64,000 bases of DNA, taken from a virus (Duplodnaviria > Heunggongvirae > Uroviricota > Caudoviricetes). Below are positions 1 through 64,000 of this stretch, one piece after another; position 1 is the stretch's first letter, and each line of letters begins with the position of its first letter. The DNA is taken from IMG/VR virus record IMGVR_UViG_3300038393_000245, positions 76,289 through 140,288 of that record; one strand, 5' to 3'. Under the pieces are notes generated by a model. The model was not told where the DNA came from. It was given only the letters and a program-made list of their open reading frames with translations, and did not search any database. A program made the position numbers and the translations under genes.

Positions 1-3000
1 CGCTCCTTAACAGATGCACCTCCTACTGGAGTGACTGAAGTTGTCGTAGCAGACGTCTGAACATTTATCACGAACGATCCAGAAGACATTCCGTCTGAGG
101 ATTCCACCGTTACATAGATTTGAGGTGATAGCGTGTACGTAGATGATCCACTCAAAGAGTTAATCTTGTTGAGAGTCGTTGTATCGACAACAAGATTAAA
201 CGATATCTGTCCTCCAGAATCAGTAGTCACGTAGTTAGATGGAGCAATCGATCCATTTCCAGCTTTCAACGTTGGAGTGACCATTATGATTCCCGAAGAA
301 TCAGATAATTTCACCACGTGTTGTGTAGAAGGCCTTAGTGATGCCATTCTTATCGCCTGAGTGACTCCAAGAGCACTATAAGCTATTTCTCCAAAATTCT
401 CACTCATAGTAGTAGGAACAAAGTGACCTGGTGAGATAGAAATCAGAGCACCATCATAGAACGTAGTTCCAACATTTGGAGAAGGAGGAGTTGGATCAAC
501 GTAGACAGTGCTATCAATTGGATACCAGAGAGTGTACTTCCAATATCTACTCTTCTTATATGTAGTGATCTTGTATTCTCTTCCGGTCGATGGATCGTGC
601 TGGAAGTTTAATTTTCCAGTTCGGACAATTCCAAGTCGAGATAGTACGGTAGTAATGTTACCCAGAGAATCTCTCTTAACAATCTCAATGTCGTCTACGG
701 CTGTATTAAAATCGTAGTCAATCCACCAAGAGCTTGGAACGCTAGAGAACATAATCCATCCGGTGTCTGAAACTGAAGCTCTGTTAGTAGTCGTTTCAGA
801 TCTGAATATAGACACCATCTTAGCCACTACAACAGGAGAAGGAGTAGGAGTAGGTGTTACAACCACAGGAGGAGTAGGAACGGATGCCAACGGTTGTGAA
901 ACTAGAGAGAAATCACCTACAACACTTCCAGTAGCAGTTACTTCTGGACCGTGTGGAGTTCCAGTCGATACAGACATTGGAACAACCTTGCTGTCAATAA
1001 CATCTGCAGCATACTCTGGATGATCCACATCAGAATGCTTACTGGTGGTATAGTCATCAACATAGAATCCGAACTTAAACCTATTAAGGCCAGGAGAAGC
1101 GTTGGATGGAATTACTTTGTCTCTCAGATCAGATTCTACTAGGCTTAGGGCAACATTGTACTCGAGATCCTTAATTCGTCTCTCTAGTTGCCCAATGTCT
1201 GACATGGTGTAACCCTTTGGCTGTTCGAGCTTTCTAAGGGTTTCATCTACTTCCAATTGAATCGTTTTATCTCTAATTCTTCTCAATAGGAATTTTTCGT
1301 TAGACATCTTCTTATCGAGGATATCCTTCATCGTTGACGAAAAGTGTTCCGCCACGCATGGATACGCCGGGATATCTATGGTGTTGAGATATAGAGTTCC
1401 ATTTGGAACGTCTGGTGTAGTTGGATTAGATGCAGGAGTTCCTCGAATTACCTTAAAGAGGTTATCCTTCGTTACTACTACCGAATCTTTCCTTCCGGTG
1501 AAATACTCCCTATCAAACTTCACTCCACTCTCAGGAAGAGGGAATTTCTTATCCGTTCCAGAGAACCCTAGAGTTTCTGAAGGATTTACTGTCGCTCCAG
1601 CTACAGTATTTGAATACGCTGCAGTAGCTGTCGCCACTGGTCTAAAGTCTATACAATTGAGAAGGTCGTAATAAGATCCTTGAGCCGTATATAACTCGGG
1701 AACCTCGAAACTGTTTGTTTTTGTTCCTAGGCTTGATAAGTCTAGAGAGTCATCAGAAAATCTTTGAGAAGTGTTAGAAGACACATAAGAATTTATCGTG
1801 TACACACCAGGAGTCGATGTGTAGGCATCAAACTGAACTAGCATCCAATGGTTAGATCCAATTGAGATGTTTGAACTCTTCTTTTTGTAGAGATAACCCA
1901 GTCCATAATAATCAGAAGTCTGATTATGATCAATGTAAAACTCACTCGTTACATCGGTTGAATTGGCATTAACTGTTGAAGAGGTCGAAAGATATACACC
2001 CTTGAGTCTGAAGATGTCAGGTATACCAAGACACCATGGACCATTGATATTAGAAGAAGTAACATCAATCTTAACGAAATTATCTCGAGATGCAGTCTTA
2101 CTCTGAGGAGTCGTGTCTCGAACTTCTACATCATATGTAATAGAGAAATTTGTTGCAGATGCAGATTTGAGAGTTGATCCAAGATTGACTGCTAGAGCCT
2201 TTCCTCCGTTGGTGACCGATACTGAAGCTCCAGGAATCCTAGACAGACCAGTAGGAATGTTGATTGGAAGAGCTCTAGAAACAGATGCCGTTCCATTAGT
2301 AAATGTAGCATTACTGTCAAACTGAAGACTTGTGGACGTCTTATTAGTCACTCTTCTAACTATATACGACGTAGAATTCTGCCAAAGAGCCGCATAATCA
2401 CCAACATTGTATTTGTTAATGGTTGAACTAGAGCTCATTGTTACAGTATTTGATCCACTCGTAACGGATCCAGTTCCATCGGAACTAGTATTTGGAGCGA
2501 ATATCATATCAGAAGATGGAACCATGATGACGGTCTTCTTCTCATTATCGGTAAGAGAAGTAGATTCATACGCGAAATATGAGTTTGGATCGCTCAATAG
2601 AATAGAAGCAGTTCCAGTATTTGCCATTGCTACAGTATCAGAGGTAGTTCTGTACACGTAGCTTAGGTTGTTTATGTTCTTTGTCGAATCACTTCCTGTT
2701 CTGAGAACAAGCGTCGATCCACTAGTTGTATCAAATAACTTGCATACACTAGTATTAAGGGTTGCATCGAAAGTTAGGACGGAATCTGCAACTGCTGTTG
2801 TGGTTCCCATCTGAACTCCACGGATTTGATTGAATACAAATCCAGCAGACATCTTGATATCAAATAGATACAAGCGATATGTAGCGGATGGAGTTCCCGG
2901 GACACCATCATCATAGACGAAATTTCTTACTCTAGCAGTTCCTATAGTAGATCCAGAGCTCGTTAGAACCCCAGCAGAAACTAGAGTAGTGTTTGACGCG

Positions 3001-4700
3001 AATGATGTTGAAGAATCTTTAAGATTTATTACGGTGCCGGTGTTACAATTCCAATTTCCAGCTACTTCAGTAACCAGAACATAATTTCCATAATCTATCG
3101 TTGCTGATAGATTAGATGCGGTTGACGAATCTATTCCCTTATCGACATCAGTATAGTAATTCGATACCGTCTCAACTCGATATCCATCAATATATCCTCG
3201 TCCTGGATCGATCGCTACAGTAAAATACTGTCCCTCATTAGAAGTGTTTGCCGGAGAACGAGTAGTGACTAAGAACTCGTCAAGAACAAAGTCACCAGAC
3301 TGTTCATTTGTTCTAATCGCCATCTCGTCCATAATTGAATTGAACTGAGTTCGGCGATTTTCTCTAAATGCTCTTCCTTCGGAGAAATCGACAATCGATA
3401 AGAATTCCTCATTGGCAGTTGCTACGTCTGTAGGAACAACGACCAGAGTTGGAGTTAGTTTTAGTCGATCGGCTCCAGGAGCAAATTCATTAGGGCCACC
3501 CGTGGTGTTATCTAGTAGATCTTGGTCACTATTAGAGTCAATAACATCTTCTAGAGTCTCGAACCCAACTGAAACATCATCAGGGCTTGGATCATGCTTA
3601 GATACAATTACTGTCTGAGGATTAACATGAATAAAGTGGCCCTTCTGATAAATGATACCCTCGGTCACTCCAAAAGCATAACCGAACCCAACACTGTTTG
3701 TTTTATTGGAAACGGTTATCTGAGCAATGTAATTCTGAGCAACAAGATCTAAATCAGTGTAGTTTCTAGAACCAATTGTTGACGCGCTGGCAGACGCTTT
3801 GATTGACACATATGGAGATACGTAATAACCCTCTCCAGGAGTGATAATCTTAATGTTGGTTATTTTTCCGATATCGGCACTAGTTATTACTTGAGCGGTG
3901 GCTCCAGATCCAACTGATGAATTAATAGTTGCTGTTGCTCCCGAAGTTCCTCCAATAATATCCTGACCGTCAGTGAATTGCCATGTGGTTGAAGATATCG
4001 CAGTATTCGATAAATCCGAAGTTCTAGGTTTTAATTGAAGAATCTTCTTTCCGTTAACACTCTGAATGGCTGTTACGAGAGCAACATGCTCTCCTCCAGT
4101 TTGCGTAACAATTTCTCCAACCGAAAAGTTTGCATTGCTAGTCTGAGTGATATCAAGAGCAGAACAGAATACAACTGAATCGTTATTAGCGAATCCAGAG
4201 CTTCCATTATTAATCTTAACCGAATGAACGGAATCTAGATAGTCATATATCTTAAGAACAGATCCAGAAGAGAATGATGTAGTGTTTCCATCATTTCCAG
4301 AATTGATATACCTCAGATATAGAGTCTTTAAATCCGGATCAGTCGTCTCATACCCATCTTGTGAATTAATGATATGTGCGGTAAGATTGCTGGATGGATC
4401 GACGATAAAATGAGATACGTAAGAGCTTGGGATGGCCGGTTGACCATCCAATTGTGAGTCGATTATCTTAATATACGAATAATTTGGATGATAGGTGAAG
4501 TTCACACCATCAATTATCGTTCCACGCTTGTAAATATTATTTCCGAGCCTCTCGACCTGTTCCTGAAGAATGGTCTGAAGCTCGTTCAGCTCTCTTACCT
4601 GAACTGCTACTCCTGGCTTGAAGAGTACTCGGTGATAATTCTTTTCCGGATCATGGTCGTCAAAATATGGAGAGACACTGAGGTCTTTATTTATTGGCAT
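1..4700 (-). CDS. very large tail-fibre-like structural protein (>1,560 aa), 3' end beyond window start
   Basis: ATG at 4700-4698 with AAGGA SD and an ATAAATA late motif (4733-4742) upstream. No minus-strand ORF is listed here, consistent with a frame open to position 1. Hand translation is Ser/Thr/Asn/Gly-rich like phage fibres. Plus-strand ORFs here are short shadow ORFs. Confidence 0.7.
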   Translation of the reverse strand, partial: MPINKDLSVSPYFDDHDPEKNYHRVLFKPGVAVQVRELNELQTILQEQVERLGNNIYKRGTIIDGVNFTYHPNYSYIKIIDSQLDGQPAIPSSYVSHFIVDPSSNLTAHIINSQDGYETTDPDLKTLYLRYINSGNDGNTTSFSSGSVLKIYDYLDSVHSVKINNGSSGFANNDSVVFCSALDITQTSNANFSVGEIVTQTGGEHVALVTAIQSVNGKKILQLKPRTSDLSNTAISSTTWQFTDGQDIIGGTSGATATINSSVGSGATAQVITSADIGKITNIKIITPGEGYYVSPYVSIKASASASTIGSRNYTDLDLVAQNYIAQITVSNKTNSVGFGYAFGVTEGIIYQKGHFIHVNPQTVIVSKHDPSPDDVSVGFETLEDVIDSNSDQDLLDNTTGGPNEFAPGADRLKLTPTLVVVPTDVATANEEFLSIVDFSEGRAFRENRRTQFNSIMDEMAIRTNEQSGDFVLDEFLVTTRSPANTSNEGQYFTVAIDPGRGYIDGYRVETVSNYYTDVDKGIDSSTASNLSATIDYGNYVLVTEVAGNWNCNTGTVINLKDSSTSFASNTTLVSAGVLTSSGSTIGTARVRNFVYDDGVPGTPSATYRLYLFDIKMSAGFVFNQIRGVQMGTTTAVADSVLTFDATLNTSVCKLFDTTSGSTLVLRTGSDSTKNINNLSYVYRTTSDTVAMANTGTASILLSDPNSYFAYESTSLTDNEKKTVIMVPSSDMIFAPNTSSDGTGSVTSGSNTVTMSSSSTINKYNVGDYAALWQNSTSYIVRRVTNKTSTSLQFDSNATFTNGTASVSRALPINIPTGLSRIPGASVSVTNGGKALAVNLGSTLKSASATNFSITYDVEVRDTTPQSKTASRDNFVKIDVTSSNINGPWCLGIPDIFRLKGVYLSTSSTVNANSTDVTSEFYIDHNQTSDYYGLGYLYKKKSSNISIGSNHWMLVQFDAYTSTPGVYTINSYVSSNTSQRFSDDSLDLSSLGTKTNSFEVPELYTAQGSYYDLLNCIDFRPVATATAAYSNTVAGATVNPSETLGFSGTDKKFPLPESGVKFDREYFTGRKDSVVVTKDNLFKVIRGTPASNPTTPDVPNGTLYLNTIDIPAYPCVAEHFSSTMKDILDKKMSNEKFLLRRIRDKTIQLEVDETLRKLEQPKGYTMSDIGQLERRIKDLEYNVALSLVESDLRDKVIPSNASPGLNRFKFGFYVDDYTTSKHSDVDHPEYAADVIDSKVVPMSVSTGTPHGPEVTATGSVVGDFSLVSQPLASVPTPPVVVTPTPTPSPVVVAKMVSIFRSETTTNRASVSDTGWIMFSSVPSSWWIDYDFNTAVDDIEIVKRDSLGNITTVLSRLGIVRTGKLNFQHDPSTGREYKITTYKKSRYWKYTLWYPIDSTVYVDPTPPSPNVGTTFYDGALISISPGHFVPTTMSENFGEIAYSALGVTQAIRMASLRPSTQHVVKLSDSSGIIMVTPTLKAGNGSIAPSNYVTTDSGGQISFNLVVDTTTLNKINSLSGSSTYTLSPQIYVTVESSDGMSSGSFVINVQTSATTTSVTPVGGASVKE

Positions 4701-4747
4701 CCTTAATCCTTAACGTGGAATGTTCTCTTGGTGTATTTATTCATATC

Positions 4748-6799
4748 TTAAAAAGATAGAACAATCTTGAAGGTTTCAGTCTTCTCTGAATCTCTCGTGA
4801 TAGCGTCTCCATATTCAATATAGGACACCGTTCCAGAGCCATACACGAGATCTGGTAAATATTTATTCGTCAGAGAAGCGACGGCTCCACTAGACATACC
4901 TCTTATTTCATTTGTTAAGTTAAGATTATCAACGCCGGTATTAAACACTCCATTTTGATTTGTAGTGTAGATCCTAAGTGTAGAGGTATCAGGATCAAGA
5001 GCAGTCGAATGGAATCTTGCAGTAACACCGTCATTATCTATTTGATATAGAACTTCATCAGGAATAAATTGTCCCTGAGTCATAGATCCAATATACGTGT
5101 ATGTTTGCATAAAGGTATTAAATCCTTTTGAAACACCATTTATCTTAACCGTATCTATTTCTGCTCTAACTCCGGTTTCTTTTCCTATAAGAATATCTCC
5201 CGAAGAGAATATTCCATATGTATCCGTTAGAGTGACCGCCTCTGATGAGAATCCATCAACCAATCCCTTAGATACTACATCGACAATATGAATGTTAGCG
5301 TACCCAGCTCCAGTATCCCACAATGCAATTGAATCCATTACGATTCCAGTATTAGAAACGGATTCTACGTTAGATACCTGATAATTGGTTCCATCCTCAA
5401 TTAGAATAGTATCGCCAACAACAGCGATGCTATGTGAGTTAACTCCATTAACAGTCAATAATTCTGTCAATTCATTGTTGGAATTTAATGATGTCTCAAC
5501 GGTTCCAGAAAGCTGGCGAGTCTTGACGTTATAAACCCATTCATTAGTATAGAAGTCTTTATTATTGTTAACAAGCGTCAACTCTATGCTTCTAAATTCT
5601 GGGTTCTTAATGATTCCTATCTGAGAATAATCATTATCGGTAATGATGGTGTTTGATTCCGTCCCGGATAGCTTAACATTCATTCCTACAAACTTTGAAC
5701 CTAACTCAGATTCTGCATTGGACCCATGTCCCTTCACCGGAGACATGATAGGGATAGCACTAGCTTGAGATGATACTCCAACCGATGAGGACGACATCAC
5801 CTGGACCGAACCATGATAATAATCTTGACCACGATCAATCATCTCGATTCTAGATACCGTATTTCCATTAGGATCTATTATCGCTCGAGCAGAAGCAGGA
5901 AGTGTTTCTCTTCCATCTCCGGTAATTTGAACAGATGGAGTTATTTCAAACACGGATCCATTTTGCGGTTGATTGGTTATATCAAATTGATCCGATAATA
6001 TCACAAAATTATGAGTTGCATTAGAGGTGTATGATTCGATCATTCGATATTGGCCAGAGCCAGCTCCAGCCGATACATACAGCCAACACGCGTCATAATA
6101 TCCATTAACTTCTTTAATATTGCTGACAGATATTCCGTATTTTTTGGGATCGCCATTAAGTCTAATGTCAGACACTCCAAACGATCCAGAAATGTAGTTA
6201 CTGTACCCCTTCCCTGGAGACGTTACTGATATAACATCTATAGATCCTGGAACTGCAGCATTCTGTACATTCGGATCATTGAACACTGGAATATATTCTG
6301 GAGTTGCAAATTTGGTAAAATCTGCGTCCGAGATAGAATACATAAACTTCCATCGATATCCATCGGTTGGATAGTAGAAGTCCAATTGAGATGATCCAAC
6401 GTTCGATATCGATGGAGATACTATTGAAGCGTTTCCGTTCCCATTCTCCAAACACTTGAATACGTTCCAGTTGGTTCCTTCTTGAACTACGACGTAAAAA
6501 TTCGTGTCATATAGTAAAGGATCTCTATGATCGTAAGTATCGAATACAATCCCGGATTGCCAGTCAATCCTTCTAATCATTAGATTAAGATCACTCTGTT
6601 GGATCTTCTTTCCGAATATCATTCCTTGGTACGAAGTGACAGACGTATCTTGCTCATTATCAAATGGCCTGATGTCATTATTAGCATCGATATGATTACT
6701 AACAAAGAAATAATATTGCTCTTCTCCAACAGAACTAATAAACCCTTCTGCAGAATCATGCTTATAGTTAATTGTAAGAAGTGATTTTGAATTATCCAT
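4748..6799 (-). CDS. baseplate wedge protein, gp8-like N-terminal region with long C-terminal extension
   Basis: Segment GYRWKFMYSISDADFTKFATPEYIPVF resembles T4 gp8 GYVWEYLFEIPPD..YIVVP. Follows the gp7-like gene as in T4 order 6-7-8. 683 aa against 334 aa in T4. Confidence 0.55.
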   Translation of the reverse strand: MDNSKSLLTINYKHDSAEGFISSVGEEQYYFFVSNHIDANNDIRPFDNEQDTSVTSYQGMIFGKKIQQSDLNLMIRRIDWQSGIVFDTYDHRDPLLYDTNFYVVVQEGTNWNVFKCLENGNGNASIVSPSISNVGSSQLDFYYPTDGYRWKFMYSISDADFTKFATPEYIPVFNDPNVQNAAVPGSIDVISVTSPGKGYSNYISGSFGVSDIRLNGDPKKYGISVSNIKEVNGYYDACWLYVSAGAGSGQYRMIESYTSNATHNFVILSDQFDITNQPQNGSVFEITPSVQITGDGRETLPASARAIIDPNGNTVSRIEMIDRGQDYYHGSVQVMSSSSVGVSSQASAIPIMSPVKGHGSNAESELGSKFVGMNVKLSGTESNTIITDNDYSQIGIIKNPEFRSIELTLVNNNKDFYTNEWVYNVKTRQLSGTVETSLNSNNELTELLTVNGVNSHSIAVVGDTILIEDGTNYQVSNVESVSNTGIVMDSIALWDTGAGYANIHIVDVVSKGLVDGFSSEAVTLTDTYGIFSSGDILIGKETGVRAEIDTVKINGVSKGFNTFMQTYTYIGSMTQGQFIPDEVLYQIDNDGVTARFHSTALDPDTSTLRIYTTNQNGVFNTGVDNLNLTNEIRGMSSGAVASLTNKYLPDLVYGSGTVSYIEYGDAITRDSEKTETFKIVLSF

Positions 6800-6808
6800 T
6801 ATTATCCC

Positions 6809-9328
6809 TTACGACTGAGATACACTCGATCCCATTAATTCTCCTTGAGAATCAATATTGATGTTTCTCAGAATAGAAGAAAATACTTTTGTTCCTGAGA
6901 CATGAAGAACACTCTTCAACATGTCCGAATATCTAGTAACCGATACTGGAGACTGTATCTCATATGAAAAATCTTGATAATAGTCTCCATCATACAGATA
7001 TTTATTGTCACTCAAGAAACCAGCTGACGTTCTATAAAATCCACTTCCAATTCCAGAAGTAACGACAGATGATCTGGCTAATCCACTATGACTATCATCC
7101 ATAGAAGAATATGTCACTGAATCACCATCCTTAAATCCAAATCCTGAATCAACAATTTTTAGAGACAAAACGGAAGTATTAGATGACGTTACTTGTGTAG
7201 AAATTTCGGCATTCTTTCCCGCGACTCCATCAATATCATATGTGACTTCAGAAGGATATGCCGAATGTCCAGAACTAGTTCCAACCATAAGATAAGAGTT
7301 TGCACTATTTCCAACCGTCCATCTATCCTCAAATGTTAATCTCTGAATGTGAACTTCAGATGTATTAGCAAATTTGACGATTCCTTTGGCTCCATTGATG
7401 GTCTGAGTTATCTCTTCTCCGGTTGTAAATACTCCAGTTGTCGACGTATATCGAATTATAAAATCTTTCTTGTCCATTGGTGCTATAAGATCATTAATGA
7501 CTTCTATGAATGGAGCATAAGAATATCCAACTCCAGGACTCTCGTTCTTTAATCTAGCGATCTTTCCAAGAGTTTTAGTCTCAAATTGAAAAGCATCAGC
7601 CAGAGTCATATTGTTGAGATTTGAATCATTTAAAGACGCACCATATGATGCAGAATTCAACCAGTTTTCCTGTTCGAGAACGTCGATATGGTCTCGCAAG
7701 AAATTTGTATTAAGATTTACAACCTCAGAATACAATAGGTCACTATCAAAACCAGTATTAGCTCCATTTCCAAAAGTTGTACTAGATATTGTAGCGTTCC
7801 ATTGAGAGGTATTCGCCGTATCAATAATGTAATTTCCAGAATCAGTTCTGAATGATCCTTGAACCCCTCTTATCCCTATATCGTAAGACAATGACGTTAT
7901 AGATACACTCTTCCCTGTCGAATTACTTATGAGAGGCTGGTTTGTTAGAAACAATCCTTCCAGTTCATCAACTTCGATAGAGAAAATATTAGTCGAGATG
8001 TTGGTTACGGATTTAACTCTAGAATTTGCATACGACACTCCATTCTTAACTTGATATGCAAAATCTCCCGTTGAAAAGGATTGAGAGTTTCCGGTGCAAT
8101 AGACAACCACGTTGCTAGATATAGATCCAACCGAGATTCCAGTAGCAGTATTTGAACTCCATCCTGCATTTTGAACAGTGAAGCTCTCAGTGTTTGAAGA
8201 ATTGTAATACAATGGAGCCGATGGATCCATATAATTGTTTCCACTAATCGTATTCAATAAGAAATATTGAGTTGTATTAGAACCTCCCAATTCCTGACTG
8301 AGTATTCTATTAACTCCTATTGGAGCTCCATTCGCATAGTAGTTATATACCAAATCTCCAACATTGAATGTTGTAGTGTTCGCATACCACTGAACATTGG
8401 CCATTGGCTGCACTATATTAAGTATCTTACCATCTAAGGAATTATTAGACGTGTCGACTATGTGAACATTTGATAGACGTAAAACTAAGTCTGAAATGTT
8501 AACATTAGAATCTGGGCTGTATCCCCAACCTCCATCGATTAGATCAAAATTAACGATACCAGTTATCGACTGAAGTTCGGATACTAGAGCTCTTCCTTCA
8601 GATCCTGACCTCGATTCTAATTTTACTTTCTCGCCCTTTGAAAAATTAGAACCTCCATCAATAACATCAAGTGAAGTGAGTGATCCAATTATTGTTGGAT
8701 AGTCTTCGTAATCTTCTTCTCCAACCGGGTTCGTGAATCGTATTTTTTCTCCGGTCTGAAATGTTCCCTGAATTGATGAAATATACAGAACTTCTATATA
8801 GTTCCCCTTAACCTTTCTTCTGACTAATTTCTCAACGAAAGCAGTCGCTCCGGATTTAACTCCAGTTATTGGTCTTCCAACAAATAATCTGTTAATAGGA
8901 ACTGATATTACTTCTAGATACTGAGGAATCGTCCATTCGGAGCTAGAGAGCCTGAAAACATCCTTTCCTGGATAATATACTTCGGATTCAGCAGAGAATA
9001 TTAAATCAAAGAATAATTTAATAGCGTTCTCAGTTCCCTTAGCTCTATAGAGATCGGTCGCATTCTTAATTAACTGTGTAGTATTAGTAGCGGTGTTTAT
9101 TTGTATTCCCTTTAAATACTTCTCTTTAAAGTAGATAAGGAAATTATCAACGGTTGTATCGATATCATGATTCGAAATATGGTGTCGAGCCTGGTAGATT
9201 GGAGATGATGAATCGGTCTCCATCCACACATAATATTGTTTCATGAATTCGATAAAGAGAGGTCCTTCCTCTCGATATATTTGAGGAAATTGCTGCTCAA
9301 TGAAATCTGAGATCGTTGTTTCTATCAT
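6809..9328 (-). CDS. baseplate wedge initiator, gp7-like
   Basis: YRAKGTENAIKLFFDLIF resembles T4 gp7 YSTKGIEASYKFLFKVLY. Positioned between the gp6-like and gp8-like genes. Start overlaps the gp6 stop (TAATG). Confidence 0.6.
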   Translation of the reverse strand: MIETTISDFIEQQFPQIYREEGPLFIEFMKQYYVWMETDSSSPIYQARHHISNHDIDTTVDNFLIYFKEKYLKGIQINTATNTTQLIKNATDLYRAKGTENAIKLFFDLIFSAESEVYYPGKDVFRLSSSEWTIPQYLEVISVPINRLFVGRPITGVKSGATAFVEKLVRRKVKGNYIEVLYISSIQGTFQTGEKIRFTNPVGEEDYEDYPTIIGSLTSLDVIDGGSNFSKGEKVKLESRSGSEGRALVSELQSITGIVNFDLIDGGWGYSPDSNVNISDLVLRLSNVHIVDTSNNSLDGKILNIVQPMANVQWYANTTTFNVGDLVYNYYANGAPIGVNRILSQELGGSNTTQYFLLNTISGNNYMDPSAPLYYNSSNTESFTVQNAGWSSNTATGISVGSISSNVVVYCTGNSQSFSTGDFAYQVKNGVSYANSRVKSVTNISTNIFSIEVDELEGLFLTNQPLISNSTGKSVSITSLSYDIGIRGVQGSFRTDSGNYIIDTANTSQWNATISSTTFGNGANTGFDSDLLYSEVVNLNTNFLRDHIDVLEQENWLNSASYGASLNDSNLNNMTLADAFQFETKTLGKIARLKNESPGVGYSYAPFIEVINDLIAPMDKKDFIIRYTSTTGVFTTGEEITQTINGAKGIVKFANTSEVHIQRLTFEDRWTVGNSANSYLMVGTSSGHSAYPSEVTYDIDGVAGKNAEISTQVTSSNTSVLSLKIVDSGFGFKDGDSVTYSSMDDSHSGLARSSVVTSGIGSGFYRTSAGFLSDNKYLYDGDYYQDFSYEIQSPVSVTRYSDMLKSVLHVSGTKVFSSILRNINIDSQGELMGSSVSQS

Positions 9329-11136
9329 TATTCTCGAACCGTTTCTATCTGTATAGATACCTCACTAGGGTCTATTCTCAAAATATCATTCATTGCAGAA
9401 GTTACGTCTGAGCTCGATGGAGCAGCGTAAAAATTAATACTTCCTTTATCATATTTTGTTGTGACAAAATTAACGAGCTGAACTAAACCGGTGTCATAAT
9501 CAACGGTTCCAGCATTAGCAATGAAGATATATCCTCCACCATCGAGCCTCATATATCGAAGATTTCCAACACCATCATCCTCAATGATTACAGTCTGGTC
9601 CTCATACTTAAATGGAGACGTATACACAGTTCTTAATTCTTCTGGACCATGAGATAGTTCAATCTCCGGAATGTCATTTCTAAGAGGCATTCCGAAATTA
9701 ATATCTATGTTCTGTCGTATTCCAAGTGTAGGAGAGATCTTCTTGTACACGTGCACGTCCGTGTCGTTTGAAATAATGGATTCATGAGATCCATCGATCG
9801 CAGCAATGAATTTCGATCCTAATAGAGTCGCTCCAAAATCATTTAGATTCTCTGTATTGTATTCGTCTATAGCATTCATAACAAGAAGCCTAATCTCATC
9901 TGGCTTCAGAGACGTAATGTTAAGATTATACTTAACTTTCGAATCAATCCTAGCATAGACAAATGTTGGATTAACAAATACGGGTTGGATTGGGTTCGCC
10001 ATCTTTGGCTTAATGAAATTATAATATTCGTCTCTCTTAGATGTTGGAAGTATATCAACTCCATCTACAGTGAGAGCAATAAAGACTTTTCCATACTGTG
10101 GTGGAGTAGCAGAATCTCCTCCATATACCGAAATAGCATCAATCTCAGGAAACTGTGTTTTCAAGAGAGCCTCATAATCTGAAACCGTTATAGCTCTTTC
10201 TTGAGTCTGGAAGTGTCTTGGAGCATTAAACTTAATAGATGATAGTGACTCAGGTTGAGCTCCTCCGATCGCTTTTGCAATTGTGGTAACAACTACTCTT
10301 CCAGAGTTATCACTCGTTAAATCGAGATCTGGAGAGAACAAAGTTGCTCCATTAGGAATCTCACCACTAGAAATTCTATACTGAACGGTTATGATCGACC
10401 CATCTAAAGGACGTCTTCCTAATATATCATCTCCAAACACGATTTCGTACTTACTTTGTTCACACGCCTGAAGAAAGTATGATCGAGACTGATTATCTAA
10501 TCCCAATAGAGTATCCGAAAGCGAGTAACTTACAACCGATGATCCACCATTCTCAATAGAGTTAACTATAAGAGAACTGGTATCAATCATAGGGTTGGAT
10601 AATACAAATCGAATGGAATCATTGTTATAATTCATCTCAAAAGTTTCTGTCACATAGAAACCCTCAAAGATATCGATTTGATCCGTCGTAAACTTGTATG
10701 TATTTGTTGTCGGATCTAGAGTCGTGAAATATACTTTCACTTCATCCGTAGTGAAAGTATAAGTTTGAAAATTATAGGTTGCCGTGAAGCTAGTTCCCTT
10801 AGGAATCGTTAGAGTGTTATTATTATTTTGCTCTACCTGAAGCTGTACAGTGGCTTTTGCGGATCTCGCCGATCTAGGTCGATAGTTCAACTCCTTCGCG
10901 TGAGATACTACAGACGATCTGAGTTGAGCAGAGTCTAAGAATGACTCTGACGTAAGCATGTTAACATAAAAAGCGTTCAATGAAGTATTGTACGCTAGTA
11001 TATCAAGCAATACTGATATATTTGGACCGTCAAAGTCAAAATCTTTGAAGATTGGTTGAGAGCGAAGATGGGCTTTGAGATTAGTTTTGATTGTATCAAA
11101 GTCCAGCGACGCGAGATTTAGGGAATTATTGGCCAT
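9328..11136 (-). CDS. baseplate wedge subunit gp6-like (baseplate_J family)
   Basis: DFDGPNISVLLDILAYNT and LRSSVVSHAKELNYRPRSARSAKATVQLQ match T4 gp6 DFEGSRLNVLCDLLAYNT and LRSSVVQAAQDNGYLPTSKSAAQTEIML. GATAAATAG late motif lies ~20 nt upstream of the ATG. Confidence 0.8.
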   Translation of the reverse strand: MANNSLNLASLDFDTIKTNLKAHLRSQPIFKDFDFDGPNISVLLDILAYNTSLNAFYVNMLTSESFLDSAQLRSSVVSHAKELNYRPRSARSAKATVQLQVEQNNNNTLTIPKGTSFTATYNFQTYTFTTDEVKVYFTTLDPTTNTYKFTTDQIDIFEGFYVTETFEMNYNNDSIRFVLSNPMIDTSSLIVNSIENGGSSVVSYSLSDTLLGLDNQSRSYFLQACEQSKYEIVFGDDILGRRPLDGSIITVQYRISSGEIPNGATLFSPDLDLTSDNSGRVVVTTIAKAIGGAQPESLSSIKFNAPRHFQTQERAITVSDYEALLKTQFPEIDAISVYGGDSATPPQYGKVFIALTVDGVDILPTSKRDEYYNFIKPKMANPIQPVFVNPTFVYARIDSKVKYNLNITSLKPDEIRLLVMNAIDEYNTENLNDFGATLLGSKFIAAIDGSHESIISNDTDVHVYKKISPTLGIRQNIDINFGMPLRNDIPEIELSHGPEELRTVYTSPFKYEDQTVIIEDDGVGNLRYMRLDGGGYIFIANAGTVDYDTGLVQLVNFVTTKYDKGSINFYAAPSSSDVTSAMNDILRIDPSEVSIQIETVRE

Positions 11137-11182
11137 CTTTTTCCAGTTACGCTAGAGTCTTTACTATTTATCCATTTTCGAG

Positions 11183-11211
11183 TTGACATTTTTCTGGCAC
11201 TATATTATAAG
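11183..11211 (+). promoter_or_regulatory. early promoter TTGACA-N17-TATAAG
   Basis: ttgacatttttctggcactatattataag. A 28-nt near-identical copy is at 11670-11698. Confidence 0.6.
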
Positions 11212-11232
11212 GCCAAGTCTTTAGAGAATGGA

Positions 11233-11661
11233 TTGGCACCTATGTTAGTCTACAGGGTTGAGAGGTATATAGATTCATCTGGTCCATATGGGATTTGCAG
11301 CATAAATGATTCTTCTCGAGAAAGGCATCCACTTCCAGATGAAGATTCCATTCTTCGAGAAAAATGGATGGCAATTCCAAGAGGTACCTACCACAATTAT
11401 TTCTTTTGTTTCATTACCAAAAACCAACTAATGAATTGGTTTGGAGCATCCGAGCAAAACGATATTATCCGGCATAATAAAGGGAAACCTCACGATGTTT
11501 GGATCGGAGTATCTACGTACTCCTGTAATGATGAGGATGTTTTAGTGGGTTCCTCTCAGTGCGTATTTTTGATGCACAAGTGCCAAAAGATTCGATTTGA
11601 GACTTTTGAGGAAGATCTTAAGCCAGTAACATTAAGTGTACAAATGCCAGCACATTTGTAA
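11233..11661 (+). CDS. hypothetical early protein (142 aa)
   Basis: First ORF downstream of the consensus early promoter at 11183-11211. Confidence 0.5.
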   Translation: MAPMLVYRVERYIDSSGPYGICSINDSSRERHPLPDEDSILREKWMAIPRGTYHNYFFCFITKNQLMNWFGASEQNDIIRHNKGKPHDVWIGVSTYSCNDEDVLVGSSQCVFLMHKCQKIRFETFEEDLKPVTLSVQMPAHL

Positions 11662-11669
11662 AAAAGCCT

Positions 11670-11698
11670 TTGACATTTTTCTAGCACTATATTATAAA
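11670..11698 (+). promoter_or_regulatory. early promoter (duplicate of 11183) with AAAAAGCC upstream
   Basis: aaaaagccTTTGACAtttttctagcactatattataaa. Confidence 0.6.
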
Positions 11699-11734
11699 GA
11701 ATATTAAATATCCCTCTATTAAGGCCCTCTTTAC

Positions 11735-11974
11735 ATGGTAGAAAAACTTAGTGTCGAAGATAGGATCATGCTTGTCCTCGAGAATATTGTTCTTCAAGGA
11801 TATGATATTTTGAATGACACTACTTTTGAGGATATGGGATTAGATTCTCTAGACAAAGTTGAAGCATGTATGGATATTGAGGATGAGTTCAATATCGATA
11901 TTCCAGACGAAGTAATGGAGTATCTTGATACTTTTGGGGAACTCGTCGAATATATTAATCGTCGCCTAAAATAA
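11735..11974 (+). CDS. acyl carrier protein (phosphopantetheine-attachment site)
   Basis: 79 aa, acidic. FEDMGLDSLDKVEACMDIEDEFNIDIPDE matches the ACP DSL Ser-attachment motif followed by helix II. Has its own promoter at 11670-11698. Confidence 0.8.
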   Translation: MVEKLSVEDRIMLVLENIVLQGYDILNDTTFEDMGLDSLDKVEACMDIEDEFNIDIPDEVMEYLDTFGELVEYINRRLK

Positions 11975-11977
11975 CGA

Positions 11978-12439
11978 ATGTCTGATATTCAATACATCGA
12001 AGGAGATCTCTTATCGTCTCGAGAACCCGTCATCGCACATGGTTGCAATGCTCAAGGAGTCATGGGTTCAGGAATCGCGAAAGCCATTCGAGACGAATAT
12101 CCCACCGTATACAAGGATTATAGGGATGTATACGAGGAGCAAGGGAATAAACTTCACTTAGGACAAGTTATAACAACGAGAACTCTCGAACGTACTATCC
12201 TGAATATCATCTCCCAGGAGTACTACGGGAGAAACCCGAACGTAGTCTACGTATCATATGATGCAATTGAGAAGGCCATTCTTCGCATCAATAAGATGGG
12301 CTACGTTCGGGTTGCCTTTCCAAAGATTGGAGCAGGACTTGCAAACGGAAACTGGGAACTCATATCCCACATTATCCAGACGACATCGGACTTTACTCCG
12401 GTCGTATATTACATTAAAGAACCGACAGAAAAATGGTAA
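11978..12439 (+). CDS. macro domain protein (ADP-ribose binding/hydrolase, TARG1/DarG-like)
   Basis: VIAHGCNAQGVMGSGIAKAI matches the Gly-rich ADP-ribose-binding loop of OARD1/TARG1-type macro domains. ~150 aa, the single-domain size. Confidence 0.75.
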   Translation: MSDIQYIEGDLLSSREPVIAHGCNAQGVMGSGIAKAIRDEYPTVYKDYRDVYEEQGNKLHLGQVITTRTLERTILNIISQEYYGRNPNVVYVSYDAIEKAILRINKMGYVRVAFPKIGAGLANGNWELISHIIQTTSDFTPVVYYIKEPTEKW

Positions 12440-12440
12440 G

Positions 12441-12707
12441 ATGGCTAAAAACATTGATCTGATCAAGATTTTTGGTGTCGAGGGAATGGTTACTCCTAAG
12501 ACGCTGGTGACTGAAACTGTTAGAGAAGTAAATCGTAAGACTCCAATGGAGGCTACAGAGGATATTAAATCTCTTTTAGATGAAATGACGGTTCGTGCCG
12601 TGTCTGGAGATTTATCCGGAGTCGAAGAGTGTCTTCACGCCATTCAACTTCGAGTTACTCTAATGAAGAATATTGCGGATGCTCTTCGAAAGGGAGAGAT
12701 TAAGTAA
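12441..12707 (+). CDS. hypothetical protein (88 aa)
   Basis: ATG at 12441 directly after the macro-gene stop. The listed 12258 start overlaps the macro gene in another frame and is unlikely. Confidence 0.5.
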   Translation: MAKNIDLIKIFGVEGMVTPKTLVTETVREVNRKTPMEATEDIKSLLDEMTVRAVSGDLSGVEECLHAIQLRVTLMKNIADALRKGEIK

Positions 12708-12709
12708 TA

Positions 12710-13150
12710 ATGTCAGACGTTAGAGGTTTCTTTGGAGATTACAGGTTCCTGTCGAACTTTTATAAGGCTCGACAAGTTGTCAACGGAATAGAATACATCT
12801 CTAATGAGCACTTCTTCCAGGCTTCTAAATCCACGAACCAACAAGATCACGATTGGGTCAATTCTTCCGAGACACCTGGTATTGCGAAGCATCGTGGGAA
12901 GAGAATTCCGAGACGAGAAGATTGGAATAAAATTCGTCTCGACATTATGAGACTTGGTTTATTGGCTAAGTTCTCTCAAAATCTCTATTTGAAGGATCTC
13001 TTACTAGGAACCGGAAGTTCTTACCTTGAAGAACTTAACGATTGGGGAGATACTTTCTGGGGGACGTGTAGCGGAAAAGGAGATAATCACTTAGGCTTGA
13101 TTCTAATGGACCTCCGAGATAAATTCAGGATTGAAGAGTTGTATGGTTGA
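12710..13150 (+). CDS. NADAR-domain protein (DUF1768/YbiA-like ADP-ribosyl hydrolase family)
   Basis: FLSNFY..NEHFFQASK..DW..I..MR..L.AKFSQN..L...LL.TG...L.E....D..WG....G.N.LG.ILM..R matches the Pfam NADAR consensus along its whole length. Confidence 0.85.
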   Translation: MSDVRGFFGDYRFLSNFYKARQVVNGIEYISNEHFFQASKSTNQQDHDWVNSSETPGIAKHRGKRIPRREDWNKIRLDIMRLGLLAKFSQNLYLKDLLLGTGSSYLEELNDWGDTFWGTCSGKGDNHLGLILMDLRDKFRIEELYG

Positions 13151-13364
13151 GATCATTAAACGAGGAGAGATCCCGGAAAACAAATGGTATCACGCCACGT
13201 GCAACAATTGTGAGACCCAATTTAAGTTTCAAAAGTCCGAAGTCACTCCTAGGAATAGACATCAAGCACAGAGTATAGAGTGTCCGTTCTGTGAGAAGAC
13301 AGTTTTTATGTCGTCTCTTAAACCGTATCCACCTAATGGAGGTCTCCATTGGTACGATCGATAA
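13143..13364 (+). CDS. small zinc-ribbon protein
   Basis: CNNCE..x21..CPFCEK two-CxxC arrangement. ATG overlaps the upstream stop (ATGGTTGA). Confidence 0.45.
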   Translation: MVEIIKRGEIPENKWYHATCNNCETQFKFQKSEVTPRNRHQAQSIECPFCEKTVFMSSLKPYPPNGGLHWYDR

Positions 13365-13497
13365 TACAAGGAATCTGTATTCGAAAGTGTTCCGGACCAA
13401 ATGTCCCATGTACTCCATACTGTGTTATCTGGAAGGATCCAGAGATTCGTCACTTGAGTAAGTATCCTCTTGGGGAAGAGATTAGGAAAGGAAGATC

Positions 13498-13824
13498 ATG
13501 AATCGTAAGGATTTCAAGGATAAGTGGATCGCTGCTCTCCGTTCTGCAGAATACTCCAAAACAGAGGATGTGTATTTTGATTCCGATACTAATTGCTATT
13601 GCACTCTGGGAGTAGCTTATAAACTTCTTCAGGACGATAATGAATTTGAAGATTATATGGATATTCTAAATTCAAAATTATTATTCGAAATATTTCCAGA
13701 GTTGAATGTTGGACATCCATCTAGGTTGTGGTCGGAGATCACGGACAGAAGCGACGGAGTGGGATTCGAGAAACACTCATTCGAACAGATGGCAGACTAT
13801 CTTGAGGAGAACTTAATTGTCTGA
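13498..13824 (+). CDS. hypothetical protein, tandem paralog A
   Basis: KDKWIAALRSAEYSKT..CYCTLGVAYKLL..FEQMADYLEENL aligns with the next ORF. Confidence 0.6.
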   Translation: MNRKDFKDKWIAALRSAEYSKTEDVYFDSDTNCYCTLGVAYKLLQDDNEFEDYMDILNSKLLFEIFPELNVGHPSRLWSEITDRSDGVGFEKHSFEQMADYLEENLIV

Positions 13825-14173
13825 TATCAAGACTAAATGGATCGAGGCTCTTCGTTCTGGAAGATATGCTCAGACAAAAGGTTATCTTCGAACTATCGAC
13901 CAAGAAGGAAATAGTTGCTACTGTGCCGCCGGAGTTCTGGCCGATATCATCGATCCCGGAGCATGGGAAGAAGCGTCTCCATGCTCCGATCTCAGATCGA
14001 CTACGAAGTATAGATGGAATGGACACATGTTCGGGTTGCAAAAAGAGGAATATGAACCGTTTGAAATTCCATTCTCTATTCTTGATGGAGCGATGAGAAG
14101 AAACGACGATAAATTCGAAAGCTTTTCAGACATAGCCGATTATCTCGAAGAGGCTCTAGGAGAAGTTCAGTGA
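13817..14173 (+). CDS. hypothetical protein, tandem paralog B
   Basis: KTKWIEALRSGRYAQT..CYCAAGVLADII..FSDIADYLEEAL. Same architecture as paralog A. Confidence 0.6.
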   Translation: MSDIKTKWIEALRSGRYAQTKGYLRTIDQEGNSCYCAAGVLADIIDPGAWEEASPCSDLRSTTKYRWNGHMFGLQKEEYEPFEIPFSILDGAMRRNDDKFESFSDIADYLEEALGEVQ

Positions 14174-14361
14174 TGTGGGATATTACTAAGTCCACTCTTC
14201 GAGGAGCAGTCGTCATATTGAGTATCGTCCTTGCCGGATGGATCATGTCTCAATTCCCTTCTGTGGCTCTAATGTTCGCGTATACACTCATGGCAGTGCT
14301 CTTTCTAGCCTTCTCATTCATTCTAGGTCTCCTCATCTCTCCCAATGATCCAGACCTCTAA
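14170..14361 (+). CDS. small membrane protein (2 TM)
   Basis: Hydrophobic 63 aa. Start overlaps the upstream stop. Confidence 0.5.
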   Translation: MMWDITKSTLRGAVVILSIVLAGWIMSQFPSVALMFAYTLMAVLFLAFSFILGLLISPNDPDL

Positions 14362-14408
14362 TGTAGAACTCGGGCAACTTTTCTAGGGCCCACTTTTTTA
14401 CGGAAACG

Positions 14409-14606
14409 ATGATGACACTAGCATATATTCTCGCCTATCTAGTGATAGGAGGAATCATAACTCTAGCCGTTACTATTATAGCGGGAGATTCAGGAGACGA
14501 TCTCGCCTTCATCTCGTTCTTTCTCTGGCCCCTCTTCGTACTCATCGTCATTCCATTTTGGATCGTCGAAATGGGACTCATGATTCGAAAGAGGATTAAT
14601 AAGTGA
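14409..14606 (+). CDS. small membrane protein (2 TM)
   Basis: Hydrophobic 65 aa. Confidence 0.5.
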   Translation: MMTLAYILAYLVIGGIITLAVTIIAGDSGDDLAFISFFLWPLFVLIVIPFWIVEMGLMIRKRINK

Positions 14607-14791
14607 TCGTCTGGCTACTCGTTATGTGCTCTTACGTGAGCGGAAGCATTCAGTGTAGGTCGGAAGAGCTTCCTTCTAAAGAGGCTTGTATTAAAGTCGG
14701 AAACACGTATTCCGAGCTTGGAAGCAAGTTCTTCGACCACTGGAATCCTATTCGGGCTAAGTGCGTCTCTATGAGGAAGAACGTGCAGTGA
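14603..14791 (+). CDS. hypothetical small protein with N-terminal hydrophobic segment
   Basis: ATGA overlap with the upstream ORF. Confidence 0.4.
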   Translation: MIVWLLVMCSYVSGSIQCRSEELPSKEACIKVGNTYSELGSKFFDHWNPIRAKCVSMRKNVQ

Positions 14792-14970
14792 ACACGATAG
14801 AAGAGATCAGAAAGTACCGAGAAGAGAACGAGTGCTCTCTCCAGAGAGCTCAAGAGATCGTGAATAAGAACTCTGTCATTGAGAGGATTAACTCTCTAGA
14901 CGAGAGTGAGGAATTGAAGTCCGTCTTGCTAGCAATCGTAAACAGAACCTTTCACGTGAGTAACTACTAA
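14788..14970 (+). CDS. hypothetical small protein
   Basis: GTG in GTGA overlap with the upstream stop, with GAGGAAG SD 8 nt upstream. The listed 14761 start overlaps 30 nt. Confidence 0.35.
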   Translation: MNTIEEIRKYREENECSLQRAQEIVNKNSVIERINSLDESEELKSVLLAIVNRTFHVSNY

Positions 14971-15203
14971 TGAAGACTATATGGCACGTATCCTCTGAGG
15001 ATGAGGGAGAGATCGAGGGAATATTCGACGAGAACGGAGAACTCCTCGGAATGTGGTGTTGTAATGACGCTCACTGGAGAAACGAGTACTTCTCTCCATT
15101 CATGAAAGGGCTCGGAATCGAGGTGAAGACTAATTGGAGAGATCCGATCTATCAAGAGATGAAACAGAAGCTAGAAGAACACGCTAGGAGTATGTGGGGA
15201 TGA
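14970..15203 (+). CDS. hypothetical protein (77 aa)
   Basis: Operon-style ATGA overlap. Confidence 0.5.
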   Translation: MKTIWHVSSEDEGEIEGIFDENGELLGMWCCNDAHWRNEYFSPFMKGLGIEVKTNWRDPIYQEMKQKLEEHARSMWG

Positions 15204-15379
15204 GTAAGATTCTAAAGACTATCCGAGACGGAGATCAGGTCGTCATGACTGTCCAGCTAGACTCCGGAACTCGAGAGAAGTGGACCTACGAGATGGAGAT
15301 TAACGGAGACGGCACTCGCTCGTATCTTCAGGTTAACAGAGAGGACGTAAGTAATGGCCGAGTGCACCGTAATCAGTGA
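15194..15379 (+). CDS. hypothetical protein (61 aa)
   Basis: Overlapping start/stop chain. Confidence 0.4.
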   Translation: MGMSKILKTIRDGDQVVMTVQLDSGTREKWTYEMEINGDGTRSYLQVNREDVSNGRVHRNQ

Positions 15380-15614
15380 TAGCGTCAGGGTCGTTCTAGA
15401 GCTCAGTGTTAATGAGGCCGCCGTTCTTCACAACATCCTACATCATGTCGTAGGGAGCACTCTAGGACCTCGACAATACGCTCTATCCGTCTGGGATGCT
15501 CTAGAAAAAGCCTCTCTATCCGAGCCCTCGATACTCGTGAAGTCCGACCGAACCGCGGCTTTCTGCGAGACTCCTTCATTATCGATCTCCTACAGGTCGG
15601 GGTCGATCGGCTAA
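15354..15614 (+). CDS. hypothetical protein (86 aa)
   Basis: Start of the GC-elevated region. Confidence 0.4.
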   Translation: MAECTVISDSVRVVLELSVNEAAVLHNILHHVVGSTLGPRQYALSVWDALEKASLSEPSILVKSDRTAAFCETPSLSISYRSGSIG

Positions 15615-15629
15615 TCCCTAGAGAAAACA

Positions 15630-16043
15630 ATGATCGATCTCATCGAAAGACCGTCTATTACTACCGGTGGCGATCTCCCTCCGATCCTTCAGCATCCCCG
15701 ACCTCGCCGAGATGACGAACCGATTATCATTCCAGACGTCTGTTTCATTCAAGATCAACACAAGATCTACGATCACGAGAACAACGACATCACGATCGTC
15801 TACTTTCACATGCACCGAGTATGGGGATTCTACGACCGATGTCAGTACGCTCACTCTCAATCTCGCCGATATCGATCTTGGCTTGAGACGGACAGAGAGT
15901 ATATGAAGTCTGGGATCCCGCCGCACATTCAGTGGGGAGGGTGCATCAAGACTCTTAGAGAGCTCGGACTCCCTCCCCTCGCGCCGGGACAACTCGACTT
16001 TCACGAGCAGTGGAAGATTCGAACTAGAAAGAAGTTCTTCTAG
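15630..16043 (+). CDS. hypothetical protein (137 aa)
   Basis: Long ORF with no recognisable family. Confidence 0.5.
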   Translation: MIDLIERPSITTGGDLPPILQHPRPRRDDEPIIIPDVCFIQDQHKIYDHENNDITIVYFHMHRVWGFYDRCQYAHSQSRRYRSWLETDREYMKSGIPPHIQWGGCIKTLRELGLPPLAPGQLDFHEQWKIRTRKKFF

Positions 16044-16045
16044 AC

Positions 16046-16213
16046 ATGCTCACTCATCTAACATATTATCTCCTCGGAGAACCTGAGAAGCTCTATCATA
16101 AGGGCGGACTTCTCTATGAGCTACAACAGCGCTCTTATAAGGAACTTCAGAGAAGAAACCAAGAGCTCGACGCCTGGAGAAAGAGGTTTCGTCGGTGGCC
16201 GTACTGAGGAGTT
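16046..16213 (+). CDS. hypothetical small protein (55 aa, not in ORF track)
   Basis: ATG 3 nt after the upstream stop. The alternative frame 16116..16370 gives an Arg/Ser-rich low-complexity product. Confidence 0.3.
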
Positions 16214-16245
16214 CTGCCGCTCCGAAAAATTTTGGAAGTGTTCCT

Positions 16246-16455
16246 ATGGCAAAGACCGATATGAAAGTAGTAGAGAAAAACTGGGAGTCAGACGGATACT
16301 TCTATACGATCTTCAAAGAAGGAATCCTATACTCGGTAGCTCCTCATGTAGGACAGCCAGAAGAAGCTAGAACGATAGAGAGTATTAAGAAGGCTCATCG
16401 ATCGTTTCTAGACATCAAGGTCAGAAATCTCAGAGTTGCTCCGGAAAAATTCTGA
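16246..16455 (+). CDS. hypothetical protein (70 aa)
   Basis: ATG at 16246 with GGAAG 9 nt upstream. The listed ORF uses an upstream non-ATG start. Confidence 0.45.
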   Translation: MAKTDMKVVEKNWESDGYFYTIFKEGILYSVAPHVGQPEEARTIESIKKAHRSFLDIKVRNLRVAPEKF

Positions 16456-16537
16456 AGAACGAGGGAACGCTTCAATGGACCCTTATGGATACCAACGATC
16501 GAAGGTTCGATATGGGACCCATTGTGGCACATGGCAA

Positions 16538-16563
16538 GGGCGACCATGCGATCGCCCTTGCTT
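16538..16563. terminator. bidirectional hairpin terminator between convergent blocks
   Basis: CAAGGGCGA-ccatgcga-TCGCCCTTG, perfect 9-bp stem, lying between the plus-strand operon end (16455) and the minus-strand gene end (16592). Confidence 0.55.
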
Positions 16564-16591
16564 CCGTGCGTTCGAGTGTGCGTAGAGATCG

Positions 16592-16942
16592 TTAGTCCTC
16601 GTCGGCGTCCTCCGCGACGGGAGCGAACTCGGCGCCATTCTCGGCGAGCGAGATGTAGCCGTGACCCGAGTCGTGGCGAATGTCGTCCATGCGCAGGCCC
16701 TCGTCGAGGCAATCCTGAACACTCACGCCGCCCTCGATCGTCCAGTCGATCGCGAAATACCCCTTAAAACGGTCGTACGACATCGACGGCTTTTTCTTGG
16801 GATTCTTCGTGACGTTAAGGCGTACGAGGGTGGTCGCCTTCCACTGGTCGCGCTTGGACAATGAGGCGAGGGTGTCGTTCGTGGCGACTTGGGTCATTGC
16901 AAGGTCCTTTCCATTGCCGTTTTGATGGGACCATTCTACCAC
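16592..16942 (-). CDS. hypothetical protein (116 aa), GC-rich
   Basis: Promoter TTTACA-N17-TAGAAT at 16934-16961 directly upstream. Confidence 0.5.
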   Translation of the reverse strand: MVEWSHQNGNGKDLAMTQVATNDTLASLSKRDQWKATTLVRLNVTKNPKKKPSMSYDRFKGYFAIDWTIEGGVSVQDCLDEGLRMDDIRHDSGHGYISLAENGAEFAPVAEDADED

Positions 16943-16961
16943 GAATCAATGGTATTGTAAA
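16934..16961 (-). promoter_or_regulatory. early promoter AAAAGCCC-TTTACA-N17-TAGAAT
   Basis: Reverse complement aaaagcccTTTACAataccattgattcgtggTAGAAT. Confidence 0.55.
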
Positions 16962-17041
16962 GGGCTTTTTTTTCGTTCGTGTTGAATTTTGTGGTTGACA
17001 TTTCCGATTAATCGAATTCGAATCGGATGGATGATACAGTG

Positions 17042-17302
17042 TTACTCGTCCTCGTCGCGACGAGGATCCACCAGACTCATCGACTCGATCACGTAACGAT
17101 CCCCGGTGACCGACTCGCATATGATAGTGCAGTCGCTGTCCATCAGTCGATAGACCGAGCCCGAGTCGAGAGCGTCGAATGAGCGCTCAAGAGCGTTAAC
17201 CGTGGAGAGCATGCTCTCCAGAACGTGCGACAGATGGAGCGAGCAGACGAGCGAGCTAGCGCTGCCGTTAGCGTGCCGGATGTATCCGATGTAGGCTCTC
17301 AT
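17042..17302 (-). CDS. hypothetical protein (86 aa)
   Basis: ATG at 17302 in ATGA overlap with the upstream membrane ORF. Confidence 0.45.
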   Translation of the reverse strand: MRAYIGYIRHANGSASSLVCSLHLSHVLESMLSTVNALERSFDALDSGSVYRLMDSDCTIICESVTGDRYVIESMSLVDPRRDEDE

Positions 17303-17490
17303 CGCGCGATCCACAGGACTACGATGAGCACGATAGCGAAGATCGTGAGACCGTCGAGCAGCCCACCGATCCACACTCTGTGCAGCACCATATAAGGCGC
17401 CATCGGCGTGCTCCAGAGGTCGCGCGCCAGAAGGAACGAGGCGACGATACAGAGCGCCGCAATCAATGCAAGGACAATCAATGCCATCAC
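17299..17490 (-). CDS. small membrane protein (2 TM)
   Basis: Hydrophobic 63 aa. Confidence 0.5.
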   Translation of the reverse strand: MMALIVLALIAALCIVASFLLARDLWSTPMAPYMVLHRVWIGGLLDGLTIFAIVLIVVLWIAR

Positions 17491-17669
17491 TTCACCTCCA
17501 CGTCTTGGACTAGTCGATACAACCGGTCTCGATAGAAGAAGAGACCGGTATCAGGCTCGATCGCGTACTGCAGCTGCTCCAGGAAGTCGTCGCCCCACTC
17601 GATCATGATGAACCGAACGGAGACCGGGATGGGGTCTGGCTGCCTGTATACGTGAATCGGAATAAACAT
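17487..17669 (-). CDS. hypothetical protein (60 aa)
   Basis: GGAGGT SD. Promoter at 17697-17725. Confidence 0.45.
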   Translation of the reverse strand: MFIPIHVYRQPDPIPVSVRFIMIEWGDDFLEQLQYAIEPDTGLFFYRDRLYRLVQDVEVK

Positions 17670-17696
17670 GGAACTATTACCTCCGAATATAGTAGT

Positions 17697-17725
17697 ATTC
17701 TATATCGCAGGACTGGAAATGTCAA
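17697..17725 (-). promoter_or_regulatory. early promoter TTGACA-N15-TATAGAAT
   Basis: Reverse complement TTGACAtttccagtcctgcgaTATAGAAT. Confidence 0.6.
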
Positions 17726-17905
17726 TAGCAAAGTTATCGAGTCGAACAGAAGTACTCAGGGTCGGAGTCGTCCGATGCGCGAGAGAATCATCGAGTGATG
17801 AGAAACAACGAACGACTCAGCGGTCGCAAGGTTGAGTACAATAGGGCGCGATAGGGCGCTGAAGCGTGCAATAGGGCGCTCGCGTACGTTTTCAGAACAG
17901 GGATT

Positions 17906-18112
17906 TTATTCCATGTCATCTAGCAACGCTCTCTTCGCTTCTTTCAACGTCTTATAGAATGCGCGGCCCGGAGTCGAGCTAGGAGACATCACGCCAGGAA
18001 CTGATACGATGCATCCACCGTGAGCTCTATATCGCTTTATAGTACCAACGACTCTTCCGTCTTTGAGTACTACGACCGTCTCGTTCTTTATCGGAGTGAA
18101 GTCGTATCCCAT
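17906..18112 (-). CDS. hypothetical protein (68 aa)
   Basis: Promoter at 18119-18147 whose -10 ends 6 nt before the ATG, a possible leaderless mRNA. Confidence 0.5.
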   Translation of the reverse strand: MGYDFTPIKNETVVVLKDGRVVGTIKRYRAHGGCIVSVPGVMSPSSTPGRAFYKTLKEAKRALLDDME

Positions 18113-18165
18113 GGTCGTAGTCTATCACAGTCAGATAGAAATGTCAAGGAGCGATATCATGATAC

Positions 18166-18324
18166 TATGATCCTCTTACCGAGGCGAGAAGCTCGTAGTA
18201 GTCGAATCTTATCTCTACGAGATCGTGGCCGATTTCTACTGGAGTTTTTGTATTGACGATTTCTATCTGTTCGAGGATTTCTCCGCCTTCTGTCGTTACG
18301 ATGAGGATGACGGAGGCCATCAGC
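18166..18324 (-). CDS. hypothetical small protein (52 aa, not in track)
   Basis: ATGA overlap with the stop of 18320..18616. Confidence 0.3.
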
Positions 18325-18616
18325 TTTCTCCTATGACGTAGCTGACCTTCAGGGCGTTCTTCTGCCAGGTGTTCAGAGACGACAGGACGTCGATGTCGAA
18401 CTTATCGAGCCTGCACTCGAAGTGATCTCGAGCGGCGTACTGGTCGGAGCTCGACATGCCGTTGAGTCGAGAGACCATCTCCTCGAGGCCGGCGAAGTCG
18501 TTCTCTCGATAGATCTCCTCGCTCTGGAGTAGCGTGACGTCGTCGGTATAGACGCCACCCTCACAGAGCTCGTCCTCGCCACGCTCGTTGATGAACACCA
18601 GGAATCGATAGCTCAT
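18320..18616 (-). CDS. hypothetical acidic protein (98 aa)
   Basis: ORF track. GC-rich codons. Confidence 0.5.
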   Translation of the reverse strand: MSYRFLVFINERGEDELCEGGVYTDDVTLLQSEEIYRENDFAGLEEMVSRLNGMSSSDQYAARDHFECRLDKFDIDVLSSLNTWQKNALKVSYVIGES

Positions 18617-18629
18617 TGACGAACTCCCT

Positions 18630-18860
18630 TCAGATCGATGCCACGGCGAACGCGTCTTTCTCGACGTGCTCGTATAGCGATGACAGCCTGGCGGCCTCTG
18701 CCTCGGCGTCTCTTTCTTTTCGAAACGCCGACTGGACGGAGCCTACGACTTCGACGCTTACGTCCTTATCGATGTAGACGACGTGATTGAAGCCCATGAG
18801 GAGCAGGTCGCGTCTCTCGTTCTGGTCGAGGCGAATGCGGTCGTTTGAGAGTGGCATCAC
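18630..18860 (-). CDS. hypothetical protein (76 aa)
   Basis: ORF track. Confidence 0.5.
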   Translation of the reverse strand: MMPLSNDRIRLDQNERRDLLLMGFNHVVYIDKDVSVEVVGSVQSAFRKERDAEAEAARLSSLYEHVEKDAFAVASI

Positions 18861-19039
18861 GGGTACTTTCTGTACGCTCGGGGCTGTTCGAGCTCGGTGT
18901 TCAGAGGGACGGAGATGATTCCGTGCTCTCCACAGTCGAGACTCATCCTCGGGCCTCGATTGAAGACGAGGTGTATGTGTCTACGAACATACTTCTCGAC
19001 TCTTCGAACCCTGCGACGATGGGCCGTTCTCCACCTCAT
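18857..19039 (-). CDS. hypothetical basic protein (60 aa)
   Basis: ATGA overlap with the upstream 44-aa ORF. Confidence 0.35.
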   Translation of the reverse strand: MRWRTAHRRRVRRVEKYVRRHIHLVFNRGPRMSLDCGEHGIISVPLNTELEQPRAYRKYP

Positions 19040-19170
19040 CGAGACTTCCTGTCACGGCGAATCATTCGACGAACATCGGATCTCGTCTCGCATCCGTCGG
19101 CGAAGGCGGGACGGCACTTGGTGACAGTGCGAGTCTCGAGAGCTTCCGCGATGAGTTCGGCATCGGTCAT
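19036..19170 (-). CDS. hypothetical small protein (44 aa, not in track)
   Basis: First ATG after the promoter at 19199-19227. SD AGAGGAAAGGG. Confidence 0.3.
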   Translation of the reverse strand: MTDAELIAEALETRTVTKCRPAFADGCETRSDVRRMIRRDRKSR

Positions 19171-19198
19171 TTGAAGTCCCTTTCCTCTTGATATCCCC

Positions 19199-19227
19199 TA
19201 TTCTATACATCAGAAGAAAAACGTCAA
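19199..19227 (-). promoter_or_regulatory. early promoter TTGACG-N-TATAGAAT
   Basis: Reverse complement ccaTTGACGtttttcttctgatgtaTAGAATA. Confidence 0.55.
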
Positions 19228-19230
19228 TGG

Positions 19231-19389
19231 CTATTTTTTCGACAGCTCTCGCTTCTCGGCTGCTCTCAGCTCGTACACGTACTGACGATTCTGCAGATCG
19301 ATGAGTTGCACCTCCTCGACTTCGCCTCGATGTAGCATCCTGATGAGGAGAGCGAGGTTATGCATCGAATAGTCGACAGGGCTCTTCAT
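19231..19389 (-). CDS. hypothetical small protein (52 aa, not in track)
   Basis: ORF between 19422..19718 and the promoter at 19199-19227. Confidence 0.25.
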   Translation of the reverse strand: MKSPVDYSMHNLALLIRMLHRGEVEEVQLIDLQNRQYVYELRAAEKRELSKK

Positions 19390-19421
19390 GAGCCCGCGTT
19401 TATTCTGATCGATACCGCCTT

Positions 19422-19718
19422 CTATCGCATCGTCTTTCGAGAGAGGATCGAGGAGAGGACTCGAACCATTCGATTCTTGTCGTTCAGGTGCTCGCTCATA
19501 GTGAGAGTGAATGACTGGGCGAAATTGGGCTCGTTGCGAGCCAGAGTCCCCACGAGATACCCTCCGATGACTCCATTCTTCTTCTCGAAGCTCCTCTCGG
19601 TCCAGATCGAGGCGAAAGCGATGCCGCGATCATCAGACGCGATATCGAGACCATAATCAGCGCCCTCTAGGGCGCTCTTAGCCGTTTCGAATGAGACATC
19701 GTCCACGATGTATTTCAT
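19422..19718 (-). CDS. hypothetical protein (98 aa)
   Basis: Promoter at 19751-19778. Confidence 0.5.
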   Translation of the reverse strand: MKYIVDDVSFETAKSALEGADYGLDIASDDRGIAFASIWTERSFEKKNGVIGGYLVGTLARNEPNFAQSFTLTMSEHLNDKNRMVRVLSSILSRKTMR

Positions 19719-19750
19719 CTCACCATTTCCTCTCTTTCGTGTATGATGTC

Positions 19751-19778
19751 ATTCTATATCGAAGAAAGAAAATGTCAA
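19751..19778 (-). promoter_or_regulatory. early promoter TTGACA-N-TATAGAAT
   Basis: Reverse complement ggTTGACAttttctttcttcgaTATAGAAT. Confidence 0.6.
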
Positions 19779-19788
19779 CCCTCGTTTA

Positions 19789-20097
19789 TCAAGAAGCTCC
19801 CATCGTAAAAACGAAGTTTGCAGCATAATCCTCACAATAGGCTGGCTTGTCGTATTTCACATTCCAACCTTTGGATCGATACGCTTCCTCGAAATTGAGG
19901 TATCCCTTGTTGAAAATTACGTTACGAGATAATCCGCGTTCGCAGAGTTCGAAGACGATATCCTCTTGAAGAATCGTCGCTCTTCCGTGCGTATATTTTA
20001 GAGCGAGAAGACGATTCACCACCTCAAATACTTCGTCAGGAATGTTTTCCGACTTCGCTTTAGCGATATCGTCTGGTGAGATGGGTTCGACTGCCAT
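19789..20097 (-). CDS. hypothetical protein (102 aa)
   Basis: ORF track. Confidence 0.5.
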   Translation of the reverse strand: MAVEPISPDDIAKAKSENIPDEVFEVVNRLLALKYTHGRATILQEDIVFELCERGLSRNVIFNKGYLNFEEAYRSKGWNVKYDKPAYCEDYAANFVFTMGAS

Positions 20098-20120
20098 TTT
20101 AATTCTCCGTGTTGTTCATG

Positions 20121-20378
20121 TCAATCGTTATCCAATCGATTCGAATAGCTTTTCACGAACGTGAGATCATTTCCATCGACGTCCGTGTAGTGAATCACAT
20201 GGTACGTGGAAGTCCATACGACGGACTCGACTCGGAGTGCGAAACGATCGTACTCGTAGAGTTCTCTCGCCATCTTAGTGGCGTCTTCCTCGCTGAGTCG
20301 AACAGTATGATCGCTCGAGCACATCCTCATCCTGAGGAGATGATCGGTCAGGTGTCGTTGCATCGCACTCATATTCAC
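20121..20378 (-). CDS. hypothetical protein (85 aa)
   Basis: ORF track. Overlapping start/stop with the next ORF. Confidence 0.45.
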   Translation of the reverse strand: MNMSAMQRHLTDHLLRMRMCSSDHTVRLSEEDATKMARELYEYDRFALRVESVVWTSTYHVIHYTDVDGNDLTFVKSYSNRLDND

Positions 20379-20692
20379 GCTCCAGCCAGCGTAATGTACT
20401 TTTCAGGGAACCCCATCGAGACGGGAATGATATCGTATGACATCTCATTATCCACGAACGAGAAGCTAAGAGAACCATCATCGTTTTGTTCGAATGATTC
20501 TCGTGTCTCCAAGATGTCTCTGAGATCTAGTTGCTCATCGTCGTCGATATAGTTCTCGATGTAGTCGTTCACCTCAGAAAGGATGTGATCCTTAGCCTCG
20601 TCGATTGACTCGGCGATTCCCATAAGAGAGACATTAACATCGAATACCTTGGTGACGTATTCTGTATTGTGTCGAATCACTAAGTACATCAC
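20375..20692 (-). CDS. hypothetical acidic protein (105 aa)
   Basis: ORF track. Confidence 0.5.
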   Translation of the reverse strand: MMYLVIRHNTEYVTKVFDVNVSLMGIAESIDEAKDHILSEVNDYIENYIDDDEQLDLRDILETRESFEQNDDGSLSFSFVDNEMSYDIIPVSMGFPEKYITLAGA

Positions 20693-20711
20693 AAGACCCT
20701 TTCGAAAGATC

Positions 20712-20993
20712 TCAGCCGGCGACCTTCAGCCAACGGCCGTCTGGCTGCCTCTCGTATTTTTGACCTCGTCCAAGGCCAAGAGAACAACCATAAGAAACGA
20801 ATGCGTCGTGACCGATGTTTCCCCACCCGATTCCAGGAACGTTCGCGTCATACATGACGTCTCCAAGAGGAGTACCGTTGACCTGACAGTGAGTAGGGTT
20901 GGACCCAATCCAGTAGATTCGATCGCTCATCCGTGTCTCCATCGTTGGCTTAAAAAGAGAGTCGATGGCGAGACGGCCTGGGATTTCCCACAA
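20712..20993 (-). CDS. hypothetical protein (93 aa)
   Basis: GTG start with GAGAGGT SD. Promoter at 21117-21147. Confidence 0.4.
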   Translation of the reverse strand: MWEIPGRLAIDSLFKPTMETRMSDRIYWIGSNPTHCQVNGTPLGDVMYDANVPGIGWGNIGHDAFVSYGCSLGLGRGQKYERQPDGRWLKVAG

Positions 20994-21143
20994 TTACCTC
21001 TCGCTTTTCCCATTGGCGACTAACCCAATGAAACGGACGATTTGATGCCAGTCTAGCATTTGTCGCCCACTTTAATATCCACCGACACTCTTTTTAAACC
21101 AACCTCCTCTATATTCGTATACTAATACGATATAAAGAAAATG

Positions 21144-21353
21144 TCAACTTCGTTTTTTTCGATACCAGCTCTCGAGCCTTTGGTCCTTTCGATCGGACCA
21201 CCATCTCCAGATTTGATGCAGCTCTGTGGATTTATGGATGTTGACGCACGAGCTCCAATTATCCATCGCTCTCTCGCATCGATCCTGCATCTGATCGAGC
21301 GAGAGATTCTCTGAGATATAGTAGATGATAGCGCTCATATGTTTACGTACCAC
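21144..21353 (-). CDS. hypothetical protein (69 aa)
   Basis: ORF track. Confidence 0.35.
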   Translation of the reverse strand: MVRKHMSAIIYYISENLSLDQMQDRCERAMDNWSSCVNIHKSTELHQIWRWWSDRKDQRLESWYRKKRS

Positions 21354-21601
21354 CTCTGTCCAACGAGAGCAGTGTCCTCGTTGGAGAATAGAAGACGACC
21401 ATTCTCACCATACGTATGACCACAACAATCATACGAGTGAGTGCAGTGCGATCCTGGATATTTTTGAGAGACCATCTCTCTCAGTTCGTCTGGAGTCATA
21501 TTCTCATGAGAGATGATGTAGTAGTCGATTCCGGACGATGCGTCATCCGGATCGTAGTACTTTGTTGAGAGCCCCAGAACAGTGTATCGTTCATCGCTCA
21601 T
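21335..21601 (-). CDS. hypothetical Cys/His-rich protein (88 aa)
   Basis: HCTHSYDCCGH cluster. Confidence 0.5.
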   Translation of the reverse strand: MSDERYTVLGLSTKYYDPDDASSGIDYYIISHENMTPDELREMVSQKYPGSHCTHSYDCCGHTYGENGRLLFSNEDTALVGQRWYVNI

Positions 21602-21828
21602 TGGGCCATCTCCTCAAGAAGATACGTTCCAACGTATGGAACGCACGTCGTCTTCAGTTCAGAGAGTCGATCCGTCGTTGTAGTGATTACACGACAATCA
21701 TTGTACGTGTTTCGAACGTATGACCTTAACCACTCGTAGTTAGAACGATCGGATCGAGACAGGCAGAAGATATCGTGAATACGATCATCCTGTCTATCCA
21801 CCGGTATCAAGACGATTTGCCTGGACAT
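21598..21828 (-). CDS. hypothetical protein (76 aa)
   Basis: Promoter at 21849-21878. Confidence 0.5.
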   Translation of the reverse strand: MSRQIVLIPVDRQDDRIHDIFCLSRSDRSNYEWLRSYVRNTYNDCRVITTTTDRLSELKTTCVPYVGTYLLEEMAQ

Positions 21829-21848
21829 CAGGAACCTCCCATCTTGAT

Positions 21849-21878
21849 TATTCTACTACATGTGATTAGAAATGTCAA
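21849..21878 (-). promoter_or_regulatory. early promoter TTGACA-N17-TAGAAT
   Basis: Reverse complement tgTTGACAtttctaatcacatgtagTAGAAT. Confidence 0.6.
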
Positions 21879-21987
21879 CAGACGATTTATTGTAATCCGG
21901 CTTACAGGAGACCGCGAGAGACGCGGTCGTCACTGCTAGTATGATTCCAATGATAGCTCGCCACATAGAGAATTCCCCCTCGAGTAG

Positions 21988-22070
21988 AAGAGAAGGCCGG
22001 AATCGAACCGACGACAGGTCCTAAGAGGGGTTACAATCCCAGGACTGCTCTACCACTGAGCTACTTCTCT
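21988..22070 (-). tRNA. atypical tRNA-like gene (83 nt), candidate anticodon UGU (Thr) on an abnormally extended anticodon arm
   Basis: Reverse complement reads AGAGAAG-UA-GCUC-AGUGGUA-GAGC-A...GUCGG-UUCGAUU-CCGGC-CUUCUCU-U. Acceptor, U8A9, D-arm and T-arm are canonical. The anticodon arm is 28 nt (GUCCU-GGG-AUUGUAA-CCC-CUCUU-AGGAC) instead of 17. Consensus promoter at 22078-22108 places the transcription start at its 5' end. Confidence 0.5.
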
Positions 22071-22077
22071 TCCATGT

Positions 22078-22108
22078 ATATTCTAATACACTTGAAAAGA
22101 AATGTCAA
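22078..22108 (-). promoter_or_regulatory. early promoter TTGACA-N17-TAGAAT driving the tRNA-like gene
   Basis: Reverse complement ccaTTGACAtttcttttcaagtgtatTAGAATatacaTGG. The +1 position falls at or near the tRNA 5' end. Confidence 0.6.
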
Positions 22109-22117
22109 TGGCAAAAT

Positions 22118-22423
22118 CTAGGTGAGAGCGCACCCATCTAGAAACTCGATCGCCCAGCTGCTGTACGAGAATCTCTTTCTGAGTTCCTCGTTAGAGTGAT
22201 CCTTGATTTGATCGTACCACGATCGAGCCTCTTCGTGAAAGAGCTCTTCGTGCTCATCGCTCTCCATCAAGTGACCGGCGAGAGAATCGATCTCGCCTTC
22301 TGGAGTGTCGCACCAGTGTTCAGGGTTTCCAAGAGGGTCTCGAACGTGTTGTCGGAGACCAAGGTTGCTCACGGCCAGCATAGCGGCAAGATGAGATAAA
22401 ATTTGTCCTCGAGTTTGAGTCAC
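22118..22423 (-). CDS. hypothetical protein (101 aa)
   Basis: ORF track. Confidence 0.5.
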   Translation of the reverse strand: MTQTRGQILSHLAAMLAVSNLGLRQHVRDPLGNPEHWCDTPEGEIDSLAGHLMESDEHEELFHEEARSWYDQIKDHSNEELRKRFSYSSWAIEFLDGCALT

Positions 22424-22797
22424 GCTGCCTCCTTCTTCTCCTCATTGCGACGAATGCGATATTCATATTCGCGAACGGCGCTGTCGAAAACTCTCTTCAC
22501 CCACTTGGAACGAGACTCATTGGGGAAGACATTCGTCCTCAACCCGATATGATCTCGAACGTTCTGAAGAGTGATGTCGATCTCCCCTTTGGGCCACGGA
22601 GAAATCGCGTCATCCGCTTTCAGCCGGATGAAGAACTCGATGTAATTCTTTTCGGTGATCTCTCCAATGCCCGTCGACATCGTAGCGAAGATGAGATACT
22701 CGGTCACCGGATTAAGTCGATTGTCGTCGATAAGACACCTCGACTTCCAGTCCTTAATTCGAGTCAACTCGTAATTGAGGCTCATTGTTTCCTCCAT
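22420..22797 (-). CDS. hypothetical protein (125 aa)
   Basis: Promoter at 22808-22835. Confidence 0.5.
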   Translation of the reverse strand: MEETMSLNYELTRIKDWKSRCLIDDNRLNPVTEYLIFATMSTGIGEITEKNYIEFFIRLKADDAISPWPKGEIDITLQNVRDHIGLRTNVFPNESRSKWVKRVFDSAVREYEYRIRRNEEKKEAA

Positions 22798-22807
22798 TTC
22801 TTATCAT

Positions 22808-22835
22808 ATACTAATTCGATAAGAAGGAAATGTCA
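22808..22835 (-). promoter_or_regulatory. early promoter TTGACA-N17-TAGTAT
   Basis: Reverse complement TTGACAtttccttcttatcgaatTAGTAT. Confidence 0.55.
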
Positions 22836-22844
22836 ATAGACGAT

Positions 22845-23198
22845 TTATTCGTCTTCTGTGGCGAGGGAGAGAGACTCTTTTTGGAGTTCTCTCGAGAGAT
22901 CGTACTCGGGGATAAGAGAGCCTCCGGTATCCCACGTCCGAGCCGTGTCGAGTTTGTCATTGAAGGCGAGTCGACCCTCTTCTTCGGTTCTGTGATATCG
23001 GCCCCAGAAGAATGACCGAGGGTGAAGAGATCCCCTCGGACGAGTGAAACTCCAGGCGATGAACTCGTCTTTGTCGTCTCCGAACTTATTCGGATTGCGC
23101 ATCAGAATGAGCCCACCAGCCTGAGTGAATCTGTCCGGTCGTGTGTACCGAACATCCAGGACTTCCATTCCGTTTACGATATCACCCTTCTTCATCAC
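22845..23198 (-). CDS. hypothetical protein (117 aa)
   Basis: Promoter at 23227-23254. Confidence 0.5.
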   Translation of the reverse strand: MMKKGDIVNGMEVLDVRYTRPDRFTQAGGLILMRNPNKFGDDKDEFIAWSFTRPRGSLHPRSFFWGRYHRTEEEGRLAFNDKLDTARTWDTGGSLIPEYDLSRELQKESLSLATEDE

Positions 23199-23226
23199 TC
23201 GACTCCCATCTGTGATTTATGGGATT

Positions 23227-23254
23227 ATTCTATATCGAGGAGAAAAAACGTCAA
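23227..23254 (-). promoter_or_regulatory. early promoter AAAAGCCC-TTGACG-N-TATAGAAT
   Basis: Reverse complement aaaagcccTTGACGttttttctcctcgaTATAGAAT. Confidence 0.55.
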
Positions 23255-23287
23255 GGGCTTTTAATAACACAAACAAAGAAGAATCTG

Positions 23288-23316
23288 TTGACAATTGTGA
23301 TTTGTTTGATTAGAAT
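23288..23316 (+). promoter_or_regulatory. consensus TTGACA-N17-TAGAAT on the plus strand, antisense to the 3' end of gene 23310..23498
   Basis: ttgaca attgtgatttgtttgat tagaat. Three hairpins lie downstream at 23350-23400. Confidence 0.4.
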
Positions 23317-23498
23317 GAGAAGCCTCGACTCCTCTTTCCATTCGACACAGAAAAGTACTCGAATGGACTCAACGTCGAGTCGAACTTCTTCTTCGACTTA
23401 AACTTAGAGCGTCCCGTTGACATTGGAATCTTTTGTACTCGAACAGCCTTTTCCAATTTGTTTAGAGAGACTACAGTATTCTCTTTTTGTTCTTTCAT
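23310..23498 (-). CDS. small Lys/Arg-rich basic protein (62 aa)
   Basis: AAGGAGGAG SD 5 nt upstream of the ATG. Confidence 0.45.
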   Translation of the reverse strand: MKEQKENTVVSLNKLEKAVRVQKIPMSTGRSKFKSKKKFDSTLSPFEYFSVSNGKRSRGFSF

Positions 23499-23508
23499 TT
23501 CTCCTCCT

Positions 23509-23793
23509 TCATGTCGAGCTCAGAACCCACGCTCTCTTGCCGTCCGATATCGTATAGACTCTCCAGATCGAGCCGTCGCCGAAGAGATCGTTCACTTCGA
23601 GAAGCGCTCCCTCTTCAACCTCTCCACCATGGAATCGGAACCGTTGCCCAGGTCCAAGAGAATACTTGATAGAGTCGTGAACCATTACGGTATCTTCTCT
23701 AACGTCCTCAATCTCAACTAGTTCATACTCGTGGCCGTGACTTCGAACGTACTCTTCTAGTATCTTCAGCAATGGATCTGAGATCGTCTCCAT
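23509..23793 (-). CDS. hypothetical acidic protein (94 aa)
   Basis: ORF track. Confidence 0.5.
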   Translation of the reverse strand: METISDPLLKILEEYVRSHGHEYELVEIEDVREDTVMVHDSIKYSLGPGQRFRFHGGEVEEGALLEVNDLFGDGSIWRVYTISDGKRAWVLSST

Positions 23794-24074
23794 CAGAACA
23801 GCCCTCCGAGTGAGTCAAACTTCTCTTCGAACCCCCACGAGTGGCCTCTTCCTTTGAAGACTCTCGCATATAGATTAGGATGCCCCGTCGCATTAACGGG
23901 GTCGCCAGGCTTTCGAAGGAGTATTTCGGTAGACGACGAGGAGTACGCGACCGTGTAGCCAGCGTCATTGGCTCTTTTAAGAGCCCTTTGTTGGTGCTCT
24001 CTAGATCGATCTGGCATGAGGTTCTTCAAGAGGCCGAGCTCCCATCCACGAGAAGTTCCTCTCTGTCTTCCCAT
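23793..24074 (-). CDS. hypothetical protein (93 aa or shorter), overlaps the upstream ORF
   Basis: Overlaps 24001..24354 by 74 nt in another frame. An internal ATG at 24019 would reduce the overlap to 17 nt. Confidence 0.35.
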   Translation of the reverse strand: MGRQRGTSRGWELGLLKNLMPDRSREHQQRALKRANDAGYTVAYSSSSTEILLRKPGDPVNATGHPNLYARVFKGRGHSWGFEEKFDSLGGLF

Positions 24075-24354
24075 ATAGAAGACCTCCAGGATAGTCGGAA
24101 CGAGGAGGGTCTATAGCGTGGTTGGCAGCGTTGATGATAATCTCACACATCGGCTTTTCCGAGATGAGTCCATCACCAAAGCACTCGAGGCCCCAGTGTT
24201 GTTCTCCGTATCCCGATCCTTCCGGAGATACGTCTTCGGCATCTACCATGAGTCCGTACAAGCGTCCGCGCTTCATCTTGATATCATCGAACATGTTCAA
24301 CTGGTCCTTTCTAGGACGACCCAGGAATGCATTCCACCAGGTATCAATTCCCAT
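24001..24354 (-). CDS. hypothetical protein (117 aa)
   Basis: Promoter at 24362-24390. Confidence 0.45.
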   Translation of the reverse strand: MGIDTWWNAFLGRPRKDQLNMFDDIKMKRGRLYGLMVDAEDVSPEGSGYGEQHWGLECFGDGLISEKPMCEIIINAANHAIDPPRSDYPGGLLYGKTERNFSWMGARPLEEPHARSI

Positions 24355-24361
24355 TATGCTT

Positions 24362-24390
24362 ATTCTATATCAGAGAATAAAACATGTAAA
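24362..24390 (-). promoter_or_regulatory. early promoter AAAAGCCC-TTTACA-N-TATAGAAT
   Basis: Reverse complement aaaagcccTTTACAtgttttattctctgaTATAGAAT. Confidence 0.55.
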
Positions 24391-24422
24391 GGGCTTTTAT
24401 TTTATTCAGACAGTTGACAATA

Positions 24423-24680
24423 TTATAGCGGCTGCTTATAAGAGTAGACGTTTTGTTTATTCTTAACGTCCATAACGTTTCCATTGATCGTGACAGATTC
24501 TACGATCCTCTGATCGGTTCCGTCCTCATTGACGCTATTGAGTCTCTCGAGTTGTTCGAAAAACATGTAACCGTCACTGTCTTCGTTATCAAAGTTTTGG
24601 ATCGTAATGGATCCGTCGATGTTGTTCGTGTATGTGAGTGTCCAGACTCGATCGCCCACAACCATAGAGGCTTTTTTCAT
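24423..24680 (-). CDS. hypothetical protein (85 aa)
   Basis: AAGGG SD. Preceded by a ~280-nt structured leader. Confidence 0.5.
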   Translation of the reverse strand: MKKASMVVGDRVWTLTYTNNIDGSITIQNFDNEDSDGYMFFEQLERLNSVNEDGTDQRIVESVTINGNVMDVKNKQNVYSYKQPL

Positions 24681-24967
24681 TTATTCCCTTGTTTGTATGA
24701 GGTGGGTGGAGACGACCTTCCAGTTGGCCTAGGCGTCGCCCCCACCCTCTCACCGTGCCCGAGGATGGGAGGGTTAGGCACGGCAAGTTCAAATTTCAAT
24801 CGAATACTTTGGTCTGTTGTCGTTGACCGGCTTCTTTTCTTTAACGCCTGACATGAGCCGTATGAGTGCTGAACCGTTGGTATATCTTAACGCACCATCA
24901 CGACTCAGAAAACTATAGCACGGAAGACCACAGACCCAAAGCACGATCCTATTCCAATCCTAGGGCT

Positions 24968-24995
24968 ATTCTATCACAGACTCCTAAAATTGTCA
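24968..24995 (-). promoter_or_regulatory. early promoter TTGACA-N17-TAGAAT
   Basis: Reverse complement ccTTGACAattttaggagtctgtgaTAGAAT. Confidence 0.6.
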
Positions 24996-25196
24996 AGGCA
25001 ATATTTCAAGAGACTTATTGTGCTGCTCGAGAACCCGAACCTCTACGAGTCTTGCGCTCATGTAGTCAGGAATCACCTCAACGGCCTTATTGAACCTTTC
25101 GACGGCTCCATCTCGAGTATCCCGGAATCGTCGAACCGTGTCCCATCCATCTCCGGTGTCGACATCGATGGCAAACTGCACACAATTTTTGGCCAT
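24993..25196 (-). CDS. hypothetical protein (67 aa)
   Basis: ORF track. Confidence 0.4.
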   Translation of the reverse strand: MAKNCVQFAIDVDTGDGWDTVRRFRDTRDGAVERFNKAVEVIPDYMSARLVEVRVLEQHNKSLEILP

Positions 25197-26209
25197 TACC
25201 TTCGGCCTCCCTTTTCGATGTATGAGATGAACCCGTGTTCCTCAATAGTAAACCGAAGATCATTCTTCTTCTTCTCTTTCATCGCATTGAGGAAGTTGAT
25301 GCACCTCTCAACGGTGAGTGGACGCTCTGGAACCGAGAGCGTCATGTGTTTTGGAAATTGAAAGTTGGGGTGAAGATCGACTCTGGGCGCCTCATCGCGA
25401 TGTACAATCTCCATCGCTCTTTGCCCAGTCTCGATGATCTCTTCTTGTGGTGTGGGAGGAGTCTTAAGAGGAGTCGCGATCTCTTCAATCTTAACGTCCT
25501 CTTTCTTCTCCAGAGACTCGATTCTCTTTTTCCCTCTCAAAATCGGGGGCAGTCGATCCTTTGGAACCTCGATAAGAATTTCGTTCTTATGAGGTCTCAC
25601 TCCAACAGCAGGGGCCGATCTGAACTCTCCGAACTTCTCTTTAACTCCAGGAGCCATGGTAGAAGACATGACAAGGACGAATGCACGAGACATCTTCGAG
25701 TATCCTCCTTGAATGATGCCATCGACCTTCTTCTTGCCTTTTGGGAGTTCCTTTTTGACCACGGCTATCCATGGATCTTTTTCGAGTGAGTGGCTCGTCC
25801 TCAGTTCGATCCCCCAGTGTCCTGCCGGTCTATGATCCTTGTCAACGAATCTTTCAAAAAGCTCATTCCCTTCGGGAATCGTTACGAAAATCTGAGTACT
25901 CGTGATTCCAACCCTAATGGGTGATCCCTCGGCCATGTTGTGTTTTTCCTCTTTCATCTGTCGCCTACCAGGGATCATCTCCCTTCTCTCGGCTCCAATC
26001 TCTCGAAGCACGGACCTCATGTTAGTAACAACATTCTTTGGTCCTCGAACGGTGTCGCTTCCAGTGGATGGAAGGGTTATGAACTTCCTTTTTCCACTAA
26101 GAGTAAAGGTCGCCTTCCTGTGCTTACTCAGACGATCCCACTCTATCGACACTCCTGGCCAGTGCTCGATCTCTTGTTCGACTGCTGATATGAATGGATC
26201 TCGAGCCAT
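25196..26209 (-). CDS. hypothetical protein (~337 aa), Lys-rich
   Basis: ATG at 26209 with GGAG SD. The listed 26224 start is TTG. Confidence 0.55.
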   Translation of the reverse strand: MARDPFISAVEQEIEHWPGVSIEWDRLSKHRKATFTLSGKRKFITLPSTGSDTVRGPKNVVTNMRSVLREIGAERREMIPGRRQMKEEKHNMAEGSPIRVGITSTQIFVTIPEGNELFERFVDKDHRPAGHWGIELRTSHSLEKDPWIAVVKKELPKGKKKVDGIIQGGYSKMSRAFVLVMSSTMAPGVKEKFGEFRSAPAVGVRPHKNEILIEVPKDRLPPILRGKKRIESLEKKEDVKIEEIATPLKTPPTPQEEIIETGQRAMEIVHRDEAPRVDLHPNFQFPKHMTLSVPERPLTVERCINFLNAMKEKKKNDLRFTIEEHGFISYIEKGGRR

Positions 26210-26363
26210 TAATCGTCTCCCCAATCACATCGACAGGAGTTGCACCTCCAACGATGAAGATTGGAATCCCACGACGCGTCGTCCTTGCACCATATCAGGC
26301 ACTTGAGACGATTTAGTGGAACCACGATGGCTCTCACTATGCGACGAATCTTTTCCCTCTTCG

Positions 26364-26543
26364 TCATAGGGCGTATTCGGGCTGGAGGATGAACCCATTC
26401 GCGTCCATCGTCTTAATCCCACGGTGCATGCTCTTTTCGAGAGAGGCTCGAACTCGCATGAGATGAAGAGTAGTAGTCTGGCGTGGAAGCCTCGTCCTGA
26501 AGACGTGTCCATTCACATTGACCGACTCTATCAGAATATCCAT
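26364..26543 (-). CDS. hypothetical small protein (59 aa)
   Basis: ATG at 26543 with perfect GGAGGT SD 6 nt upstream. Promoter at 26568-26595. Confidence 0.45.
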   Translation of the reverse strand: MDILIESVNVNGHVFRTRLPRQTTTLHLMRVRASLEKSMHRGIKTMDANGFILQPEYAL

Positions 26544-26620
26544 TTGCACCTCCCATTTGATGATACATCTTAATTCATGATAGGAAAAATGTCAATAACA
26601 TGTTAAAAATCGGCACACCA

Positions 26621-26649
26621 TTGACAATTCTATCGAGAGTGGTTATAAT
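26621..26649 (+). promoter_or_regulatory. perfect sigma70 consensus promoter (TTGACA-N17-TATAAT) with no ORF downstream
   Basis: ttgaca attctatcgagagtggt tataat. The transcript would run ~215 nt to the terminator at 26845-26875. Confidence 0.6.
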
Positions 26650-26689
26650 GGCTTTGGGCCCAATGAACTATTAGATCGTGTTTCTCAGA

Positions 26690-26789
26690 TGGCCACTGAT
26701 CAATGGATAAATCTAAACAATAGGATATACCATTTATCTCGATAATGTATTCTAAGGCCACTCTGAAGGGCAAATTCCATATCGATTTT
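26690..26789 (+). repeat. inverted repeat copy A (core 26719-26789)
   Basis: aataggatataccatttatctcgata + 11-nt variable block + ggccactctgaagggcaaattccatatcgatttt. Reverse-complement copy at 29005-29075. Confidence 0.8.
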
Positions 26790-26844
26790 CATTGATAGGA
26801 GTATTCAATATGATATTCAGAACACGGACACACGAAAAGGGACC

Positions 26845-26875
26845 GAGTTTCCCCGGTCCCTTTGTTTGAGTGATG
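26845..26875. terminator. bidirectional rho-independent terminator
   Basis: GGGACCG-agtttcc-CCGGTCCC followed by TTTGTTTG. Also lies 10 nt past the stop of the minus gene 26885..27463. Confidence 0.65.
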
Positions 26876-26884
26876 TTAGCCTTG

Positions 26885-27463
26885 TTAGGCGGTGGCTTCC
26901 TCGGCCGCGACTTCGGACTTGGCCTCGGCCTTCTCCTCGACCGGGGCATCCTTGAACCCCCAGGCGATGAGGCGCTTCTCGTCGATCGAGAAGCCGGCCT
27001 CGGTCTTCGGAAGCGAAGCCAGATACTCGGCCTGCTCTTCGCGAGTCCCATCGACCGGGAAGTTCTCGGCCTCCTCTCCGAGGAGGATGTGCCGGCGATC
27101 GGCATCCCACGAGATGTCCTTGCCACGAACTCGCTCCGAGCCGTCCTTGTTCCGACGGGCCGTCATGAAGTCGCTCATGGTGAGTCGTGCCGGATACTTG
27201 TCATAGAAGCCGGCAGCCTTGCTGTTCTTGCGCTTCGGGTTCGGAGCGATGACCACCAGGGCCATCGGCTTCTCCGGAATCGCTTCCGGCTGGTTGTCGG
27301 TCGTATTCTCCGACTCGGCGCGGGGACCGGGACGGCGGCCGCCGGTCGAACCACTCGAACCGGACGACTTGGCGGAATCGGTAGCCGAACCCCGGGCTTC
27401 CTGACGGGACGTTGCATTCTTGGCCATTCTTCTTCTCCTGCTCTCGGTGGGTTGAATTTCCAT
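26885..27463 (-). CDS. hypothetical protein (180-192 aa), high-GC
   Basis: GC-rich codons unlike the rest of the genome. Promoter AAAGCC-TTTACA-N17-TAGAAG at 27475-27502. Alternative ATG at 27427 with AGGAGAAG SD. Confidence 0.55.
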   Translation of the reverse strand: MEIQPTESRRRRMAKNATSRQEARGSATDSAKSSGSSGSTGGRRPGPRAESENTTDNQPEAIPEKPMALVVIAPNPKRKNSKAAGFYDKYPARLTMSDFMTARRNKDGSERVRGKDISWDADRRHILLGEEAENFPVDGTREEQAEYLASLPKTEAGFSIDEKRLIAWGFKDAPVEEKAEAKSEVAAEEATA

Positions 27464-27661
27464 CCGATGAACCCCTTCTATACCCGTTAAGTTTTATTGT
27501 AAAGGCTTTTTTTCAATATTCAATTAAAAAGGTTTCGGACGACTAATCACGCTTATTAATCTCACGCGCGCGCGTATAGGGACTTCTTATGATAAAAAGC
27601 CCTTTACATCGAAAATATGATGATATAGTATGGTCAGGTTGGATGCAGAAAGAGGTTTAAC

Positions 27662-28648
27662 ATGACAGCCGTAATGCCGGAGGAACGTAGGATTCCTTCA
27701 ATCCCTCGAGTAGTTACTCGAGGTCCAGCAGCCAGGAAACCTGGAGAAGAGAGCGCCTCGAGCGCCGCGAAGGACGTCCAGTTCTTTTCAAACTCTCCAC
27801 TTCACCGTCAGCTTCGATACCAGTATCTCCCGGATTACGATCCTAACGAATCCGATGAACAGATCGAGGATAAGCTGAATGAGCGCTTTCTTATCATGAA
27901 TGAGCTCACCGATGATGCTATTGACGGAAGGTGTCGAGGGTTCATCGCTTCTGGCCCCGGTGGCGTAGGAAAGACCTACAACATCGACAAAAAGCTCGAG
28001 GAGAGGCTTGGAGAGGATGAGTACACGTCGTATTCAGGGTATTCAACCCCAATCGGTCTACTCAAGATGTTGTGGAACAATCGAGAGGGTCTCATCAAGG
28101 CCGACGATATCGATTCGATCTTCAAAGACGAAAAGGCTCTTAACTATCTAAAGGTCGCGTGTGACACTACGGCTAGGAGAGTCATCACGTATGCGTCTGA
28201 AAACACCCTTTTCGATGAGAACCTCGAACCCATTCCAAAGAGGTTTGAGTTCGATGGAACGATGATCTTCTGCACGAATCTTGATTTCGATTATCTGATC
28301 GATAAGGGTTCGTCTCTCACTCCTCACTTGGAAGCGTTCATCACTCGTTCTCATTACATCGATCTCGCGATGAGAACAAAAAGGGATTATCTTGTTCGTG
28401 TCTATCAGGTGGCCGAACAAGGTCTCTTTGATAACGTTCTTGGAAAGTCTGGAGAACCTCACGGACTCGATAAGAATCAGACCGACGAGGTTTTAGACTT
28501 CATCGAGTCCTACCATCGAAATCTCCGTGAGTGTTCTCTTCGTATGGCACTTAAGATTGGATCACTTCGAAAGGGATTCGATCCCGAGAATGATACCGTA
28601 GATTGGAAGCGTAAGGCGCTTCTGACTTGTTGCAAGGGAGTTCGGTGA
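27662..28648 (+). CDS. AAA+/P-loop NTPase (328 aa)
   Basis: Walker A GPGGVGKT, Walker B LIKADDID, sensor-like FCTN. Promoter AAAAGCCC-TTTACA-N17-TAGTAT at 27603-27631. AGAGGT SD. Confidence 0.6.
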   Translation: MTAVMPEERRIPSIPRVVTRGPAARKPGEESASSAAKDVQFFSNSPLHRQLRYQYLPDYDPNESDEQIEDKLNERFLIMNELTDDAIDGRCRGFIASGPGGVGKTYNIDKKLEERLGEDEYTSYSGYSTPIGLLKMLWNNREGLIKADDIDSIFKDEKALNYLKVACDTTARRVITYASENTLFDENLEPIPKRFEFDGTMIFCTNLDFDYLIDKGSSLTPHLEAFITRSHYIDLAMRTKRDYLVRVYQVAEQGLFDNVLGKSGEPHGLDKNQTDEVLDFIESYHRNLRECSLRMALKIGSLRKGFDPENDTVDWKRKALLTCCKGVR

Positions 28649-28842
28649 TGGTTGAACTTCAAGAACCAGAGTGTGAGAACTTCGAGTGCGATCATTGTGC
28701 TCTCGAAGAGGCTCTCGATATACTCCGAGAGGCTCTACAAGAACACGAAAAGACATGGGGTCTAGCTAAGTCGAGAGCAAGAGTCGACGACTGGTCTGTG
28801 AGAGCTGTTGTTCTTCTCTCGAAACGTGAAAACAAGCAGTGA
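28648..28842 (+). CDS. small Cys-containing protein (64 aa)
   Basis: CENFECDHC. Translationally coupled to the upstream gene (TGATG). Confidence 0.4.
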   Translation: MVELQEPECENFECDHCALEEALDILREALQEHEKTWGLAKSRARVDDWSVRAVVLLSKRENKQ

Positions 28843-28904
28843 TGAAAAGAATTCCGAAAGACGAAATAATGATCGAATAGGTTCCTCACTGCATCCAACA
28901 GTGA

Positions 28905-28955
28905 GGGGGAGGCGGGGACCAACTCCCCGCCTCCCAATTTTGTGTGTGTTGTTTT
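28905..28955 (+). terminator. rho-independent terminator
   Basis: GGGAGGCGGGGA-ccaact-CCCCGCCTCCC followed by AATTTTGTGTGTGTTGTTTT. Confidence 0.6.
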
Positions 28956-29004
28956 CGACTCTGAAGAGTCCTGGATCTGGTTCTAAATCCGGTTAAAACC
29001 TAAT

Positions 29005-29105
29005 AAAATCGATATGGAATTTGCCCTTCAGAGTGGCCTCTGAATGGAATATCGAGATAAATGGTATATCCTATTGATCTGGAAAATTCCATCTCTGAGG
29101 CCCTC
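29005..29105 (-). repeat. inverted repeat copy B (core 29005-29075)
   Basis: Reverse complement matches copy A over 26 + 34 nt, with a different 11-nt central block. Weaker similarity continues ~30 nt further. Confidence 0.8.
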
Positions 29106-29181
29106 TATGAGATTACGATATTTACAACTGCCAACTAACATGATATTAAAGTCATGATTTAATTTTGACTATGGAGATTTA

Positions 29182-29616
29182 ATGTCGTCAGTGCAGTGCA
29201 TCGAGTGTGGACGATTCATGGGAATTAAAGATTTCGAGAATGGACGACTTCACTTTGAACCTCTTAATGAATTCGGACCAGAAGTTATTGAATGGACGTG
29301 TAAGAGGTGTGTCGAAAATCACTCGGAGGTCAGAATGAAGAATGAAATAATGGAGTTCGTTGTTCCGATGTATGAAAGCGAGCGCGGGTGGGGAGCGAAG
29401 ATCGATGGCTATGCTGGCCCGTTCCCGACATTCGAGAGCGCGTCATCTTTTGCTGACTCATACAACCGAAAGAACAACTCCGAGGAGCGAGTCCCTGATT
29501 ATTACATCTCGGCACTAAAACCAGTCGAGCGCCGCGGCGTGGAATGCGTTTACAAAACGACCATCGATGGAGTTGACTTCGCCGATCTCAAAGCACGAAG
29601 AGGTTCCCATGACTAA
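29182..29616 (+). CDS. hypothetical zinc-ribbon protein (144 aa)
   Basis: CIECG..CKRC. GGAG SD. TTTACA-N17-TATTAA at 29121-29149. Confidence 0.5.
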   Translation: MSSVQCIECGRFMGIKDFENGRLHFEPLNEFGPEVIEWTCKRCVENHSEVRMKNEIMEFVVPMYESERGWGAKIDGYAGPFPTFESASSFADSYNRKNNSEERVPDYYISALKPVERRGVECVYKTTIDGVDFADLKARRGSHD

Positions 29617-29953
29617 GGAAATGCCGTGGTGGGAGATAGCAATTCGAAGTCATTGCGACGAACACGGGCCAAGCGGCGCCGCTTGGAACATCAGCATGAT
29701 TCTCGAATGCCTGAACCGTTCTTCTCAAACTGATCCCGTGACCGAACAACTCGCCAATCTGAAAGCGCAAAGGGACGCGCTCAATGCGCATATCAACCTA
29801 ATCGAAGGAGGCATCTCGAAAGCGGCTTATGACGGCAATCTGGCATGGCAACTATCGAAAGTAAACGATCAGCGCATTGCCGATGGAAAGCCGCCAATGA
29901 GAATGAGAGAGTTCCTCTCGGCATGCGATGAGGAGAGCGACCGTGAAGGGTGA
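29609..29953 (+). CDS. hypothetical protein (114 aa), GC-rich
   Basis: ATG at 29609 with GAGG SD. The listed 29567 start overlaps the upstream gene. Confidence 0.45.
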   Translation: MTKEMPWWEIAIRSHCDEHGPSGAAWNISMILECLNRSSQTDPVTEQLANLKAQRDALNAHINLIEGGISKAAYDGNLAWQLSKVNDQRIADGKPPMRMREFLSACDEESDREG

Positions 29954-30139
29954 TCTGGTCATGCTGTCCGATGACGTTTTGGTCGCTTGGGCAGAGCAAG
30001 CCAAGCGGGACGACTGGCATTTATGTTTCGTCGGCTCCGATATTCGCCAGCTCATCGGACAGCATGGAGCACAACAAACGCCTCGAATGGTCAAGCGAGG
30101 ACTCAGCCGTAGCTGAAAAGTGTTTCGTGGACGCGATGG

Positions 30140-31318
30140 TTGAAAACAGGTCAGCCCTTATCCCTCAAGAAAGCAAATCCGGTGATCACTCCGAATAAAC
30201 ATCTTATCGGTGTTCGAGAAGCACTTCAGAGGCAAGGATTTGATCTTTGGTTCGTTGGTGGTTGCGTTAGAGATTCTATTCGAGGCGAAGAACCAAAGGA
30301 TATCGACCTGTGCACTAGTGCGACTCCGGAAGAAGCGATTCAAGTCTATGAGAAGAATAACATTCGGTATTTTAAGACCGGAATCGATCATGGAACTCTG
30401 ACTGTTAGAGTTAATGGTCAGTCGTATGAGATCACCTCTCTCCGAACCGAATCAAATCATGACGGAAGAAGGTCGACGGTTTCGTATACTCGAGACATCA
30501 TAGAGGATCTCAGTAGAAGGGATCTAACAATCAATTCTATCGCGCAGAGATTTGATGGATACATCATCGACCCATTTGGAGGCGTCGATGATATTAAGAA
30601 TCATCGAGTCCGAATGGTTGGAAGTGCTTCTGATCGATTCAAAGAAGACTACTTACGAATCTTAAGATTCTTTAGATTCCATGCTAGGTTTGCTGGAGAG
30701 AGCCCTCTCGATCAGAGTGCTCTAGAGGCCATCGAAGAGACTAAGGAAGGTCTCAATCAAATCTCTGGAGAGAGAAAGTGGCAGGAGATTCAAAAGATAT
30801 TAGTCGGACCATCGTCCTCAGCTACTCTTATTCGAATGAAAGATGTCGGAGTCATGAAGTCTATTGGTGTGAAAGACTTCAGTGTCGATAGAATGAAGAA
30901 GTGTGATGAAAAGAAGATCAGTAGATCATCTACCGTTCTTGGAATAATTTCTTATAAGCAGATCATCGAATCCGTAATGAGCGACTGGAGAATGAGCAAC
31001 AGTGAGCGTTCTGAAGCGAGATTCGCGAATCTCTATCATGACGTAACATCAGTGGGCAAATTCAAGGATCTCTTGGTAGACGGAGCTAATATCGACTGGG
31101 TCGAAGAGCTGCTGAAACTTAATGACCTCTCCTCTCTTCGTGAGTGGGAAGTTCCGGTATTTCCAGTCAACGGTCTGGACATCATCAATAAGAAGGGAAT
31201 CAAGACAGGACCAGCGATCGGACTAATCTTAAGGAACCTTCGAGAGAGTTGGAAGAAGTCTGATTACAAACTTACTAAAAAGCAATTGCTTAACCATCAA
31301 TCAATGCCTCGGAGCTAG
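30140..31318 (+). CDS. tRNA nucleotidyltransferase (CCA-adding enzyme / poly(A) polymerase head-domain family)
   Basis: LWFVGGCVRDSIRGEEPKDIDLCT matches the class II GGxVRD...DxD head motif. The RDLTINS and RFFRF motifs are also present. Start uncertain (TTG 30140 or GTG 30182). Confidence 0.8.
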   Translation: MKTGQPLSLKKANPVITPNKHLIGVREALQRQGFDLWFVGGCVRDSIRGEEPKDIDLCTSATPEEAIQVYEKNNIRYFKTGIDHGTLTVRVNGQSYEITSLRTESNHDGRRSTVSYTRDIIEDLSRRDLTINSIAQRFDGYIIDPFGGVDDIKNHRVRMVGSASDRFKEDYLRILRFFRFHARFAGESPLDQSALEAIEETKEGLNQISGERKWQEIQKILVGPSSSATLIRMKDVGVMKSIGVKDFSVDRMKKCDEKKISRSSTVLGIISYKQIIESVMSDWRMSNSERSEARFANLYHDVTSVGKFKDLLVDGANIDWVEELLKLNDLSSLREWEVPVFPVNGLDIINKKGIKTGPAIGLILRNLRESWKKSDYKLTKKQLLNHQSMPRS

Positions 31319-31393
31319 CTCATTCTTAATAATGTGGTATACAACCGAGTAAAAGTATATTAGATCTAGGTTCTAGGACTAAGGTAGAGTTAA

Positions 31394-31609
31394 ATGAGAA
31401 TTATTCTAGTTCTTGGAAACATTTGGGTCATTGTGGCTATAATGTTTTCACTTTTTGCTGTTGGAGGGTGGGTTTTCGACGACCCTCCCCATGGAACTAA
31501 CAGAAGCATTATGTTTCTCGGATGTCTCATGGCAGCCATCTTCTGGCCGTTAATGATCGTGTCAGCAGGTGGTCGTCGAAAGCTCATGTACATTATGAAA
31601 GGTGAATAA
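31394..31609 (+). CDS. small membrane protein (2 TM)
   Basis: Hydrophobic 71 aa. Confidence 0.5.
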   Translation: MRIILVLGNIWVIVAIMFSLFAVGGWVFDDPPHGTNRSIMFLGCLMAAIFWPLMIVSAGGRRKLMYIMKGE

Positions 31610-32395
31610 ATGCGAGGAATTGGTTCTTTTATCGGAGCCGGAGTTGTAGGTCTCTTGCTCCTTACGGGAGGTCTGTCGAGCTGTTCTACGGTTGATGCCG
31701 GTGAAGTCGGACTCAAGAATGTGTATGGCCAGGTTGGAAATGAAGTCCTGGCTCCAGGTCTCCACTTCAAGAATCCAATCACTACTTCGATCGAGACGAT
31801 GTCTATCCAGTCGAAGAGGAAGGATGGGCAAACTGGAGTCTACACAAAAGACTTTCAGACGGCTACCGTAACTTCGGCGATCACATATTCTCTCGATCCA
31901 AATGCTGCTCCTCGCATGCGAAGGACGGTTGGAAATGAATGGGAGGCTCGTCTCATCTCTCCGGTAGTAGAGTCGTCTATCAAGAGTGTCTTTGGCCAGG
32001 TGAATGCCATTGCCGCGATTGAGAATCGACAGGCAATGCAGAATACGATTCAGGACATGATTCGTAAGGCTCTTAGTCCTCGTGGTATTCGAGTAGAGAG
32101 TTTCGCTCTGACTAACATCGATTATTCAGACGCTTTCGAAAAGGCCGTAGAGGATGCGCAGGTCGCGACTCAGAATGCGGTAGCCGCTAGGAATCACACG
32201 GTTCAGGTTCAGGAAGAGGCGAAACAGACCGAGATTCGTGCTCAGGCCGATGCAAAGGCCATGCAGATTAAGTCTCAGGCTCTGTCAAGCAATCCTGGAC
32301 TGACTCAGTATGAGGCGGTTCATCGTTGGAATGGTGTTCTTCCTCAGAATATCTATGGATCGGCTCCGATTCCATTTTTGAACGTTAACAAGTAA
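31610..32395 (+). CDS. SPFH/band-7 (HflC/stomatin-like) lipoprotein
   Basis: Lipobox LSSC after a signal peptide. Band-7 core with C-terminal coiled coil. Confidence 0.75.
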   Translation: MRGIGSFIGAGVVGLLLLTGGLSSCSTVDAGEVGLKNVYGQVGNEVLAPGLHFKNPITTSIETMSIQSKRKDGQTGVYTKDFQTATVTSAITYSLDPNAAPRMRRTVGNEWEARLISPVVESSIKSVFGQVNAIAAIENRQAMQNTIQDMIRKALSPRGIRVESFALTNIDYSDAFEKAVEDAQVATQNAVAARNHTVQVQEEAKQTEIRAQADAKAMQIKSQALSSNPGLTQYEAVHRWNGVLPQNIYGSAPIPFLNVNK

Positions 32396-32403
32396 AAGGA
32401 GAA

Positions 32404-32431
32404 GGGAGGGGAATTCCCCTCCCTTATTTTT
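32404..32431 (+). terminator. rho-independent terminator
   Basis: GGGAGGGG-aatt-CCCCTCCC followed by TTATTTTT. Confidence 0.7.
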
Positions 32432-32432
32432 C

Positions 32433-32795
32433 ATGCCTCATCTCTATATTGTTCGTGGGCTTCCTGGTTCAGGAAAATCCACATTCGCCAAATCTCTTGG
32501 AGTTAACCATTTTGAGTCGGACATGTACCGATATAAAGATGGGGAATACGTGTTTGATTCGTTGGATCATTCTTGTCACGACAAGTGTTATGACGACGTA
32601 AGAAAATCCCTCGAGCAAGGATTCGACTGCGTTGTGAGTAACACATTCACGAGAATCTGGGAGATGCGACGATATCTGGATCTTCCATACACCAAGACAG
32701 TGATCACTGTGGAAGGCAATCATGGGAACATTCATAATGTTCCAAAAGAAGCCATCGATAGAATGAAAAATAGGTGGGAGTCTTACGAGAGTTGA
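32433..32795 (+). CDS. P-loop kinase (120 aa; polynucleotide-kinase-like or AAA_33 family)
   Basis: N-terminal Walker A GLPGSGKST, as in the T4 Pnk kinase domain GCPGSGKST. Confidence 0.55.
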   Translation: MPHLYIVRGLPGSGKSTFAKSLGVNHFESDMYRYKDGEYVFDSLDHSCHDKCYDDVRKSLEQGFDCVVSNTFTRIWEMRRYLDLPYTKTVITVEGNHGNIHNVPKEAIDRMKNRWESYES

Positions 32796-32826
32796 CATTT
32801 TCTCATGACTAGTTTATCTAGTCATA

Positions 32827-33120
32827 ATGGACACTCTGACATTCAAGCTGAACCCAGCTGTTTATTTCATAGAACAAACTAGTTTCTTCCCCGATGTCGA
32901 AATCGTGGTGTTCAAGGTCGATCAATTCGTAATAGAATATCTTAGACAGAATTGTGCACACTTAACGAAAGGAGTGGTTCAATTCGTAGTGAGTCCAACT
33001 CCATTCAATCCGAATGCTTCTATATCCGATCCGGTATATGAAGTTGAAGTTCGGATTGATTGTACTAGTGACGAAGTAAAGAAAGAAGCTTCTCACTTCA
33101 GATCAAAATACGGATTATAG
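32827..33120 (+). CDS. hypothetical protein (97 aa)
   Basis: Promoter TTGACA-N17 at 32792-32820. Confidence 0.45.
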   Translation: MDTLTFKLNPAVYFIEQTSFFPDVEIVVFKVDQFVIEYLRQNCAHLTKGVVQFVVSPTPFNPNASISDPVYEVEVRIDCTSDEVKKEASHFRSKYGL

Positions 33121-33516
33121 AAGAGTCGATGCTAGCCTAAAAAGATCGTCGACTTGCGAATCAGTCATTCCGAGCAGTGACTGCGCCATCGCGATGAGAG
33201 AATTGTTCCTCTCAATAGAATTCGCGTATTCCCATGACTCGACAGTTTCCTCGTCCAAGGTTGATATAATCGAGTCAACCTGTGATTTAATTCCTGACTG
33301 GCGAATCGCCCTTCTTATTTGAAGAGGAGTTACGGACTCAGGAACTGGAATCATCACTGTTCCTGAAGAAAACACTCCATTAGAGTATGTTCCTCCAATT
33401 TGAGCGGTTCCATCATCTGGAACCGCCTCGTATGGAGAGTTGAAACTCTCAATATCTCCATCCCACAGAATGATGTTCATAACAGTTCCATTATTAATAA
33501 GCGCGTAACGAGGCAT
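33115..33516 (-). CDS. hypothetical protein (133 aa), possible fibre chaperone
   Basis: Last gene of the fibre operon. Confidence 0.35.
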   Translation of the reverse strand: MPRYALINNGTVMNIILWDGDIESFNSPYEAVPDDGTAQIGGTYSNGVFSSGTVMIPVPESVTPLQIRRAIRQSGIKSQVDSIISTLDEETVESWEYANSIERNNSLIAMAQSLLGMTDSQVDDLFRLASTLL

Positions 33517-34487
33517 TAGAAGTACTCCTCAATAATAACTAGACCGTCTCCACCCTTTCCACCGTTTCCAGCAACCTTTGGAGAGGCCGCGCTTCCTCCA
33601 CCACCACCTCCTCCAGCAGGGGTCTGTCCATCTCCACCAACTCCACCATTTGCTGCAGCAAGATTGGATCCATCGCTTCCACACGCCGCGCCACCGCCAC
33701 CACACCCTCCACATACTTCAAGAATAGTTCCGGATTGTGTTCGTCCATTAGCCCCGGCGCCTCCAATAGAAAGAGTTCCAGTGTTGTACATAGTTCTCCC
33801 TGATGAGGATCCATTGATACTTCCCGCCGACGTTGGTAAACCTGCTCCAGCTCCAGCTCCACTCCCTCCAAACCCAGAAGATCCTCCTCCCGAATTACCA
33901 GAACCAACAGAAGAAGCTGCACCTCCGGCTCCACCTCCCAATGTCGGTGATTGCTGCCCAGGATTAGCTCCTCCACTCCCTGGAACTCCATTAAATCCTC
34001 CGCCATATCCTCCAAGAGCCTGCCCTCCAGAACCTCCTCCATTTCCTGCACTACCTCCCCACACTGAAAGCCATGTTCCAAATGAGGTGGTACCTCCATT
34101 GCTTCCTCCTGCGCCAGAAGCAGTAGAAGTTGCTCCAACGCCGGCCGTTCCTCCGGCTCCTACGGTTACCGTCTCAGTAGCTCCGAGAGCAGAAGCAGAG
34201 TAAAAGAATGAACTAAAAGCCCCGCCTCCACCTCCTCCGCCTCCAGAACAGGCCGTTCCTGAATTAACCACGGCTCCTCCTCCTCCTCCACCTCCGCCTC
34301 CCCACATCATTACGTGAACGAGTTGGGATCTCGAATCCTTAGTCCAAGTTCCGGAAGAATAGAACACTGTTCGTTTAGAGCTAGCTCCCCCTCCAGGAGA
34401 AGCTCCATATGTTCCATCTCCCAGAAGAACCTTAGTATTATCTCCAGGATTAACAAGCTGTTTTGGATTAATCTTTTGTGTACTCAT
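33516..34487 (-). CDS. glycine-rich structural (fibre-like) protein
   Basis: 323 aa, mostly G/S/A/T tracts such as GGGGGGGGG and GSGAGAGAG. ATAAATA late motif 5 nt upstream of the ATG. Confidence 0.6.
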   Translation of the reverse strand: MSTQKINPKQLVNPGDNTKVLLGDGTYGASPGGGASSKRTVFYSSGTWTKDSRSQLVHVMMWGGGGGGGGGAVVNSGTACSGGGGGGGGAFSSFFYSASALGATETVTVGAGGTAGVGATSTASGAGGSNGGTTSFGTWLSVWGGSAGNGGGSGGQALGGYGGGFNGVPGSGGANPGQQSPTLGGGAGGAASSVGSGNSGGGSSGFGGSGAGAGAGLPTSAGSINGSSSGRTMYNTGTLSIGGAGANGRTQSGTILEVCGGCGGGGAACGSDGSNLAAANGGVGGDGQTPAGGGGGGGSAASPKVAGNGGKGGDGLVIIEEYF

Positions 34488-34508
34488 ATCCGTATTTATG
34501 CCTATTTG

Positions 34509-35033
34509 TTAAATTGAAGAACAACGTCTTGGTTGTCTCCTCACGACAGTGGCGTACGTAGTGGTCCATGCAATGTAACCATAATCGATAGAATTTCGAA
34601 CGGATGTTCCTCCCGAAGCTGGAGTTGTTGTCACAACAACTTCAAGAGCAGAACCATCCGGAACGGTTAATAGGCTACTATTCCAAGTGAAAGTAAAATT
34701 TTGACTTGAACTTGGAGCAGCCGTTACTGATTGAGCGGAACTAGTAGCAAGAGCAGCTGCTCCTCCAGTTTCCCATATCGCTATAGTGAAGGTAGGAGTT
34801 CCAGTGTTAGTACTATTCTTTCGAGCCTGAACTGTTATTGTTTGAAGACCGGCTCCAGATGTCAGAACTGGAGTAGGAGTAGGAAATCCTACTCGGATAG
34901 TAGACGCTACGTTGCTAGTAGACGCGGTGGTCCAGTTGGTGTCTTGAGCTCCAAGATTGGTAGTTGTAGCAGTTCCAGCAGTAACATTCGAGGATGATAC
35001 GATCGTATCTGGTGTTAATATCTGATTAGCCAT
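34509..35033 (-). CDS. Thr/Ser-rich structural protein (174 aa)
   Basis: Sits between the two fibre genes. Confidence 0.45.
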   Translation of the reverse strand: MANQILTPDTIVSSSNVTAGTATTTNLGAQDTNWTTASTSNVASTIRVGFPTPTPVLTSGAGLQTITVQARKNSTNTGTPTFTIAIWETGGAAALATSSAQSVTAAPSSSQNFTFTWNSSLLTVPDGSALEVVVTTTPASGGTSVRNSIDYGYIAWTTTYATVVRRQPRRCSSI

Positions 35034-37675
35034 TATGACCTCACAACAAAGGCTATATCCTGGAGAGTTGAATCAGGAGAAGCTGGAGCCTCTATCCACG
35101 CTAGATCACCACTACTAATAGATCCTGCCGTTATACTGACGGTTGCTGTAGTTGATGCCGCTCCGAAAGTAAAGGTGCCAATGGTTGTAGGACTTGCTAT
35201 CGTTCCTTTTTTAAGAGTGAACACCGTGCTGCCAGTAGCAGCGACCAAACTTTTCGCAGCACTATTAGTCTGACTGATCGTAACGGGATACTGGAAGATA
35301 CCTAGGACGTATCTCTCATTAGCGAGTGTCGTTCCGGTAACAGTGTAGTCCTTACCGTCAACTTTATTAGCTGCAGTAATGTTACCAGATGCAGCAATAG
35401 CAGCGGCACTAACTGTTCCAGTGAAAGTTGGAGAAGAAGTTGGAGCCTTAGCATTAAGAGCGGTCTGAAGATCGGTCTGACTGCTTAAAGTTCCTGTAAT
35501 ACTTCCCCACGACGCAGGACCAGCGGTTCCTGTTATAGAACCTCCTGCTGGCTTAAGTATTCGAATATAATCACCAGCACTATCGGTTGTTATAGTGACA
35601 GTAGTTCCACTTAGAGTGTAGTTTGTAGTTGGAGCTTGTAGAACTCCGTTAACAAACACCTCAATATCATCAACAGTAAGGCCACTCTCAGGGATTGTGA
35701 CTGTTTGTGATGCTCCTGTACCAGTAGCGGTAACCGGAGACCATGCCATTCCACTATTTCCACCCGCTGAACCGGTGAAACCAGTCGGACCAGTAGATCC
35801 CTGAGATCCAGTGAATCCAGTCGGCCCAGAAGACCCAGATGAACCAGTGAAACCAGTAGGGCCCGTTGTTCCCTGCGAACCAGTGAATCCCGTAGGACCT
35901 GCAACAGTAGACGCCGATCCAGTGAACCCAGTAGGACCTGTTGTTCCCTGTGACCCAGTAAAACCGGTTGGCCCGGTCGAACCCTGAGAACCCGTAAATC
36001 CAATCGATCCTTGCGACCCAGTGAATCCGGTCGGACCAGTAGGCCCTTGTGATCCTTGCGACCCCGTGAACCCGGTCGGTCCAGCGACAGTAGAAGCAGA
36101 TCCAGTAAAACCAGTCGGACCAGTAGGCCCTTGTGATCCTTGCGATCCAGTAAAACCGGTAGGACCCGCAACAGTAGAAGCAGATCCAGTGAACCCAGTC
36201 GGACCTGTTGCACCACTAGATCCCGTAAATCCAATCGATCCTTGCGATCCGGTGAATCCAATTGGACCTTGTGATCCTTGCGACCCAGTGAAACCTGTAG
36301 AACCAGAAGTTCCAGCCGATCCCGTGAACCCAGTCGGACCTGATGAACCCTGTGAACCGGTAAAACCAATCGGACCTGATGAACCAGTTGATCCAGTAAA
36401 ACCAGTCGAACCAGTGAACCCTGTTGGTCCGGTAGAACCAGAAGATCCAGCAGAACCAGTGAACCCTACTGGCCCAGTAGACCCTTGCGATCCAGTAAAT
36501 CCTGTTGGTCCAGAAGTTCCAGCCGATCCCGTGAACCCAGTCGGACCTGATGAACCCTGTGAACCGGTAAAACCAACATTACCTTGAGCTCCGCTTGAAC
36601 CAGTAAACCCAGTAGATCCTGTTGTTCCCTGTGACCCTGTGAATCCGGTTGGTCCAGCGACGGTAGACGCCGATCCAGTAAACCCAGTAGGTCCTGTTGT
36701 TCCTTGCGAGCCAGTGAATCCAGTCGGCCCAGCAACAGTAGAAGCAGATCCAGTGAACCCAGTAGGACCAACAGGACCAGTAGAACCCTGAGAACCAGTA
36801 TATCCGATATCACCTTGAGCACCGGTCGACCCGGTGAATCCAGTTGGACCCATCGCGCCCATGGATCCAGTGTATCCTATGTCACCCTGCGATCCGGTGT
36901 ACCCCTGAGATCCGGTCGACCCAGTATATCCCTGGCTTCCAGTATATCCAATACTTCCCTGTGACCCGGTGTATCCTATATCACCTTGCGATCCAGTGTA
37001 CCCGATTGGTCCCTGAATATTTCCTACATTCTCCCAAGCACTCCCGTTCCATACATACAGATCACCATTAATGAGATATGCGTCTCCACTAGTTCCACTT
37101 GCGGGAAGTTCTGCGGTGCTAGAAAATGACCCCTTAATGTTGATTCCGTTTCCAATCGATCCAGTGTATCCAATTGAACCCGTGTAGCCAAGATCTCCCT
37201 TAGAACCAACAAACCCAGTTAGTCCTATAGTTCCCTGCGAACCAGTATATCCGATTACGCCCTGATCTCCAGTAGAACCAACATATCCAATTGGACCGAT
37301 ATCCCCTTGAGAACCGGTATAGCCGATGGGACCAATGTCTCCTTGTGATCCGGTGAATCCGACGGACCCCGAATATCCCGTTGTTCCTATTGATCCAGAA
37401 TATCCGATATCACCCTGCGATCCGGTATATCCAATCGATCCAGTATATCCTAGATCTCCCTGTGAACCAACGTATCCTGTCGATCCATCGTACCCAATCG
37501 AACCTTGTGAACCGGTGTATCCAATCGAACCAGTGAATCCAACTGACCCAGAATATCCTCTAGTGATCTGAAGAACCTCGACAGAGATAGCGTCAGGGTC
37601 TGTTATCACCGATAGAGGAGGCGATCCAATCTCTGTTACTTGTTCTATCTCGATATTATAGGCCATCTGATACAC
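35033..37675 (-). CDS. collagen-like triple-helix repeat tail-fibre protein (880 aa)
   Basis: Hundreds of G-X-Y triplets ([30 protein letters not shown]) between non-collagen N- and C-terminal domains. Confidence 0.75.
35700..37560. repeat. imperfect tandem nucleotide repeats encoding G-X-Y collagen triplets
   Basis: Recurring ggatccagtgaacccagt(c/a)ggacc-type units within the collagen-like gene. Confidence 0.7.
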
Positions 37676-37976
37676 TCACCGCGATTATATTTTCAATAAA
37701 AACGGTATTATCTGTTTTATTAGCCTTAACCACAATCACATATCCACTTCCTAAATGATTTAGAAGAGTTGTTTGATTGCTGGCTAATTCTAGAGATAGA
37801 GCCGTGTCGAGAGGGGTGAGAACTATGTCAAAGGGTTTCGGTCCACTCTTTGTTTGGTACCTCAGTTCAGCTGATATATTCCATGTTCCGTCATTGACAT
37901 CTACCGTGGTATCATCATTCTTAACTCGCACGAGGAGAGTTATAGGAAATCCCTTAACTATTCGAATTGTTGACAT
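37656..37976 (-). CDS. hypothetical structural protein (106 aa)
   Basis: First gene of the fibre operon. TAATAAATATAG late-like motif at 38001-38010. AGGAG SD. Confidence 0.45.
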
Positions 37977-38073
37977 GCGGCTACACTCCTCTTTCGCTAT
38001 ATTTATTAGTAGTATTATCTACGATACTGGAACTCTAGTTGACATTTTCTAGAGCACGTGATAAGATATAACC

Positions 38074-39249
38074 ATGCATATCAAAGAAACCATTTACAAG
38101 AGAACCAAGTCTGGAAAAATCCAAATTTGGTTGGCTCACGTTGACTCTGAAAACGGAAGATATAGAACCGTTTCAGGTCAAATTGATGGAGCGCATACAA
38201 CGTCTGAATGGACCGTGTGCGAGCCTAAGAACATTGGAAAGTCAAATGAGACGACTGTGTCTCAACAGGCTTTCCTTGAAGTTGAAGCGATGTATCGGAA
38301 GAGGCTCGAAAGAGAGTACCATAAGTCGATTGATGAGATCGATCATAAGAGGTATACAAAGCCAGAGAAGGCTCTAAAATGGTACGAGGACTCTAAGAAG
38401 AGGCCGACAAAAGGGTCATTGATTGGAGTTCAGCCGAAGCTGGATGGAATGAGGTGCCTTGCTTCTTCAGTCGGGTGTCGATCTCAAGACGGGAAGATCA
38501 TTCCAGGAGCGCCTCATATTACCGAGGCGCTTAAGGACTTCCATGAGAAGTATCCTGAGTTCGAGCTCGATGGAGAGTTGTACAATCATGAGTTCAAAGA
38601 GGACTTCGAAGGGCTCATGAGCAGTCTTAAGAAGGAGCCAAAGACTCCTGAGTTGGCTCAACGAGCAAGGAATGTCGTCCAGTATCATGTTTATGATATC
38701 GTCTGTTCTCGACCGTACTGGGAAAAATCTAATGAGAGTGATGATCCTTTCTCGGTTGGTCGATACCAGATTTTGGAAAATATCTTTGACATCTTCTTCG
38801 AGAAGTATGGCCAGATGTTTCAACTCGTTCCAATGGTCGTCACTCATATGGATGATACAGGAAAGGTTGTTGAGGATATCGACGACGACTACATTGAACA
38901 GGGATACGAGGGATCCATTGTTCGGGTCCTTTCGGATCGGTCTGGCTATGAGGCTGGAGCTCGTCGAAAGATGTTTAAAGTGAAGAACTTCATTGATGAT
39001 GAATTCCCCATTGTAGAAGTCCTCGAGGGAAAGGGGAATTGGTCCGGACACGCTAAAGCTATTAGAGTTCAGCTTCCAAATGGAAACATCTGCAAAGCTA
39101 GCGTCAAGGGAGACAAAGAGTACGCTAGAGACCTTCTTTTGAAGAAGAATGAAATCGTTGGAAAATTGGCAACAGTGAAGTATCTTCGTTATTCGAAAAA
39201 GGGAATGCTAAACCTTCCGATCTTTAAATCTATCAGGTGGGACGCATGA
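38074..39249 (+). CDS. ATP-dependent DNA ligase (T7/Chlorella-virus type)
   Basis: Motif I KLDGMR (KxDGxR), motif IV EGSIVR, motif V MFKVKN, motif VI-like LPIFKSIRWD. Promoter TTGACA-N17-TAAGAT at 38039-38067. Confidence 0.75.
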   Translation: MHIKETIYKRTKSGKIQIWLAHVDSENGRYRTVSGQIDGAHTTSEWTVCEPKNIGKSNETTVSQQAFLEVEAMYRKRLEREYHKSIDEIDHKRYTKPEKALKWYEDSKKRPTKGSLIGVQPKLDGMRCLASSVGCRSQDGKIIPGAPHITEALKDFHEKYPEFELDGELYNHEFKEDFEGLMSSLKKEPKTPELAQRARNVVQYHVYDIVCSRPYWEKSNESDDPFSVGRYQILENIFDIFFEKYGQMFQLVPMVVTHMDDTGKVVEDIDDDYIEQGYEGSIVRVLSDRSGYEAGARRKMFKVKNFIDDEFPIVEVLEGKGNWSGHAKAIRVQLPNGNICKASVKGDKEYARDLLLKKNEIVGKLATVKYLRYSKKGMLNLPIFKSIRWDA

Positions 39250-39250
39250 G

Positions 39251-39952
39251 ATGAGAATCATTAACGGACACGACTATTATGATTCTTCTTTGGCGTATGG
39301 ACACGATCCAAAAGTCGTGTTCGTAAGAGACGAAGGAAAATATCTTCCCAAGGAAACATTCAAAAAACCGCACTCTAATGTTTATTTTCTGGACCCTGAG
39401 GACGTGGGAAGAGAATATCATTGGAGTCATAAATCAGAATTTCTATCTAAGAAGAATGAGAGATGGGAACCCACTTTCATTCGAGTTATTTTCTGTGGAA
39501 TTCTCTATACTGGGATTCGTATGATTCACACTATTTCTGATTCGAGAGTAGAGAAAGAAGACGTCTTCTTTTGGAGTCGAGAGGCATTTCAATCATGGGT
39601 TGACGGTTTCAAGAAGGTCGCATATTTCTCTGAAAGACACTTTTTTGGAGATGAGAATTATTGTTGTATTCCTATCACGATCACTGGAGAAGAGTATTCG
39701 AAGCTTCTTAAGAATAGGATCAGCATCGCTATTTTTCGAGGAGACCAAAAGGGGTGGGAGATTAATTGTTCTGGCCTCCGGGACATTCAATTCTACAAAG
39801 TATTCGATTCAGTTACCGCTTTTCAAGAACTCGACATGTGGATGAGTGGAGCTCTCGGAATGCCTGGAAACCCTATGGTCGAAGTCTCTGATGAATATCG
39901 AATTCTTAAACACGGAATGGATAAGTGGTCATTTAGAAAGAAAGTTCGATGA
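39251..39952 (+). CDS. hypothetical protein (233 aa)
   Basis: ORF track. Confidence 0.5.
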   Translation: MRIINGHDYYDSSLAYGHDPKVVFVRDEGKYLPKETFKKPHSNVYFLDPEDVGREYHWSHKSEFLSKKNERWEPTFIRVIFCGILYTGIRMIHTISDSRVEKEDVFFWSREAFQSWVDGFKKVAYFSERHFFGDENYCCIPITITGEEYSKLLKNRISIAIFRGDQKGWEINCSGLRDIQFYKVFDSVTAFQELDMWMSGALGMPGNPMVEVSDEYRILKHGMDKWSFRKKVR

Positions 39953-40317
39953 AATATTTGTTCCTTGATGATTATAGAATCCCAAGTGACGTCACTTGGG
40001 ATAAGAACTTTCCACTCGGAAAGCAATGGTTTATTGTGAGAGACATCGATCAGTTTAAGATGGCGATTGATAATTGTCTTGAAGAGATCGAGCACGTTGC
40101 TTTCGATCACGATCTTGCTCTAGAACACTATACTGGAATGGGAAACGTATCCAACGATGGAAGAACTGGTCTTGATTGCGCTAAGTACTTAATTGAACAG
40201 TGTATAGAGATGAATATTCCTCTTCCTAGCTTCTCATCTCACTCAATGAATCCAGCTGGAAGAGACAATATTCTTTCTCTCCTTTCTAACTTCCAAGAGT
40301 TCCAGAAACATAACTAA
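39949..40317 (+). CDS. hypothetical protein (122 aa)
   Basis: ATGA overlap. Confidence 0.5.
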   Translation: MKYLFLDDYRIPSDVTWDKNFPLGKQWFIVRDIDQFKMAIDNCLEEIEHVAFDHDLALEHYTGMGNVSNDGRTGLDCAKYLIEQCIEMNIPLPSFSSHSMNPAGRDNILSLLSNFQEFQKHN

Positions 40318-40417
40318 GTCAGATTCTAGTTATGTTGTATACATCCGACTAAAATTAGAATATACTCTATATTAGTTGGACTACCAACTAATGTAAATTC
40401 CGGTTAGGGAATATAGT

Positions 40418-41320
40418 ATGACTGATAATGCATTCGTCGCAGAAGCGACGACCAGTTCGGCCAATAAGACTTTCTCTGATAAGGAAGTAATCGATTCGTT
40501 CTTTCTTGGAGTGGATGCCAGTTCTCTTCTCTATCATTCTCGAGGGAGTGTTCTGTTTTACGGATCGGAGATCGTTGCCAGACGAACTCCTTCGAATTCT
40601 ATTATCCTTCCGAAAAATTCCCACAGGGATGTAGATATTAACGATTATCTAATTGGAAAAATATCACATTTAGCGATCCCTTATATTCGCTTAGATTCTT
40701 TCTCTCAAATCACTTCTCCAACTATTCGAATTAAGGATCTAGAGTCGGACAAATTCTCTGAATTCTCCGAGGTCGCTAAACTTTTCGGTTTCGAGTATTC
40801 TCAAGCTGATTTTAATTCAATCACTCGCTCTCGAGAGTTTAAGAATCGCGTCACTCAATTCTTTACATTGATAGAAGAGAAAGAGAAAGAAGAAGCGCGA
40901 ATCGCTCAAGAAGAAGCAAATAAAGAACTCTCTAGGAAAGAGTCGATTTCATGGGACACTGGAGAAGGAGAGGCGGTGAACCCATTCGTAAAGGGATCTG
41001 GGGGAGGGCAAAGGCTCAGATTGCGTTCTGGTTCGTCTAGGACAATAAAAGTTGAGACGTCTAGAGGGCACGAACTCACTTTGAAACAAGCTAAGAGGTC
41101 TTGGGATTTTGCCTCAAAGTATTGGCACGGAGGAAAGAAAATCGAGAATAGCTCTTGGAGTTCCAGTCGTGGCGCTGTCCTTCGACCAAGAAGTAGTTAC
41201 GGTTATAAAACCGTCGTCACAAATTCAACACTAAAATTCGGGTGTCAAGACGTCACTAGGAAAGAAGCTGAGAGATTTGCTTCTTCAATGGGGTGGGCTC
41301 GAGCAATCCCAGAAGGATAA
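40418..41320 (+). CDS. hypothetical protein (300 aa)
   Basis: ORF track. Confidence 0.5.
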   Translation: MTDNAFVAEATTSSANKTFSDKEVIDSFFLGVDASSLLYHSRGSVLFYGSEIVARRTPSNSIILPKNSHRDVDINDYLIGKISHLAIPYIRLDSFSQITSPTIRIKDLESDKFSEFSEVAKLFGFEYSQADFNSITRSREFKNRVTQFFTLIEEKEKEEARIAQEEANKELSRKESISWDTGEGEAVNPFVKGSGGGQRLRLRSGSSRTIKVETSRGHELTLKQAKRSWDFASKYWHGGKKIENSSWSSSRGAVLRPRSSYGYKTVVTNSTLKFGCQDVTRKEAERFASSMGWARAIPEG

Positions 41321-41472
41321 AGGAAACAAGGAATGAATAAAGAAACAGCGAATAAGATTGCTCGGGCTATGGATCGAGCGGGATACCAAGAAGCGGCCGC
41401 AGGATTCGTTAGTGAGAGGTCCTACCTCTATAACGACTATCATTCTCGGAGGCTAGAGAAGATCTGGCTCTC

Positions 41473-41895
41473 TTAACGGACTCTCTTCAAGACCGTAGAG
41501 AATTTAAATTGCTCTGACGGTGCGTTAACAAGAGCAAATGTAATAAAGATTACGTAGGCGTCCTGGTCCTCTCGGGCCTGGGCGTCTACTTGTATCAAGA
41601 TTACGCGTGGCTCATTCTGCTCTATCGTTGTTTGTATAGATGACTTGATTAAGTCAGTTGTGACATCATCCATTGGCTCGAATAGGAGTCTCTTAAGTCC
41701 ACATCCAATGGTAGAGTTGAAGAATCTCTCACCCTTATTAGTAAGAATCAAGTTCTTGAGAGATCGAATTATTGCCCTCTCATTTGTTACACGAGCTAGC
41801 TCTCCACTTATCGGGTTCCGATCAAGATTCATCAAAAAATCCGAATAATATTCGGTTTGTTTTTGTGTCGGAGTTATTCGATCTGCTCTACTCAT
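41473..41895 (-). CDS. baseplate wedge subunit gp25-like (GPW/gp25 family)
   Basis: NLILTNKGERFFNSTIGCGLKRLLFEPMDDVT resembles T4 gp25 LGIITTRKGSRPFDPEFGCDLSDQLFENMTPLT. Confidence 0.75.
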   Translation of the reverse strand: MSRADRITPTQKQTEYYSDFLMNLDRNPISGELARVTNERAIIRSLKNLILTNKGERFFNSTIGCGLKRLLFEPMDDVTTDLIKSSIQTTIEQNEPRVILIQVDAQAREDQDAYVIFITFALVNAPSEQFKFSTVLKRVR

Positions 41896-41898
41896 TTG

Positions 41899-42498
41899 TT
41901 ACCCGTTAACGATGTTGACTGGAGAACCCTTAAGAGTAAGAGGACCAGATTTGGAGTTGATTCTAATATTCTTTGCCTCGATATCTATATCACTCTTAGA
42001 GACTAGAGAGACGTCTCCGTTTACCTCAATCTCAGCATCCTTCTTAACCTCGGCATTCAAGTTGCCATTAGTCGAGACACTAGCACTTCCTTGGACTTTG
42101 GTGTATGAGTCTCCACCAACCATAGTGACCGAATCTCCAACGGTAGCTACAGTAGAGTCTCCTCCAACTGCCGCCGTTAGGTCTCCATGTACCTCTATAT
42201 TGGCATCTCCTTTAATTACGATATTCATGTTTCCAGCGATCAGAACGTCGTAATTGTTATCGATAGTGAGAGTCATTCCTCCCTTAACATATTGATACTC
42301 ATCGGAAACGACTAGAGTGACTCTTCTACCGTCAGGACTAATCTCCCAGTATGTTCCTGACTTATGAGCCTCTCTTAATCTCTCGTGTCCTGGAGTATCA
42401 TCAATATGTTTTTCGTGCCCTGAGCGCGAGACGTGAGTCTGATTCCATGGATATTCAGCCTTATAGGTCGTATCAGGAAGCCTCTTCTCATCAGACAT
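41899..42498 (-). CDS. baseplate central spike C-terminal beta-helix (gp5 C-domain-like), separate ORF
   Basis: EYPWNQTHVSRSGHEKHIDDTPGHERLREAHKSGTYWEISPDGRRV matches T4 gp5 EYPYVHTMETESGHIQEFDDTPGQERYRLVHPTGTYEEVSPSGRRT, followed by VxGxxxxxV beta-helix repeats. Confidence 0.75.
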   Translation of the reverse strand: MSDEKRLPDTTYKAEYPWNQTHVSRSGHEKHIDDTPGHERLREAHKSGTYWEISPDGRRVTLVVSDEYQYVKGGMTLTIDNNYDVLIAGNMNIVIKGDANIEVHGDLTAAVGGDSTVATVGDSVTMVGGDSYTKVQGSASVSTNGNLNAEVKKDAEIEVNGDVSLVSKSDIDIEAKNIRINSKSGPLTLKGSPVNIVNG

Positions 42499-43605
42499 TT
42501 ACTTTCCCATCTTTATACGAAGTTTTCCAAGAGCAGAGTCTATAGCTGCCATTTGATTCGCCATTGTAAATCTAGCTCCACTGATCCTATTTAGTGCATC
42601 CTCAATAGTTGATATCGGTTGCTTAGATTTTCGAGTTCCGATCGCTCCTATCAAATGAGACACGCTGCTGAGTATCTGATTAGTTGAACCAGGAATATTA
42701 GATTCCACCATTTGAACGACTGTTCCTACCTCGGTTGAAATAACCGAGTCTAATTGATCCTCGGCCATCTGAGACAAATCAGATGCCACTCCCTGTATCA
42801 AAGAATTTATCTGCTCTAGAGGAGCATTAGAGACTAAATTCTTGAGCGTGCTGACAGCATTCTTAGCGTCTTTAAGAGAGCTAATAGCTCCTCGTATATC
42901 ACCGGATCCAATTTGATTCAGCATACTTCCAATGTCCTGACCACTGTACTTTATAGCTCCTATCGTTTTGTTCTCTAAGAACTTAAGTTCTGCCGTTCCA
43001 ATGTGAAGAATATTATCTTTTAGAACAGGGTTCTTGTCGTCTCCTCTGTCGACAGGAGGAAAATCACTGGCTGGTGGGGGAGGAGGATCCGGTTGTTGAC
43101 TAGGAGCCACAGCTGAAGGCGAATCACCAGGCGAAGGTGTAGAAACTGGAGTTGAAGGAGTTTGAATATCTAAATTCCGAGGATCCACTCCGGTAGTTAT
43201 GAACACTTCTGCTTGTTGAGCAGTCATTCCTAGTTCTTGGATAGCGTCTTCGATATTTCCCTTCCACCCTGTAGGAACTGGCTTCTGACCTCCTGGAGTT
43301 TGAAACTGACTAGTATCGATACTCGACTTAGAGGTCGCTCCTAGTGTTCCATCAACCAGTGGGATCTGACGATACCTATCAGCGAAATACCCTACAACCG
43401 TAGATCCGACAACTAACCCAGTAGTAGGTCCGGCGACTCCATTACTCACTGGGTTCGTCACAGGAAACACACAACGAGCCCATGGAAGCATATTGTCCGG
43501 AATTCGGACATTGTCGTCGTGCATTCCATATATTCTTATTTGAACCCTCCCTCCCTTTTCGGGATCGTTAACGTTGACGACGGCTCCTATGAATCTTTGG
43601 TTCAT
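42499..43605 (-). CDS. baseplate central spike N-terminal OB-fold domain (gp5 N-domain-like), no lysozyme domain
   Basis: FIGAVVNVNDPEKGGRVQIRIYGMHDD...LPWARCVFP resembles T4 gp5 FVGVVEDVMDPSLIGRVRVRVHGLH...LPWMSVIQP. A Pro/Ser-rich linker follows. Confidence 0.7.
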   Translation of the reverse strand: MNQRFIGAVVNVNDPEKGGRVQIRIYGMHDDNVRIPDNMLPWARCVFPVTNPVSNGVAGPTTGLVVGSTVVGYFADRYRQIPLVDGTLGATSKSSIDTSQFQTPGGQKPVPTGWKGNIEDAIQELGMTAQQAEVFITTGVDPRNLDIQTPSTPVSTPSPGDSPSAVAPSQQPDPPPPPASDFPPVDRGDDKNPVLKDNILHIGTAELKFLENKTIGAIKYSGQDIGSMLNQIGSGDIRGAISSLKDAKNAVSTLKNLVSNAPLEQINSLIQGVASDLSQMAEDQLDSVISTEVGTVVQMVESNIPGSTNQILSSVSHLIGAIGTRKSKQPISTIEDALNRISGARFTMANQMAAIDSALGKLRIKMGK

Positions 43606-44831
43606 GACATCGGTTCCTTATATCCACCCTTTACCGCTTCAATAGAACACGTGTATCTTGGGTTCGCGCCAGCCGCTCCAATCAAGTGATGTAGAAATGC
43701 TATAACATACTTTCCACTCACCTGTGGATCTTCTTGAGGAGCCTCAGTAGCCGAAGAAGTCTTAATGAGTTTTGCCTCTATCATTTGCCCCGCAGTCAAT
43801 TCTGAGTCCCCTACCACATGAAGCAATATAGACCCTTGGTTATACAGGGAAGTACCACTCGCGCGAGGTCCTAGTCCCTCTAGTAAGAACGTATCAGGAT
43901 TACCTGAGTCATGGTCCACCCATATCTGCTTAGATGAAGCATTTCCATATTGTTTGAGCGTATCAAGATCGGGATCCTTAAGAGTTCCGTCGGCGTTCTT
44001 ATACTGGCTAGGATCGAACTTCCCAAGTTTTCGTGTATACTCTAGCGTCTTATAGTCGAACTTCATCATGTCCGTAGCCATTCCACCCTCTGCTAGTCTA
44101 TCGACTACATTAAACTGATGAGGGTTCTCCCAGGTTATAACATTTCTAAAGTGGGAATTCTTAACATCGACGCCAAGAGTAGGGTCGTTCGTAAATACTC
44201 TGTCTCCCACTGGTCCAGTAAAGAGGTTCTCCATTGTCTTAAAGTGGAATCCATCCTGGTTCTCAAAGAACACGAATGACGAGGATTTATCTTCAATAGA
44301 GATCGAGCGCTTTCTAAGCATATGAATGGCTTCGAAAGGCTTCATTGAGGGAACGATTACTTTTTGGATTCCCTTGGTAGTCTGAACGTTAATCTTCTTA
44401 CTAGGCTTCAGATAAGATTTCGTAATATCTTCTACTATTGATGAAATATTTGTATTGTAAGCCTTAGTGACTCTATTGGCCTTGTTTCGAACTATCTCAG
44501 GACTAAGGGCAACGAGAGTGTATCCCTTGGCTCTCATATTGTCTTGAGGAATACCATTCTTTGATTGTGATAGAATGAGATCGTACTTTGCCTCTTTTCT
44601 TCCTGGAGTGTTCAGAATAATAACTAATCTCTCTGATCCTAAAATAGGAAGGATGGTCTTAATGTTCTTAGTGTCATGAACATACAGTTCTACAATGATT
44701 CCTGGAGTGAATATCGATTCAAATATTGATATTCCCTGAACGTGTTCTACCATGTTCATAACACCCTTGTTGGTGTATAAACTGATGGTTTTAATGACTA
44801 CATCGCCAGGAACATTTTGTTGTAGTGCCAT
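43602..44831 (-). CDS. baseplate hub subunit, gp27-like (409 aa)
   Basis: Size and position immediately upstream of the gp5-like genes, with weak similarity to the T4 gp27 N-region. Assignment is tentative. Confidence 0.4.
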   Translation of the reverse strand: MALQQNVPGDVVIKTISLYTNKGVMNMVEHVQGISIFESIFTPGIIVELYVHDTKNIKTILPILGSERLVIILNTPGRKEAKYDLILSQSKNGIPQDNMRAKGYTLVALSPEIVRNKANRVTKAYNTNISSIVEDITKSYLKPSKKINVQTTKGIQKVIVPSMKPFEAIHMLRKRSISIEDKSSSFVFFENQDGFHFKTMENLFTGPVGDRVFTNDPTLGVDVKNSHFRNVITWENPHQFNVVDRLAEGGMATDMMKFDYKTLEYTRKLGKFDPSQYKNADGTLKDPDLDTLKQYGNASSKQIWVDHDSGNPDTFLLEGLGPRASGTSLYNQGSILLHVVGDSELTAGQMIEAKLIKTSSATEAPQEDPQVSGKYVIAFLHHLIGAAGANPRYTCSIEAVKGGYKEPMS

Positions 44832-45481
44832 TACACTCCTAGAAGAGACTTGAGGTTGCTCTCTGCTGTTGGCGCTAATCGACTATCTAAGAGTCGAATA
44901 TGAGACTTTCTAGCGTTCTCTTCTTCCTCTATATCATAAGCGGTTACTGCCGACCAATATTGCGACTCATCGGCATCGACTGATAGATGAACCGTTCCAT
45001 CTCCCTCTTGGAATATTGCTACAAAGTCTATAGGCTTTCTAACATAATGGAGAGGTAGATTATTGATATCAAATTGTGGTTGCCAATATTTCTTCTCATA
45101 CCAAGGAAGAGAGTTGTACTGGATCGAGGACAGCTGTCTAGTATCCTCATACCAGTTAACTCGATATTGAACTATCTTAGTTCTAGCGGCTTCAAGAGAC
45201 CCATAAGCAGACTTAATGCTAGACTCAAACGTTTCTTGGTCCATAGGCCACTGGTGGTATGGATCGACAATTCCATTAGAAAAATACACTAGCCACACTA
45301 AATCTGGGTCACCATAGTATTTTTCAGCGATCTGTTCCGCTCTCATTCCATCCTTAATCGTATACGGATAAAACGCGTATCGGTCTCCGAACACCATGTC
45401 AAGTATAGCCGTTCTCTGAGTAATATCCAGAGACACTGAACCATTGTAATTGATTAATGGGAACGTTTCGAAGTATCTCAT
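44831..45481 (-). CDS. baseplate wedge subunit gp53-like
   Basis: YAFYPYTIKDGMRAEQIAEKYYGDPDLVWLVYFSNGIVDPYHQW resembles T4 gp53 YRLRTYYIKGSPRPEELANAIYGNPQLYWVLLMCNDNYDPYYGW. Confidence 0.75.
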   Translation of the reverse strand: MRYFETFPLINYNGSVSLDITQRTAILDMVFGDRYAFYPYTIKDGMRAEQIAEKYYGDPDLVWLVYFSNGIVDPYHQWPMDQETFESSIKSAYGSLEAARTKIVQYRVNWYEDTRQLSSIQYNSLPWYEKKYWQPQFDINNLPLHYVRKPIDFVAIFQEGDGTVHLSVDADESQYWSAVTAYDIEEEENARKSHIRLLDSRLAPTAESNLKSLLGV

Positions 45482-46638
45482 CCTAATACCGAGGTAGGGT
45501 TAATGGGAGGAATGTTTTGAGTATTGACGGTTGGAAGAGCTGGAGGATTCGGCTTCAAGTCGATAGAATTATCAAGAGATCCAAGATCCTTGGGAGCCGA
45601 ATTGAAGTCTCCATTCGATATCGTCGGAACGCTCCCATCCGCTAGAGTGTCTCCATCTCCACCTCTCCAAATTTCGATTTCTAGGAAATTGATGTTCAGA
45701 GTAGCTCTAATAGGAGCCTCAGTCTTTCCAAAGAATCCAACCATTCCGTGTGGAGTATAATCGATATTTACATCAACCATAACGCACGGCTTAAAGGTGT
45801 AGAGATTCTGAGACAAACTATCAGGGTTGAATTTAATCCAAACAATATTCGGATACTTAAAGAATCCTCCTGCTGCCATAGAAAGGAGTTCAGGATGAGC
45901 AGCTTTCTTGAACGTATATACTATCTTTTTTAGAGCGTCACTCTCAGATTTAGACTTAGGCGCCAGCATCCAAGAAAACTGATGTTGCTTAAAATTAGGT
46001 CCCTCGAATGCAATAGTGTTAAATGGATTATCAGCCAACCCACCTATCTGTAAGCCAGCAGACACTAGAGTTTGTTGGTTTCCTTTATTGCTGGAGAGTA
46101 TAGATTCTCCAACATTAGCTAAATCGACTACTTCGTGTATTCCAATTCCCATAGCGGCGTCTCCACTATGGTTTAGAATAGTTCCAGCAGAATCCTTCAA
46201 TGGGTCGATGCTTCCCTGCTTAAATGATTGTTTTAGAGCATTTCCTATCTCTCTAGAACTCTGAGTAAGAGCCTCAATGATAATAGATCCCTGTTGCTCG
46301 TTCCAAGTAAAGTGGTTATTGTCCTGAAGATTCTGAGGGATAGGAAGGCATACGTGAGCGGTGTCTCCATTAGACTGAAGACCTTGAAACTGATTTGGTC
46401 TTCTATATTCTTCGAATCTAAACGAAACGTAATATTTTGGTCTATCAATAGGAAAGCTAAGAATGCTTAGCTGCTCTGGTTTATCGATAGACTGAGTAGG
46501 ATCACTAGATGAGATTCGTGGTCTATCATTATTAGTGGGCCTATTATCCATAAGCCAATCGGTATACGCTTTTCCAGCGGACGCGAATCCATTTTGAACG
46601 GAACTAGCGATGTTAGATAGACTGTTAATGAAAGTCAC
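45478..46638 (-). CDS. baseplate/tail-tube junction protein (gp48/gp54-like), 386 aa
   Basis: Position upstream of gp53. GTG start. Consensus TATAAATA late promoter at 46668-46675. Confidence 0.4.
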   Translation of the reverse strand: MTFINSLSNIASSVQNGFASAGKAYTDWLMDNRPTNNDRPRISSSDPTQSIDKPEQLSILSFPIDRPKYYVSFRFEEYRRPNQFQGLQSNGDTAHVCLPIPQNLQDNNHFTWNEQQGSIIIEALTQSSREIGNALKQSFKQGSIDPLKDSAGTILNHSGDAAMGIGIHEVVDLANVGESILSSNKGNQQTLVSAGLQIGGLADNPFNTIAFEGPNFKQHQFSWMLAPKSKSESDALKKIVYTFKKAAHPELLSMAAGGFFKYPNIVWIKFNPDSLSQNLYTFKPCVMVDVNIDYTPHGMVGFFGKTEAPIRATLNINFLEIEIWRGGDGDTLADGSVPTISNGDFNSAPKDLGSLDNSIDLKPNPPALPTVNTQNIPPINPTSVLG

Positions 46639-46667
46639 TCTTTTGTCCTATAAGTAATAGAGCTCTT

Positions 46668-46675
46668 GTTATTTA
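46668..46675 (-). promoter_or_regulatory. T4-type late promoter TATAAATA
   Basis: Exact TATAAATA on the minus strand ~30 nt upstream of the gp48/54-like start. ATAAATA cores also at 4733-4742, 11150-11158, 38001-38010, 54343-54350, 56861-56867 and 34491-34500. Confidence 0.6.
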
Positions 46676-46689
46676 TAGGTGCTTTCTAA

Positions 46690-47139
46690 ATGGCGTATAA
46701 AGGCAAATTCAGATGCCTGAACCCTCAAAAATACAGTGGTGATCATACTAATATCATCTATCGATCTAGATGGGAATTCGTGTTCATGCGATTCCTAGAT
46801 CGGACTCCTGATGTCATTGAATGGAGTAGTGAGGAATTTTTCATTCCGTATAAGTGTAAAACGGATAAGAGGTGGCATCGATATTTTCCGGATTTTAAAG
46901 TCAAATGGAAGAAAGACGGAAAGACCATCGTCCAGGTCATCGAAATAAAACCAGACGGACAAGTAAGAAGACCAGAGATTCCTAAAAAGAACACTAAATC
47001 TTCTAAACAAAGATATCTGAATGAGTGTTTCACATACGCTAAGAATATATCTAAATGGGAGTATGCTCAGGAGTGGTGTAAGGATCGTGGATATGAATTC
47101 AAGATACTCACCGAAAAAGAGCTCGGGATTCCATTCTAA
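46690..47139 (+). CDS. head completion protein gp4-like (149 aa) with PD-(D/E)xK-like motif
   Basis: Divergent from gp53 as in T4 (4 | 53). T4 gp4 is 150 aa. PDF..VIEIKPDG motif. Confidence 0.45.
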   Translation: MAYKGKFRCLNPQKYSGDHTNIIYRSRWEFVFMRFLDRTPDVIEWSSEEFFIPYKCKTDKRWHRYFPDFKVKWKKDGKTIVQVIEIKPDGQVRRPEIPKKNTKSSKQRYLNECFTYAKNISKWEYAQEWCKDRGYEFKILTEKELGIPF

Positions 47140-47159
47140 AATAATGACTAAATAACTCT

Positions 47160-47801
47160 ATGGCAAGAATTACGGCGGGAGCCGACTTTACATTCCAAAA
47201 GATCGCACAAGGGAAGCCACCAGGTCTAAACCTCGCTGGCTCTCAGAGGAAAGCCGCGCGTGAATGGTTTAGGAAAAAAGCTCAAGAAGTCACCAACATT
47301 GACGCCGTAAGATTTATGAGTCGCGCCGATCAAAAGAGAAAAGTTCCATACATTGGAAAGAACGAGATCGGTGAGATGTTTATGTTTTGGTATGACGCTA
47401 AACTTAAGGACCAGCTTCCATATTGGGATCGTCTTCCTTTGATATTTCCAATTGAGATATACAAAGATGGTTTCTTAGGAATTAACCTTCACTATCTTCC
47501 TCACGAACTAAGAGCGAAGTTAATGGATGCTCTTTACTCCGCTGTAAATAACCAAAGGTTAGACTCTACAACTAGATTGTTGATCAGTTATAGAATCTTG
47601 AAACAAGCGTCTAAATATCGATATTTTAGACCATGCATCAAGAGATATCTATCAAATCACGTTCAATCAAGATTTATTCGCATAGAACCCACAGAGTGGG
47701 ACATGTGCCTGATGCTTCCAGCCGAGAGATTCGTGAAGGCTAGAAAACAAAGAGTATGGCAAGAATCAGTACAGAAGCTCAGAAACACGGGTAGTCTATA
47801 A
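47160..47801 (+). CDS. hypothetical virion protein (213 aa), possibly gp2-like
   Basis: Position only. Confidence 0.3.
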   Translation: MARITAGADFTFQKIAQGKPPGLNLAGSQRKAAREWFRKKAQEVTNIDAVRFMSRADQKRKVPYIGKNEIGEMFMFWYDAKLKDQLPYWDRLPLIFPIEIYKDGFLGINLHYLPHELRAKLMDALYSAVNNQRLDSTTRLLISYRILKQASKYRYFRPCIKRYLSNHVQSRFIRIEPTEWDMCLMLPAERFVKARKQRVWQESVQKLRNTGSL

Positions 47802-48490
47802 TGGCCGGATTTAACGTACAAGAGTTTAGATCAACGATAGATCGAAAAGGACTCATGAGGAGTAACAGATTCCTCGTGACTATACCTGCTCCTCGAATCC
47901 TTCAAGGTCAGCTTGGAAAGGACGAGAGAGATCTCCAGTTCTATTGTAAGGCAGTTCCTCTTCCTGGTATTGGTATCTTAACCGATGACGTTCATCGTTA
48001 TGGATATGGTCCTATTAACCGTACTCCATATGGTGTCGTGTATAACGACGCAATGTTCCAATTCTACGTCGACACTGAGAGAATGGTCAGAAGATGGTTT
48101 AGAATGTGGATTGTTTCTATTGTATACGCTGGGATTCCATTTGGGTTGAATACGCCGAATGATGTTACTGGATCGGTTCCTTATGAATTCGGATACAAAG
48201 AGGATTATGCTGTCGATATCAGAGTCACATCATTCGACTCAGAAGGGAATGAAAAAATATCAGTTGTCATAGCCGAGGCATTTCCTAACTACATTGGAGA
48301 GACGTATCAGGATTGGGATAATAAAAATTCGAACATGATTCTTCCGGTATCTATAACGTTTAGAGACTGGAATGAAGAACAGGTAACATCACTTCCGACT
48401 CCAGGGGTCGCGGCTCCAACGCCAACTCCAACATTAACGGTTCCAAAAACAATGGAACAAATTGCCAACTCTATTGGTGAGCGCGGATAA
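47801..48490 (+). CDS. tail-tube-fold protein (gp19/gp3-like), 229 aa
   Basis: FLVTIPAP..LQFYCKAVPLPGIGI parallels T4 gp19 FQVEISYLGQNFTFQCKATALPAGIV. Confidence 0.5.
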   Translation: MAGFNVQEFRSTIDRKGLMRSNRFLVTIPAPRILQGQLGKDERDLQFYCKAVPLPGIGILTDDVHRYGYGPINRTPYGVVYNDAMFQFYVDTERMVRRWFRMWIVSIVYAGIPFGLNTPNDVTGSVPYEFGYKEDYAVDIRVTSFDSEGNEKISVVIAEAFPNYIGETYQDWDNKNSNMILPVSITFRDWNEEQVTSLPTPGVAAPTPTPTLTVPKTMEQIANSIGERG

Positions 48491-48508
48491 CACTAAGGAA
48501 ATTATAGC

Positions 48509-49207
48509 ATGCTACCCAAGACCAAGCATCCATTATTTGAAACAATCCTTCCATCTACAAAAAAGAAGATCGTTTATCGTCAGATGTTAGTATCCGACGA
48601 GAAGATACTGCTAATGGCTAAGGCATCCGACGACGAGTCAGATATCTTTAGAGCCGTGAAACAAGTAGTGAACAACTGCATATTCGATGAATCCATTGAT
48701 AAGTTCACAACGTTCGATCTAGAATGGATGTTCTTACAGATTAGATCGAATTCTATAGGAGATACGATACAGCTATCATATCTAGAGGGAGAGGGAGAGG
48801 AACACACCTTTACGGTCAGTCTTGATGATATCGAAGTGAAGTATCCGGAGGGAGTGTCTAATCTAGTTCAGATTAATGACGACCAGTCACTGAAGTTGAG
48901 ATATCCTCCGGCATCTCTATTCGACGAGGCTCAAGCCATGTCTAAGGATGACGATTCTTATGAGTACATCGCTGCAAGATGTATAGAATCGATCTTTGAC
49001 GATAATGAGGTGTATCTAGCGGCCGATTCCACCGTCGAGGAACTAGTAGAATTCATTCATAATTTAGATACGAAGTCGTATCAAAAGGTTAAGGACTTCA
49101 TATCGTCTACTCCTCATCTATATTATCTAATTGAATACAAGAATAAGGGTGGAGAGGATCGTAAGATAGCTCTTACGACGCTAACTGATTTTTTTACGTT
49201 GCGATGA
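48509..49207 (+). CDS. hypothetical baseplate/hub assembly protein (232 aa)
   Basis: Position upstream of the gp29-like gene. Confidence 0.35.
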   Translation: MLPKTKHPLFETILPSTKKKIVYRQMLVSDEKILLMAKASDDESDIFRAVKQVVNNCIFDESIDKFTTFDLEWMFLQIRSNSIGDTIQLSYLEGEGEEHTFTVSLDDIEVKYPEGVSNLVQINDDQSLKLRYPPASLFDEAQAMSKDDDSYEYIAARCIESIFDDNEVYLAADSTVEELVEFIHNLDTKSYQKVKDFISSTPHLYYLIEYKNKGGEDRKIALTTLTDFFTLR

Positions 49208-49386
49208 GTTATTCCTCTCTTGAGGACTTCTATCAAATCAATCAAGCATTAGAACAGCACCATAAATATCAGACTAGTGAGATTGAAAACTGGATCGTCT
49301 ACGAGAGAGACATCAAGGTTGATATGATTACACAATACATGGAGCACTTGAAACAACAAGATGATGTAAACAAACTGGAGAAATAA
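49204..49386 (+). CDS. hypothetical small protein (60 aa)
   Basis: ATGA overlap. Confidence 0.4.
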   Translation: MSYSSLEDFYQINQALEQHHKYQTSEIENWIVYERDIKVDMITQYMEHLKQQDDVNKLEK

Positions 49387-49387
49387 A

Positions 49388-49672
49388 ATGGCCGACCCAA
49401 CATCAGATATCCCTGAATCAGATAATCCATCGGGATTAGATCCAAGAGACAAGAATGTTCTCTGGTCGAGTAGAAGAAAGATGGCGTGGGTCTCTCTATG
49501 GGGGATCATTATCCCTACGATGTTCATCATCTACTGGGTGCGAGATGTCAGCCTAATGGATAAAATGGCCGATTTAATGTCTTGGTATTACTTGGCTCTG
49601 GCTTCAATTGTTGGAGCGTATTCTGGATTTAAGAGTTGGGCGACTCTTAAGGGGAGAGGAAAGATCGATTAA
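49388..49672 (+). CDS. small membrane protein (94 aa)
   Basis: Two hydrophobic segments. Confidence 0.45.
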   Translation: MADPTSDIPESDNPSGLDPRDKNVLWSSRRKMAWVSLWGIIIPTMFIIYWVRDVSLMDKMADLMSWYYLALASIVGAYSGFKSWATLKGRGKID

Positions 49673-51435
49673 TGCTTCCTACTATTGTTGGACTTAATTC
49701 GATAAGATTGGCTAGATCTACTGCTAATGATTTTGGCGGTCCTGTTTTGGCGCGCGATGAGCGTGGAAGATTCGTGTCTCTTGCTCAAGCTGCAGCCAAC
49801 GATACGGTCGATATCTTTCAGAAGACTCTAGATCGAATCATGGCTAGGCACAATGGTCACGATAGACCAATTCCTAGAGCTGCTAATGAGCTCACGGCAT
49901 TTGAGAAGACCATGGATCGAATCATGCAGCGCCATAATGGTCATGATATCGATATGCCAGAAGCATCTAACGATATGAGATTTAGAATATTTCACGATCC
50001 AGCCGGTCCTTTAGCTCAAGAGGATAGAAATAAAGATAACCGAGATTGGGAGCCGTACGTTATTCCTCCAGAAAAGAAGATGAGGACACTAACTCTTCGA
50101 AATAGATTAGAAGACCTAGATGATGACGAAGTAGATGATCTTGAGAAGGGGAAAGCTAAGAGGACTAATATTCTTCTTCGAAAGATCGAAAAGAACACCG
50201 AGAAGTCTACTAAGCTCTTACAACAGATAGAGAAGCAGCTTATTAATGATGACGATGGAATGGGAGTCCATTCTCTGAGGGCTAAAGAAATGGCTCAAGA
50301 GGACTGGCAAGGAAATTATCCATCCGGCTCAAAAAGTAATTCTGGCATGGCTCCAGAGGGCAACCAGAATGGCACAAGTTCCTGGGATAAAAAGCTAGAA
50401 GCCCTTAATAGCCTTAAAGGGAATGTGATAGGGGCTCTGGCATTTCTTGGAATCGGAGGATTCGCAAAGCTTATCGGAAAAATTCTTGGAACTAATCCAG
50501 ACTCTCCAGGAGGAGGATATAAACCAGGTAGAACTCCAGATCAGAAGATTCGTGGAGACGCTCCGAAGCCTTCTCCTAGCGTTCCTGGACCAATTGCAAC
50601 TAGACCAAGTGTGATTCCTTCAAACCAGGTTCAAGGAAGGAATTCTAAAGGTCGAAAAGATGAATTGCAGATAATGGCGTTTAGTTCTTTTAAAAAACTC
50701 GGCTACACCGATGAAGCAGCAAAGACTCTAGTTTCGGAAATTGGAAGAGAAAATGGATTTAATGAAGACGAAACTGGAAAATTAGGAGACATCTTTGGAT
50801 ATCATGTTGATCCATACAACAAAGTAACAAATGTCGGGATGTTTTCATGGCAAGGATCTAGAGCCAAGAATTTAGAGAAAATTTTGAAAGAGAAAAAATT
50901 GCTTGTTAATGGAAAAATCAAGAGATCTCAAGAATCAATGGATGTCATGGCTGAATTTCTTGATGAGGAAATGAAACTCGATGATAAAATGAAAGATGCC
51001 AGAGCTGCTCTATTTGATTCAAATAAAACATATGATGATATACAAGACATAATAGGCAGGAAAGTTATAAAATGGAGGATCGATGACCCTCGCTACAGGG
51101 ATAAGGGTCTTAAAAATCAAGATCATTTTTTCAACTCTATTTCTTCACTTGTTAAAGGAAGAAATAAACCGACAGAAAAAGTCATTGGGGCTGAGTGGAA
51201 ATTAGATCCTAAAGAAGTCACCAAGCAGGCTCTAAAAGATTTGAAATCGAATCAGGGCAAGGCTCAAAAGATGGTGAATGGATCGATTGTTGTTAACGAG
51301 GGAAGCAAATCGGTGATCATAATGAATCCTCCGAAGTCTCCTCCATCAAACCAAAAGACTCCAGAAAAGAAAAGAGTCCCACCATCAAGGCAGGACTCTT
51401 GGTTTGATACCGTGAAGCACTATTTCGATTTTTGA
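49672..51435 (+). CDS. tail tube length determinator / baseplate hub gp29-like (587 aa)
   Basis: Size matches T4 gp29 (590 aa). Coiled-coil rich, Gly-rich hydrophobic segment mid-protein, internal repeat DRIMARHNGHD / DRIMQRHNGHD. Confidence 0.55.
   Translation: MLPTIVGLNSIRLARSTANDFGGPVLARDERGRFVSLAQAAANDTVDIFQKTLDRIMARHNGHDRPIPRAANELTAFEKTMDRIMQRHNGHDIDMPEASNDMRFRIFHDPAGPLAQEDRNKDNRDWEPYVIPPEKKMRTLTLRNRLEDLDDDEVDDLEKGKAKRTNILLRKIEKNTEKSTKLLQQIEKQLINDDDGMGVHSLRAKEMAQEDWQGNYPSGSKSNSGMAPEGNQNGTSSWDKKLEALNSLKGNVIGALAFLGIGGFAKLIGKILGTNPDSPGGGYKPGRTPDQKIRGDAPKPSPSVPGPIATRPSVIPSNQVQGRNSKGRKDELQIMAFSSFKKLGYTDEAAKTLVSEIGRENGFNEDETGKLGDIFGYHVDPYNKVTNVGMFSWQGSRAKNLEKILKEKKLLVNGKIKRSQESMDVMAEFLDEEMKLDDKMKDARAALFDSNKTYDDIQDIIGRKVIKWRIDDPRYRDKGLKNQDHFFNSISSLVKGRNKPTEKVIGAEWKLDPKEVTKQALKDLKSNQGKAQKMVNGSIVVNEGSKSVIIMNPPKSPPSNQKTPEKKRVPPSRQDSWFDTVKHYFDF
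49828..49947 (+). repeat. ~37-nt direct repeat inside the gp29-like gene
   Basis: ctagatcgaatcatggctaggcacaatggtcacgata and atggatcgaatcatgcagcgccataatggtcatgata. Confidence 0.6.
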
Positions 51436-52412
51436 TTCGAAGGGCAGCGTTCTAATTTACCATATATAACGCACCATCCAAAATCATGAAGTTTTTCTCC
51501 GTAATCTTGAAAGTCTTCACATGACTTTACTCTCTTGTTGGGATCTCTCTTGAGATCAAAACATCCCTTGGCCGACTTATTATATTCTGAGAACATCTCT
51601 TGAACGTCGGCTATAGTGGAACTCGTAACCCTATCATTCATTTCTTGATTCACACCTGAGCACGCCCAAGTTTGACCAATAGAGCACAATTTGTCGTACA
51701 TCTTAGGCGTACACGGCCCATCTCCTGAATTACACTTAGATAATTCATCATCGGACTTGAGTTCCTGAGGTGTGGGGCATGCTTCCAATTTAAGCAGCGA
51801 CCTGCACCATCCCATTCTTTGGAGCTGCATCTCAACTTTGTTGCTCTCATCACATACTGGAGCTCCACTGATTCCACCTCCCAAATCAGCACACTCATCA
51901 GACAGTTTCATTACTCTTCGGTACAACCTGTACACCAACTCATGGTTCCTAGCCACTACGCATGATTGAGAATCGCCGAATCGGCACAGTTGCTTGGTTA
52001 CCATGTACATTTGGTCTGCTGTTCGAGTGACTTGTTCACAATTCTCGTGATCCCGTTTTTGATCACACGCATTTTGAACAGCAACAAGAGTCTGGTTGAG
52101 TTCCTGAACTCCCTCGGGAGTTATCCCATCAGGATACTTAACTCTATCACACGAGACATATTTGTTTGGAGTCCAACACTCCTTGAACCGACTCTGCATT
52201 TCTACACTGTAATTGTCGGACTTATCGCAAACGTCCTGGTTTCCAGTCTTCTGACACTCTTTCAGAAGAGGATAGAACTTCGACTTGAGCTCCTTGAGAC
52301 TCAGCTTTGCCGGTTGAGCCGATGGAAGTTCAACGGTTGTCTGCGTCGTGTTCTGGTCTGGAGCTCTAGAACAGGCTCCAAGAATTAATGCGACTAAGAT
52401 AATGTACCTCAT
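51420..52412 (-). CDS. Cys-rich secreted lipoprotein (330 aa)
   Basis: Lipobox LILGAC. About 30 Cys in repeated C-x(6-9)-C modules. Promoter TTGACA-N17-TAATAC at 52432-52460. Confidence 0.6.
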   Translation of the reverse strand: MRYIILVALILGACSRAPDQNTTQTTVELPSAQPAKLSLKELKSKFYPLLKECQKTGNQDVCDKSDNYSVEMQSRFKECWTPNKYVSCDRVKYPDGITPEGVQELNQTLVAVQNACDQKRDHENCEQVTRTADQMYMVTKQLCRFGDSQSCVVARNHELVYRLYRRVMKLSDECADLGGGISGAPVCDESNKVEMQLQRMGWCRSLLKLEACPTPQELKSDDELSKCNSGDGPCTPKMYDKLCSIGQTWACSGVNQEMNDRVTSSTIADVQEMFSEYNKSAKGCFDLKRDPNKRVKSCEDFQDYGEKLHDFGWCVIYGKLERCPSNQKSK

Positions 52413-52515
52413 GACACTCCTCCATACACTAGTATTATTCTAGTAATAAGAAAATGTCAAGGCAAAAATAAAAGGGAGAGACCGAAATCTCTCCCTCCTA
52501 TCATGTTAGTGTGTA

Positions 52516-53442
52516 TTAATCCTCGCTAGCGAGTTTCTGGAAGAATGACAGAGTGTCGTCTCCATCATCATCCGAACCAAATACCTCTGATGAGGATTCG
52601 GACAGAGTAGGACCTGGTTCAAATGGAAGATCGTCGTCTTCCACGGTCCTTCGTGATGCGGCTGCCTGTTGACGAACAGATGCAGCATCGGAACCGAGAC
52701 CAAGAACCTGGTCGAGCTTTTTCTTCAGCTCGTCATAGCTCTTGTAATTCTCTGGAGATAGAATCGCCTGAAGAGAGTGGGTCTGTTTCCAAGTGTCTTC
52801 GATGAATTCATCGCCTCCCATGCTCGATGGATCGTCAAACTCAGACTTATCGTAGTTAGGATATCCCTCGACCATGCGAATCTTGAGCTTGAAATTCGCT
52901 CCTTCCCATGGATCGAATGGGTTCATCGGACTCTCGTCCTCGAACTCTGGATTCATCTTCTCATTAAGCTTGTTAAAGATCTTCTTTCCGTATTTAAACT
53001 TAAAGACCTTACCCTCGTTCTCTGGATTTGCAGCATCCTTGAGAACTAGAATATTAGAGACGAAGTGCTGACGACGCTTTTGCTTGCGAGCCTGCTTACG
53101 CTCTGGTGACTCATCGTCTCCAGATGCAGCCCACAGATTTCCATTGAATTGAGCGACAGGATCTTCCTGTCCGATAGATGTTAGTGAGTTCTCGATATAC
53201 CACTTACCAGTCGGACCCTGGAATCCATGATCCCAATATCGGACATACGGTGCGCTCTCTCCTGGAGGAGCTGGTAGAAATCGGATTACCGCGTAGCCAT
53301 TTCCGGCCTTATCGCGAGTTGGCTTCCAGTAGGTTTCGTCCTGAGTACGCTGGTTGCCTTTGGTGAGCTTCTCTAGATCAGAAGCTAGTTTTTCAAAGTT
53401 AGACTTAGAATTCTTTTTCAGGTCAGCAAAATTTGATGCCAT
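52516..53442 (-). CDS. single-stranded DNA-binding protein gp32
   Basis: DKAGNGYAVIRFLPAPPGESAPYVRYWDHGFQGPTGKWYIE matches T4 gp32 [40 protein letters not shown]. Acidic C-tail. Confidence 0.9.
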   Translation of the reverse strand: MASNFADLKKNSKSNFEKLASDLEKLTKGNQRTQDETYWKPTRDKAGNGYAVIRFLPAPPGESAPYVRYWDHGFQGPTGKWYIENSLTSIGQEDPVAQFNGNLWAASGDDESPERKQARKQKRRQHFVSNILVLKDAANPENEGKVFKFKYGKKIFNKLNEKMNPEFEDESPMNPFDPWEGANFKLKIRMVEGYPNYDKSEFDDPSSMGGDEFIEDTWKQTHSLQAILSPENYKSYDELKKKLDQVLGLGSDAASVRQQAAASRRTVEDDDLPFEPGPTLSESSSEVFGSDDDGDDTLSFFQKLASED

Positions 53443-53479
53443 TTATATTTCCTATATGCGTTGTATGTATTAGTATGTT

Positions 53480-53520
53480 GTTTATCACAGGCATCATAAT
53501 ATAGAGGACTAGAGAGGTTA
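53480..53520 (-). promoter_or_regulatory. gp32 leader hairpin plus AU-rich tract (candidate translational operator)
   Basis: CTAGAGAGG-n19-CCTCTCTAG perfect 9-bp stem on the mRNA, then ~65 nt of AU-rich unstructured sequence to the ATG. Confidence 0.45.
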
Positions 53521-53551
53521 CTTGCCAAGAAGCCAGCCTCTCTAGTGCATT

Positions 53552-53581
53552 ATTTATATCACATTACTATGAAAATGTCAA
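53552..53581 (-). promoter_or_regulatory. composite early/late promoter for gene 32 (TTGACA-N17-TATAAATA)
   Basis: ccTTGACAttttcatagtaatgtgaTATAAATAatg. The -10 doubles as the T4-type late motif. Confidence 0.6.
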
Positions 53582-53586
53582 GGTAA

Positions 53587-54156
53587 TTATGAGGAGTGAG
53601 CTAGCGCTAGAGCCTCACTAGCTGACATCTCATTTGACGAGTACGCCACCACCCACCAATCAGTTTGGCCAGGCTCGAATTGATCGGCCGCTGCCGGGTT
53701 ATCGATACCAAGCTTGATGCTGATACGGCGTGGTTGATTTGGTGCTTCAGTCTTTTCGTTATAGCTGAAATACTTGGTACTTGTTAGCTCGATCGTCTTA
53801 AGATCGGTGCCATACTCAGTACGCGAGTAACACTTCATTGGAGACCAGAACACTGCTTTATCGATGTTAGGACGAGTTTCCTGTCGAAGATATATCAAAT
53901 AGAGTTCACCATTAATCTCATGAGTCGTACCATTATGTTCGACGATTCTCTTAGGGATGGTGATCTCATTGCCGAAATGTAATTCTGCGGTTCCCGACGG
54001 AGAATAGCGAGTGAATACCACGTTCTCGTTCTCCGGGTGATAGTGAGCCATAAACTGGTTCTCACAGACGACATTCAGAGAGACTCGATGTCCCTTATCA
54101 TACTGGTTGTTGAAGGTCTTCTGTTCTTGAACAGACATTTTGCCGATTACTGACAT
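53587..54156 (-). CDS. hypothetical protein (189 aa)
   Basis: TATAAATA late motif at 54343-54350 and a 190-nt hairpin-rich leader. Confidence 0.5.
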   Translation of the reverse strand: MSVIGKMSVQEQKTFNNQYDKGHRVSLNVVCENQFMAHYHPENENVVFTRYSPSGTAELHFGNEITIPKRIVEHNGTTHEINGELYLIYLRQETRPNIDKAVFWSPMKCYSRTEYGTDLKTIELTSTKYFSYNEKTEAPNQPRRISIKLGIDNPAAADQFEPGQTDWWVVAYSSNEMSASEALALAHSS

Positions 54157-54349
54157 TATTGATTCCTTTGTTGATACGCGCTCTCATGGCTACGGGTGTA
54201 GCATTGCGCCTATGAGGCGCGTTGATTTAATGAGAAGCGCCCGTCGGAACCAAGATCTACAGATGACGGAATATCACATCGTCATAGGGTCATGGTCTGC
54301 CCGGTGAGCAGAGTCGTGATAGAAGAACTCCATCACGACTCTATTTATA

Positions 54350-55723
54350 TCACATTCTAGCTCGATTTCTAATTTCTTCAAAAGTAGTCTCATTAACGAC
54401 GATTCCATCTAAGAATCGAACCTTCAATAGATTCTCACGACTACCAAGCTCTTCTTGTCTAATAGTCTTATATTCGTTAGATTCCTTAATGAGTGACAGA
54501 CGTCCCTTTTTGGACTTCTTTCCGGAGTCAGTGATTGGATCCTTAAACACATCGATCCATTTTCCATTCACTTTAGCCGCGCTGCACTTCATCGCGAATT
54601 TAAGTGTATCTCGATTAACCTGTTGAAGGAGAGCTCCTCCCTGTCCAAATGCTATATTGTCAGCACTATATCCAGCTAGTGTTAGAGTAAACAGGATCGA
54701 TCTAATGCTCGAATGATCGATTCCATCTCCCTGAATGATTCGAACGTTGTTAAGAACACGATATCCCTTATCGTTAACCGTACTTCCAAAATATTCATCA
54801 AGAATTTGAGCACACTTCTTGACAACCGTAGCAGGATCTCCCGAATCTGGTCGAACTACTAGAGTAGCTCCACTTTGAAGAACATCATCCTTAAGAACAG
54901 TTCCCCACATCTTGCAGGCTTCGAAGATATCATAGGAATCGGATACACAAGCTATCAGACCTCCGGGTTTACCATGGTTCTTAATCATGTTTCGATATGA
55001 ATCAACTTCATGATCGCGGCCCCAACTGGTTACGGTAGAGTGCTCCATAGCTGGAATGCTAAACCCGGGAACCGAATCAGAAGCATAATGGTTCATGATA
55101 TAGGATAGTGCTTCGACAGTATCCGTTCCCTTAAAGTTGATAAGGTGAGCGGCTCCACCAATGGCTGCCGATTCTCTCGAAGAGACTCCACGAGCTCCAA
55201 AATCATGAAGCTTAAAATCGATAAGTGATGGATCTCCAGTTTTATTCAGACAGTCTAGAATGATCTCTTTCGAATGATAGCTATTACTGGCTACCGTCGT
55301 AGGATACCAGATCGCCCTTAACAGAGCCGTCTCAAGGAACGAGGTTAGCCACCAGCACGCTGGATCAGTATTGAAGATTGCGGCCAATATATTCTTAGTA
55401 GGAAGAACAGTACCTTCATCAATTCCTAAGATACAGACTGGAAGTTTCCCTCTATGATTCTCTACTATGTAGTCCCATCCTTCTCGATAAAATGGAAGTC
55501 CATGAGAGGTGATAATATCTTGAGCCTCATTAACATCTTCGTTAGTGACTACACAGTCTCTAAGATAGTGTACAAATGGTTGAAGCCCATTGTAGACAAC
55601 TTTATCATAGAGACCACCTCTTGATTCGATATAGGACCAAACAAACTCAGTGTTCGGAGGGTACTGATTCCATTGCGAATACTTGTATGAATCGCTATTC
55701 AGAATAATATTACTTGTAGTCAT
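54350..55723 (-). CDS. nadV: nicotinamide phosphoribosyltransferase (NAMPT/NadV)
   Basis: NSDSYKYSQW..YPPNT, LHDFGARGVSS, INFKGTDTV, RPDSGDP and QGDGI blocks align along the whole length with NAMPT. Confidence 0.95.
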   Translation of the reverse strand: MTTSNIILNSDSYKYSQWNQYPPNTEFVWSYIESRGGLYDKVVYNGLQPFVHYLRDCVVTNEDVNEAQDIITSHGLPFYREGWDYIVENHRGKLPVCILGIDEGTVLPTKNILAAIFNTDPACWWLTSFLETALLRAIWYPTTVASNSYHSKEIILDCLNKTGDPSLIDFKLHDFGARGVSSRESAAIGGAAHLINFKGTDTVEALSYIMNHYASDSVPGFSIPAMEHSTVTSWGRDHEVDSYRNMIKNHGKPGGLIACVSDSYDIFEACKMWGTVLKDDVLQSGATLVVRPDSGDPATVVKKCAQILDEYFGSTVNDKGYRVLNNVRIIQGDGIDHSSIRSILFTLTLAGYSADNIAFGQGGALLQQVNRDTLKFAMKCSAAKVNGKWIDVFKDPITDSGKKSKKGRLSLIKESNEYKTIRQEELGSRENLLKVRFLDGIVVNETTFEEIRNRARM

Positions 55724-55763
55724 TGTAAAACTCCTTTACAACATTAAAATAAGCGTTTATCGC

Positions 55764-56810
55764 TTATCTGATCAATGGAACGAAATTAGTGATGATATCA
55801 TAGTGATCGTCAAAGAGTTCCTCTCTCTTAATACTTACGAATGGAACCCACTTGGCTTTTTCAGCATCATCTGCTCCCTTAATCTTCGGGAGCTTCCATT
55901 CTCCTCCTTGAAGAGAAATATGAGCAGCGAATGTAATTGATCTTCCGAGTTGCGATCTATTTTTAGCAGAGAAGTGTCTCTCACTCTTAATCGATCCTCT
56001 CAGAACTTTATCCGGGACGTCGATTCCTGTCTCCTCCTTCAACTCTCGAATAATTCCATCTAGAGGAGTATCATCATTTACGGCATCGAAATATCCTCCT
56101 GGGAGAGCCCATAGACCCTTTCCAGGATGAGACCTACGCTTAATCAATAGAATGTGACCACTCTGAGTGACTACAGCGTCGCACGTTACATTGACCACCG
56201 GATAGGGAAGAGACTTGTACTTTTCTCTATATGAATCAACGATTCTCTTCTCTTCTAGAATGTTTTGAAATTCTTCGGTTGATCTAAATCGTATCAAGAA
56301 AGAGATGACCGACTGAGGCATCACTCCAACAAGGAAATTAGAGTTGAACTTATCGGAAAAGTACATCTCTCGAATTTGAGTCGCATCTAAGATGTTGACA
56401 AAGTCGGCAGGAACTTCTTCCCATTGAGGAAACATTTCGAGATATCTTTTAGTCTCCAAGTCCTTCTTGTGCCCAATGATTCCAATCCTATCACCGTTAT
56501 TGGTATACCATGATACTGTCTCCTGAATTCGAGCGACCCATGCGTCATCATCATACAGAGTATCGTCGTTGTATTCGAATACATACTCGGCTGAAGTGAA
56601 GTCAGAGAGACGCTGTACTTCTTCGGAGAGCATATCAATACGCTCTTGGTATGTCCACGGGTTCTTGAATGTTCTGGGAGCTTTAGCAGATCCGATAATG
56701 ATGATGACTTGATCGGCTAGTTTTCCAGCTCGCTCTAATAGCTCGAAATGAGCGTTGTGTGGAGCCTGGAATCGTCCAATGAGGACAAGTGTATTATAAG
56801 GTTTTTTCAT
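55764..56810 (-). CDS. bifunctional NMN adenylyltransferase / Nudix ADP-ribose pyrophosphatase (NadM-Nudix, NatV-like)
   Basis: N-terminal GRFQAPHNAH ((H/T)xGH nucleotidyltransferase) and C-terminal Nudix box GGYFD..DDTPLDGIIRELKEETGI. ATAAATA late motif at 56861-56867. Confidence 0.85.
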   Translation of the reverse strand: MKKPYNTLVLIGRFQAPHNAHFELLERAGKLADQVIIIIGSAKAPRTFKNPWTYQERIDMLSEEVQRLSDFTSAEYVFEYNDDTLYDDDAWVARIQETVSWYTNNGDRIGIIGHKKDLETKRYLEMFPQWEEVPADFVNILDATQIREMYFSDKFNSNFLVGVMPQSVISFLIRFRSTEEFQNILEEKRIVDSYREKYKSLPYPVVNVTCDAVVTQSGHILLIKRRSHPGKGLWALPGGYFDAVNDDTPLDGIIRELKEETGIDVPDKVLRGSIKSERHFSAKNRSQLGRSITFAAHISLQGGEWKLPKIKGADDAEKAKWVPFVSIKREELFDDHYDIITNFVPLIR

Positions 56811-56871
56811 ATCGCAAAACTCCTTTGCGTGTATAGTAACAGAGTCTATCTCTGTTACTTGTATTTATCAC

Positions 56872-57114
56872 TCAGAACGGAAGTCGATTCCTTTTTCTAT
56901 CATCCTTAGTCATACAATATTTAAGAACATTCTTAAGATGAGTTCTCATGTCGAGAGAGTACTCTAGATCCTCTATATGGTGTGGGAGAAGAGACTCTTT
57001 CTTAGCTAGAGACGTTTCAATCTCATCGCCAATCATGCTCCACCAATGAAGGATCTCTTTTTGGACGATCTGATCGATTTGTTCTTGAGTTATTTCAAAT
57101 GTAAATCTTGCCAC
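56872..57114 (-). CDS. hypothetical protein (80 aa)
   Basis: ORF track. Confidence 0.45.
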   Translation of the reverse strand: MARFTFEITQEQIDQIVQKEILHWWSMIGDEIETSLAKKESLLPHHIEDLEYSLDMRTHLKNVLKYCMTKDDRKRNRLPF

Positions 57115-57708
57115 TTATTCTTCTCCAAATACATCCAAAACGATCTTCTTAAACTTATTAAGATCGTACTTCATAAAGGGTTGATATTTAATAATGAGTT
57201 TGGACACTTCTTTCCAGATTGGATCGTCTCTTAAAACTTTGTTCCATTTTGGAAAACACTTTGTAAGATGGACGAGTATAATGAGCGTTTCAAGACAGAT
57301 TCGTCCAGAAAGGAATTTTCTAAGAAGCTCTGGATGTCGTCCATCTTCCACTGTAAAGTTGTCGTCAAAGTTCGGTTCGAGTAGTCCCATTTCAGATCTA
57401 AAATTGTAGGTAAGGGATTGGTTCCTTTTGAGCCATTCTTTGTATCGTTGTTCCGATTGTTCATTAATTAAATCTCCAACCCAAATGTTTCTATCATGAA
57501 TGATATTAGAAAGAATGTATGATGATGGATCTCGGTGTTTAGCTAACTTATCGAAGAAATATTTGTCTCGTCTTTTTTCGAAAGACTTGACGCTAACGTT
57601 TAGCTTCCCTCCGTATCGGAAGTAATCATACGAATCTTTTGTGAAGTGATTCTTAAGAGCTAGATACTTCTGATAGGTTTCGAACGGTGTCATTAATCTC
57701 AACGCCAT
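57115..57708 (-). CDS. helicase loader gp59-like
   Basis: KSFEKRRDKYFFDKLAKHRD matches T4 gp59 AAYQKRRDKYFFQKLSEKY. 197 aa against 217 aa. Confidence 0.8.
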   Translation of the reverse strand: MALRLMTPFETYQKYLALKNHFTKDSYDYFRYGGKLNVSVKSFEKRRDKYFFDKLAKHRDPSSYILSNIIHDRNIWVGDLINEQSEQRYKEWLKRNQSLTYNFRSEMGLLEPNFDDNFTVEDGRHPELLRKFLSGRICLETLIILVHLTKCFPKWNKVLRDDPIWKEVSKLIIKYQPFMKYDLNKFKKIVLDVFGEE

Positions 57709-57988
57709 TATCTCTCAATGCTCTAACTATAGAACTTATAAGACCAAAATCATTTCGTCCAGTATCTTTAGACCACTTAATGGCTTCAACACACGCATTA
57801 TATGCCTTGTCATTAATCTCAATGGACATTTCTCGATAGTCACAGCGATCATTAAAAACTCTTCGAAGATAAGAGGTTCCTCCATCAACCGCTACACTTC
57901 TACACTCACAATGTACAAAATCATGTCTATGAGAAGAATATGGTTCATCACCACAGTTATTGCAGTGAACTTGGTTTGAGAGAATCAT
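57653..57988 (-). CDS. Cys/His-rich zinc-binding protein (111 aa)
   Basis: CNNCGDEP..HCEC. Overlaps the gp59 start by ~56 nt. Confidence 0.45.
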   Translation of the reverse strand: MILSNQVHCNNCGDEPYSSHRHDFVHCECRSVAVDGGTSYLRRVFNDRCDYREMSIEINDKAYNACVEAIKWSKDTGRNDFGLISSIVRALRDNGVEINDTVRNLSEVSSS

Positions 57989-58093
57989 TTCTTATTCCTA
58001 ATCTTATCGAAAGCTTTTTGAATTCTGCTCACTAGGTCCCTCTTCTGTTTCTCAGTGAGAGGGCGTGGTCTTCCTTCAAATGGAATGTAGTCA

Positions 58094-58321
58094 TCAGTCA
58101 TCTATAGGAAGCTTAGCCGAAGACTTAATGATGTTAAGGTTCTCTGCCTCAATCTGTATCTTAGCACGAAGAACAGCGTCCTTTTTGATAAGAGAGGCGG
58201 CGGTTTCTATGTCTATGTTATTTTCTTGGCACCAGTGACAGACGGCGTCTATTATATCCGTCTTGCCTCCTTTGGTGAGGCGCTCGATCTCCTTAGAGAG
58301 ATCGACATTAAATTTTGACAT
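58094..58321 (-). CDS. late-transcription accessory protein gp33-like (75 aa)
   Basis: IDAVCHWCQENNIDIETAASLIKKDAVLRAKIQIEAENLNII resembles the T4 gp33 C-terminal region LEATTAFLEENSIPETQFAKFIPSGIIEKIQSEAIDENLL. T4 order is 33-59-32. Confidence 0.45.
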   Translation of the reverse strand: MSKFNVDLSKEIERLTKGGKTDIIDAVCHWCQENNIDIETAASLIKKDAVLRAKIQIEAENLNIIKSSAKLPIDD

Positions 58322-58594
58322 TTATTCCAATTCAACGATTGTATGGATCATCTTTTCTGGATCCATTATACACCACATGATGCATTTTGTCAACAAAAGA
58401 ATGAATAAAAAGATTAGAGGAGTACTTGGTAGGAATAGATACGCTAGAACAATGGAGATGACGTCTATCGATAGTATAGTCCAGTAGAATGCTACTCGGT
58501 CAAACGGACATGGTATATGACACATGCCATATCCGGCAAAGTATAGCGCCGCCAGGATTCCTAGCAGGATAGCGCTAACTATAAGAATGAACAT
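58322..58594 (-). CDS. small membrane protein (90 aa, 3 TM)
   Basis: Hydrophobic. Confidence 0.5.
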   Translation of the reverse strand: MFILIVSAILLGILAALYFAGYGMCHIPCPFDRVAFYWTILSIDVISIVLAYLFLPSTPLIFLFILLLTKCIMWCIMDPEKMIHTIVELE

Positions 58595-58800
58595 TAATAG
58601 TCCTTATAATATTCTTTCGCCATCTTTGGATCAGAATCCAAACTCATTAATATAGATTCACACTGACGAGCATACTCAATTAAAATGAGGAGATCGTCTG
58701 AACTAACCGATACATTCACTGACTTACTGGGAGACTTAAGAACCACGAGCTCTAGGTCGTCAATAAGCTTGGTCATTACAGAACGCTTGTATGTAACCAT
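58594..58800 (-). CDS. hypothetical protein (68 aa)
   Basis: ORF track. Confidence 0.45.
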   Translation of the reverse strand: MVTYKRSVMTKLIDDLELVVLKSPSKSVNVSVSSDDLLILIEYARQCESILMSLDSDPKMAKEYYKDY

Positions 58801-58868
58801 AAAAGGTACTCCTTCTGTACCTCATATTTATGGTTCAGAGCGTTCTAGCGACAACTATTTTTGAAGAG

Positions 58869-58952
58869 TGGAGCCCCTGACAGGATTCGAACCTGCATAC
58901 GTCCATTACGCTGTTAAAGACCGGGTAGAAGCCGGTGGCGATACAGGGGCTC
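58869..58952 (-). tRNA. atypical tRNA-like gene (~82 nt) with encoded CCA, candidate anticodon UCU (Arg)
   Basis: Reverse complement has canonical T-arm GCAGG-UUCGAAU-CCUGU, acceptor GCCCCUG/CAGGGGC, discriminator U and CCA. A 5-bp/7-nt hairpin ACCGG-CUUCUAC-CCGGU sits where the D-arm should be. No canonical D-arm can be drawn. Confidence 0.45.
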
Positions 58953-58957
58953 AATGA

Positions 58958-59266
58958 TTATTCTTTAGTAAGCATATTTAGTATTAGACGATACCGTTCC
59001 TTAAGATTCAGATTATAAAATCCAACCGTTTTGGACATATGAAAATTATGAAACCCAATGTATGCGTCTAACAGACGATTATAGACTTCGCTTCCTTCAG
59101 AGTCTAATGGTTCGTCGTTATAATCTATTTCTCGAACTTCCAACATCTCTCCAAGATAAGACATTCCATCTCGACACGACTCGGCTTGTTCTTTAGTATC
59201 GAATGGACTTCCAACAACCACGTCTCCAAAGTCTACAAGAGCCCAAACCTTTTTCATCTTATTCAA
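58958..59266 (-). CDS. hypothetical protein (102 aa)
   Basis: ORF track. Confidence 0.5.
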   Translation of the reverse strand: MNKMKKVWALVDFGDVVVGSPFDTKEQAESCRDGMSYLGEMLEVREIDYNDEPLDSEGSEVYNRLLDAYIGFHNFHMSKTVGFYNLNLKERYRLILNMLTKE

Positions 59267-59489
59267 AAATAAATTTAATGAGCTTGTTAGCTTCGTTGAT
59301 TACTTGTTCAGCAGACGGAGCTTCAGGAGTTTCTTGTAACATCATCTTACTGTTCAGAATTACATGAGCCAAATCTAGAACTCTTAGTCGAAGCTCGTAT
59401 AGAGATTCGGCGTTCATGTCGTTGGTACCTCCTGCTGAGATTGGATGGCCTCGACACCATCTCTCACTCCCTGAAGATACATCATACAA
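59259..59489 (-). CDS. hypothetical protein (76 aa)
   Basis: ORF track. Confidence 0.4.
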   Translation of the reverse strand: MYDVSSGSERWCRGHPISAGGTNDMNAESLYELRLRVLDLAHVILNSKMMLQETPEAPSAEQVINEANKLIKFIFE

Positions 59490-59698
59490 GAGAACGCTAG
59501 AAACTGCTGGTCGTCCTTACTAAGCTTGAGCTTCTGAGAGACCTCTTCAAAGGTCATCTTCCGGGTCGCGACTGCAATACAAATATTAGAAGTAGTCTCT
59601 ACAACCTGAGAGATTGATGTGGACTGAGTTGGAACTGCGGCATATGCTGGAACTGGAGTCATAGCCAATAGAGCCGCGATTACGATTGATTTCATCAT
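59414..59698 (-). CDS. secreted protein with signal peptide (94 aa)
   Basis: MMKSIVIAALLAMTPVPAYA. Confidence 0.5.
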   Translation of the reverse strand: MMKSIVIAALLAMTPVPAYAAVPTQSTSISQVVETTSNICIAVATRKMTFEEVSQKLKLSKDDQQFLAFSCMMYLQGVRDGVEAIQSQQEVPTT

Positions 59699-60068
59699 TT
59701 ATATGCCTATTTGAATGAGCGCCGAGATTGGGTGATAAGGCTCTCGGCCGGCCTCAGGAGTTCTTAGGCAGCTAGTGCCATCTCCGGAAGATTATCATTT
59801 GCAGATATTCTATTTAGCGCTTACGGCGCCAGTCGATCCTCTGAGTGTATCATTCACTGGTGTCGATCCTATTTCGCCCCCATCAGAAATACTGGATCCA
59901 AAGATGTCAACCTTTGTACGATTGATTAGCCAACACTCGTTAACAAATGTTTCCGCTACCGGTCGCTACTCCGGTCATGTGTGACAACCCAGTATTTCTG
60001 GTGGAGGCGGCGGAGTACTGCCCTCCGCGTCCATCCAGCTATCTTTTCACCTTAAGCAAGGATGAGAT

Positions 60069-60098
60069 ACTTATACTATACTATCCATCAAATGTCAA
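60069..60098 (-). promoter_or_regulatory. early promoter TTGACA-N17-TATAAG
   Basis: Reverse complement ccTTGACAtttgatggatagtatagTATAAG. Followed by a ~370-nt ORF-less region. Confidence 0.55.
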
Positions 60099-60383
60099 GG
60101 AATTTTTATCGGATTCTTCTTTAATTACTTTCTTAATCGCTTGAGTGATCAAGTAATTCGGAGTTACTCTGTCCATGCTGGATTTAATGAGCAGAAAATC
60201 ACAAAGATCTGGATCTAACTCAAAATCCAAGTCTACGTATCCCTCTGCTCCAAAATTTTCATCGGAGAATTCTTTAGCTCGATCATACAGTTCTAATAAA
60301 TCTTCCGGAACGGATTCTTTAATCTTAGACAAGAATTCTTGAATAGGGTTCACTTCTTCATCTCCTCTACATTCCAGCACCAA
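60081..60383 (-). CDS. hypothetical acidic protein (100 aa)
   Basis: ORF track. Confidence 0.5.
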   Translation of the reverse strand: MVLECRGDEEVNPIQEFLSKIKESVPEDLLELYDRAKEFSDENFGAEGYVDLDFELDPDLCDFLLIKSSMDRVTPNYLITQAIKKVIKEESDKNSLTFDG

Positions 60384-60589
60384 AATTTAAGCATCATCTG
60401 ATGATATGACAGGTAATAGTCGGTGTACCAGTCACGATTCGGTATTATTCCATTATGAATCTCTTTCATCTTTTCGTCATACCAATCCTCATTGAGTTTT
60501 CGACGAATGGTATAAACCCAATGATTCCGATACAACATATACGAGACCACTAAGAAATATGATACAAATAGTATAAGAAAAATAATCAT
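60350..60589 (-). CDS. small membrane-anchored protein (80 aa)
   Basis: Internal start MIIFLILFVSYFLVV in ATGA overlap with the upstream ORF. Confidence 0.4.
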   Translation of the reverse strand: MIIFLILFVSYFLVVSYMLYRNHWVYTIRRKLNEDWYDEKMKEIHNGIIPNRDWYTDYYLSYHQMMLKFWCWNVEEMKK

Positions 60590-60987
60590 CCCATTTTCCC
60601 TTGTGGTATCGATATAAGGTCGCCAACTTTGAACATGTCCATCCAGCTTCCGTCGAGTCGACATGCAACGAAATAATCGTCTCCGGCTGGTCTGACCCGT
60701 AACCACGTCACTTGAGAATCGTTATCTCCAGCTCCGGTCGGTTTAGATACACTAATCTGTTCTATGACGACCGGAGCTCCAGAACACGCTTTTGACGCGT
60801 CACTTAGAGAATTGTGTTTAACATTCGTAGGCTTTGGAATAACAACTTTCTCTATTCTTTTTACGACTCGGACTTCATGAACATCGACTACTTTCCTCTC
60901 GAGCGGATTAATCTTCCATAGAACTCCTGTGGTAAACAAGAGAACACTCAATCCAACGATTGGAAGATTCTTCACTCTAGCTCTCAC
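60586..60987 (-). CDS. signal-anchored/periplasmic protein (133 aa)
   Basis: N-terminal hydrophobic segment. Confidence 0.5.
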   Translation of the reverse strand: MRARVKNLPIVGLSVLLFTTGVLWKINPLERKVVDVHEVRVVKRIEKVVIPKPTNVKHNSLSDASKACSGAPVVIEQISVSKPTGAGDNDSQVTWLRVRPAGDDYFVACRLDGSWMDMFKVGDLISIPQGKMG

Positions 60988-60989
60988 TT

Positions 60990-61649
60990 TTAAAGTGTCG
61001 GAACAAAGTAACCGGGAGTCTTAACCTTCTTTGGTCTCTTCTCGACGTTTCCAAAAGGAGCGTCTGGTGGTGGTAGCATCGCTCGAAGCTCAGGAGCCGT
61101 CTCTGGAGTAGAATCAAGAATCCTCTTTTCAATCATCTCGATCGTATCGACGTAGAGATGATTGATTCGATTCTCTAGAAGAGCAGAGGATTCGACCCTC
61201 TCTCTTTCGAGAGATAACTTCTTTTTCCTTTTCTTCCACGACTTGAATGACTTGTAGATTTGATAGTCTTCGTACGTTGATACTGGAATACGACGGGTTA
61301 ACACGCCATCTTTTCCAGCTCCAGTCATTAGAACCGCTACTTTTCCTATTCTTCCGGCTGTAATCTCTACACCGAGACTAGGATTGCTAATGACGAGGTC
61401 TGATTTCCACCCGTTCAGAGCCTTATCACACCATGCTTCGCATGCGTAATCACAATCTATCATTCTAGATATCGTAAGAGGAGCAGTGTTACTGGAAAAT
61501 CCTCCGTACCACCAGGACACCAGTGCTCCATAGATAGACCGAGGGAATCTATCGATATCACTCATATGGGCTGACACTCCTCCGAGTGTTAAGAAACCAG
61601 CGGTCGCCAAAAACACTACTTCAAACATTATCGTGAGCCTCCTTATCAA
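60990..61649 (-). CDS. hypothetical protein with N-terminal TM (219 aa)
   Basis: ORF track. Confidence 0.5.
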   Translation of the reverse strand: MIRRLTIMFEVVFLATAGFLTLGGVSAHMSDIDRFPRSIYGALVSWWYGGFSSNTAPLTISRMIDCDYACEAWCDKALNGWKSDLVISNPSLGVEITAGRIGKVAVLMTGAGKDGVLTRRIPVSTYEDYQIYKSFKSWKKRKKKLSLERERVESSALLENRINHLYVDTIEMIEKRILDSTPETAPELRAMLPPPDAPFGNVEKRPKKVKTPGYFVPTL

Positions 61650-61887
61650 AGACTACTTTGTTCCCGATACACCGTCCTTGAACAGAATTACGAAGGTACG
61701 GAGTCACGAATATTTCATTCACGGCGCTCCCATAAAGATATGCATACCCATCTCTACAGACTACCTCTGCCATCTCTACGATATTCTTTTCAGGTCGTGG
61801 TTCAGTGTTTACTCTTTGACATCCAGTTACCAGAGCAATAATGATACCACAGAAGAAGATGAACTCTATTAATGATTTCACTATCAT
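61621..61887 (-). CDS. small lipoprotein (88 aa)
   Basis: LVTGC lipobox. Promoter TTGACA-N17-TATAAT at 61904-61937. Confidence 0.5.
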   Translation of the reverse strand: MIVKSLIEFIFFCGIIIALVTGCQRVNTEPRPEKNIVEMAEVVCRDGYAYLYGSAVNEIFVTPYLRNSVQGRCIGNKVVFDKEAHDNV

Positions 61888-61933
61888 ATACTCCTAAAGG
61901 CCAAAGCCATTATAAGTGATGCTCCAAGAAATG

Positions 61934-62131
61934 TCAAGGATTATTTACAGCATTAGTATACTTACGATATTCTTCCCAGCCAAATGGAGTGAGAAATGCT
62001 GTTCCAAGAATCCACGTAACTGGAGAGGGATACTCTTCATACATTAATTCACAATACTGTGAATAATATCTCTTATGATTAAACGGCCTGGATGCAAGAA
62101 GAATAAGTCTCTTCCTTCGTAATGGTGTCAT
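61934..62131 (-). CDS. hypothetical protein (65 aa)
   Basis: ORF track. Confidence 0.4.
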   Translation of the reverse strand: MTPLRRKRLILLASRPFNHKRYYSQYCELMYEEYPSPVTWILGTAFLTPFGWEEYRKYTNAVNNP

Positions 62132-63294
62132 TTTACAACCCTCAATAGTAGTGTGTTTTCGTTCATTCTCTCTTGTATCTTTTGATCGCTTCCTCTAGCA
62201 TTCTTCATAACGCTTCTCAAAGAGACCTTACCACCATCGGTCACTTCTTTAAGAATAGAATCTACATCTTTGGCTCGGAGCTTCTTTGTGGACGATTGAG
62301 ACTCATCAAATCTAGTGATCGCGGTCCTATGGACATCGAGACCAGATGGATCACTCGAACGAAATACAGTGAGCTGGTTATACTTGGTGTTGAATGTCCA
62401 TAGTTCGGAGGCTCCAAGAATTCTGATCGGCTGAATGGATTGAATCTTCCTAGAATTATCAAATTCTAGGTGTTTAAAATCTTTCAATTTCTTTTCTGCC
62501 GTCATCGGTTTCTTTGCTCTTGGCTTCCTCTCCTTTTTAGAGTTTGAGAGGTAGAGTTCGATGTCTTCGACAATCATAACAAAGAATCCGAACAACTTTT
62601 TAAATTGTTCCTTAGTATATCCTTTGTATCCTTCCATTATCTCTTTATTTCCCTCGTATGCCTCTTCTATCTCAAGAAGCTGAGGGTTGAAATAATCGTG
62701 CATTCTCTTAGCCTGGACGGAAGGAATCTCTCTGCCCTGAAGCCAATCATACATCTTAAAACCGGGAGTGAAGTCAAAAATAAATTTATCGATTTGTTCC
62801 TCAATTTCGCAGATGAGACCATCAAGAAGAACAGACATTCTATCTTGAACAGTTCTCTCGATTTTTGGCTTAGATTCTTCAGGAGATTCGGCTTCCATTT
62901 TATCTGACTTGGAGTAGTCTCTGGATAGAGTTTCCTGAAGTCGATTCTCAAAGAACTCTCTACTCGACTCTGGTAAAACGGCTCCACGAGACCACATTCT
63001 GGCTAGCCAACAAACCGTTGTTGGAAGCCAGCGATCCGGAACATCCTTAACTCTTTTTGCTTCCGAATCCCTAGCGGAATTCTTGAGATACTCTACGAGA
63101 TATTCTCGGGCCTCTCTTGTGTCGCACATATAATTGTACCACGAGAGATTAACATGGTGTCGACTACGGGCGACCAATTTAGATGTGAATGTTGGTTCAT
63201 CACCACAGTACTTTCGGTTGATCAAGTACTGTTCTGTTTTGGATTTCTTCTGAGATTTTGCTTTGATTTTAATAAGCGAGGGACGGCGCGCCAC
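62128..63294 (-). CDS. hypothetical protein (388 aa)
   Basis: Long ORF with no confident family. Confidence 0.55.
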   Translation of the reverse strand: MARRPSLIKIKAKSQKKSKTEQYLINRKYCGDEPTFTSKLVARSRHHVNLSWYNYMCDTREAREYLVEYLKNSARDSEAKRVKDVPDRWLPTTVCWLARMWSRGAVLPESSREFFENRLQETLSRDYSKSDKMEAESPEESKPKIERTVQDRMSVLLDGLICEIEEQIDKFIFDFTPGFKMYDWLQGREIPSVQAKRMHDYFNPQLLEIEEAYEGNKEIMEGYKGYTKEQFKKLFGFFVMIVEDIELYLSNSKKERKPRAKKPMTAEKKLKDFKHLEFDNSRKIQSIQPIRILGASELWTFNTKYNQLTVFRSSDPSGLDVHRTAITRFDESQSSTKKLRAKDVDSILKEVTDGGKVSLRSVMKNARGSDQKIQERMNENTLLLRVVK

Positions 63295-63380
63295 TGAATA
63301 CTTTCTAACGAAAAAATGAGAATAACTGGCAACTTAATCCAGCCTAGACCCTATATATCTCATTTATGAAAGAAAGTAAA

Positions 63381-63617
63381 CTATTTCTTTTTTAACGCAA
63401 TCAAAGCCCTTGAAGTTACAACAATAGCTCCCATTGCGACAGCCAAATTCCAGTCTTCTTCACGAATGTCATAATGATCTCCATTATGAAACCAGTGTTT
63501 TCCAACTCCAATTGACTCTGCGAATTTATGGAGTTCGTCGAGAGAATCGGCTATCATGTGAGCGTACCGTTTCCTCTTATGATGATATGTTCTCAATGGA
63601 TCAACATACACTGTCAT
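63381..63617 (-). CDS. DUF4031-like protein (78 aa)
   Basis: MTVYVDPLRTY..HMIADSLDELHKFAESIG..HWFH resembles the DUF4031 family. Confidence 0.5.
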   Translation of the reverse strand: MTVYVDPLRTYHHKRKRYAHMIADSLDELHKFAESIGVGKHWFHNGDHYDIREEDWNLAVAMGAIVVTSRALIALKKK

Positions 63618-63820
63618 TCAATCATCCTGTTTATACAAACCCTACAGGTAACTCGAGGCCCATCGAGGACGGCTAGAATTTCTACTTGTTGGTCGAACTT
63701 AGCGCAATGATACTCATGAATGAACACATTGTCTAGAGGAGTGTTATATCCATCTCTTCCACATGCCGTGACAATTTTTTCCTCATGGATCTCGGCGATG
63801 AAGTGTATCGCATTAGACAT
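63614..63820 (-). CDS. Cys-containing small protein (68 aa)
   Basis: GGAGAGGGG SD 5 nt upstream of the ATG. Confidence 0.5.
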   Translation of the reverse strand: MSNAIHFIAEIHEEKIVTACGRDGYNTPLDNVFIHEYHCAKFDQQVEILAVLDGPRVTCRVCINRMIE

Positions 63821-63996
63821 TGCCCCTCTCCAATTCTATTAAAGAACCATTCTCTCGCCTCACGATATGATTCAACAATCTCAGCATCCAAGACTCTATG
63901 GTGACCGTCGGTCATCACTCGAGCAGTGGATATAATCGCTAACACGGATCCTTGATACGAGCTATAGTGTAAATACAGCATCGATAAAATCTTCAT
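63733..63996 (-). CDS. hypothetical protein (87 aa)
   Basis: Overlaps the downstream gene by 88 nt in another frame. Confidence 0.35.
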   Translation of the reverse strand: MKILSMLYLHYSSYQGSVLAIISTARVMTDGHHRVLDAEIVESYREAREWFFNRIGEGQCLMRYTSSPRSMRKKLSRHVEEMDITLL

Positions 63997-64000
63997 GTTG

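Follow-up and report, generated by a model that had tools for sequence, protein, structure and literature searches.

The DNA at 11670-13364 (+ strand) of the 64,000-nt stretch that was analysed (the window) comprises a sigma-70-like promoter and five abutting genes, and is considered, with a probability of about 0.6, to be an early-expressed operon whose products counter host defence by taking ADP-ribose off nucleic-acid bases. The reading is based on homology and gene context. Judged by their sequences, the two enzymes concerned, a macro domain protein and a NADAR protein, most likely remove ADP-ribose from DNA. The pair had originally been proposed as a candidate anti-DarT module, and this proposal was supported by the homology of the macro protein to T4 Tk.4, its matches to DarG models and the ADP-ribose-contact residues of the NADAR. 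The anti-DarT reading is the best-supported explanation, and the counter-measure itself has already been shown in phage T4. Both reversal chemistries are already known together from T4; the novelty lies in the gene arrangement (macro + orf88 + NADAR + ACP).

As had been predicted, an early-type promoter heads the genes. The element (11670-11698, +) reads TTGACA-17 nt-TATAAA, with coordinate 11670 as the first base, and agrees with the consensus at 11 of 12 positions. The promoter scan passed over it only because it accepts nothing but T as the final base of the -10 element. Its 28-nt sequence recurs without mismatch at 11183-11210, 5' of the preceding gene, where shuffled sequences gave an expectation of 0. 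Counterparts with similar TTGACATTTT-CC-GG... motifs were found 5' of the ACP block in four related metagenomic loci (L023, L025, L029 and L034), and the element is predicted to work as an early promoter.

Five genes follow on the + strand: an acyl carrier protein (ACP)-like gene (11735-11974; 79 aa; PF00550, phrog_5934), a single-domain, AdfM/Tk.4-like macro gene (11978-12439; 153 aa; PF01661, phrog_335), orf88 (12441-12707; 88 aa; conserved, with no family match), a YbiA-type NADAR gene (12710-13150; 146 aa; PF08719, phrog_1017) and a Zn-ribbon gene (13143-13364; 73 aa; CxxC...CPxC motif). The first four are separated by spacers of 3, 1 and 2 nt, in that order, and the stop codon of the NADAR gene overlaps the start codon of the Zn-ribbon gene in ATGGTTGA. 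The ORFs and domains were found at the predicted places by ORF coordinates and by Pfam and PHROG profile matches, the proposed profile searches having placed them in the Macro (PF01661), NADAR (PF08719) and PP-binding (PF00550) families. One detail was wrong: where two small ORFs had been said to complete the operon, only one further ORF, orf88, lies within 11670-13364. A terminator-like site was looked for 3' of 13364 and none was seen, so transcription probably continues into the next genes.

The upstream neighbour, a T4 Y00F-like gene (11233-11661, +; phrog_1106 at 2.7e-22, PF26820 in the precomputed annotation), sits under the copy of the 11670 promoter. It is conserved in L023, L025, L029 and L034, is missing from L033, L035 and L124, and is probably outside the module. 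The phage is T4-like, carries an alpha-type tmRNA and probably infects an alphaproteobacterium. No cultured phage is closely related to it, and a megablast search with the locus as query returned zero matches from 50,697 phage records.

The macro protein matched PF01661 at 4.5e-10 (39.9 bits, cut-off 22) over profile positions 2-116 of 118, and phrog_335 at 3.3e-42. This whole-domain match and the macro fold of its AF2 model (pLDDT 90.7; 242 PDB macro matches at E<=1e-3) establish it as a member of the macro superfamily. When the model was compared with known structures, including DarG as had been suggested, the top Foldseek match was Thermus DarG (5m3e, 2e-11). The best PDB neighbours were DarG, BT1257, Poa1p, SCO6735 and TARG1, with MacroD-type and viral macros ranking lower. 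Profile comparison with the PDB gave BT1257 (7.7e-24), SCO6735 (1.1e-18), DarG (5e-18), Poa1p (3e-15) and TARG1 (1e-13), followed by viral nsP3 (~1e-6) behind the ALC1-like class, and the Foldseek order agrees. The best NCBIfam and PADLOC models were those of DarG (4.1e-13 and 1.2e-17, respectively, macro part only), and the match to the O-acetyl-ADP-ribose deacetylase model (8e-4) was far weaker. Sequence and structure both assign the protein to the ALC1-like (TARG1/DarG/SCO6735/Poa1p) class.

The loop CNAQGVMGSGIAKAI, which the original prediction had quoted in calling the protein TARG1/DarG type, was found in the macro protein. The class stood on profile and structure, but the catalytic lysine did not. 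Across 19 family members the residues H21, G22, C23, N24, Q80 and G118-x-G120 are invariant, and in the profile alignment Q80 lies opposite the Lys of the DarG 'PTK' (K80 in Thermus DarG). A DarG-type catalytic site was rejected because the site has Gln, not Lys. The TARG1 catalytic dyad of Lys84 and Asp125 is likewise absent, these positions being occupied by Q80 and A122 (by alignment; numbering from PMC9411070).

Based on the Gln at the catalytic-Lys position and the H-x-C-N motif, the macro protein belongs to the SCO6735/BT1257 Gln-type subclass. These two proteins were its best PDB profile matches and share the Gln as well as the His and Asn of the motif; H21, N24 and Q80 align with SCO6735 H24, N27 and Q85, and both SCO6735 and BT1257 read 'MIGQH'. 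SCO6735 is of the Gln type and still cleaves thymidine-ADPr, Q85 being needed for the hydrolysis; it cleaves the thymidine-ADPr made by DarT and shields cells from DarT (PMC9411070). In contrast to the phage protein it is bacterial, DNA-damage-induced and has a long mobile loop, and the identity between the two is only 26-28%. SCO6735 K34, which positions the DNA and matters for DNA activity (PMC9411070), is not conserved and is replaced by Ser31 in the macro protein, an observation that speaks against the anti-DarT reading.

Among phage proteins, T4 Tk.4 aligned with the macro protein over the full length in BLASTP (residues 4-149 vs 2-152, 30% identity, E 5e-19) and was scored at 4.2e-25 by the macro family HMM, which identifies the protein as a homologue of the AdfM family. 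The clean knockout of tk.4 made T4 sensitive to DarTG2, after which tk.4 received the name adfM (bioRxiv 10.1101/2025.11.20.689424); PhiKZ gp104 is also an AdfM (anti-DarT factor macrodomain) (PMC13309987). The present protein resembles AdfM in being a stand-alone phage macro of ~150 aa in phrog_335, and it shares with Tk.4 the AHGCN motif and a Gln (..TQ / ..SQ) at the position of the DarG Lys. PhiKZ AdfM differs in having kept the DarG-type 'PTK' lysine that is lost in the other two. The genomic setting also differs, tk.4 standing alone in the tk-vs region of T4 whereas the present macro gene is co-operonic with NADAR, ACP and orf88. ICP1 AdfB was rejected as a homologue because it binds DarT and is not a macro enzyme.

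The NADAR protein matched PF08719 at 2.5e-24 (86.8 bits, cut-off 35.1) over profile positions 9-163 of 163, in agreement with the full-length domain that had been predicted, and phrog_1017 at 1.3e-40. In profile comparison with structures it matched E. coli YbiA (2b3w, 1.5e-19) and PnNADAR (8bau, 4e-6). Residues E33, K40, K60, K64, W72, R76, E108, D114 and W117 align in the same order with PnNADAR E43, K50, K75, R79, W89, R93, E125, D130 and W133, for which roles have been described (PMC11543638). Every ADP-ribose-contact residue is kept, as expected of a member of the superfamily. The YbiA subfamily is indicated by E108, which corresponds to PnNADAR E125, by YbiA as the closest match and by a core fold without an N-terminal extension, the domain beginning at residue 8-10 of 146 aa. 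This signature Glu is replaced by His in the T4-type phage NADARs and by Asp in DarG1 (PMC11543638). With Glu instead of Asp, no N-terminal DNA-binding extension and no DarT gene nearby, the protein is not a DarG1 of the BC4488 type.

Assignment to the T4 gp30.3 type was rejected, PF08010 giving an E of 0.08 (13.2 bits, cut-off 36); BLASTP against gp30.3 aligned 34 residues at E 8e-4, a weak similarity. While it lies outside the gp30.3 (PF08010) lineage of AdfN-T4, the protein resembles AdfN in that it is an orphan NADAR, is encoded by a phage of the T4 superfamily and has the full set of catalytic and ADPr-binding residues, E33 and K40 being the counterparts of T4 E36 and K43. It is ~41% identical to the NADARs of T5-like Markadamsvirinae; to learn whether these include the tested AdfN-Bas32, its gene was looked for in 12 kb of phage IrisVonRoten (bas32), but that stretch lacked it. 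The three divergent NADARs of T4, Bas32 and Bas60 rescue phages from DarTG1 (PMC11825919), and all NADAR families tested hydrolyse guanine-ADPr, with the YbiA type also acting on cytidine-ADPr (PMC11125620, PMC12945103).

Two observations on the NADAR speak against the anti-DarT reading. The first is its YbiA type, as E. coli YbiA hydrolysed G-ADPr in vitro yet failed to protect cells from DarT1 (PMC11125620), and YbiA-like NADARs are seen by one group as riboflavin housekeeping enzymes (PMC11825919). The second is a marginal pass of the cut-off of TIGR02464 (riboflavin-intermediate N-glycosidase), at 74.2 bits against 73.7. The operon is a natural test case of whether YbiA-type NADARs are phage anti-defence or housekeeping enzymes.

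Relative to DarG (the macro of DarTG2 and the NADAR of DarTG1), the operon has both hydrolase folds and likely the same chemistries, but it has neither a DarT toxin gene, a DarT-binding C-terminal domain nor the macro catalytic Lys. The macro protein covered positions 1-150 of the 338 in the NCBIfam DarG model (49 bits, cut-off 250), and the neighbouring genes gave no DarT match in Pfam or PADLOC. The macro and NADAR proteins are orphan antitoxin-like enzymes, not part of a toxin-antitoxin pair.

On the anti-DarT reading, host RNA polymerase would transcribe the block from the 11670 promoter soon after infection and the tightly abutting ORFs would be translated together. From its homologues, the macro protein is expected to be an enzyme of the AdfM/Tk.4 type and, within the TARG1/DarG class, of the SCO6735/BT1257 branch with its Gln; it would bind ADP-ribosyl-thymidine, the DarT2 product, on single-stranded phage DNA and hydrolyse the base-ribose bond. 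The NADAR, by the same comparison, would hydrolyse ADP-ribosyl-guanine, and perhaps ADP-ribosyl-cytosine too, in DNA or RNA, its substrates being the products of DarT1 and of pierisin/ScARP-like transferases. Jointly, the two would keep phage DNA replicable in hosts with DarTG-type abortive-infection systems. If this is true, the AdfM and AdfN counter-defence is not confined to the Tevenvirinae but also serves a remote and uncultured lineage within the T4 superfamily, and two reversal chemistries can be packaged in one early operon. Current understanding is not overturned by these findings.

Macro and NADAR genes co-occur non-randomly in DNA viruses, where they are adjacent and sometimes fused, often in T4-like early regions; Iyer, Burroughs, Anantharaman and Aravind reported such phage neighbourhoods and fusions in 2022 (PMC9503650). 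The survey differs from the present case in that its text contains 0 occurrences of acyl carrier protein and no orf88-like partner (PMC9503650). IMG/VR single-sequence scans with the macro protein and with gp6 returned no relatives; relatives were recovered by a profile scan and from the protein database. In 12 related metagenomic loci the macro-orf88 pair is invariant, including distant orf88 homologues. The block-bearing loci are all from one clade and adjoin the same gp6-gp7 baseplate genes, and synteny within one clade, which can come from common descent alone, is a further observation against the anti-DarT reading.

The clustering may accordingly mean nothing, with ACP, macro, orf88 and NADAR being independent early accessory genes in an inherited order and the NADAR perhaps a riboflavin-intermediate N-glycosidase, as the TIGR02464 score would allow. 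The loss of NADAR in L128 and of ACP in L124 while the remaining genes are kept is in line with this, as is the wide separation of the two hydrolase genes in T4. Such an absence of joint function is nevertheless judged improbable, as the four genes stay in order, with 1-3 nt spacers or overlaps, though the downstream early genes turn over and 9 of 11 are absent from most relatives. The invariant macro-orf88 pair also argues against it, as does the macro-NADAR adjacency, which recurs outside the clade (L012, L017, L041, L100 and L108) and, with fusions, in unrelated phages (PMC9503650); both points also count in favour of the anti-DarT reading.

A different substrate for the hydrolases was also considered, namely soluble ADP-ribose derivatives rather than modified DNA, the block then being an NAD+/ADPr metabolic toolkit. 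The candidates are ADP-ribose-1''-phosphate or ADPr>p from RNA repair, O-acyl-ADP-ribose and ADPr-derived immune signals. One of the closest solved relatives of the macro protein, Poa1p, is an ADP-ribose-1''-phosphate phosphatase. At 53% identity, the closest homologues of the macro protein from outside the clade lie in L026 and L027 directly 3' of Hen1-Pnkp-RlaP-RlaP RNA-repair genes, and in L030 a macro homologue lies beside genes for NAD synthase, NAPRTase, NMNAT-Nudix and nicotinamidase. These neighbours fit roles in RNA repair or on soluble ADP-ribose derivatives and speak against the anti-DarT reading. The window itself encodes an NAD+ salvage pair, NAMPT and NMNAT-Nudix, which shows that the phage invests in NAD/ADPr conflicts and counts for the anti-DarT reading too; the pair is ~42 kb away on the other strand, a point against soluble substrates. 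Genes for RNA ligase, KptA/Tpt1 and Pnkp are absent near the block in the clade, and all phage homologues tested (T4 Tk.4/AdfM, PhiKZ AdfM and the AdfN of T4, Bas32 and Bas60) oppose DNA ADP-ribosylation. Soluble substrates are regarded as unlikely on this balance.

The least probable of the alternatives is that the two enzymes counter no toxin and instead reverse or tune the marks of the phage's own transferases (Alt/ModA/ModB-like) or clear ADP-ribose from RNA. Several T4-like phages do co-express NADAR early with ADP-ribosyltransferases (PMC9503650), T4 gene 30.3 lies ~3 kb from alt, and NADARs strip G-ADPr and C-ADPr from RNA too (PMC11833690, PMC12945103). A scan of the window's proteins, many of its small ORFs aside, covered 64 kb of the 173.6-kb contig and showed no ADP-ribosyltransferase domain, and T4 needs adfN and adfM when DarTG is present but can do without them when it is absent (PMC11825919; bioRxiv 10.1101/2025.11.20.689424). 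This role is very unlikely.

The remaining three products differ in how closely they follow the macro protein. orf88 lies between or beside the macro and NADAR genes in all 12 related loci and often overlaps the macro stop codon. It gave zero matches in Pfam, PHROG, NCBIfam and PADLOC and matched only 24 clusters among 1.84 billion representatives, a full HMM search returning its own small family. AF2 predicts a helical hairpin (pLDDT 81.5) with no significant counterpart in the PDB, where it matched only generic ribosomal hairpins of the uL29-like kind at E>0.3. With the DarG models orf88 gave no match, and no resemblance to the DarT-binding domain of DarG was detectable. Never apart from the macro gene in these loci, orf88 most likely serves the macro protein as an accessory subunit.

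The ACP matched PF00550 at 1.9e-10 (41.2 bits, cut-off 20.8) and phrog_5934 at 2.2e-16, and its GLDSLD motif is intact, confirming the predicted DSL Ser site and, with the profile match, the PP-binding family. Among 25 module-linked homologues, 24 retain the Ser and the one of L125 has Pro. The protein is very acidic (pI 4.05, net charge about -16) and scored 58.7 bits against the 70.45-bit cut-off of the AcpP equivalog TIGR00517, and its sequence is accordingly described as divergent and AcpP-like. The scan of the window's proteins, its small ORFs aside, showed neither a phosphopantetheinyl transferase nor an acyl-ACP enzyme. The ACP was present in 10 of the 11 related loci where this could be judged, L124 being the exception. 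A general ACP-macro or ACP-NADAR linkage was rejected after checking 10 other ACP-bearing phage lineages (ICP1, RP13, eugene, fHe-Yen9-03, MED4-213, LIMEstone1, Lu11, HRDY3, Bajun and BCSR5). Within 4 kb of the ACP gene only Ralstonia phage RP13 had a macro gene and none had NADAR; the absence of both from the other nine also fits independent accessory genes.

It is conceivable, if doubtful, that ACP and orf88 are working parts of the module and not mere neighbours. In one version the operon may encode a three- or four-component anti-ADP-ribosyltransferase device, with orf88 as the macro-bound subunit and the very acidic, Ser-conserved ACP as a decoy substrate, DNA mimic or toxin-binding adaptor. 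In the other, modelled on the SirTM / GcvH-L / macro operons, the ACP may itself be a carrier that undergoes reversible ADP-ribosylation. If either were true, it would provide the first function for the 'orphan ACPs' of phages, which are common and unexplained. The practical leads are orf88, which is never apart from the macro gene, and the recurring ACP. On the anti-DarT reading, ACP and Zn-ribbon would otherwise be optional passengers or accessories.

The zinc-ribbon protein expected in the operon was found at its 3' end, with weak Zn-ribbon (TIGR02098 6.3e-5, phrog_2834 1.7e-8) and Lar-like matches. Roughly half the related loci have it (L023, L033, L035, L125, L126 and L127), and it is an optional part.

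The block at 11670-13364 lies within a run of small plus-strand genes divergent from the gene for the baseplate wedge protein gp6. ORF reading and domain searches confirmed its five genes and promoter at the positions originally predicted. A sigma-70-like promoter, read from the sequence (TTGACA-17 nt-TATAAA, 11670-11698), is followed by genes for an acyl carrier protein (ACP; 11735-11974; PF00550, 1.9e-10; GLDSLD motif), a single-domain macro protein of 153 aa (11978-12439; PF01661, 4.5e-10; phrog_335, 3.3e-42), an 88-aa protein without a family match (orf88; 12441-12707), a NADAR protein of 146 aa (12710-13150; PF08719, 2.5e-24) and a Zn-ribbon protein of 73 aa (13143-13364), all on the plus strand. 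The gaps between the first four genes are 3, 1 and 2 nt, and the Zn-ribbon start overlaps the NADAR stop. Two small ORFs had been expected in the operon; the interval holds only one, orf88. No terminator-like site was found after 13364. Two tandem acidic paralogues (DUF8296/phrog_18067, pI 4.4-4.5; 13498-13824 and 13817-14173, +) directly follow the operon, and related loci (L023, L125, L126 and L035) carry one to three copies.

The promoter sequence is an exact 28-nt repeat, TTGACATTTTTCT(G/A)GCACTATATTATAA, with two copies in the window (11183-11210 and 11670-11697, +; none expected by chance) that precede two consecutive transcription units. A motif resembling it was seen ahead of the block in relatives. 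From sequence, the repeat may represent an early promoter consensus specific to the clade.

The macro family profile was searched against all PDB sequences. The best match was BT1257 (7.7e-24), followed by SCO6735 (1.1e-18), DarG of M. tuberculosis (5e-18) and Thermus (1.7e-17), Poa1p (3e-15) and TARG1 (1e-13), with viral and MacroD-type macros at 1e-6 or worse. Foldseek neighbours of the AF2 model (pLDDT 90.7) agreed, Thermus DarG being the top one, and the best named model in both NCBIfam and PADLOC was DarG, for its macro part only. The original assignment to a TARG1/DarG type thus stands for the class but not for the catalytic site. In an alignment of 19 family homologues, H21-G22-C23-N24, Q80 and G118-x-G120-L121 were invariant; Gln80 occupies the position of the lysine in DarG (K80) and TARG1 (K84), and Ala122 that of TARG1 D125. 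This active-site arrangement is common to SCO6735 and BT1257. SCO6735, which lacks both TARG1 residues and requires Gln85, efficiently cleaves DarT-made thymidine-ADPr and shields cells from DarT (PMC9411070).

Macro homologues were present in 2,473 phage records, chiefly of T4-like and other large myoviruses. T4 Tk.4 is a full-length homologue (30% identity, E 5e-19) and shares the AHGCN and ..TQ motifs. Resistance of T4 to DarTG2 was traced to tk.4 by a transposon screen and a clean knockout, and the gene received the name adfM, for anti-DarT factor macrodomain (bioRxiv 10.1101/2025.11.20.689424). PhiKZ gp104, an independent AdfM that strips DarT2 marks in vitro (PMC13309987), retains the DarG-type lysine, whereas the window macro has Gln80.

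For the NADAR protein, the nearest solved relative was E. coli YbiA (1.5e-19), followed by a Phytophthora NADAR (4e-6). Aligned to the latter and read against the residue roles in PMC11543638, all ADP-ribose contacts were kept (E33, K40, K60, K64, W72, R76, E108, D114 and W117). At the position that defines the subfamily the protein carries Glu (E108), as in the YbiA type, where Asp is found in DarG1 and His in T4-type phage NADARs. The T4 gp30.3 lineage was ruled out (PF08010, E 0.08; BLASTP over 34 residues, E 8e-4). The NCBIfam model for a riboflavin-intermediate N-glycosidase was narrowly passed (74.2 bits against a cut-off of 73.7). Similar NADARs occurred in 473 phage records, including T5-like Markadamsvirinae at 41% identity. 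Every NADAR family tested has cleared guanine-ADPr from DNA and RNA; YbiA-type NADARs also cleared cytidine-ADPr, and none cleared thymidine-ADPr (PMC11125620, PMC11833690, PMC12945103). The NADAR-type anti-DarT factors (AdfN) of T4, Bas32 and Bas60 rescued phages from DarTG1 (PMC11825919). No protection of cells against DarT1 was seen with E. coli YbiA (PMC11125620).

The block is read as a putative early operon supplying two base-specific ADP-ribosylglycohydrolases, with a probability of roughly 0.6. The macro would act on thymidine-ADPr from DarT2-type toxins and the NADAR on guanine-ADPr, perhaps also cytosine-ADPr, from DarT1- or pierisin-type toxins, and jointly they would keep the phage DNA replicable. 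Directly observed were the sequences and domains, the conservation of active-site residues and of the block across relatives, the layout of the operon and the homology to tested proteins; we infer that the block is transcribed early, that its enzymes are active, and which substrates and defence systems they would target.

The macro protein of the window itself has a database record on a 173.6-kb JGI contig, and macro relatives of graded similarity were traced to their own contigs. In the resulting 12 distinct loci the macro is between 84% and about 50% identical, and the most distant orf88 matches its profile at E 3e-5. The macro-orf88 pair was invariant (12/12), its genes often overlapping. 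NADAR came next in all but one (L128), the ACP lay upstream in all judgeable loci but one (L124), and the Zn-ribbon gene was present in about half. Since 9 of the window's 11 small downstream genes were missing from most relatives, the block is a stable island within a fast-turning early region. As all 12 loci come from one clade and adjoin gp6, common descent by itself accounts for part of this conservation. Outside the clade, macro-NADAR adjacency recurred in five further loci (L012, L017, L041, L100 and L108); fusions and neighbourhoods of the two have been reported (PMC9503650).

The next-nearest macro homologues outside the clade (53% identity) have other neighbours. In two loci (L026, 1-5465, on a 201-kb contig, and L027) the macro ends an RNA-repair cassette ordered Hen1 - Pnkp (kinase-phosphatase-ligase) - RlaP - RlaP, which links RNA repair to the macro family in another phage lineage. 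In a third (L030, 1-5462) it lies beside genes for NAD synthase, an isochorismatase-type nicotinamidase, NAPRTase and NMNAT-Nudix. Because of these contexts, a role of the macro and NADAR enzymes on soluble ADP-ribose derivatives stays a live alternative. The window itself encodes, some 42 kb from the block, NAMPT (54350-55723, -; NAMPT_N and PF04095, the latter at 1.3e-59) and a bifunctional NMNAT-Nudix protein (55764-56810, -; PF01467 and PF00293). Phages use NAD+ salvage pathways of this kind to rebuild NAD+ under NAD-depleting defences.

The known systems nearest to this locus are AdfM (T4 Tk.4, PhiKZ gp104) and AdfN (T4 gp30.3, Bas32, Bas60), both orphan antitoxin-like enzymes. T4 already has both activities, but at separate loci, whereas here the two genes share one operon. 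New are this arrangement, a YbiA-type NADAR in such a role, orf88 as an obligate partner and the recurring ACP. A DarG or DarTG identity for the locus was ruled out, as it lacks a toxin, a DarT-binding domain and the catalytic Lys.

The ACP is a divergent, very acidic (pI 4.05) AcpP-like protein scoring below the equivalog cut-off. Of 25 module-linked copies, 24 retain the phosphopantetheine-attachment Ser; the exception, in L125 (1075-1317), has Pro (DIDPLD versus GLDSLD), which could reflect decay, an assembly error or a dispensable carrier function. Orphan ACPs occur in several large phages. Among 10 other ACP-bearing phage lineages, a macro gene lay within 4 kb of the ACP only in Ralstonia phage RP13, and a NADAR in none, so the ACP-macro link is lineage-restricted and suggestive at most. 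The RP13 neighbourhood (L002, 3305-6231), the sole one found outside the window's clade, encodes in order a HIRAN-domain protein, an 80-aa ORF, the ACP, a 130-aa ORF (weak, sub-threshold TPR match), a 69-aa ORF, the macro 650 bp downstream of the ACP, a 76-aa ORF and a NadR-kinase-like AAA_28 protein.

The orf88 family is tiny (24 clusters among 1.84 billion representatives). A helical hairpin is predicted, and searches of Foldseek/PDB, NCBIfam and PADLOC gave no informative structural or profile match. Because orf88 always accompanies the macro gene, the simplest guess is that it physically partners the macro protein. It is improbable that the ACP and orf88 are both working components of the module.

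The source is a T4-superfamily myovirus without a close cultured relative; megablast of the locus against 50,697 phage records gave no match. The gp6 gene just upstream of the block (9328-11136, -) encodes a protein 39% identical to gp6 of Caulobacter phage Cr30 and Sinorhizobium phages phiM12 and phiN3, and gp5, gp53, gp25-like, gp32, gp59 and gp2-like proteins are also encoded. A permuted two-piece tmRNA of alphaproteobacterial type (59727-60102, -) scored above the Rfam gathering scores (alpha_tmRNA, 80.4 bits; tmRNA_permuted, 89.1 bits) and was not reported by ARAGORN. Its type hints at an alphaproteobacterial host, in agreement with the gp6 likeness. ARAGORN and Rfam both detected a tRNA-Tyr (GTA; 21987-22070, -), and Rfam alone gave a second, weak tRNA-like match (58872-58950, -; 32.1 bits). 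Other window genes encode a CCA-adding/poly(A) polymerase-family nucleotidyltransferase (30140-31318, +), an 880-aa collagen-repeat fibre protein (35033-37675, -), a TnsA-like endonuclease (46690-47139, +) and an SPFH/Band-7 protein (31610-32395, +); an SPFH/Band-7 gene likewise lies near the module in L128.

Follow-up and report, generated by a model that had tools for sequence, protein, structure and literature searches.

Why does a phage set almost the same promoter in front of one tiny gene after another? The question is posed by a 10.6-kb block on the minus strand (16.9–27.5 kb) of a stretch of viral DNA of 64,000 nt, here called the window. The carrier phage is, as judged from its genes, an uncultured myovirus of the T4 superfamily. 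Its baseplate protein gp6 shares 39% identity with gp6 of Caulobacter phage Cr30 and Sinorhizobium phage phiM12 over 98–99% of its length, gp6-, gp7-, and gp8-like baseplate wedge genes have PHROG matches, and the Pfam domains include Gp6-like, T4 Y00F, and the T4 gp59 N-terminal domain (gp59 loader). We consider it probable (about 0.8) that the repeats of the block are host primary-sigma (sigma70-type) promoters for prereplicative (early) genes in a hyperplastic, ORFan-rich region of this phage.

A same-strand array of near-identical promoters

The first-pass annotation had placed an array of near-identical early promoters here, and a dense array of nearly identical promoters of the sigma70 type, all on one strand, was present. 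It consists of one promoter type in 13 very strong copies and one weak copy, with the consensus A-tract-GCC-TTGACA-TTTYY-N-YG-N3-TAGAAT-A. All 14 are intergenic and co-directional with ~34 small ORFs and one tRNA-Tyr. They are listed below; the number in the name of each strong copy is the position of the first base of its -35 hexamer.

27475–27513, minus: P27503, the weak copy, AAAAAAAGCC-TTTACA-N17-TAGAAG; serves a 180-aa ORF (26885–27427)
26567–26595, minus: P26595, TTGACA-17-TAAGAT; serves four ORFs (26543–24993)
24968–24996, minus: P24996, TTGACA-17-TGA-TAGAAT; serves a small ORF (24789–24944), two hairpins, and an 85-aa ORF (24423–24680)
24362–24398, minus: P24390, AAAAGCCC-TTTACA-17-TAGAAT; serves four ORFs
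23227–23262, minus: P23254, AAAAGCCC-TTGACG-16-TAGAAT; serves one ORF (22845–23195)
22808–22836, minus: P22836, TTGACA-17-TAGTAT; serves two ORFs
22080–22108, minus: P22108, TTGACA-17-TAGAAT; serves tRNA-Tyr(GTA) (21987–22070) and a lipoprotein-like ORF of 36 codons (21856–21966)
21850–21878, minus: P21878, TTGACA-17-TAGAAT; serves three ORFs (21828–21144)
21119–21147, minus: P21147, TTGACA-17-TAGTAT; serves a 188-nt leader and four ORFs (20930–19789)
19751–19778, minus: P19778, TTGACA-16-TAGAAT; serves two ORFs
19200–19227, minus: P19227, TTGACG-16-TAGAAT; serves five overlapping or coupled ORFs (19170–18165)
18119–18147, minus: P18147, TTGACA-17-TGA-TAGACT; serves one ORF
17697–17725, minus: P17725, TTGACA-17-TAGAAT; serves three ORFs
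16933–16969, minus: P16961, AAAAGCCC-TTTACA-17-TGG-TAGAAT; serves a 101-aa ORF (16592–16897), the last unit of the array

A position weight matrix scan, which the annotation had proposed, was run on the window and gave leave-one-out scores of 17–37 bits for the 13 strong copies, compared with 0–2 matches of at least 10 bits in each mononucleotide-shuffled window. The pattern TTGACATTTYY-N12-TAKWAT, with at most one mismatch, matched 13 times in the whole window against 0.04 expected, a count more than 100-fold above dinucleotide-preserving shuffles. A repeat finder independently returned the promoters as direct-repeat families D1–D5 and D8. A generic sigma70 scan, whose table also includes a few matches outside the promoter family, listed 11 of the 13 strong copies, and also 27503 in another register. 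The strong copies match 10–11 of the 12 sigma70 consensus positions with a spacing of 16–17 nt, where the test expected 16–18 nt.

The array is less crowded than was first thought. The figure of at least 18 copies in the interval was an overcount of its minus strand, and ~18–20 are reached only if plus-strand sites are added (27603, 26621, and the doubtful 16995, 23288, and 24414). The measured density is about one promoter per 760 bp rather than one per 500 bp, and each promoter serves 1–5 genes rather than 1–3. A 15th consensus match at 20096–20124 (minus strand) was rejected, because the start codon of the gene downstream (ATG at 20097) overlaps the -10 of the match (TAAAAT) and the Shine-Dalgarno sequence of that gene falls inside the spacer.

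The promoters fit tightly between genes. At most sites the upstream stop codon lies between the inside of the -35 hexamer and a few tens of nt ahead of it (the -35 hexamer of P24996 contains the TGA of the preceding gene), while at 26595 and 17725 it is 180–290 nt ahead of the -35. The distance from the -10 to the first start codon or tRNA is 6–50 nt, with two exceptions that have long leaders of 188 and 287 nt. Three promoters have an ATG 6–7 nt past the -10, where a leaderless transcript would start; the transcripts of P24390 (first ATG at 7 nt) and P18147 (6 nt) are apparently leaderless. An insertion of 161 nt whose ends are inverted repeats lies in one 5' leader. Clear hairpin terminators number only two, and these bound the block, so the 14 promoters probably give overlapping read-through transcripts.

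Promoter architecture and the upstream element

Beyond the sigma70 elements, conservation extends to GCC (-39 to -37), the TTT that follows the -35, YG (-17/-16), G (-10), and A (-6). An upstream A-tract with the consensus aaaAA lies at about -47 to -42, and the copies with AAAAGCCC have AAAA at -43 to -40. Twelve of 13 copies have a G at -16 that follows a C or T, and only three of 13 (24996, 18147, and 16961) have the TGn extended -10 (TG at -15/-14). The -10 hexamer has G at -10 in 11 of 13 copies (TAGAAT or TAGACT), which is not the E. coli optimum.

The octamer AAAAGCCC had been described as abutting the -35 and as a UP-like or factor-binding element. Four of its five copies in the window do abut the -35, three of them on the minus strand (16961, 23254, and 24390) and one on the plus strand (27603). 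It lies at -43 to -36, the place of the UP-like A-tract in T4-type phages (PMC1524935). Variants of the octamer, AAAAAGCC and AAAAAGCCT, precede 27503 and 11670, respectively. On sequence grounds, no other form of the UP-like A-tract (-47 to -40) plus GCC is as well conserved as AAAAGCCC. The octamer accompanies weaker -35 variants, notably TTTACA: AAAGCC occurs in all four TTTACA promoters and in two of 14 TTGAC(A/G) promoters (hypergeometric P ~0.005, computed by hand). With a weaker -35, the extra upstream contact would matter most.

A G at -7 normally cripples a sigma70 promoter. P27503 has this base, yet it is retained in the orthologue of a related phage (L004, see below), hinting at some other constraint on this site.

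Taken together, each copy combines a -35 (TTGACA or TTTACA/TTGACG), a 16–17 nt spacer, TAGAAT, the UP-like A-tract-GCC, and lineage-specific bases. Stacked in this way, the elements would make the promoters compete strongly for host polymerase right upon DNA entry, with each promoter boosting the 1–5 small genes or the tRNA that follow. We infer transcription by the host polymerase, early timing, contact of alpha-CTD with the A-tract, and read-through.

The promoter family outside the array

Members of the same family occur on the plus strand:

27595–27631, plus: P27603, divergent from the array, AAAAGCCC-TTTACA-17-TAGTAT; serves a 328-aa gene (27662–28648, phrog_1250)
11183–11211, plus: same-family promoter, TTGACATTTTTCTGGCACTATAT-TATAAG; precedes a Y00F-like gene
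11663–11698, plus: near-duplicate of 11183 with AAAAAAGCCT upstream; precedes an ACP-Macro-NADAR cluster
38039–38067, plus: same-family promoter, TTGACATTTTCT...TGA-TAAGAT; abuts a DNA-ligase-like gene, apparently leaderless

The promoter type thus stands ahead of a DNA-ligase-like prereplicative gene as well as of tRNA-Tyr. Late-like ATAAATA motifs precede structural operons, and none was found in the array. The neighbouring small-gene cluster at 11.2–16.4 kb (plus strand) has only two promoters; therefore, a high promoter density is not required for small-gene expression in this phage. The stretch said to be an identical 28 nt in 11183 and 11670 proved to be 29 of 30 bases, in blocks of 13 and 16 nt around one mismatch. 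Promoter duplication, which had been proposed from it, is visible all the same, in the window pairs 11183/11670 and 22836/21878 (the latter having AATAAATCGTCTnTTGACATTTC in common) and also in L004 (1692/2093).

Conservation in related phages

Two related uncultured phages (L004/L005 and L006/L007) each carry an array of this promoter type in the corresponding place of the genome, and about half of the window's array genes recur in them at 31–65% amino-acid identity. Their orthologous promoters have similar spacers and include the AAAGCC/AAAGTCC-TTTACA variant, and the L004 and L006 versions are related to, yet distinct from, those of the window. The orthologue of the gene behind P27503 is preceded by the same AAAAAAAGCC-TTTACA-N17-TAGAAG in L004 and by AAAAAAAGCC-TTTACA-N17-TAGTAT in L006, and the L004 orthologue of P26595 (1692) has a nearly identical spacer. 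In L004 and L006 the orthologues of P16961 are of the TTTACA type and resemble it in the transcribed start; both phages again show the TTTACA class and a transcribed start like CATATCAA. The small ORF of P24996 (24789–24944) is kept in L004 and L007, and P21147 is kept in a close relative, L152, without the long leader.

L006 and L007 are identical across their entire overlap. L004 and L005 are 99.97% identical up to a run of N that starts 10 nt before a promoter; this is a scaffold gap, and it accounts for the only breakpoint suggested among close relatives.

Genes of the array

In a Pfam scan of 33 array ORFs none matched except for one marginal KRTAP hit, and a PHROG search of the array ORFs returned only four weak matches of unknown function. 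All array proteins are therefore classed as ORFans, and because of this a role in host takeover or anti-defence is one that we can only infer. The block had been likened to an anti-defence depot, but the Macro and NADAR genes that would fit such a depot sit in the neighbouring plus-strand cluster instead.

The array genes have a GC3 of 0.61, compared with 0.35 for core genes, and this split in codon composition between early ORFans and core genes is kept in a relative. The promoter segments have a GC content of 31%, compared with 52% in the array ORFs.

Comparison with known early regions

Bacillus phage SPO1 has a host-takeover module in which some two dozen small early genes are packed together and served by many strong host-sigma promoters. 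The likeness to the array lies in the compact small-gene block with many promoters of the host-sigma type; SPO1 infects a Gram-positive host and comes from an unrelated phage family, and shut-off functions have been demonstrated for several genes of its module.

The closest counterparts appear to be the T4-type early promoters (T4, RB69, RB49, 44RR, Aeh1, and KVP40). T4 early promoters are 'uber' promoters that combine UP, -35, TGn, and -10 elements with additional conserved positions (PMC2988021), and each T4-like phage examined has its own early motif, an A-rich tract that spans -40 to -44, and either G or T at position -33 (PMC1524935). Many T4-type early promoters are located on the 5' side of tRNA genes and novel ORFs (PMC1524935); a genome has dozens, many of which stand ahead of tRNA genes and small novel ORFs within variable regions (PMC2988021, PMC1524935). 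The putative sigma70 promoters here resemble them in the strong -35 and -10 about 17 nt apart, the A-rich UP-like tract at about -40 to -44, the phage-specific conserved positions, and the alternation of G and T at -33 (TTGACA and TTTACA); stacking strong promoter elements is a strategy documented for T4 early promoters. They differ in the -10 (TAGAAT, not TATAAT), in the conserved G at -16 in place of TGn at -15/-14, and in C rather than G before the -35 (GCC at -39 to -37). Furthermore, the window phage belongs to a distant Cr30/phiM12-like branch, and the genes served are far GC-richer than the rest of the genome (GC3 0.61 vs 0.35).

PeSL (promoter-early stem-loop) elements (RB49/phi1, PST/T4, and nt-1/KVP40) are similar in that an early promoter is repeated together with a Shine-Dalgarno sequence and a start codon among ORFans of hyperplastic regions; the RB49/phi1 PeSL promoter is a near-perfect TTGACA-N17-TATAAT (PMC4122927). 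The defining upstream stem-loop is missing from the array except at P22836, the sole copy with a hairpin immediately upstream (AGACGA-ATAAA-TCGTCT). The best hairpins within 70 nt upstream averaged -10.8 kcal/mol, compared with -11.7 kcal/mol in 150 random array coding windows. The array has the promoter half of the PeSL concept and lacks the stem-loop half.

The array matches published T4-type early promoters and hyperplastic regions, and its layout has already been described. That early promoters stand densely in hyperplastic regions is textbook knowledge for T4, and the finding leaves the current understanding of phage transcription unchanged. It provides a clean lineage-specific model of early promoters for a poorly known T4-like branch (Cr30/phiM12-like, uncultured). 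With this model, early genes, small RNAs, and transcription units of related metagenomic genomes can be annotated and candidate host-takeover or anti-defence ORFans chosen. The features of most note may be the two promoter subclasses, the codon-composition split, and the embedded conserved non-coding elements.

Alternative explanations of the repeats

The repeats could mainly or additionally be substrates of homologous recombination that shuffles cassettes within and between related phages, as PeSLs do, with promoter activity being the reason why they are tolerated. They are near-identical direct repeats of 29–50 nt, 0.2–1.6 kb apart, and share more than promoters need (12 nt upstream in 22836/21878, the whole spacer in 11183/11670, and the L004 duplicates 1692/2093). 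In the comparison with L004, several transcription units (P21878, P19227, P18147, P17725, and the tRNA unit) occur either complete or not at all, and PeSL-mediated deletion and exchange is known from three T4-like branches (PMC4122927). However, the stem-loop half is missing, upstream hairpins being no stronger than those of random coding windows; gene differences from L004 also fall within units (g23793, g22423, and g20372); and the only apparent L004/L005 breakpoint is the run of N. Nor is the idea that genes moved together with their own promoters supported by the homologues of two array genes in siphophages, which are unrelated to the window phage; these lie inside operons without a promoter of their own. 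A part for recombination is possible, but we do not favour it.

That some or all copies need, or are tuned by, a phage factor (an injected modifier like Alt, or an early repressor or activator), with AAAAGCC(C)-TTTACA as a separate class, appears unlikely. Conservation includes bases that are dispensable for sigma70 (TTT, YG, G at -10, A at -6, and GCC), but extra conserved positions are typical of T4 early promoters that use unmodified polymerase (PMC2988021), and a strong -35 and -10 at optimal spacing suffice for sigma70. The association of TTTACA with AAAGCC (P ~0.005), the recurrence of this class and of the CATATCAA-like start in L004 and L006, and the defective TAGAAG kept in P27503 and its L004 orthologue would fit such a factor, as would the link between T4 position -33 (G or T) and the effect of Alt-modified polymerase (PMC1524935); no homologue of Alt, ModA, MotA, or AsiA was found within the 64-kb window, which is part of the genome. 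It is highly improbable that the matches have no transcriptional role and are by-products of AT-rich intergenic gaps or a repeated non-promoter element. The AT-rich gaps (31% vs 52% GC) do raise the chance of -10-like strings, but the counts exceed dinucleotide-preserving shuffles more than 100-fold, every copy is co-directional with its genes, the spacing is constrained to 16–17 nt, and the sites are kept before orthologous genes in diverged relatives. Early host-sigma promoters remain the preferred reading.

Non-coding elements

One plus-strand site within the block leads into a putative non-coding unit:

26621–26862, plus: candidate small-RNA gene; perfect TTGACA-17-TATAAT promoter (12 of 12 positions), bidirectional terminator at 26838–26862

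About 190 nt of it has no conserved ORF, and the small RNA would be ~200 nt long. In L004 and L006 the promoter, blocks of the body, and the terminator are kept, the terminator stem with compensatory changes, so that the candidate is kept in three diverged phages. Hairpins whose position is conserved follow a small ORF. Tentatively, and with some doubt, the lineage-conserved non-coding elements, a separately regulated AAAAGCC(C)-TTTACA class, and the GC-rich coding might together mark an early region with its own regulatory and compositional regime; if so, the region might, for example, be tuned to a GC-rich host or escape silencers of AT-rich DNA. A repeated element of 75 nt is present in several copies, 2–3 per genome, one of which lies within the small-RNA candidate.

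Promoter copies and their consensus

The minus strand between 16.5 and 27.5 kb of the window was filled with short ORFs that often overlapped or were translationally coupled, and each of the short AT-rich gaps between them held one copy of the same motif. A simple consensus scan of the 10–29 kb region found 41 sigma70-like sites compared to 21 in shuffles, and its top ranks were taken by 11 of the 13 strong minus-strand copies (10–11 of 12 positions) together with a few other matches. The 13 strong copies, from which a position weight matrix was built, and one weaker copy are named below by the window position of the first −35 base.

26595, 24996, 24390, 23254, 22836, 22108 and 21878 (−): strong copies used for the matrix
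21147, 19778, 19227, 18147, 17725 and 16961 (−): the remaining strong copies used for the matrix
27503 (−): 14th, weaker copy, AAAAAAAGCC-TTTACA-N17-TAGAAG

A matrix scan of the window, following the whole-genome scan proposed in the first-pass annotation, gave leave-one-out scores of 17–37 bits for the 13 copies; shuffled windows contained 0–2 matches of at least 10 bits. The pattern TTGACATTTYY-N12-TAKWAT with at most one mismatch matched 13 times, while 0.04 matches were expected from dinucleotide-preserving shuffles, and a repeat finder independently recovered the promoters as direct-repeat families. The aligned consensus of the 13 copies was aaaAA..gcc.-TTGACA-TTTtt.tT.....G..a-TAGAAT-A. 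A G at −16 preceded by C or T was present in 12 of the 13, but the classical TGn in only three.

The promoter array reported by the first-pass annotation is therefore real, but it had been over-counted. Since there were 14 minus-strand copies and the 15th consensus match, at 20124, was rejected as the promoter of g20097 (the ORF starting at 20097) because its −10 overlaps the ATG, the figure of at least 18 is reached only when plus-strand sites are added. The density was about one promoter per 760 bp rather than one per 500 bp, with one to five genes per promoter instead of one to three.

An octamer abutting several −35 elements had also been described, and this was borne out: AAAAGCCC had five copies in the 64-kb window, four of which directly abut a −35. 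The related AAAGCC(T) precedes 27503 and the plus-strand promoter 11670. Given a 17-nt spacer, AAAAGCCC spans −43 to −36, and we take its A-run to be the UP-like tract of T4-type phages and its GCC to be the general gcc consensus of most copies. The sites may fall into two classes, class A (TTGACATTT) and class B (A-tract-GCC-TTTACA). AAAGCC was present at all four TTTACA promoters but at only two of 14 TTGAC(A/G) promoters (hypergeometric P ~0.005, computed by hand), as expected if upstream contacts compensated for the weaker −35 of the TTTACA promoters.

The plus strand also had promoter-like sites, one placed back to back with each of the three AAAAGCCC promoters in the array.

16995–17023 (+): promoter-like site, back to back with P16961
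23288–23316 (+): promoter-like site, back to back with P23254
24414–24442 (+): promoter-like site, back to back with P24390

Transcription from these sites would run antisense into the 3′ end of the gene upstream; the sites were set aside, having no conserved ORF and no conservation in the relatives.

Predicted transcription units

All 14 promoters pointed in the same direction as the genes behind them, and the gene upstream usually had its stop codon near the −35. The TGA inside TTGACA was itself this stop codon in three cases, one being the rejected 20124 match, and in the closest other cases the stop codon was 3–17 nt before the −35. Distances from the −10 to the start codon ranged from 6 to 50 nt. 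At P24390, P18147, and P38039, the ATG followed the −10 by 6–7 nt without a Shine-Dalgarno sequence, apparently where a leaderless mRNA would start, and its position gives internal support for the predicted start sites. A tRNA-Tyr(GTA) gene lay behind P22108, with its 5′ end 9 nt past the −10; it has no encoded CCA, and the phage has a tRNA nucleotidyltransferase gene at 30140–31318. Only two clear hairpins (26838–26854 and 16534–16561) bounded the array block, which makes read-through likely, so that transcripts probably run on from promoter to promoter.

The 180-nt non-coding gap preceding P17725 contained three copies of GCGCCCTAT within 40 nt (17841–17879, minus strand). Two short ORFs with lipoprotein-like signal peptides lay behind promoters of the same family and could encode superinfection-exclusion-type lipoproteins.

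21856–21966 (−): lipoprotein-like ORF, MWRAIIGIILAVTTASLAVSC..., 36 codons, directly after tRNA-Tyr
52412 (−), downstream of 52460: lipoprotein-like ORF, MRYIILVALILGACS...

Phage identity and host

Genes in the window include those for baseplate wedge proteins like gp6, gp7, and gp8, for collagen-like tail fibres, for NAMPT, and for a tRNA nucleotidyltransferase. The best matches of gp6 were in Caulobacter phage Cr30 and Sinorhizobium phages phiM12, phiN3, and phiM7 (39% identity over 98–99% of the length), followed by more remote matches in Pelagibacter phage HTVC008M, Melnitz phages, and cyanomyophages. Pfam domains included Gp6-like, T4 Y00F, and the gp59 N-terminal domain, with a DNA-ligase OB domain match below the gathering score. 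The baseplate genes, the gp6 similarity, and these domains together identify the carrier, from its gene content, as an uncultured T4-superfamily myovirus. A Logan assembly of SRR35145397 carries this same sequence, and a 173.6-kb JGI contig encodes identical proteins.

A permuted two-piece alpha-type tmRNA gene was located at 59727–60102 (minus strand; Rfam RF04321, 89 bits; RF01849, 80 bits), for which ARAGORN made no call; two-piece tmRNAs have reportedly been considered in connection with the T4-like methylophage Melnitz. Two array genes have homologues in phages of Brevundimonas, Sphingomonas, and Roseobacter. The alpha-type tmRNA, the apparent leaderless starts, and these homologues in alphaproteobacterial phages point to an alphaproteobacterium as the host.

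Conservation in related phages

Among cultured phages, no close DNA relative emerged when the array was compared with the phage collection by megablast, and Cr30 was of no use as a comparison locus, being organised differently beside its gp6 gene. Searches of IMG/VR with single proteins found no relatives, and two IMG/VR contigs matched by the promoter pattern were unrelated. Relatives were found through the 72-aa product of 20712–20930, and the contigs encoding homologues were fetched, which yielded two related lineages of uncultured phages, L004/L005 and L006/L007.

Synteny in L004 was unbroken from the orthologue of a 180-aa gene through the array and the NADAR-Macro-ACP-Y00F cluster to gp6. 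About half of 33 array ORFs had L004 homologues (31–65% amino-acid identity) in roughly the same order, and the whole units of P21878, P19227, P18147, and P17725 and the tRNA unit were missing. Both lineages had arrays of the same promoter type, each its own: L004 promoters were mostly TTGACATTTTCY...ATCGTGT-TA(T/G)AAT, and several in L006 were CGATAACAAAGTCC-TTTACA-N17-TAGAAT. Orthologous promoters preceded orthologous genes, as with P26595 and L004 1692, whose spacers were nearly the same. The 180-aa gene orthologues retained AAAAAAAGCC-TTTACA, and in L004 also the unusual −10 TAGAAG, while members of a 101-aa family retained TTTACA-type promoters and a CATATCAA-like transcribed start. In L152, a contig from a closer relative (82% amino-acid identity), P21147 was kept almost base for base. 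The motif is thus not peculiar to one genome and, by this comparison of sequences, is a conserved functional element of the phage lineage.

Probable early promoters and proposed cassette exchange

In T4, early promoters carry UP, −35, TGn, and −10 elements as well as extra conserved positions, and so prevail over host promoters as soon as infection begins (PMC2988021). A separate early motif was described for every T4-like phage analysed, and the motifs share an A-rich tract at −40 to −44 and G or T at −33; many such promoters lie upstream of novel ORFs and some upstream of tRNA genes (PMC1524935). The array features fit these published T4-type early promoters point by point. The same promoter type also precedes a DNA-ligase-like gene, and the T4-late-like ATAAATA motifs found before structural operons, including that of gp6, were absent from the array. 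We consider it quite probable (roughly 0.8) that the array sites are promoters read by the host polymerase, and somewhat less so that their timing is strictly early. Like T4 early promoters, they would out-compete host promoters right after infection. The array is an example of a known phenomenon in a branch of T4-like phages that is new and uncultured.

The first-pass annotation had proposed that cassettes are shuffled together with their own promoters, which is essentially the hypothesis put forward for promoter-early stem-loop (PeSL) cassettes (PMC4122927). The array has the promoter, Shine-Dalgarno, start codon, and hyperplastic region of such cassettes, but not the defining stem-loop: hairpins up to 70 nt upstream of promoters were no stronger than in random coding windows, and only P22836 was adjoined by one. 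Promoter duplication was evident in the pairs 11183/11670, 22836/21878, and L004 1692/2093; the first pair shares 29 of 30 bases rather than the identical 28-nt stretch previously reported. In unrelated siphophages, two array genes have homologues that lay within operons and had no promoter of their own, indicating that the genes travel without the promoter across phage families. No recombination end points were evidenced at promoters. L004 and L005 were discarded as a natural recombination pair, since their divergence begins at a scaffold gap (L004 9294–9393, a run of N) starting 10 nt before the promoter copy seen in L005. A gap placed just before a promoter is more probably a sign that repeated promoters break short-read assemblies of these phages than a recombination end point.

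Array proteins and gene composition

None of the 33 array ORFs scanned had a credible Pfam match, the single match (KRTAP, E = 0.005) looking like chance, and four array ORFs had weak PHROG matches of unknown function. No PDB sequence relatives were found for the three array proteins searched. The family of g16897 (the ORF starting at 16897) had only nine relatives, all unannotated, and its paralogy with g27427 was marginal (E = 0.01). By analogy, the array could reasonably be viewed as a putative host-takeover or anti-defence depot. The candidates that could be recognised for these roles, Macro and NADAR, are located outside the array in the neighbouring plus-strand cluster and are, by domain assignment, enzymes removing ADP-ribose. 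This cluster of small genes (11233–13150) converges on the array, encodes T4 Y00F-like, acyl-carrier-like, Macro, and NADAR proteins, is syntenic in L004, and has only two promoters, 11183 and 11670.

The array ORFs (16592–27427) had 52% GC and a GC3 of 0.61, compared to 40% and 0.35 for ten large non-array genes of the window, mostly structural and metabolic; promoter segments had 31% GC. The same gradient was present in L004 (1–12400 versus 13500–18494). The split possibly reflects a GC-rich gene pool shared with Brevundimonas and Sphingomonas phages, or selection on early genes.

Non-coding and embedded elements

A candidate small-RNA gene, oriented opposite to the array, was found at 26621–26862 (plus strand). 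Its 12/12 sigma70 promoter at 26621 is followed by ~190 nt lacking a conserved ORF and then by a bidirectional terminator, the candidate RNA itself being placed at 26656–26862. L004 and L006 have retained the promoter, blocks of the sequence, and the terminator, whose stem shows compensatory changes. Rfam returned only the tRNA in the array, even at E = 1, leaving the candidate unmatched. Inside it lies a 75-nt intergenic element with the conserved blocks CAATGGGATATACCAT, TCGATAAT, and GGCCACTCTGAAGGGC.

26718–26789 (+) and 29005–29076 (−): copies in the window
about 1480–1590, 6823–6937 and 8792–8903: copies in L004
about 1636–1771 and 4820–4935: copies in L006

The window copies form an inverted pair, 93% identical, that flanks two divergent genes immediately beyond their terminators. 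The seven copies were conserved in sequence but gave no consensus structure or covariation, which makes a structured RNA less likely than a DNA-level site; the element may function in binding or as a different class of promoter.

The long leader of P24996 contains a previously unlisted 51-aa ORF with a GTG start (24789–24944, minus strand). Its family (51–68 aa) has a C-terminal PVNDNRPK..IEI motif common to L004 and L007, and a purely non-coding leader was largely rejected because of this conserved ORF. Two strong hairpins follow the ORF (24690–24785, minus strand), and their positions but not their sequences were kept in L004.

A 161-nt element (20944–21103, minus strand) separates P21147 from the Shine-Dalgarno sequence of the 72-aa gene; it has 25-bp terminal inverted repeats and is missing at the same site in L152. 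Searches of the window, the fetched loci, 185,579 reference genomes, and IMG/VR turned up no second copy, and an origin as a host-derived MITE was rejected for want of a second copy in the reference genomes or IMG/VR. As RNA, the element would form three hairpins enclosed by a long closing stem (−73 kcal/mol, z = −6.8), and it could represent either an insertion resembling a MITE or a structured 5′ RNA.

Follow-up and report, generated by a model that had tools for sequence, protein, structure and literature searches.

An 83-nt tRNA-like gene with a standard tRNA body and a 28-nt anticodon arm behind an early promoter of a T4-like phage

Within the 64,000 nt of phage DNA analyzed here (the window, meaning this whole stretch), a T4-like phage carries an 83-nt tRNA-like gene at positions 21988-22070 on the minus strand. 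The gene, its parts, and the other features of the window that bear on it are as follows.

22103..22108, minus strand: -35 hexamer TTGACA of a phage early promoter, member of a 10-copy family
22080..22085, minus strand: -10 hexamer TAGAAT of the same promoter, 9 nt (AUACAUGGA, 22079-22071) before tRNA position 1
21988..22070, minus strand: the whole tRNA-like gene (Rfam RF00005, 49.3 bits, E = 1.6e-7; cloverleaf fold)
22064..22070, minus strand: acceptor stem 5' strand AGAGAAG, with 7/7 Watson-Crick pairs to CUUCUCU at 21989-21995
22062-22063, minus strand: U8A9, directly after the acceptor 5' strand
22047..22061, minus strand: D arm GCUC-AGUGGUA-GAGC, containing G18G19 (covariance model and sequence)
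22018..22045, minus strand: 28-nt anticodon arm GUCCUGGGAUUGUAACCCCUCUUAGGAC, its outer stem GUCCU/AGGAC in the canonical place and enclosing 18 nt (22023-22040)
22031..22037, minus strand: AUUGUAA, a canonical-looking 7-nt loop (U33, UGU = Thr, A37), from the excision test
22013..22017, minus strand: 5-nt variable loop CUGUC, with G46 and C48 present (covariance model and sequence)
21996..22012, minus strand: T arm GUCGG-UUCGAUU-CCGGC (covariance model and sequence)
21988..21995, minus strand: acceptor 3' strand CUUCUCU and discriminator U (sequence)
21975-21981, minus strand: Shine-Dalgarno sequence GAGGGGG, within a 21-nt spacer
21856..21987, minus strand: predicted co-transcribed downstream unit, the 21-nt spacer and a 36-amino-acid lipoprotein-like open reading frame (ORF) (MWRAIIGIILAVTTASLAVSC...) (sequence and promoter scan)
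30140..31318, plus strand: gene of the CCA-adding enzyme / poly(A) polymerase family (Pfam PolyA_pol, 6e-32; PolyA_pol_RNAbd, 2e-8)
58872-58950: second non-canonical tRNA, of a conserved family, reading AGA
59727-60102: two-piece tmRNA of the alpha type, a separate Rfam match in the window

The RF00005 covariance model matches the gene from end to end (model positions 1-71), with 49.3 bits against a gathering score of 29 and an E value of 1.6e-7 that refers to the whole window; its likeness to a tRNA is therefore far above chance. Every element quoted in an earlier, sequence-only reading was found at this location on the minus strand, and the acceptor, U8A9, D arm, and T arm that it had described as standard are confirmed by both the covariance model and the sequence. 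All 16 body pairs are standard, A26 lies between the D arm and the anticodon arm, and the tertiary set (U8, A14, G15-C48, G18G19, G46, and the UUCGAUU T loop) is complete with no mismatch, such that the 55 nt outside the anticodon arm show zero mismatches and zero losses. CCA is not encoded; CUA comes next. The minimum-energy fold of the whole RNA (ViennaRNA) is a cloverleaf at -29.0 kcal/mol, with a z-score against shuffled sequences of only -1.9.

What sets the gene apart is its anticodon arm, where the covariance model places 18 nt in the position of the 7-nt loop. The arm had been called 11 nt too long, which is right (28 nt versus the canonical 17), and the possibility that re-checking would yield an ordinary tRNA is excluded because the model still requires the 18-nt insertion.

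The promoter upstream, TTGACA-17-TAGAAT, is a strong early promoter of the sigma-70 type; it has 11 of 12 consensus matches and a 17-nt spacer and ends 9 nt before the gene; as a motif, the previously proposed consensus promoter is thus correct. It belongs to a family, TTGACA(TTTC)-N17-TAKWAT, with 10 sites in the window versus 0.03 expected by chance, and it is kept in the same slot in related phages. Given the 9 nt between the -10 hexamer and tRNA position 1, transcription would start at about 22074-22072, leaving a leader of only about 2-4 nt.

The arm (GTCCTGGGATTGTAACCCCTCTTAGGAC) is laid out as GUCCU-GGG-AUUGUAA-CCC-CUCUU-AGGAC. Its AUUGUAA element is flanked by GGG (22038-22040) and CCC-CUCUU (22023-22030), and taking out both GGG and CCCCUCUU leaves GUCCU-AUUGUAA-AGGAC, which is a perfect anticodon arm for tRNA-Thr(UGU). 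In the excision test, a canonical arm was regained only by this removal of two flanks: an exhaustive search of single excisions of 1-20 nt, requiring a stem of at least 4/5 pairs and a 7-nt loop with U33, returned 0 solutions. The two flanks are mutually complementary, which is unlike the outcome of one random insertion.

These results bear directly on whether the extra bases are an intron, excised either at a bulge-helix-bulge motif or by a phage nuclease and ligase pathway. The relatives of this phage do encode an RNA ligase and a polynucleotide kinase/phosphatase (PNKP), and the same D-to-T spacing in cellular genomes includes a few intron-like archaeal tRNAs. However, no single excision restores the arm, removal of an intron from the canonical 37/38 site would yield a GGGAUUU loop with G33, and inspection by hand found no two 3-nt bulges 4 bp apart; the predicted folds are either bulge-free or have one 5-nt bulge beside a 3-bp helix. 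The host, moreover, is bacterial, as indicated by the alpha-type two-piece tmRNA and by the nearest phages, which infect Caulobacter and Sinorhizobium. Group I introns of bacterial tRNAs sit in the anticodon loop, have a P1-P9 core, and span about 200 nt or more; 11 nt is far too short for one, and Rfam scans of the window gave no group I intron match. An intron is therefore very improbable and close to refuted. The earlier term "mini-insertion" holds as a description but not in the sense of a removable intron, because there is neither a single restoring excision nor a bulge-helix-bulge motif.

The preferred ViennaRNA fold of the arm is a continuous 9-bp helix, GUCCUGGGA/UCUUAGGAC, with two G.U pairs and a 10-nt loop, UUGUAACCCC. 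The competing fold, in which 5 bp, a CUCUU bulge, and a GGG/CCC helix carry the 7-nt loop as on a pedestal, reaches -26.4 kcal/mol versus -29.0 for the 9-bp helix, and the pair probabilities are about 0.92 for the helix and less than 0.01 for the pedestal. The GGG/CCC stem presenting AUUGUAA that had been read from the sequence can thus form, but as a minor conformer. Neither fold has the canonical 5-bp stem and 7-nt loop: GUCCU/AGGAC closes 18 nt, and the 7-nt loop is available only atop 3 further pairs, in a fold making up under 1% of the ensemble. With 18 nt between the stem strands, every fold extends the arm to 8-9 bp.

Could the gene nevertheless be a working tRNA-Thr(UGU)? The ribosome might accommodate the pedestal form, for example through a kink at the bulge, and the RNA would then be charged by ThrRS and decode ACA/ACG, its odd arm giving resistance to a host anticodon nuclease. 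The canonical 7-nt loop (U33, UGU, A37) and the perfect Thr arm left by removal of the flanks are in keeping with such a role, and the conservation of the second odd tRNA (58872-58950) implies that odd tRNAs can function in this phage. That tRNA reads AGA, the commonest Arg codon (39%). Changes in the anticodon loop have also been reported to let phage tRNAs evade nucleases (PMC10264068). Against this role, less than 1% of the predicted ensemble adopts the pedestal. The normal anticodon stem has 5 bp, and the exceptional 6-bp stems all occur in tRNAs that compensate elsewhere (PMC7609411), whereas the rest of this gene is a standard 7/5 class I body, so nothing compensates. Stacking 8-9 pairs in place of 5 would put the loop about 3-4 bp too far from the elbow, and it would miss the decoding center while the 3' end occupies the peptidyl-transferase center. 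Modeled in this way, with its loop out of reach, the RNA is probably not a decoder. The A1-U72 and G2-C71 pairs also depart from the acceptor determinants of E. coli ThrRS. We therefore regard a working tRNA as quite unlikely; the gene probably either imitates a tRNA or is one that has lost its decoding function.

To gauge the additional pairing in the arm, we compared it with shuffled sequences. Shuffled or random 18-nt inserts matched the stability of the real insert in 14-16% of cases, and a 3-bp pedestal that closes the loop arose in 5% of flank shuffles. Statistically, the additional pairs within the insert are unremarkable, and we do not use the extra helix as proof of selection because 5-15% of shuffles match it. 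A search within the window for an antisense target of the arm gave no match besides the tRNA-like gene itself.

Homology searches returned no second copy of the gene. No homolog was found in GenBank phages (blastn with 4-kb and 151-nt queries), in IMG/VR with an exact 17-mer or a GGG-N7-CCC pedestal pattern, or in IMG/VR, JGI metagenomes, and GTDB with a TTGTAA-anchored architecture pattern. Matches to the TTGTAA pattern were eukaryotic-type tRNA-Tyr introns (giant-virus bins, algae) and chance initiator tRNAs, and GTDB matches by D-to-T spacing were mostly DPANN archaeal class II tRNAs, whose long arms are variable arms and not anticodon arms. The CCA-adding enzyme, used as a probe, led to no related IMG/VR loci. 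Neighboring proteins did lead to related loci: homologs of a 125-amino-acid ORF to L021-L039, L072, and L073, and a phrog_1250 protein to L090-L096. The gene is missing from all of these loci: neither the syntenic slot of L090-L092 nor the more distant L021-L039 and L093-L096 contain it, and the closest relative (75% identity at the neighboring protein) shares the promoter slot but lacks the gene. The sole homolog of a 101-amino-acid ORF lies in an unrelated P22-like contig, again without the gene. The tRNA-like gene is thus a singleton; it accordingly offers no covariation, by which either arm fold could be checked, and no sign of purifying selection.

One reading of these data is that the gene is a neutral relic. 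It would once have been a tRNA-Thr(UGU) gene like those with which this phage group serves A/U-ending codons, would have lost its function through insertions in its anticodon arm, and would be transcribed only by way of the early promoter. We consider this doubtful, although nearly as likely as the tRNA mimic that we favor below. Consistent with a relic, the gene is missing from all relatives examined, the extra arm structure is within chance, and L037-L039 hold ordinary tRNA-Arg(UCU) and tRNA-Lys(UUU) genes in the same early region. ACA makes up 20% of Thr codons in the long ORFs of the window, so demand for such a tRNA is modest. Among prokaryote annotations, mis-categorized partial tRNA genes are described as common (PMC9897764). 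A relic fits less well with the undamaged state of the other 55 nt, or with two mutually complementary insertions that exactly flank an intact 7-nt loop with no other damage. Phage genomes are compact, and here 83 nt separate a promoter from the ORF that it drives.

That arrangement raises the question as to whether the element instead serves the downstream ORF in cis, as a 5' leader or processing element of the mRNA for the 36-amino-acid lipoprotein-like protein. RNase P and 3' processing could set the 5' end of the mRNA, the fold could protect the transcript, or, alternatively, the pyrimidine-rich segments CCCCUC in the arm and CUUCUCUUCU at the 3' end could pair with the Shine-Dalgarno sequence GAGGGGG. 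We found neither a promoter nor a convincing terminator between the gene and this ORF 21 nt downstream, and in the relative L090 the same promoter slot opens directly onto a 59-amino-acid signal-peptide ORF. In the longer transcript, the leader GGA pairs with the trailer UCU and stretches the acceptor helix to 10 bp, and CCCCUC (positions 41-46) matches GAGGGG base for base as its complement. However, the longer transcript is no more stable than shuffled sequences (z = -0.04), its centroid leaves the Shine-Dalgarno sequence unpaired, a mere 5' hairpin would not need the full set of tRNA tertiary nucleotides, and the relatives do without the tRNA-like element. A role as leader is unlikely in our assessment.

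We favor, tentatively and at well below even confidence, a third possibility: that the gene is a lineage-specific, early-transcribed, non-decoding tRNA mimic descended from a gene of the tRNA-Thr(UGU) type. The RNA would be released by RNase P and 3' processing, would receive CCA from the host or from the phage enzyme encoded at 30140-31318, and, as a stable mimic of tRNA, would build up while infection is still at an early stage. In its favor, the gene retains all the features by which an RNA folds and is processed as a tRNA (the 7/5 acceptor-T helix, the D and T loops with their tertiary partners, and the 5-nt variable loop), the promoter belongs to the 10-member early family, the two flanks are complementary to one another, and the whole RNA folds as a cloverleaf with the long arm closed; the window also holds the two-piece tmRNA and the second non-canonical tRNA of a conserved family. 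Its singleton status, the arm pairing within chance, and the modest z-score of the fold count against it. In relatives L090-L092 and L095, genes for an RNA ligase (PF09414) and PNKP follow that of the CCA-adding enzyme, and L090-L092 additionally encode an AlkB-like protein. Because the phage group carries such tRNA healing and sealing genes, the most plausible job for a mimic, speculatively, would be to occupy a tRNA-recognizing host factor such as a tRNA-targeting defense nuclease; the putative target and effect are likewise speculative. The earlier reading had also suggested a tRNA-derived regulatory RNA or a decoy for anticodon nucleases, and either would be a candidate role. The decoy fits, by context, the CCA-adding enzyme and the RNA ligase and PNKP beside it in relatives, but the pedestal fold on which it rests is the minor predicted conformer. 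On the same contextual grounds, a nuclease-resistant replacement tRNA with an anti-defense role would also be compatible with these enzymes.

Comparison with known RNAs helps to define what the gene is not. It resembles a canonical class I elongator tRNA-Thr(UGU) (RF00005) in its 7-bp acceptor, U8A9, 4-bp D stem with G18G19, 5-nt variable loop, 5-bp T stem with UUCGAUU, and 5-bp helix at the anticodon-stem position, and AUUGUAA is the standard Thr(UGU) anticodon loop. Unlike that tRNA, it has 18 nt rather than 7 between the anticodon-stem strands, no encoded CCA, and no orthologue found in related phages. Anticodon stems longer than 5 bp do occur in tRNA-Sec, tRNA-Pyl, mitochondrial tRNA-Ser(UCN), and allo-tRNAs, and unpaired bases or small loops interrupt the stem in some tRNA-Pyl species, but these stems have 6 bp versus 8-9 here (PMC7609411). 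Such tRNAs compensate with 8/5, 9/4, 8/4, or 9/3 acceptor/T helices, short D loops, or 3-nt or long variable arms (PMC7609411). The 7/5 body, 5-nt variable loop, and 8-9-bp arm of the window gene thus differ from tRNA-Sec, tRNA-Pyl, and allo-tRNAs.

A comparable design is found in the tRNA-like domain of tmRNA and the bacterial YrlA/Y RNAs (PMC4201824), in which an acceptor/T/elbow module is combined with a long helix replacing the anticodon arm. These RNAs are stable through their handling by tRNA-processing enzymes. They differ from the window gene in that tmRNA has no D stem and contains an ORF, whereas YrlA is a permuted RNA with a link to Ro/Rsr. Engineered "tRNA scaffolds" likewise join a tRNA-shaped module to a long helix at the place of the anticodon arm. 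Rfam scans of the window assigned the gene neither to tmRNA nor to YrlA/Y RNA, and in place of the G3.U70 pair, missing D stem, tag ORF, and pseudoknots of the tmRNA domain it has A3-U70, a full D arm, and a length of 83 nt.

Phage tRNAs are known to counter tRNA-cleaving defenses, including PrrC, VapC, colicins, retron Eco7 PtuAB, PARIS AriB, and Septu (PMC10264068, PMC11555353, PMC10802454, PMC13096335). Like them, the window gene is phage-encoded, is early-expressed (to judge from its promoter), deviates at the anticodon arm, and occurs in a lineage that also has enzymes of the tRNA repair type. Unlike it, the anti-defense tRNAs are functional, have a normal shape and point changes, and act as substitutes for cleaved host tRNAs, not as mimics of them. 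We know of no nuclease specific for tRNA-Thr(UGU), and our literature searches found no phage tRNA-like RNA with a demonstrated mimic or decoy function.

Although the gene itself is a singleton, tRNA-like genes with 23-28-nt anticodon arms exist in unrelated IMG/VR phages, at L001/L003, L099, and L100/L102 and in a family comprising L104/L105, L009, L012/L015, and L106. In all of them the acceptor, D, and T arms are canonical, as in the window gene, and a 23-28-nt hairpin replaces the 17-nt arm. Those at L001 and L106 have exactly its arrangement of 5 bp, 18 nt, and 5 bp, and those at L001 and L099 share the inner GGG/CCC as well. Unlike the window gene, most lack an anticodon-like 7-nt loop, their arms have no sequence homology to its arm, and the loci tested (L001, L003, L099, L100, and L102) have no protein similarity to the window. 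Within the family, the C-U-GACG-A-G tip is kept whereas the 9-11-bp stems beneath it differ entirely in sequence, as expected of compensatory stem changes. We also considered 8-nt introns for this CUGACGAG family; although L009 and L012 can be read in this way, L104 and L106 cannot, and a hairpin tip is preferred. Literature searches yielded no described class of phage tRNA-like RNAs with extended anticodon arms.

It is conceivable, though unlikely, that the window gene belongs to an undescribed class of phage tRNA mimics in which the tRNA body is kept and the anticodon stem-loop is replaced by, or lifted on, a long hairpin. The body would allow such RNAs to be made and stabilized by the cell's tRNA machinery, and here a tRNA-Thr anticodon loop would be shown out of register, thereby trapping, inhibiting, or misleading a host enzyme that recognizes anticodon arms (such as a defense nuclease or an enzyme of tRNA modification or charging). 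Other members would be the long-armed tRNA-like genes of unrelated phages, including the family with compensatory stem changes.

The combination of a perfect tRNA body, a 28-nt arm, and a strong early promoter occurs in a lineage that invests in tRNA repair and tmRNA. The known bacterial tRNAs are described as all canonical cloverleaves (PMC11551756), and anticodon-stem length is among the most invariant tRNA features (review, PMC7609411); the gene would therefore be either a snapshot of a dying phage tRNA or an RNA-level countermeasure against host tRNA-binding factors. If the latter is true, RNA mimics would join the known phage answers to tRNA-cleaving defenses, so far replacement tRNAs and repair enzymes, and would give a basis for classifying the scattered long-armed tRNA-like genes of viral metagenomes. 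Annotation tools mis-call such genes. ARAGORN labels the present one tRNA-Tyr(gta), an artefact in which the D stem is shifted and distorted and contains a mismatch while the anticodon stem has only 3 bp; its intron options leave the call unchanged, and its "tRNA-Ile" in L093/L094 is a false positive with no T loop and no Rfam support.

The sequence-only reading had described a tRNA-like gene with standard acceptor, D, and T arms and an overlong anticodon region. Re-reading of the sequence and alignment to the Rfam tRNA covariance model proved this description accurate and placed the gene on the minus strand.

21988-22070, minus strand, tRNA-like gene: AGAGAAG-UA-GCUC-AGUGGUA-GAGC-A-GUCCU-GGGAUUGUAACCCCUCUU-AGGAC-CUGUC-GUCGG-UUCGAUU-CCGGC-CUUCUCU-U

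The model aligns with the gene from end to end at 49.3 bits (E = 1.6e-7; cutoff, 29 bits), but not as an ordinary tRNA: 18 nt stand where a tRNA has its 7-nt anticodon loop, giving a 28-nt anticodon arm, with all other arms placed normally. The acceptor, D, and T stems contain no nonstandard pair among their 16, and the tertiary partners U8, A14, G15/C48, G18G19, G46, and T loop UUCGAUU are all there; CCA is not encoded. This is a real, complete tRNA-shaped gene. The original observation is confirmed, and its interpretation is partly supported.

We removed in turn every contiguous segment of 1 to 20 nt between the D and T stems, requiring of the product a stem with at least 4 of 5 pairs, U33 in a 7-nt loop, and a variable loop of 3 to 6 nt. 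None of these single excisions turned the 28-nt arm into a canonical one. An intron at the canonical 37/38 position would leave the loop GGGAUUU, a bulge-helix-bulge motif cannot be drawn, and 11 extra nucleotides are too few to form a group I intron. A canonical arm returns only when two segments are excised, and splicing of the transcript is very improbable. The cleanest pair drops GGG (positions 31-33) and CCCCUCUU (positions 41-48), leaving GUCCU-AUUGUAA-AGGAC-CUGUC, a textbook tRNA-Thr(UGU) arm. For this reason the gene resembles a tRNA-Thr(UGU) with a displaced loop; it looks as if two mutually complementary insertions pushed an intact anticodon loop off its stem.

The 83-mer folds in ViennaRNA as a cloverleaf (-29.0 kcal/mol; z = -1.9 versus shuffles), its arm preferring an unbroken 9-bp helix, GUCCUGGGA/UCUUAGGAC, with two G.U pairs and the 10-nt loop UUGUAACCCC. 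The pedestal proposed earlier, which sets GGG/CCC and the 7-nt loop AUUGUAA on the 5-bp stem across a 5-nt CUCUU bulge, is 2.6 kcal/mol less stable and makes up <1% of the ensemble, although nearest-neighbor energies leave out U-turn and tertiary stabilization. It may thus be one conformer, though not the default. A third register, pairing GGG with C42-C44, accounts for ~6%. The extra pairing is statistically unremarkable: shuffled or random 18-nt inserts yield an arm of equal or greater stability in 14-16% of cases, and 5% of flank shuffles give a 3-bp pedestal around AUUGUAA.

Anticodon stems have 5 bp, exceptionally 6 (PMC7609411, review), whereas this arm is predicted to stack 8-9 pairs. 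Such a stack would put the loop 3-4 pairs farther from the elbow than decoding allows, and the rest of the molecule appears to offer no compensation, which argues for a non-decoding tRNA-like RNA. Our tentative reading, based on these modeled folds, is that the RNA may act as a mimic, which would be produced and stabilized by the tRNA machinery and perhaps aimed at a host factor that targets tRNA. A functional, nuclease-resistant tRNA-Thr is improbable. Codon usage suggests little need for a Thr(UGU) tRNA: ACA makes up only 20% of Thr codons in the window's long ORFs.

A strong early promoter sits immediately upstream of the gene, where the sequence-only reading had noted a consensus promoter, and it belongs to a larger set.

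22108-22103 (TTGACA), 17 nt, 22085-22080 (TAGAAT), minus strand: promoter of the tRNA-like gene, 11 of 12 consensus positions
17697-26649, 58365-58393, and 61909-61937: near-consensus sigma-70-type promoters, TTGACA(TTTC)-N17-TAKWAT, n = 10
21856-21966, minus strand: 36-aa ORF with a lipoprotein-type signal (...LAVSC), immediately after the tRNA-like gene

The -10 hexamer ends 9 nt before tRNA position 1, so a leader of only ~2-4 nt is expected. By chance, 0.03 copies of TTGACA-N17-TAKWAT would be expected in the window; there are 10. The 17.7-26.6 kb interval holds seven of them, five being minus-strand sites among small ORFs, and TTGACATTTC is common to six of the 10. These sites are an early promoter family of the phage, and the same type is kept in two relatives (L021 and L090). 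Between the tRNA-like gene and the 36-aa ORF we found no new promoter or convincing terminator; terminator-like matches nearby overlap the gene's own T arm and 3' acceptor strand. The ORF begins 21 nt past the discriminator, behind the Shine-Dalgarno sequence GAGGGGG, and its 3' end is overlapped by the next promoter of the family. That the RNA is instead a cis-acting leader or processing element for this ORF seems unlikely.

We then find the gene to be a singleton. No homolog emerged from an exact 17-mer search of IMG/VR; from a pattern built on the gene's architecture (a D loop, TTGTAA at a set offset, and a T loop) run on IMG/VR, the JGI metagenome set, and GTDB genomes; from a GGG-N7-CCC pedestal pattern; or from blastn against GenBank phages. 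Synteny is the most telling of the comparisons. A neighboring protein (27662-28648) has a 75%-identical homolog on contigs as long as 189,785 bp, and locus L090 matches window 19-31 kb in gene order. L090 includes a 47%-identical homolog of the 101-aa ORF whose end lies shortly before the tRNA-like gene; behind it come a promoter of the same kind (TTGACA-17-TAGTAT) and then, directly, a signal-peptide ORF.

L090:2742-2921, minus strand: 59-aa signal-peptide ORF, in the same slot as the 36-aa ORF

No tRNA lies in that slot, from promoter to 59-aa ORF, and more distant relatives likewise keep the promoter and lack the gene. The comparison with related phages that had been proposed thus yields absence, meaning that the gene was gained in one lineage or lost from every sampled relative. 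The 5' acceptor strand (GGAAGAGAAG) and the ribosome-binding region of L090 are both purine-rich and align with each other, perhaps by coincidence given the low-complexity sequence. A neutral, recently disabled tRNA-Thr gene, itself doubtful, is nearly as likely as the mimic: it would suit a singleton whose arm structure lies within chance, but the remainder of the tRNA body is flawless and the two complementary insertions flank the intact loop exactly.

Searching IMG/VR for a canonical D arm, 34-40 nt, and a canonical T loop returned 18 loci (~12 distinct sequences; Rfam tRNA scores, 37-65 bits), most folding with a long anticodon arm of 25-30 nt.

L001-L018 and L097-L106 (IMG/VR loci): scattered viral tRNA-likes in which acceptor, D, and T arms are canonical and the anticodon arm is 23-28 nt long

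The 5 bp + 18 nt + 5 bp layout of the window gene is matched exactly in L001/L003 and L106. In L099 an 8-bp stem that includes an inner GGG/CCC closes a 7-nt loop, and L100/L102 have an interrupted 10-bp helix, a 5-nt loop, and encoded CCA. The arm tip C-U-GACG-A-G recurs in L104/L105, L009, L012/L015, and L106 on 9-11-bp stems of entirely different sequence; these form a true family, with selection on the long hairpin and no anticodon loop. None of the long-armed loci shows sequence homology to the window gene, and the five tested (L001, L003, L099, L100, and L102) share no proteins with the window. Most cellular-genome matches to the same spacing are archaeal class II tRNAs, which have long variable arms. 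Phage tRNA and tRNA-like genes are already known; our literature search found no published account of long-armed ones, and the window gene is a new structural variant. If these scattered genes form one functional class, the weight of the finding would grow sharply, as it would if expression and a phenotype were shown for the window gene. Several tRNAs 82-94 nt long lie on L007 (5.3 kb), the odd member of L013 lies within an Arg-X-Ile-Gln tRNA cluster, and at L008:8057-8524 the long-armed gene adjoins an abiF RNA motif (RF03085, 50.8 bits), a tRNA-Asn, and a short tmRNA-model match.

The window has a CCA-adding-enzyme gene, which in relatives is part of an RNA-repair cassette.

30140-31318, plus strand: CCA-adding-enzyme family gene
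32433-32795, plus strand: 120-aa AAA_33 kinase-like, fragment-like ORF
L090:12576-16567 and L095:12212-15812: tRNA/RNA healing and sealing cassette of relatives

Downstream of the CCA-adding enzyme, L090-L092 and L095 all encode an RNA ligase (PF09414) and a polynucleotide kinase-phosphatase (HAD_PNKP + AAA_33); L090-L092 have an AlkB-like 2OG-Fe(II) oxygenase there as well. At this position the window retains the CCA-adding enzyme and has an SPFH protein and only the 120-aa ORF. With this enzyme set T4 heals anticodon-nuclease-cut tRNA (the Pnkp/Rnl1-PrrC system). Phage tRNAs as countermeasures to tRNA-cleaving defenses are documented (PMC10264068, PMC11555353, PMC10802454, PMC13096335).

A separate noncanonical tRNA is a member of a family conserved among phages.

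58872-58950, minus strand: second odd tRNA (Rfam, 32.1 bits; missed by ARAGORN)
L107:8869-8918 (minus), L108:9900-9950 (plus), L109:7131-7178 (minus), and L111:8724-8773 (plus): its relatives

Members share a covarying 7-bp acceptor stem, U8A9, a GCAGG/CCUGY T arm, and the anticodon loop CUUCUAC (UCU, Arg/AGA), and four of five encode CCA. All lack the D hairpin; instead, the 3-4 nt directly after U8A9 pair with the 3-4 nt directly after the anticodon arm, with covariation (CGC/GCG, ACGG/CCGU, CUC/GAG, CAC/GUG, CGG/CCG), and the 3' strand is always followed by the D-loop-like UA-R-Y-(N)-GGA. This pattern puts the anticodon arm at the place of the D loop, in a three-way junction, and the molecule looks like a rearranged but functional tRNA. 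It reads AGA, the window's commonest Arg codon (39%).

The window, from a 173,592-bp JGI contig, is part of a T4-like myovirus with gp6-type baseplate proteins and other baseplate wedge, hub, and tail-tube-cap proteins. Its gp6 homolog reaches at best 39-40% identity (tblastn) to Caulobacter phage Cr30 and Sinorhizobium phages phiM12 and phiN3, and no nucleotide match turned up in GenBank phages. Its tmRNA type points to an alphaproteobacterial host.

59727-60102, minus strand: two-piece (circularly permuted) alphaproteobacterial-type tmRNA (RF04321, 89 bits; RF01849, 80 bits)

G+C content steps from 37-42% in the baseplate block (1-12000) to 47-52% in the early small-ORF region (14000-28000), where the tRNA-like gene falls. 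An NAD salvage pair on the minus strand (54350-56810) comprises a nicotinamide phosphoribosyltransferase (phrog_448) and a cytidylyltransferase/Nudix NadR-like protein (phrog_395). An 880-aa protein (35033-37675, minus strand) with ~7 stretches of collagen triple-helix repeats (Pfam Collagen, 1e-75) is probably a tail fiber or decoration protein.
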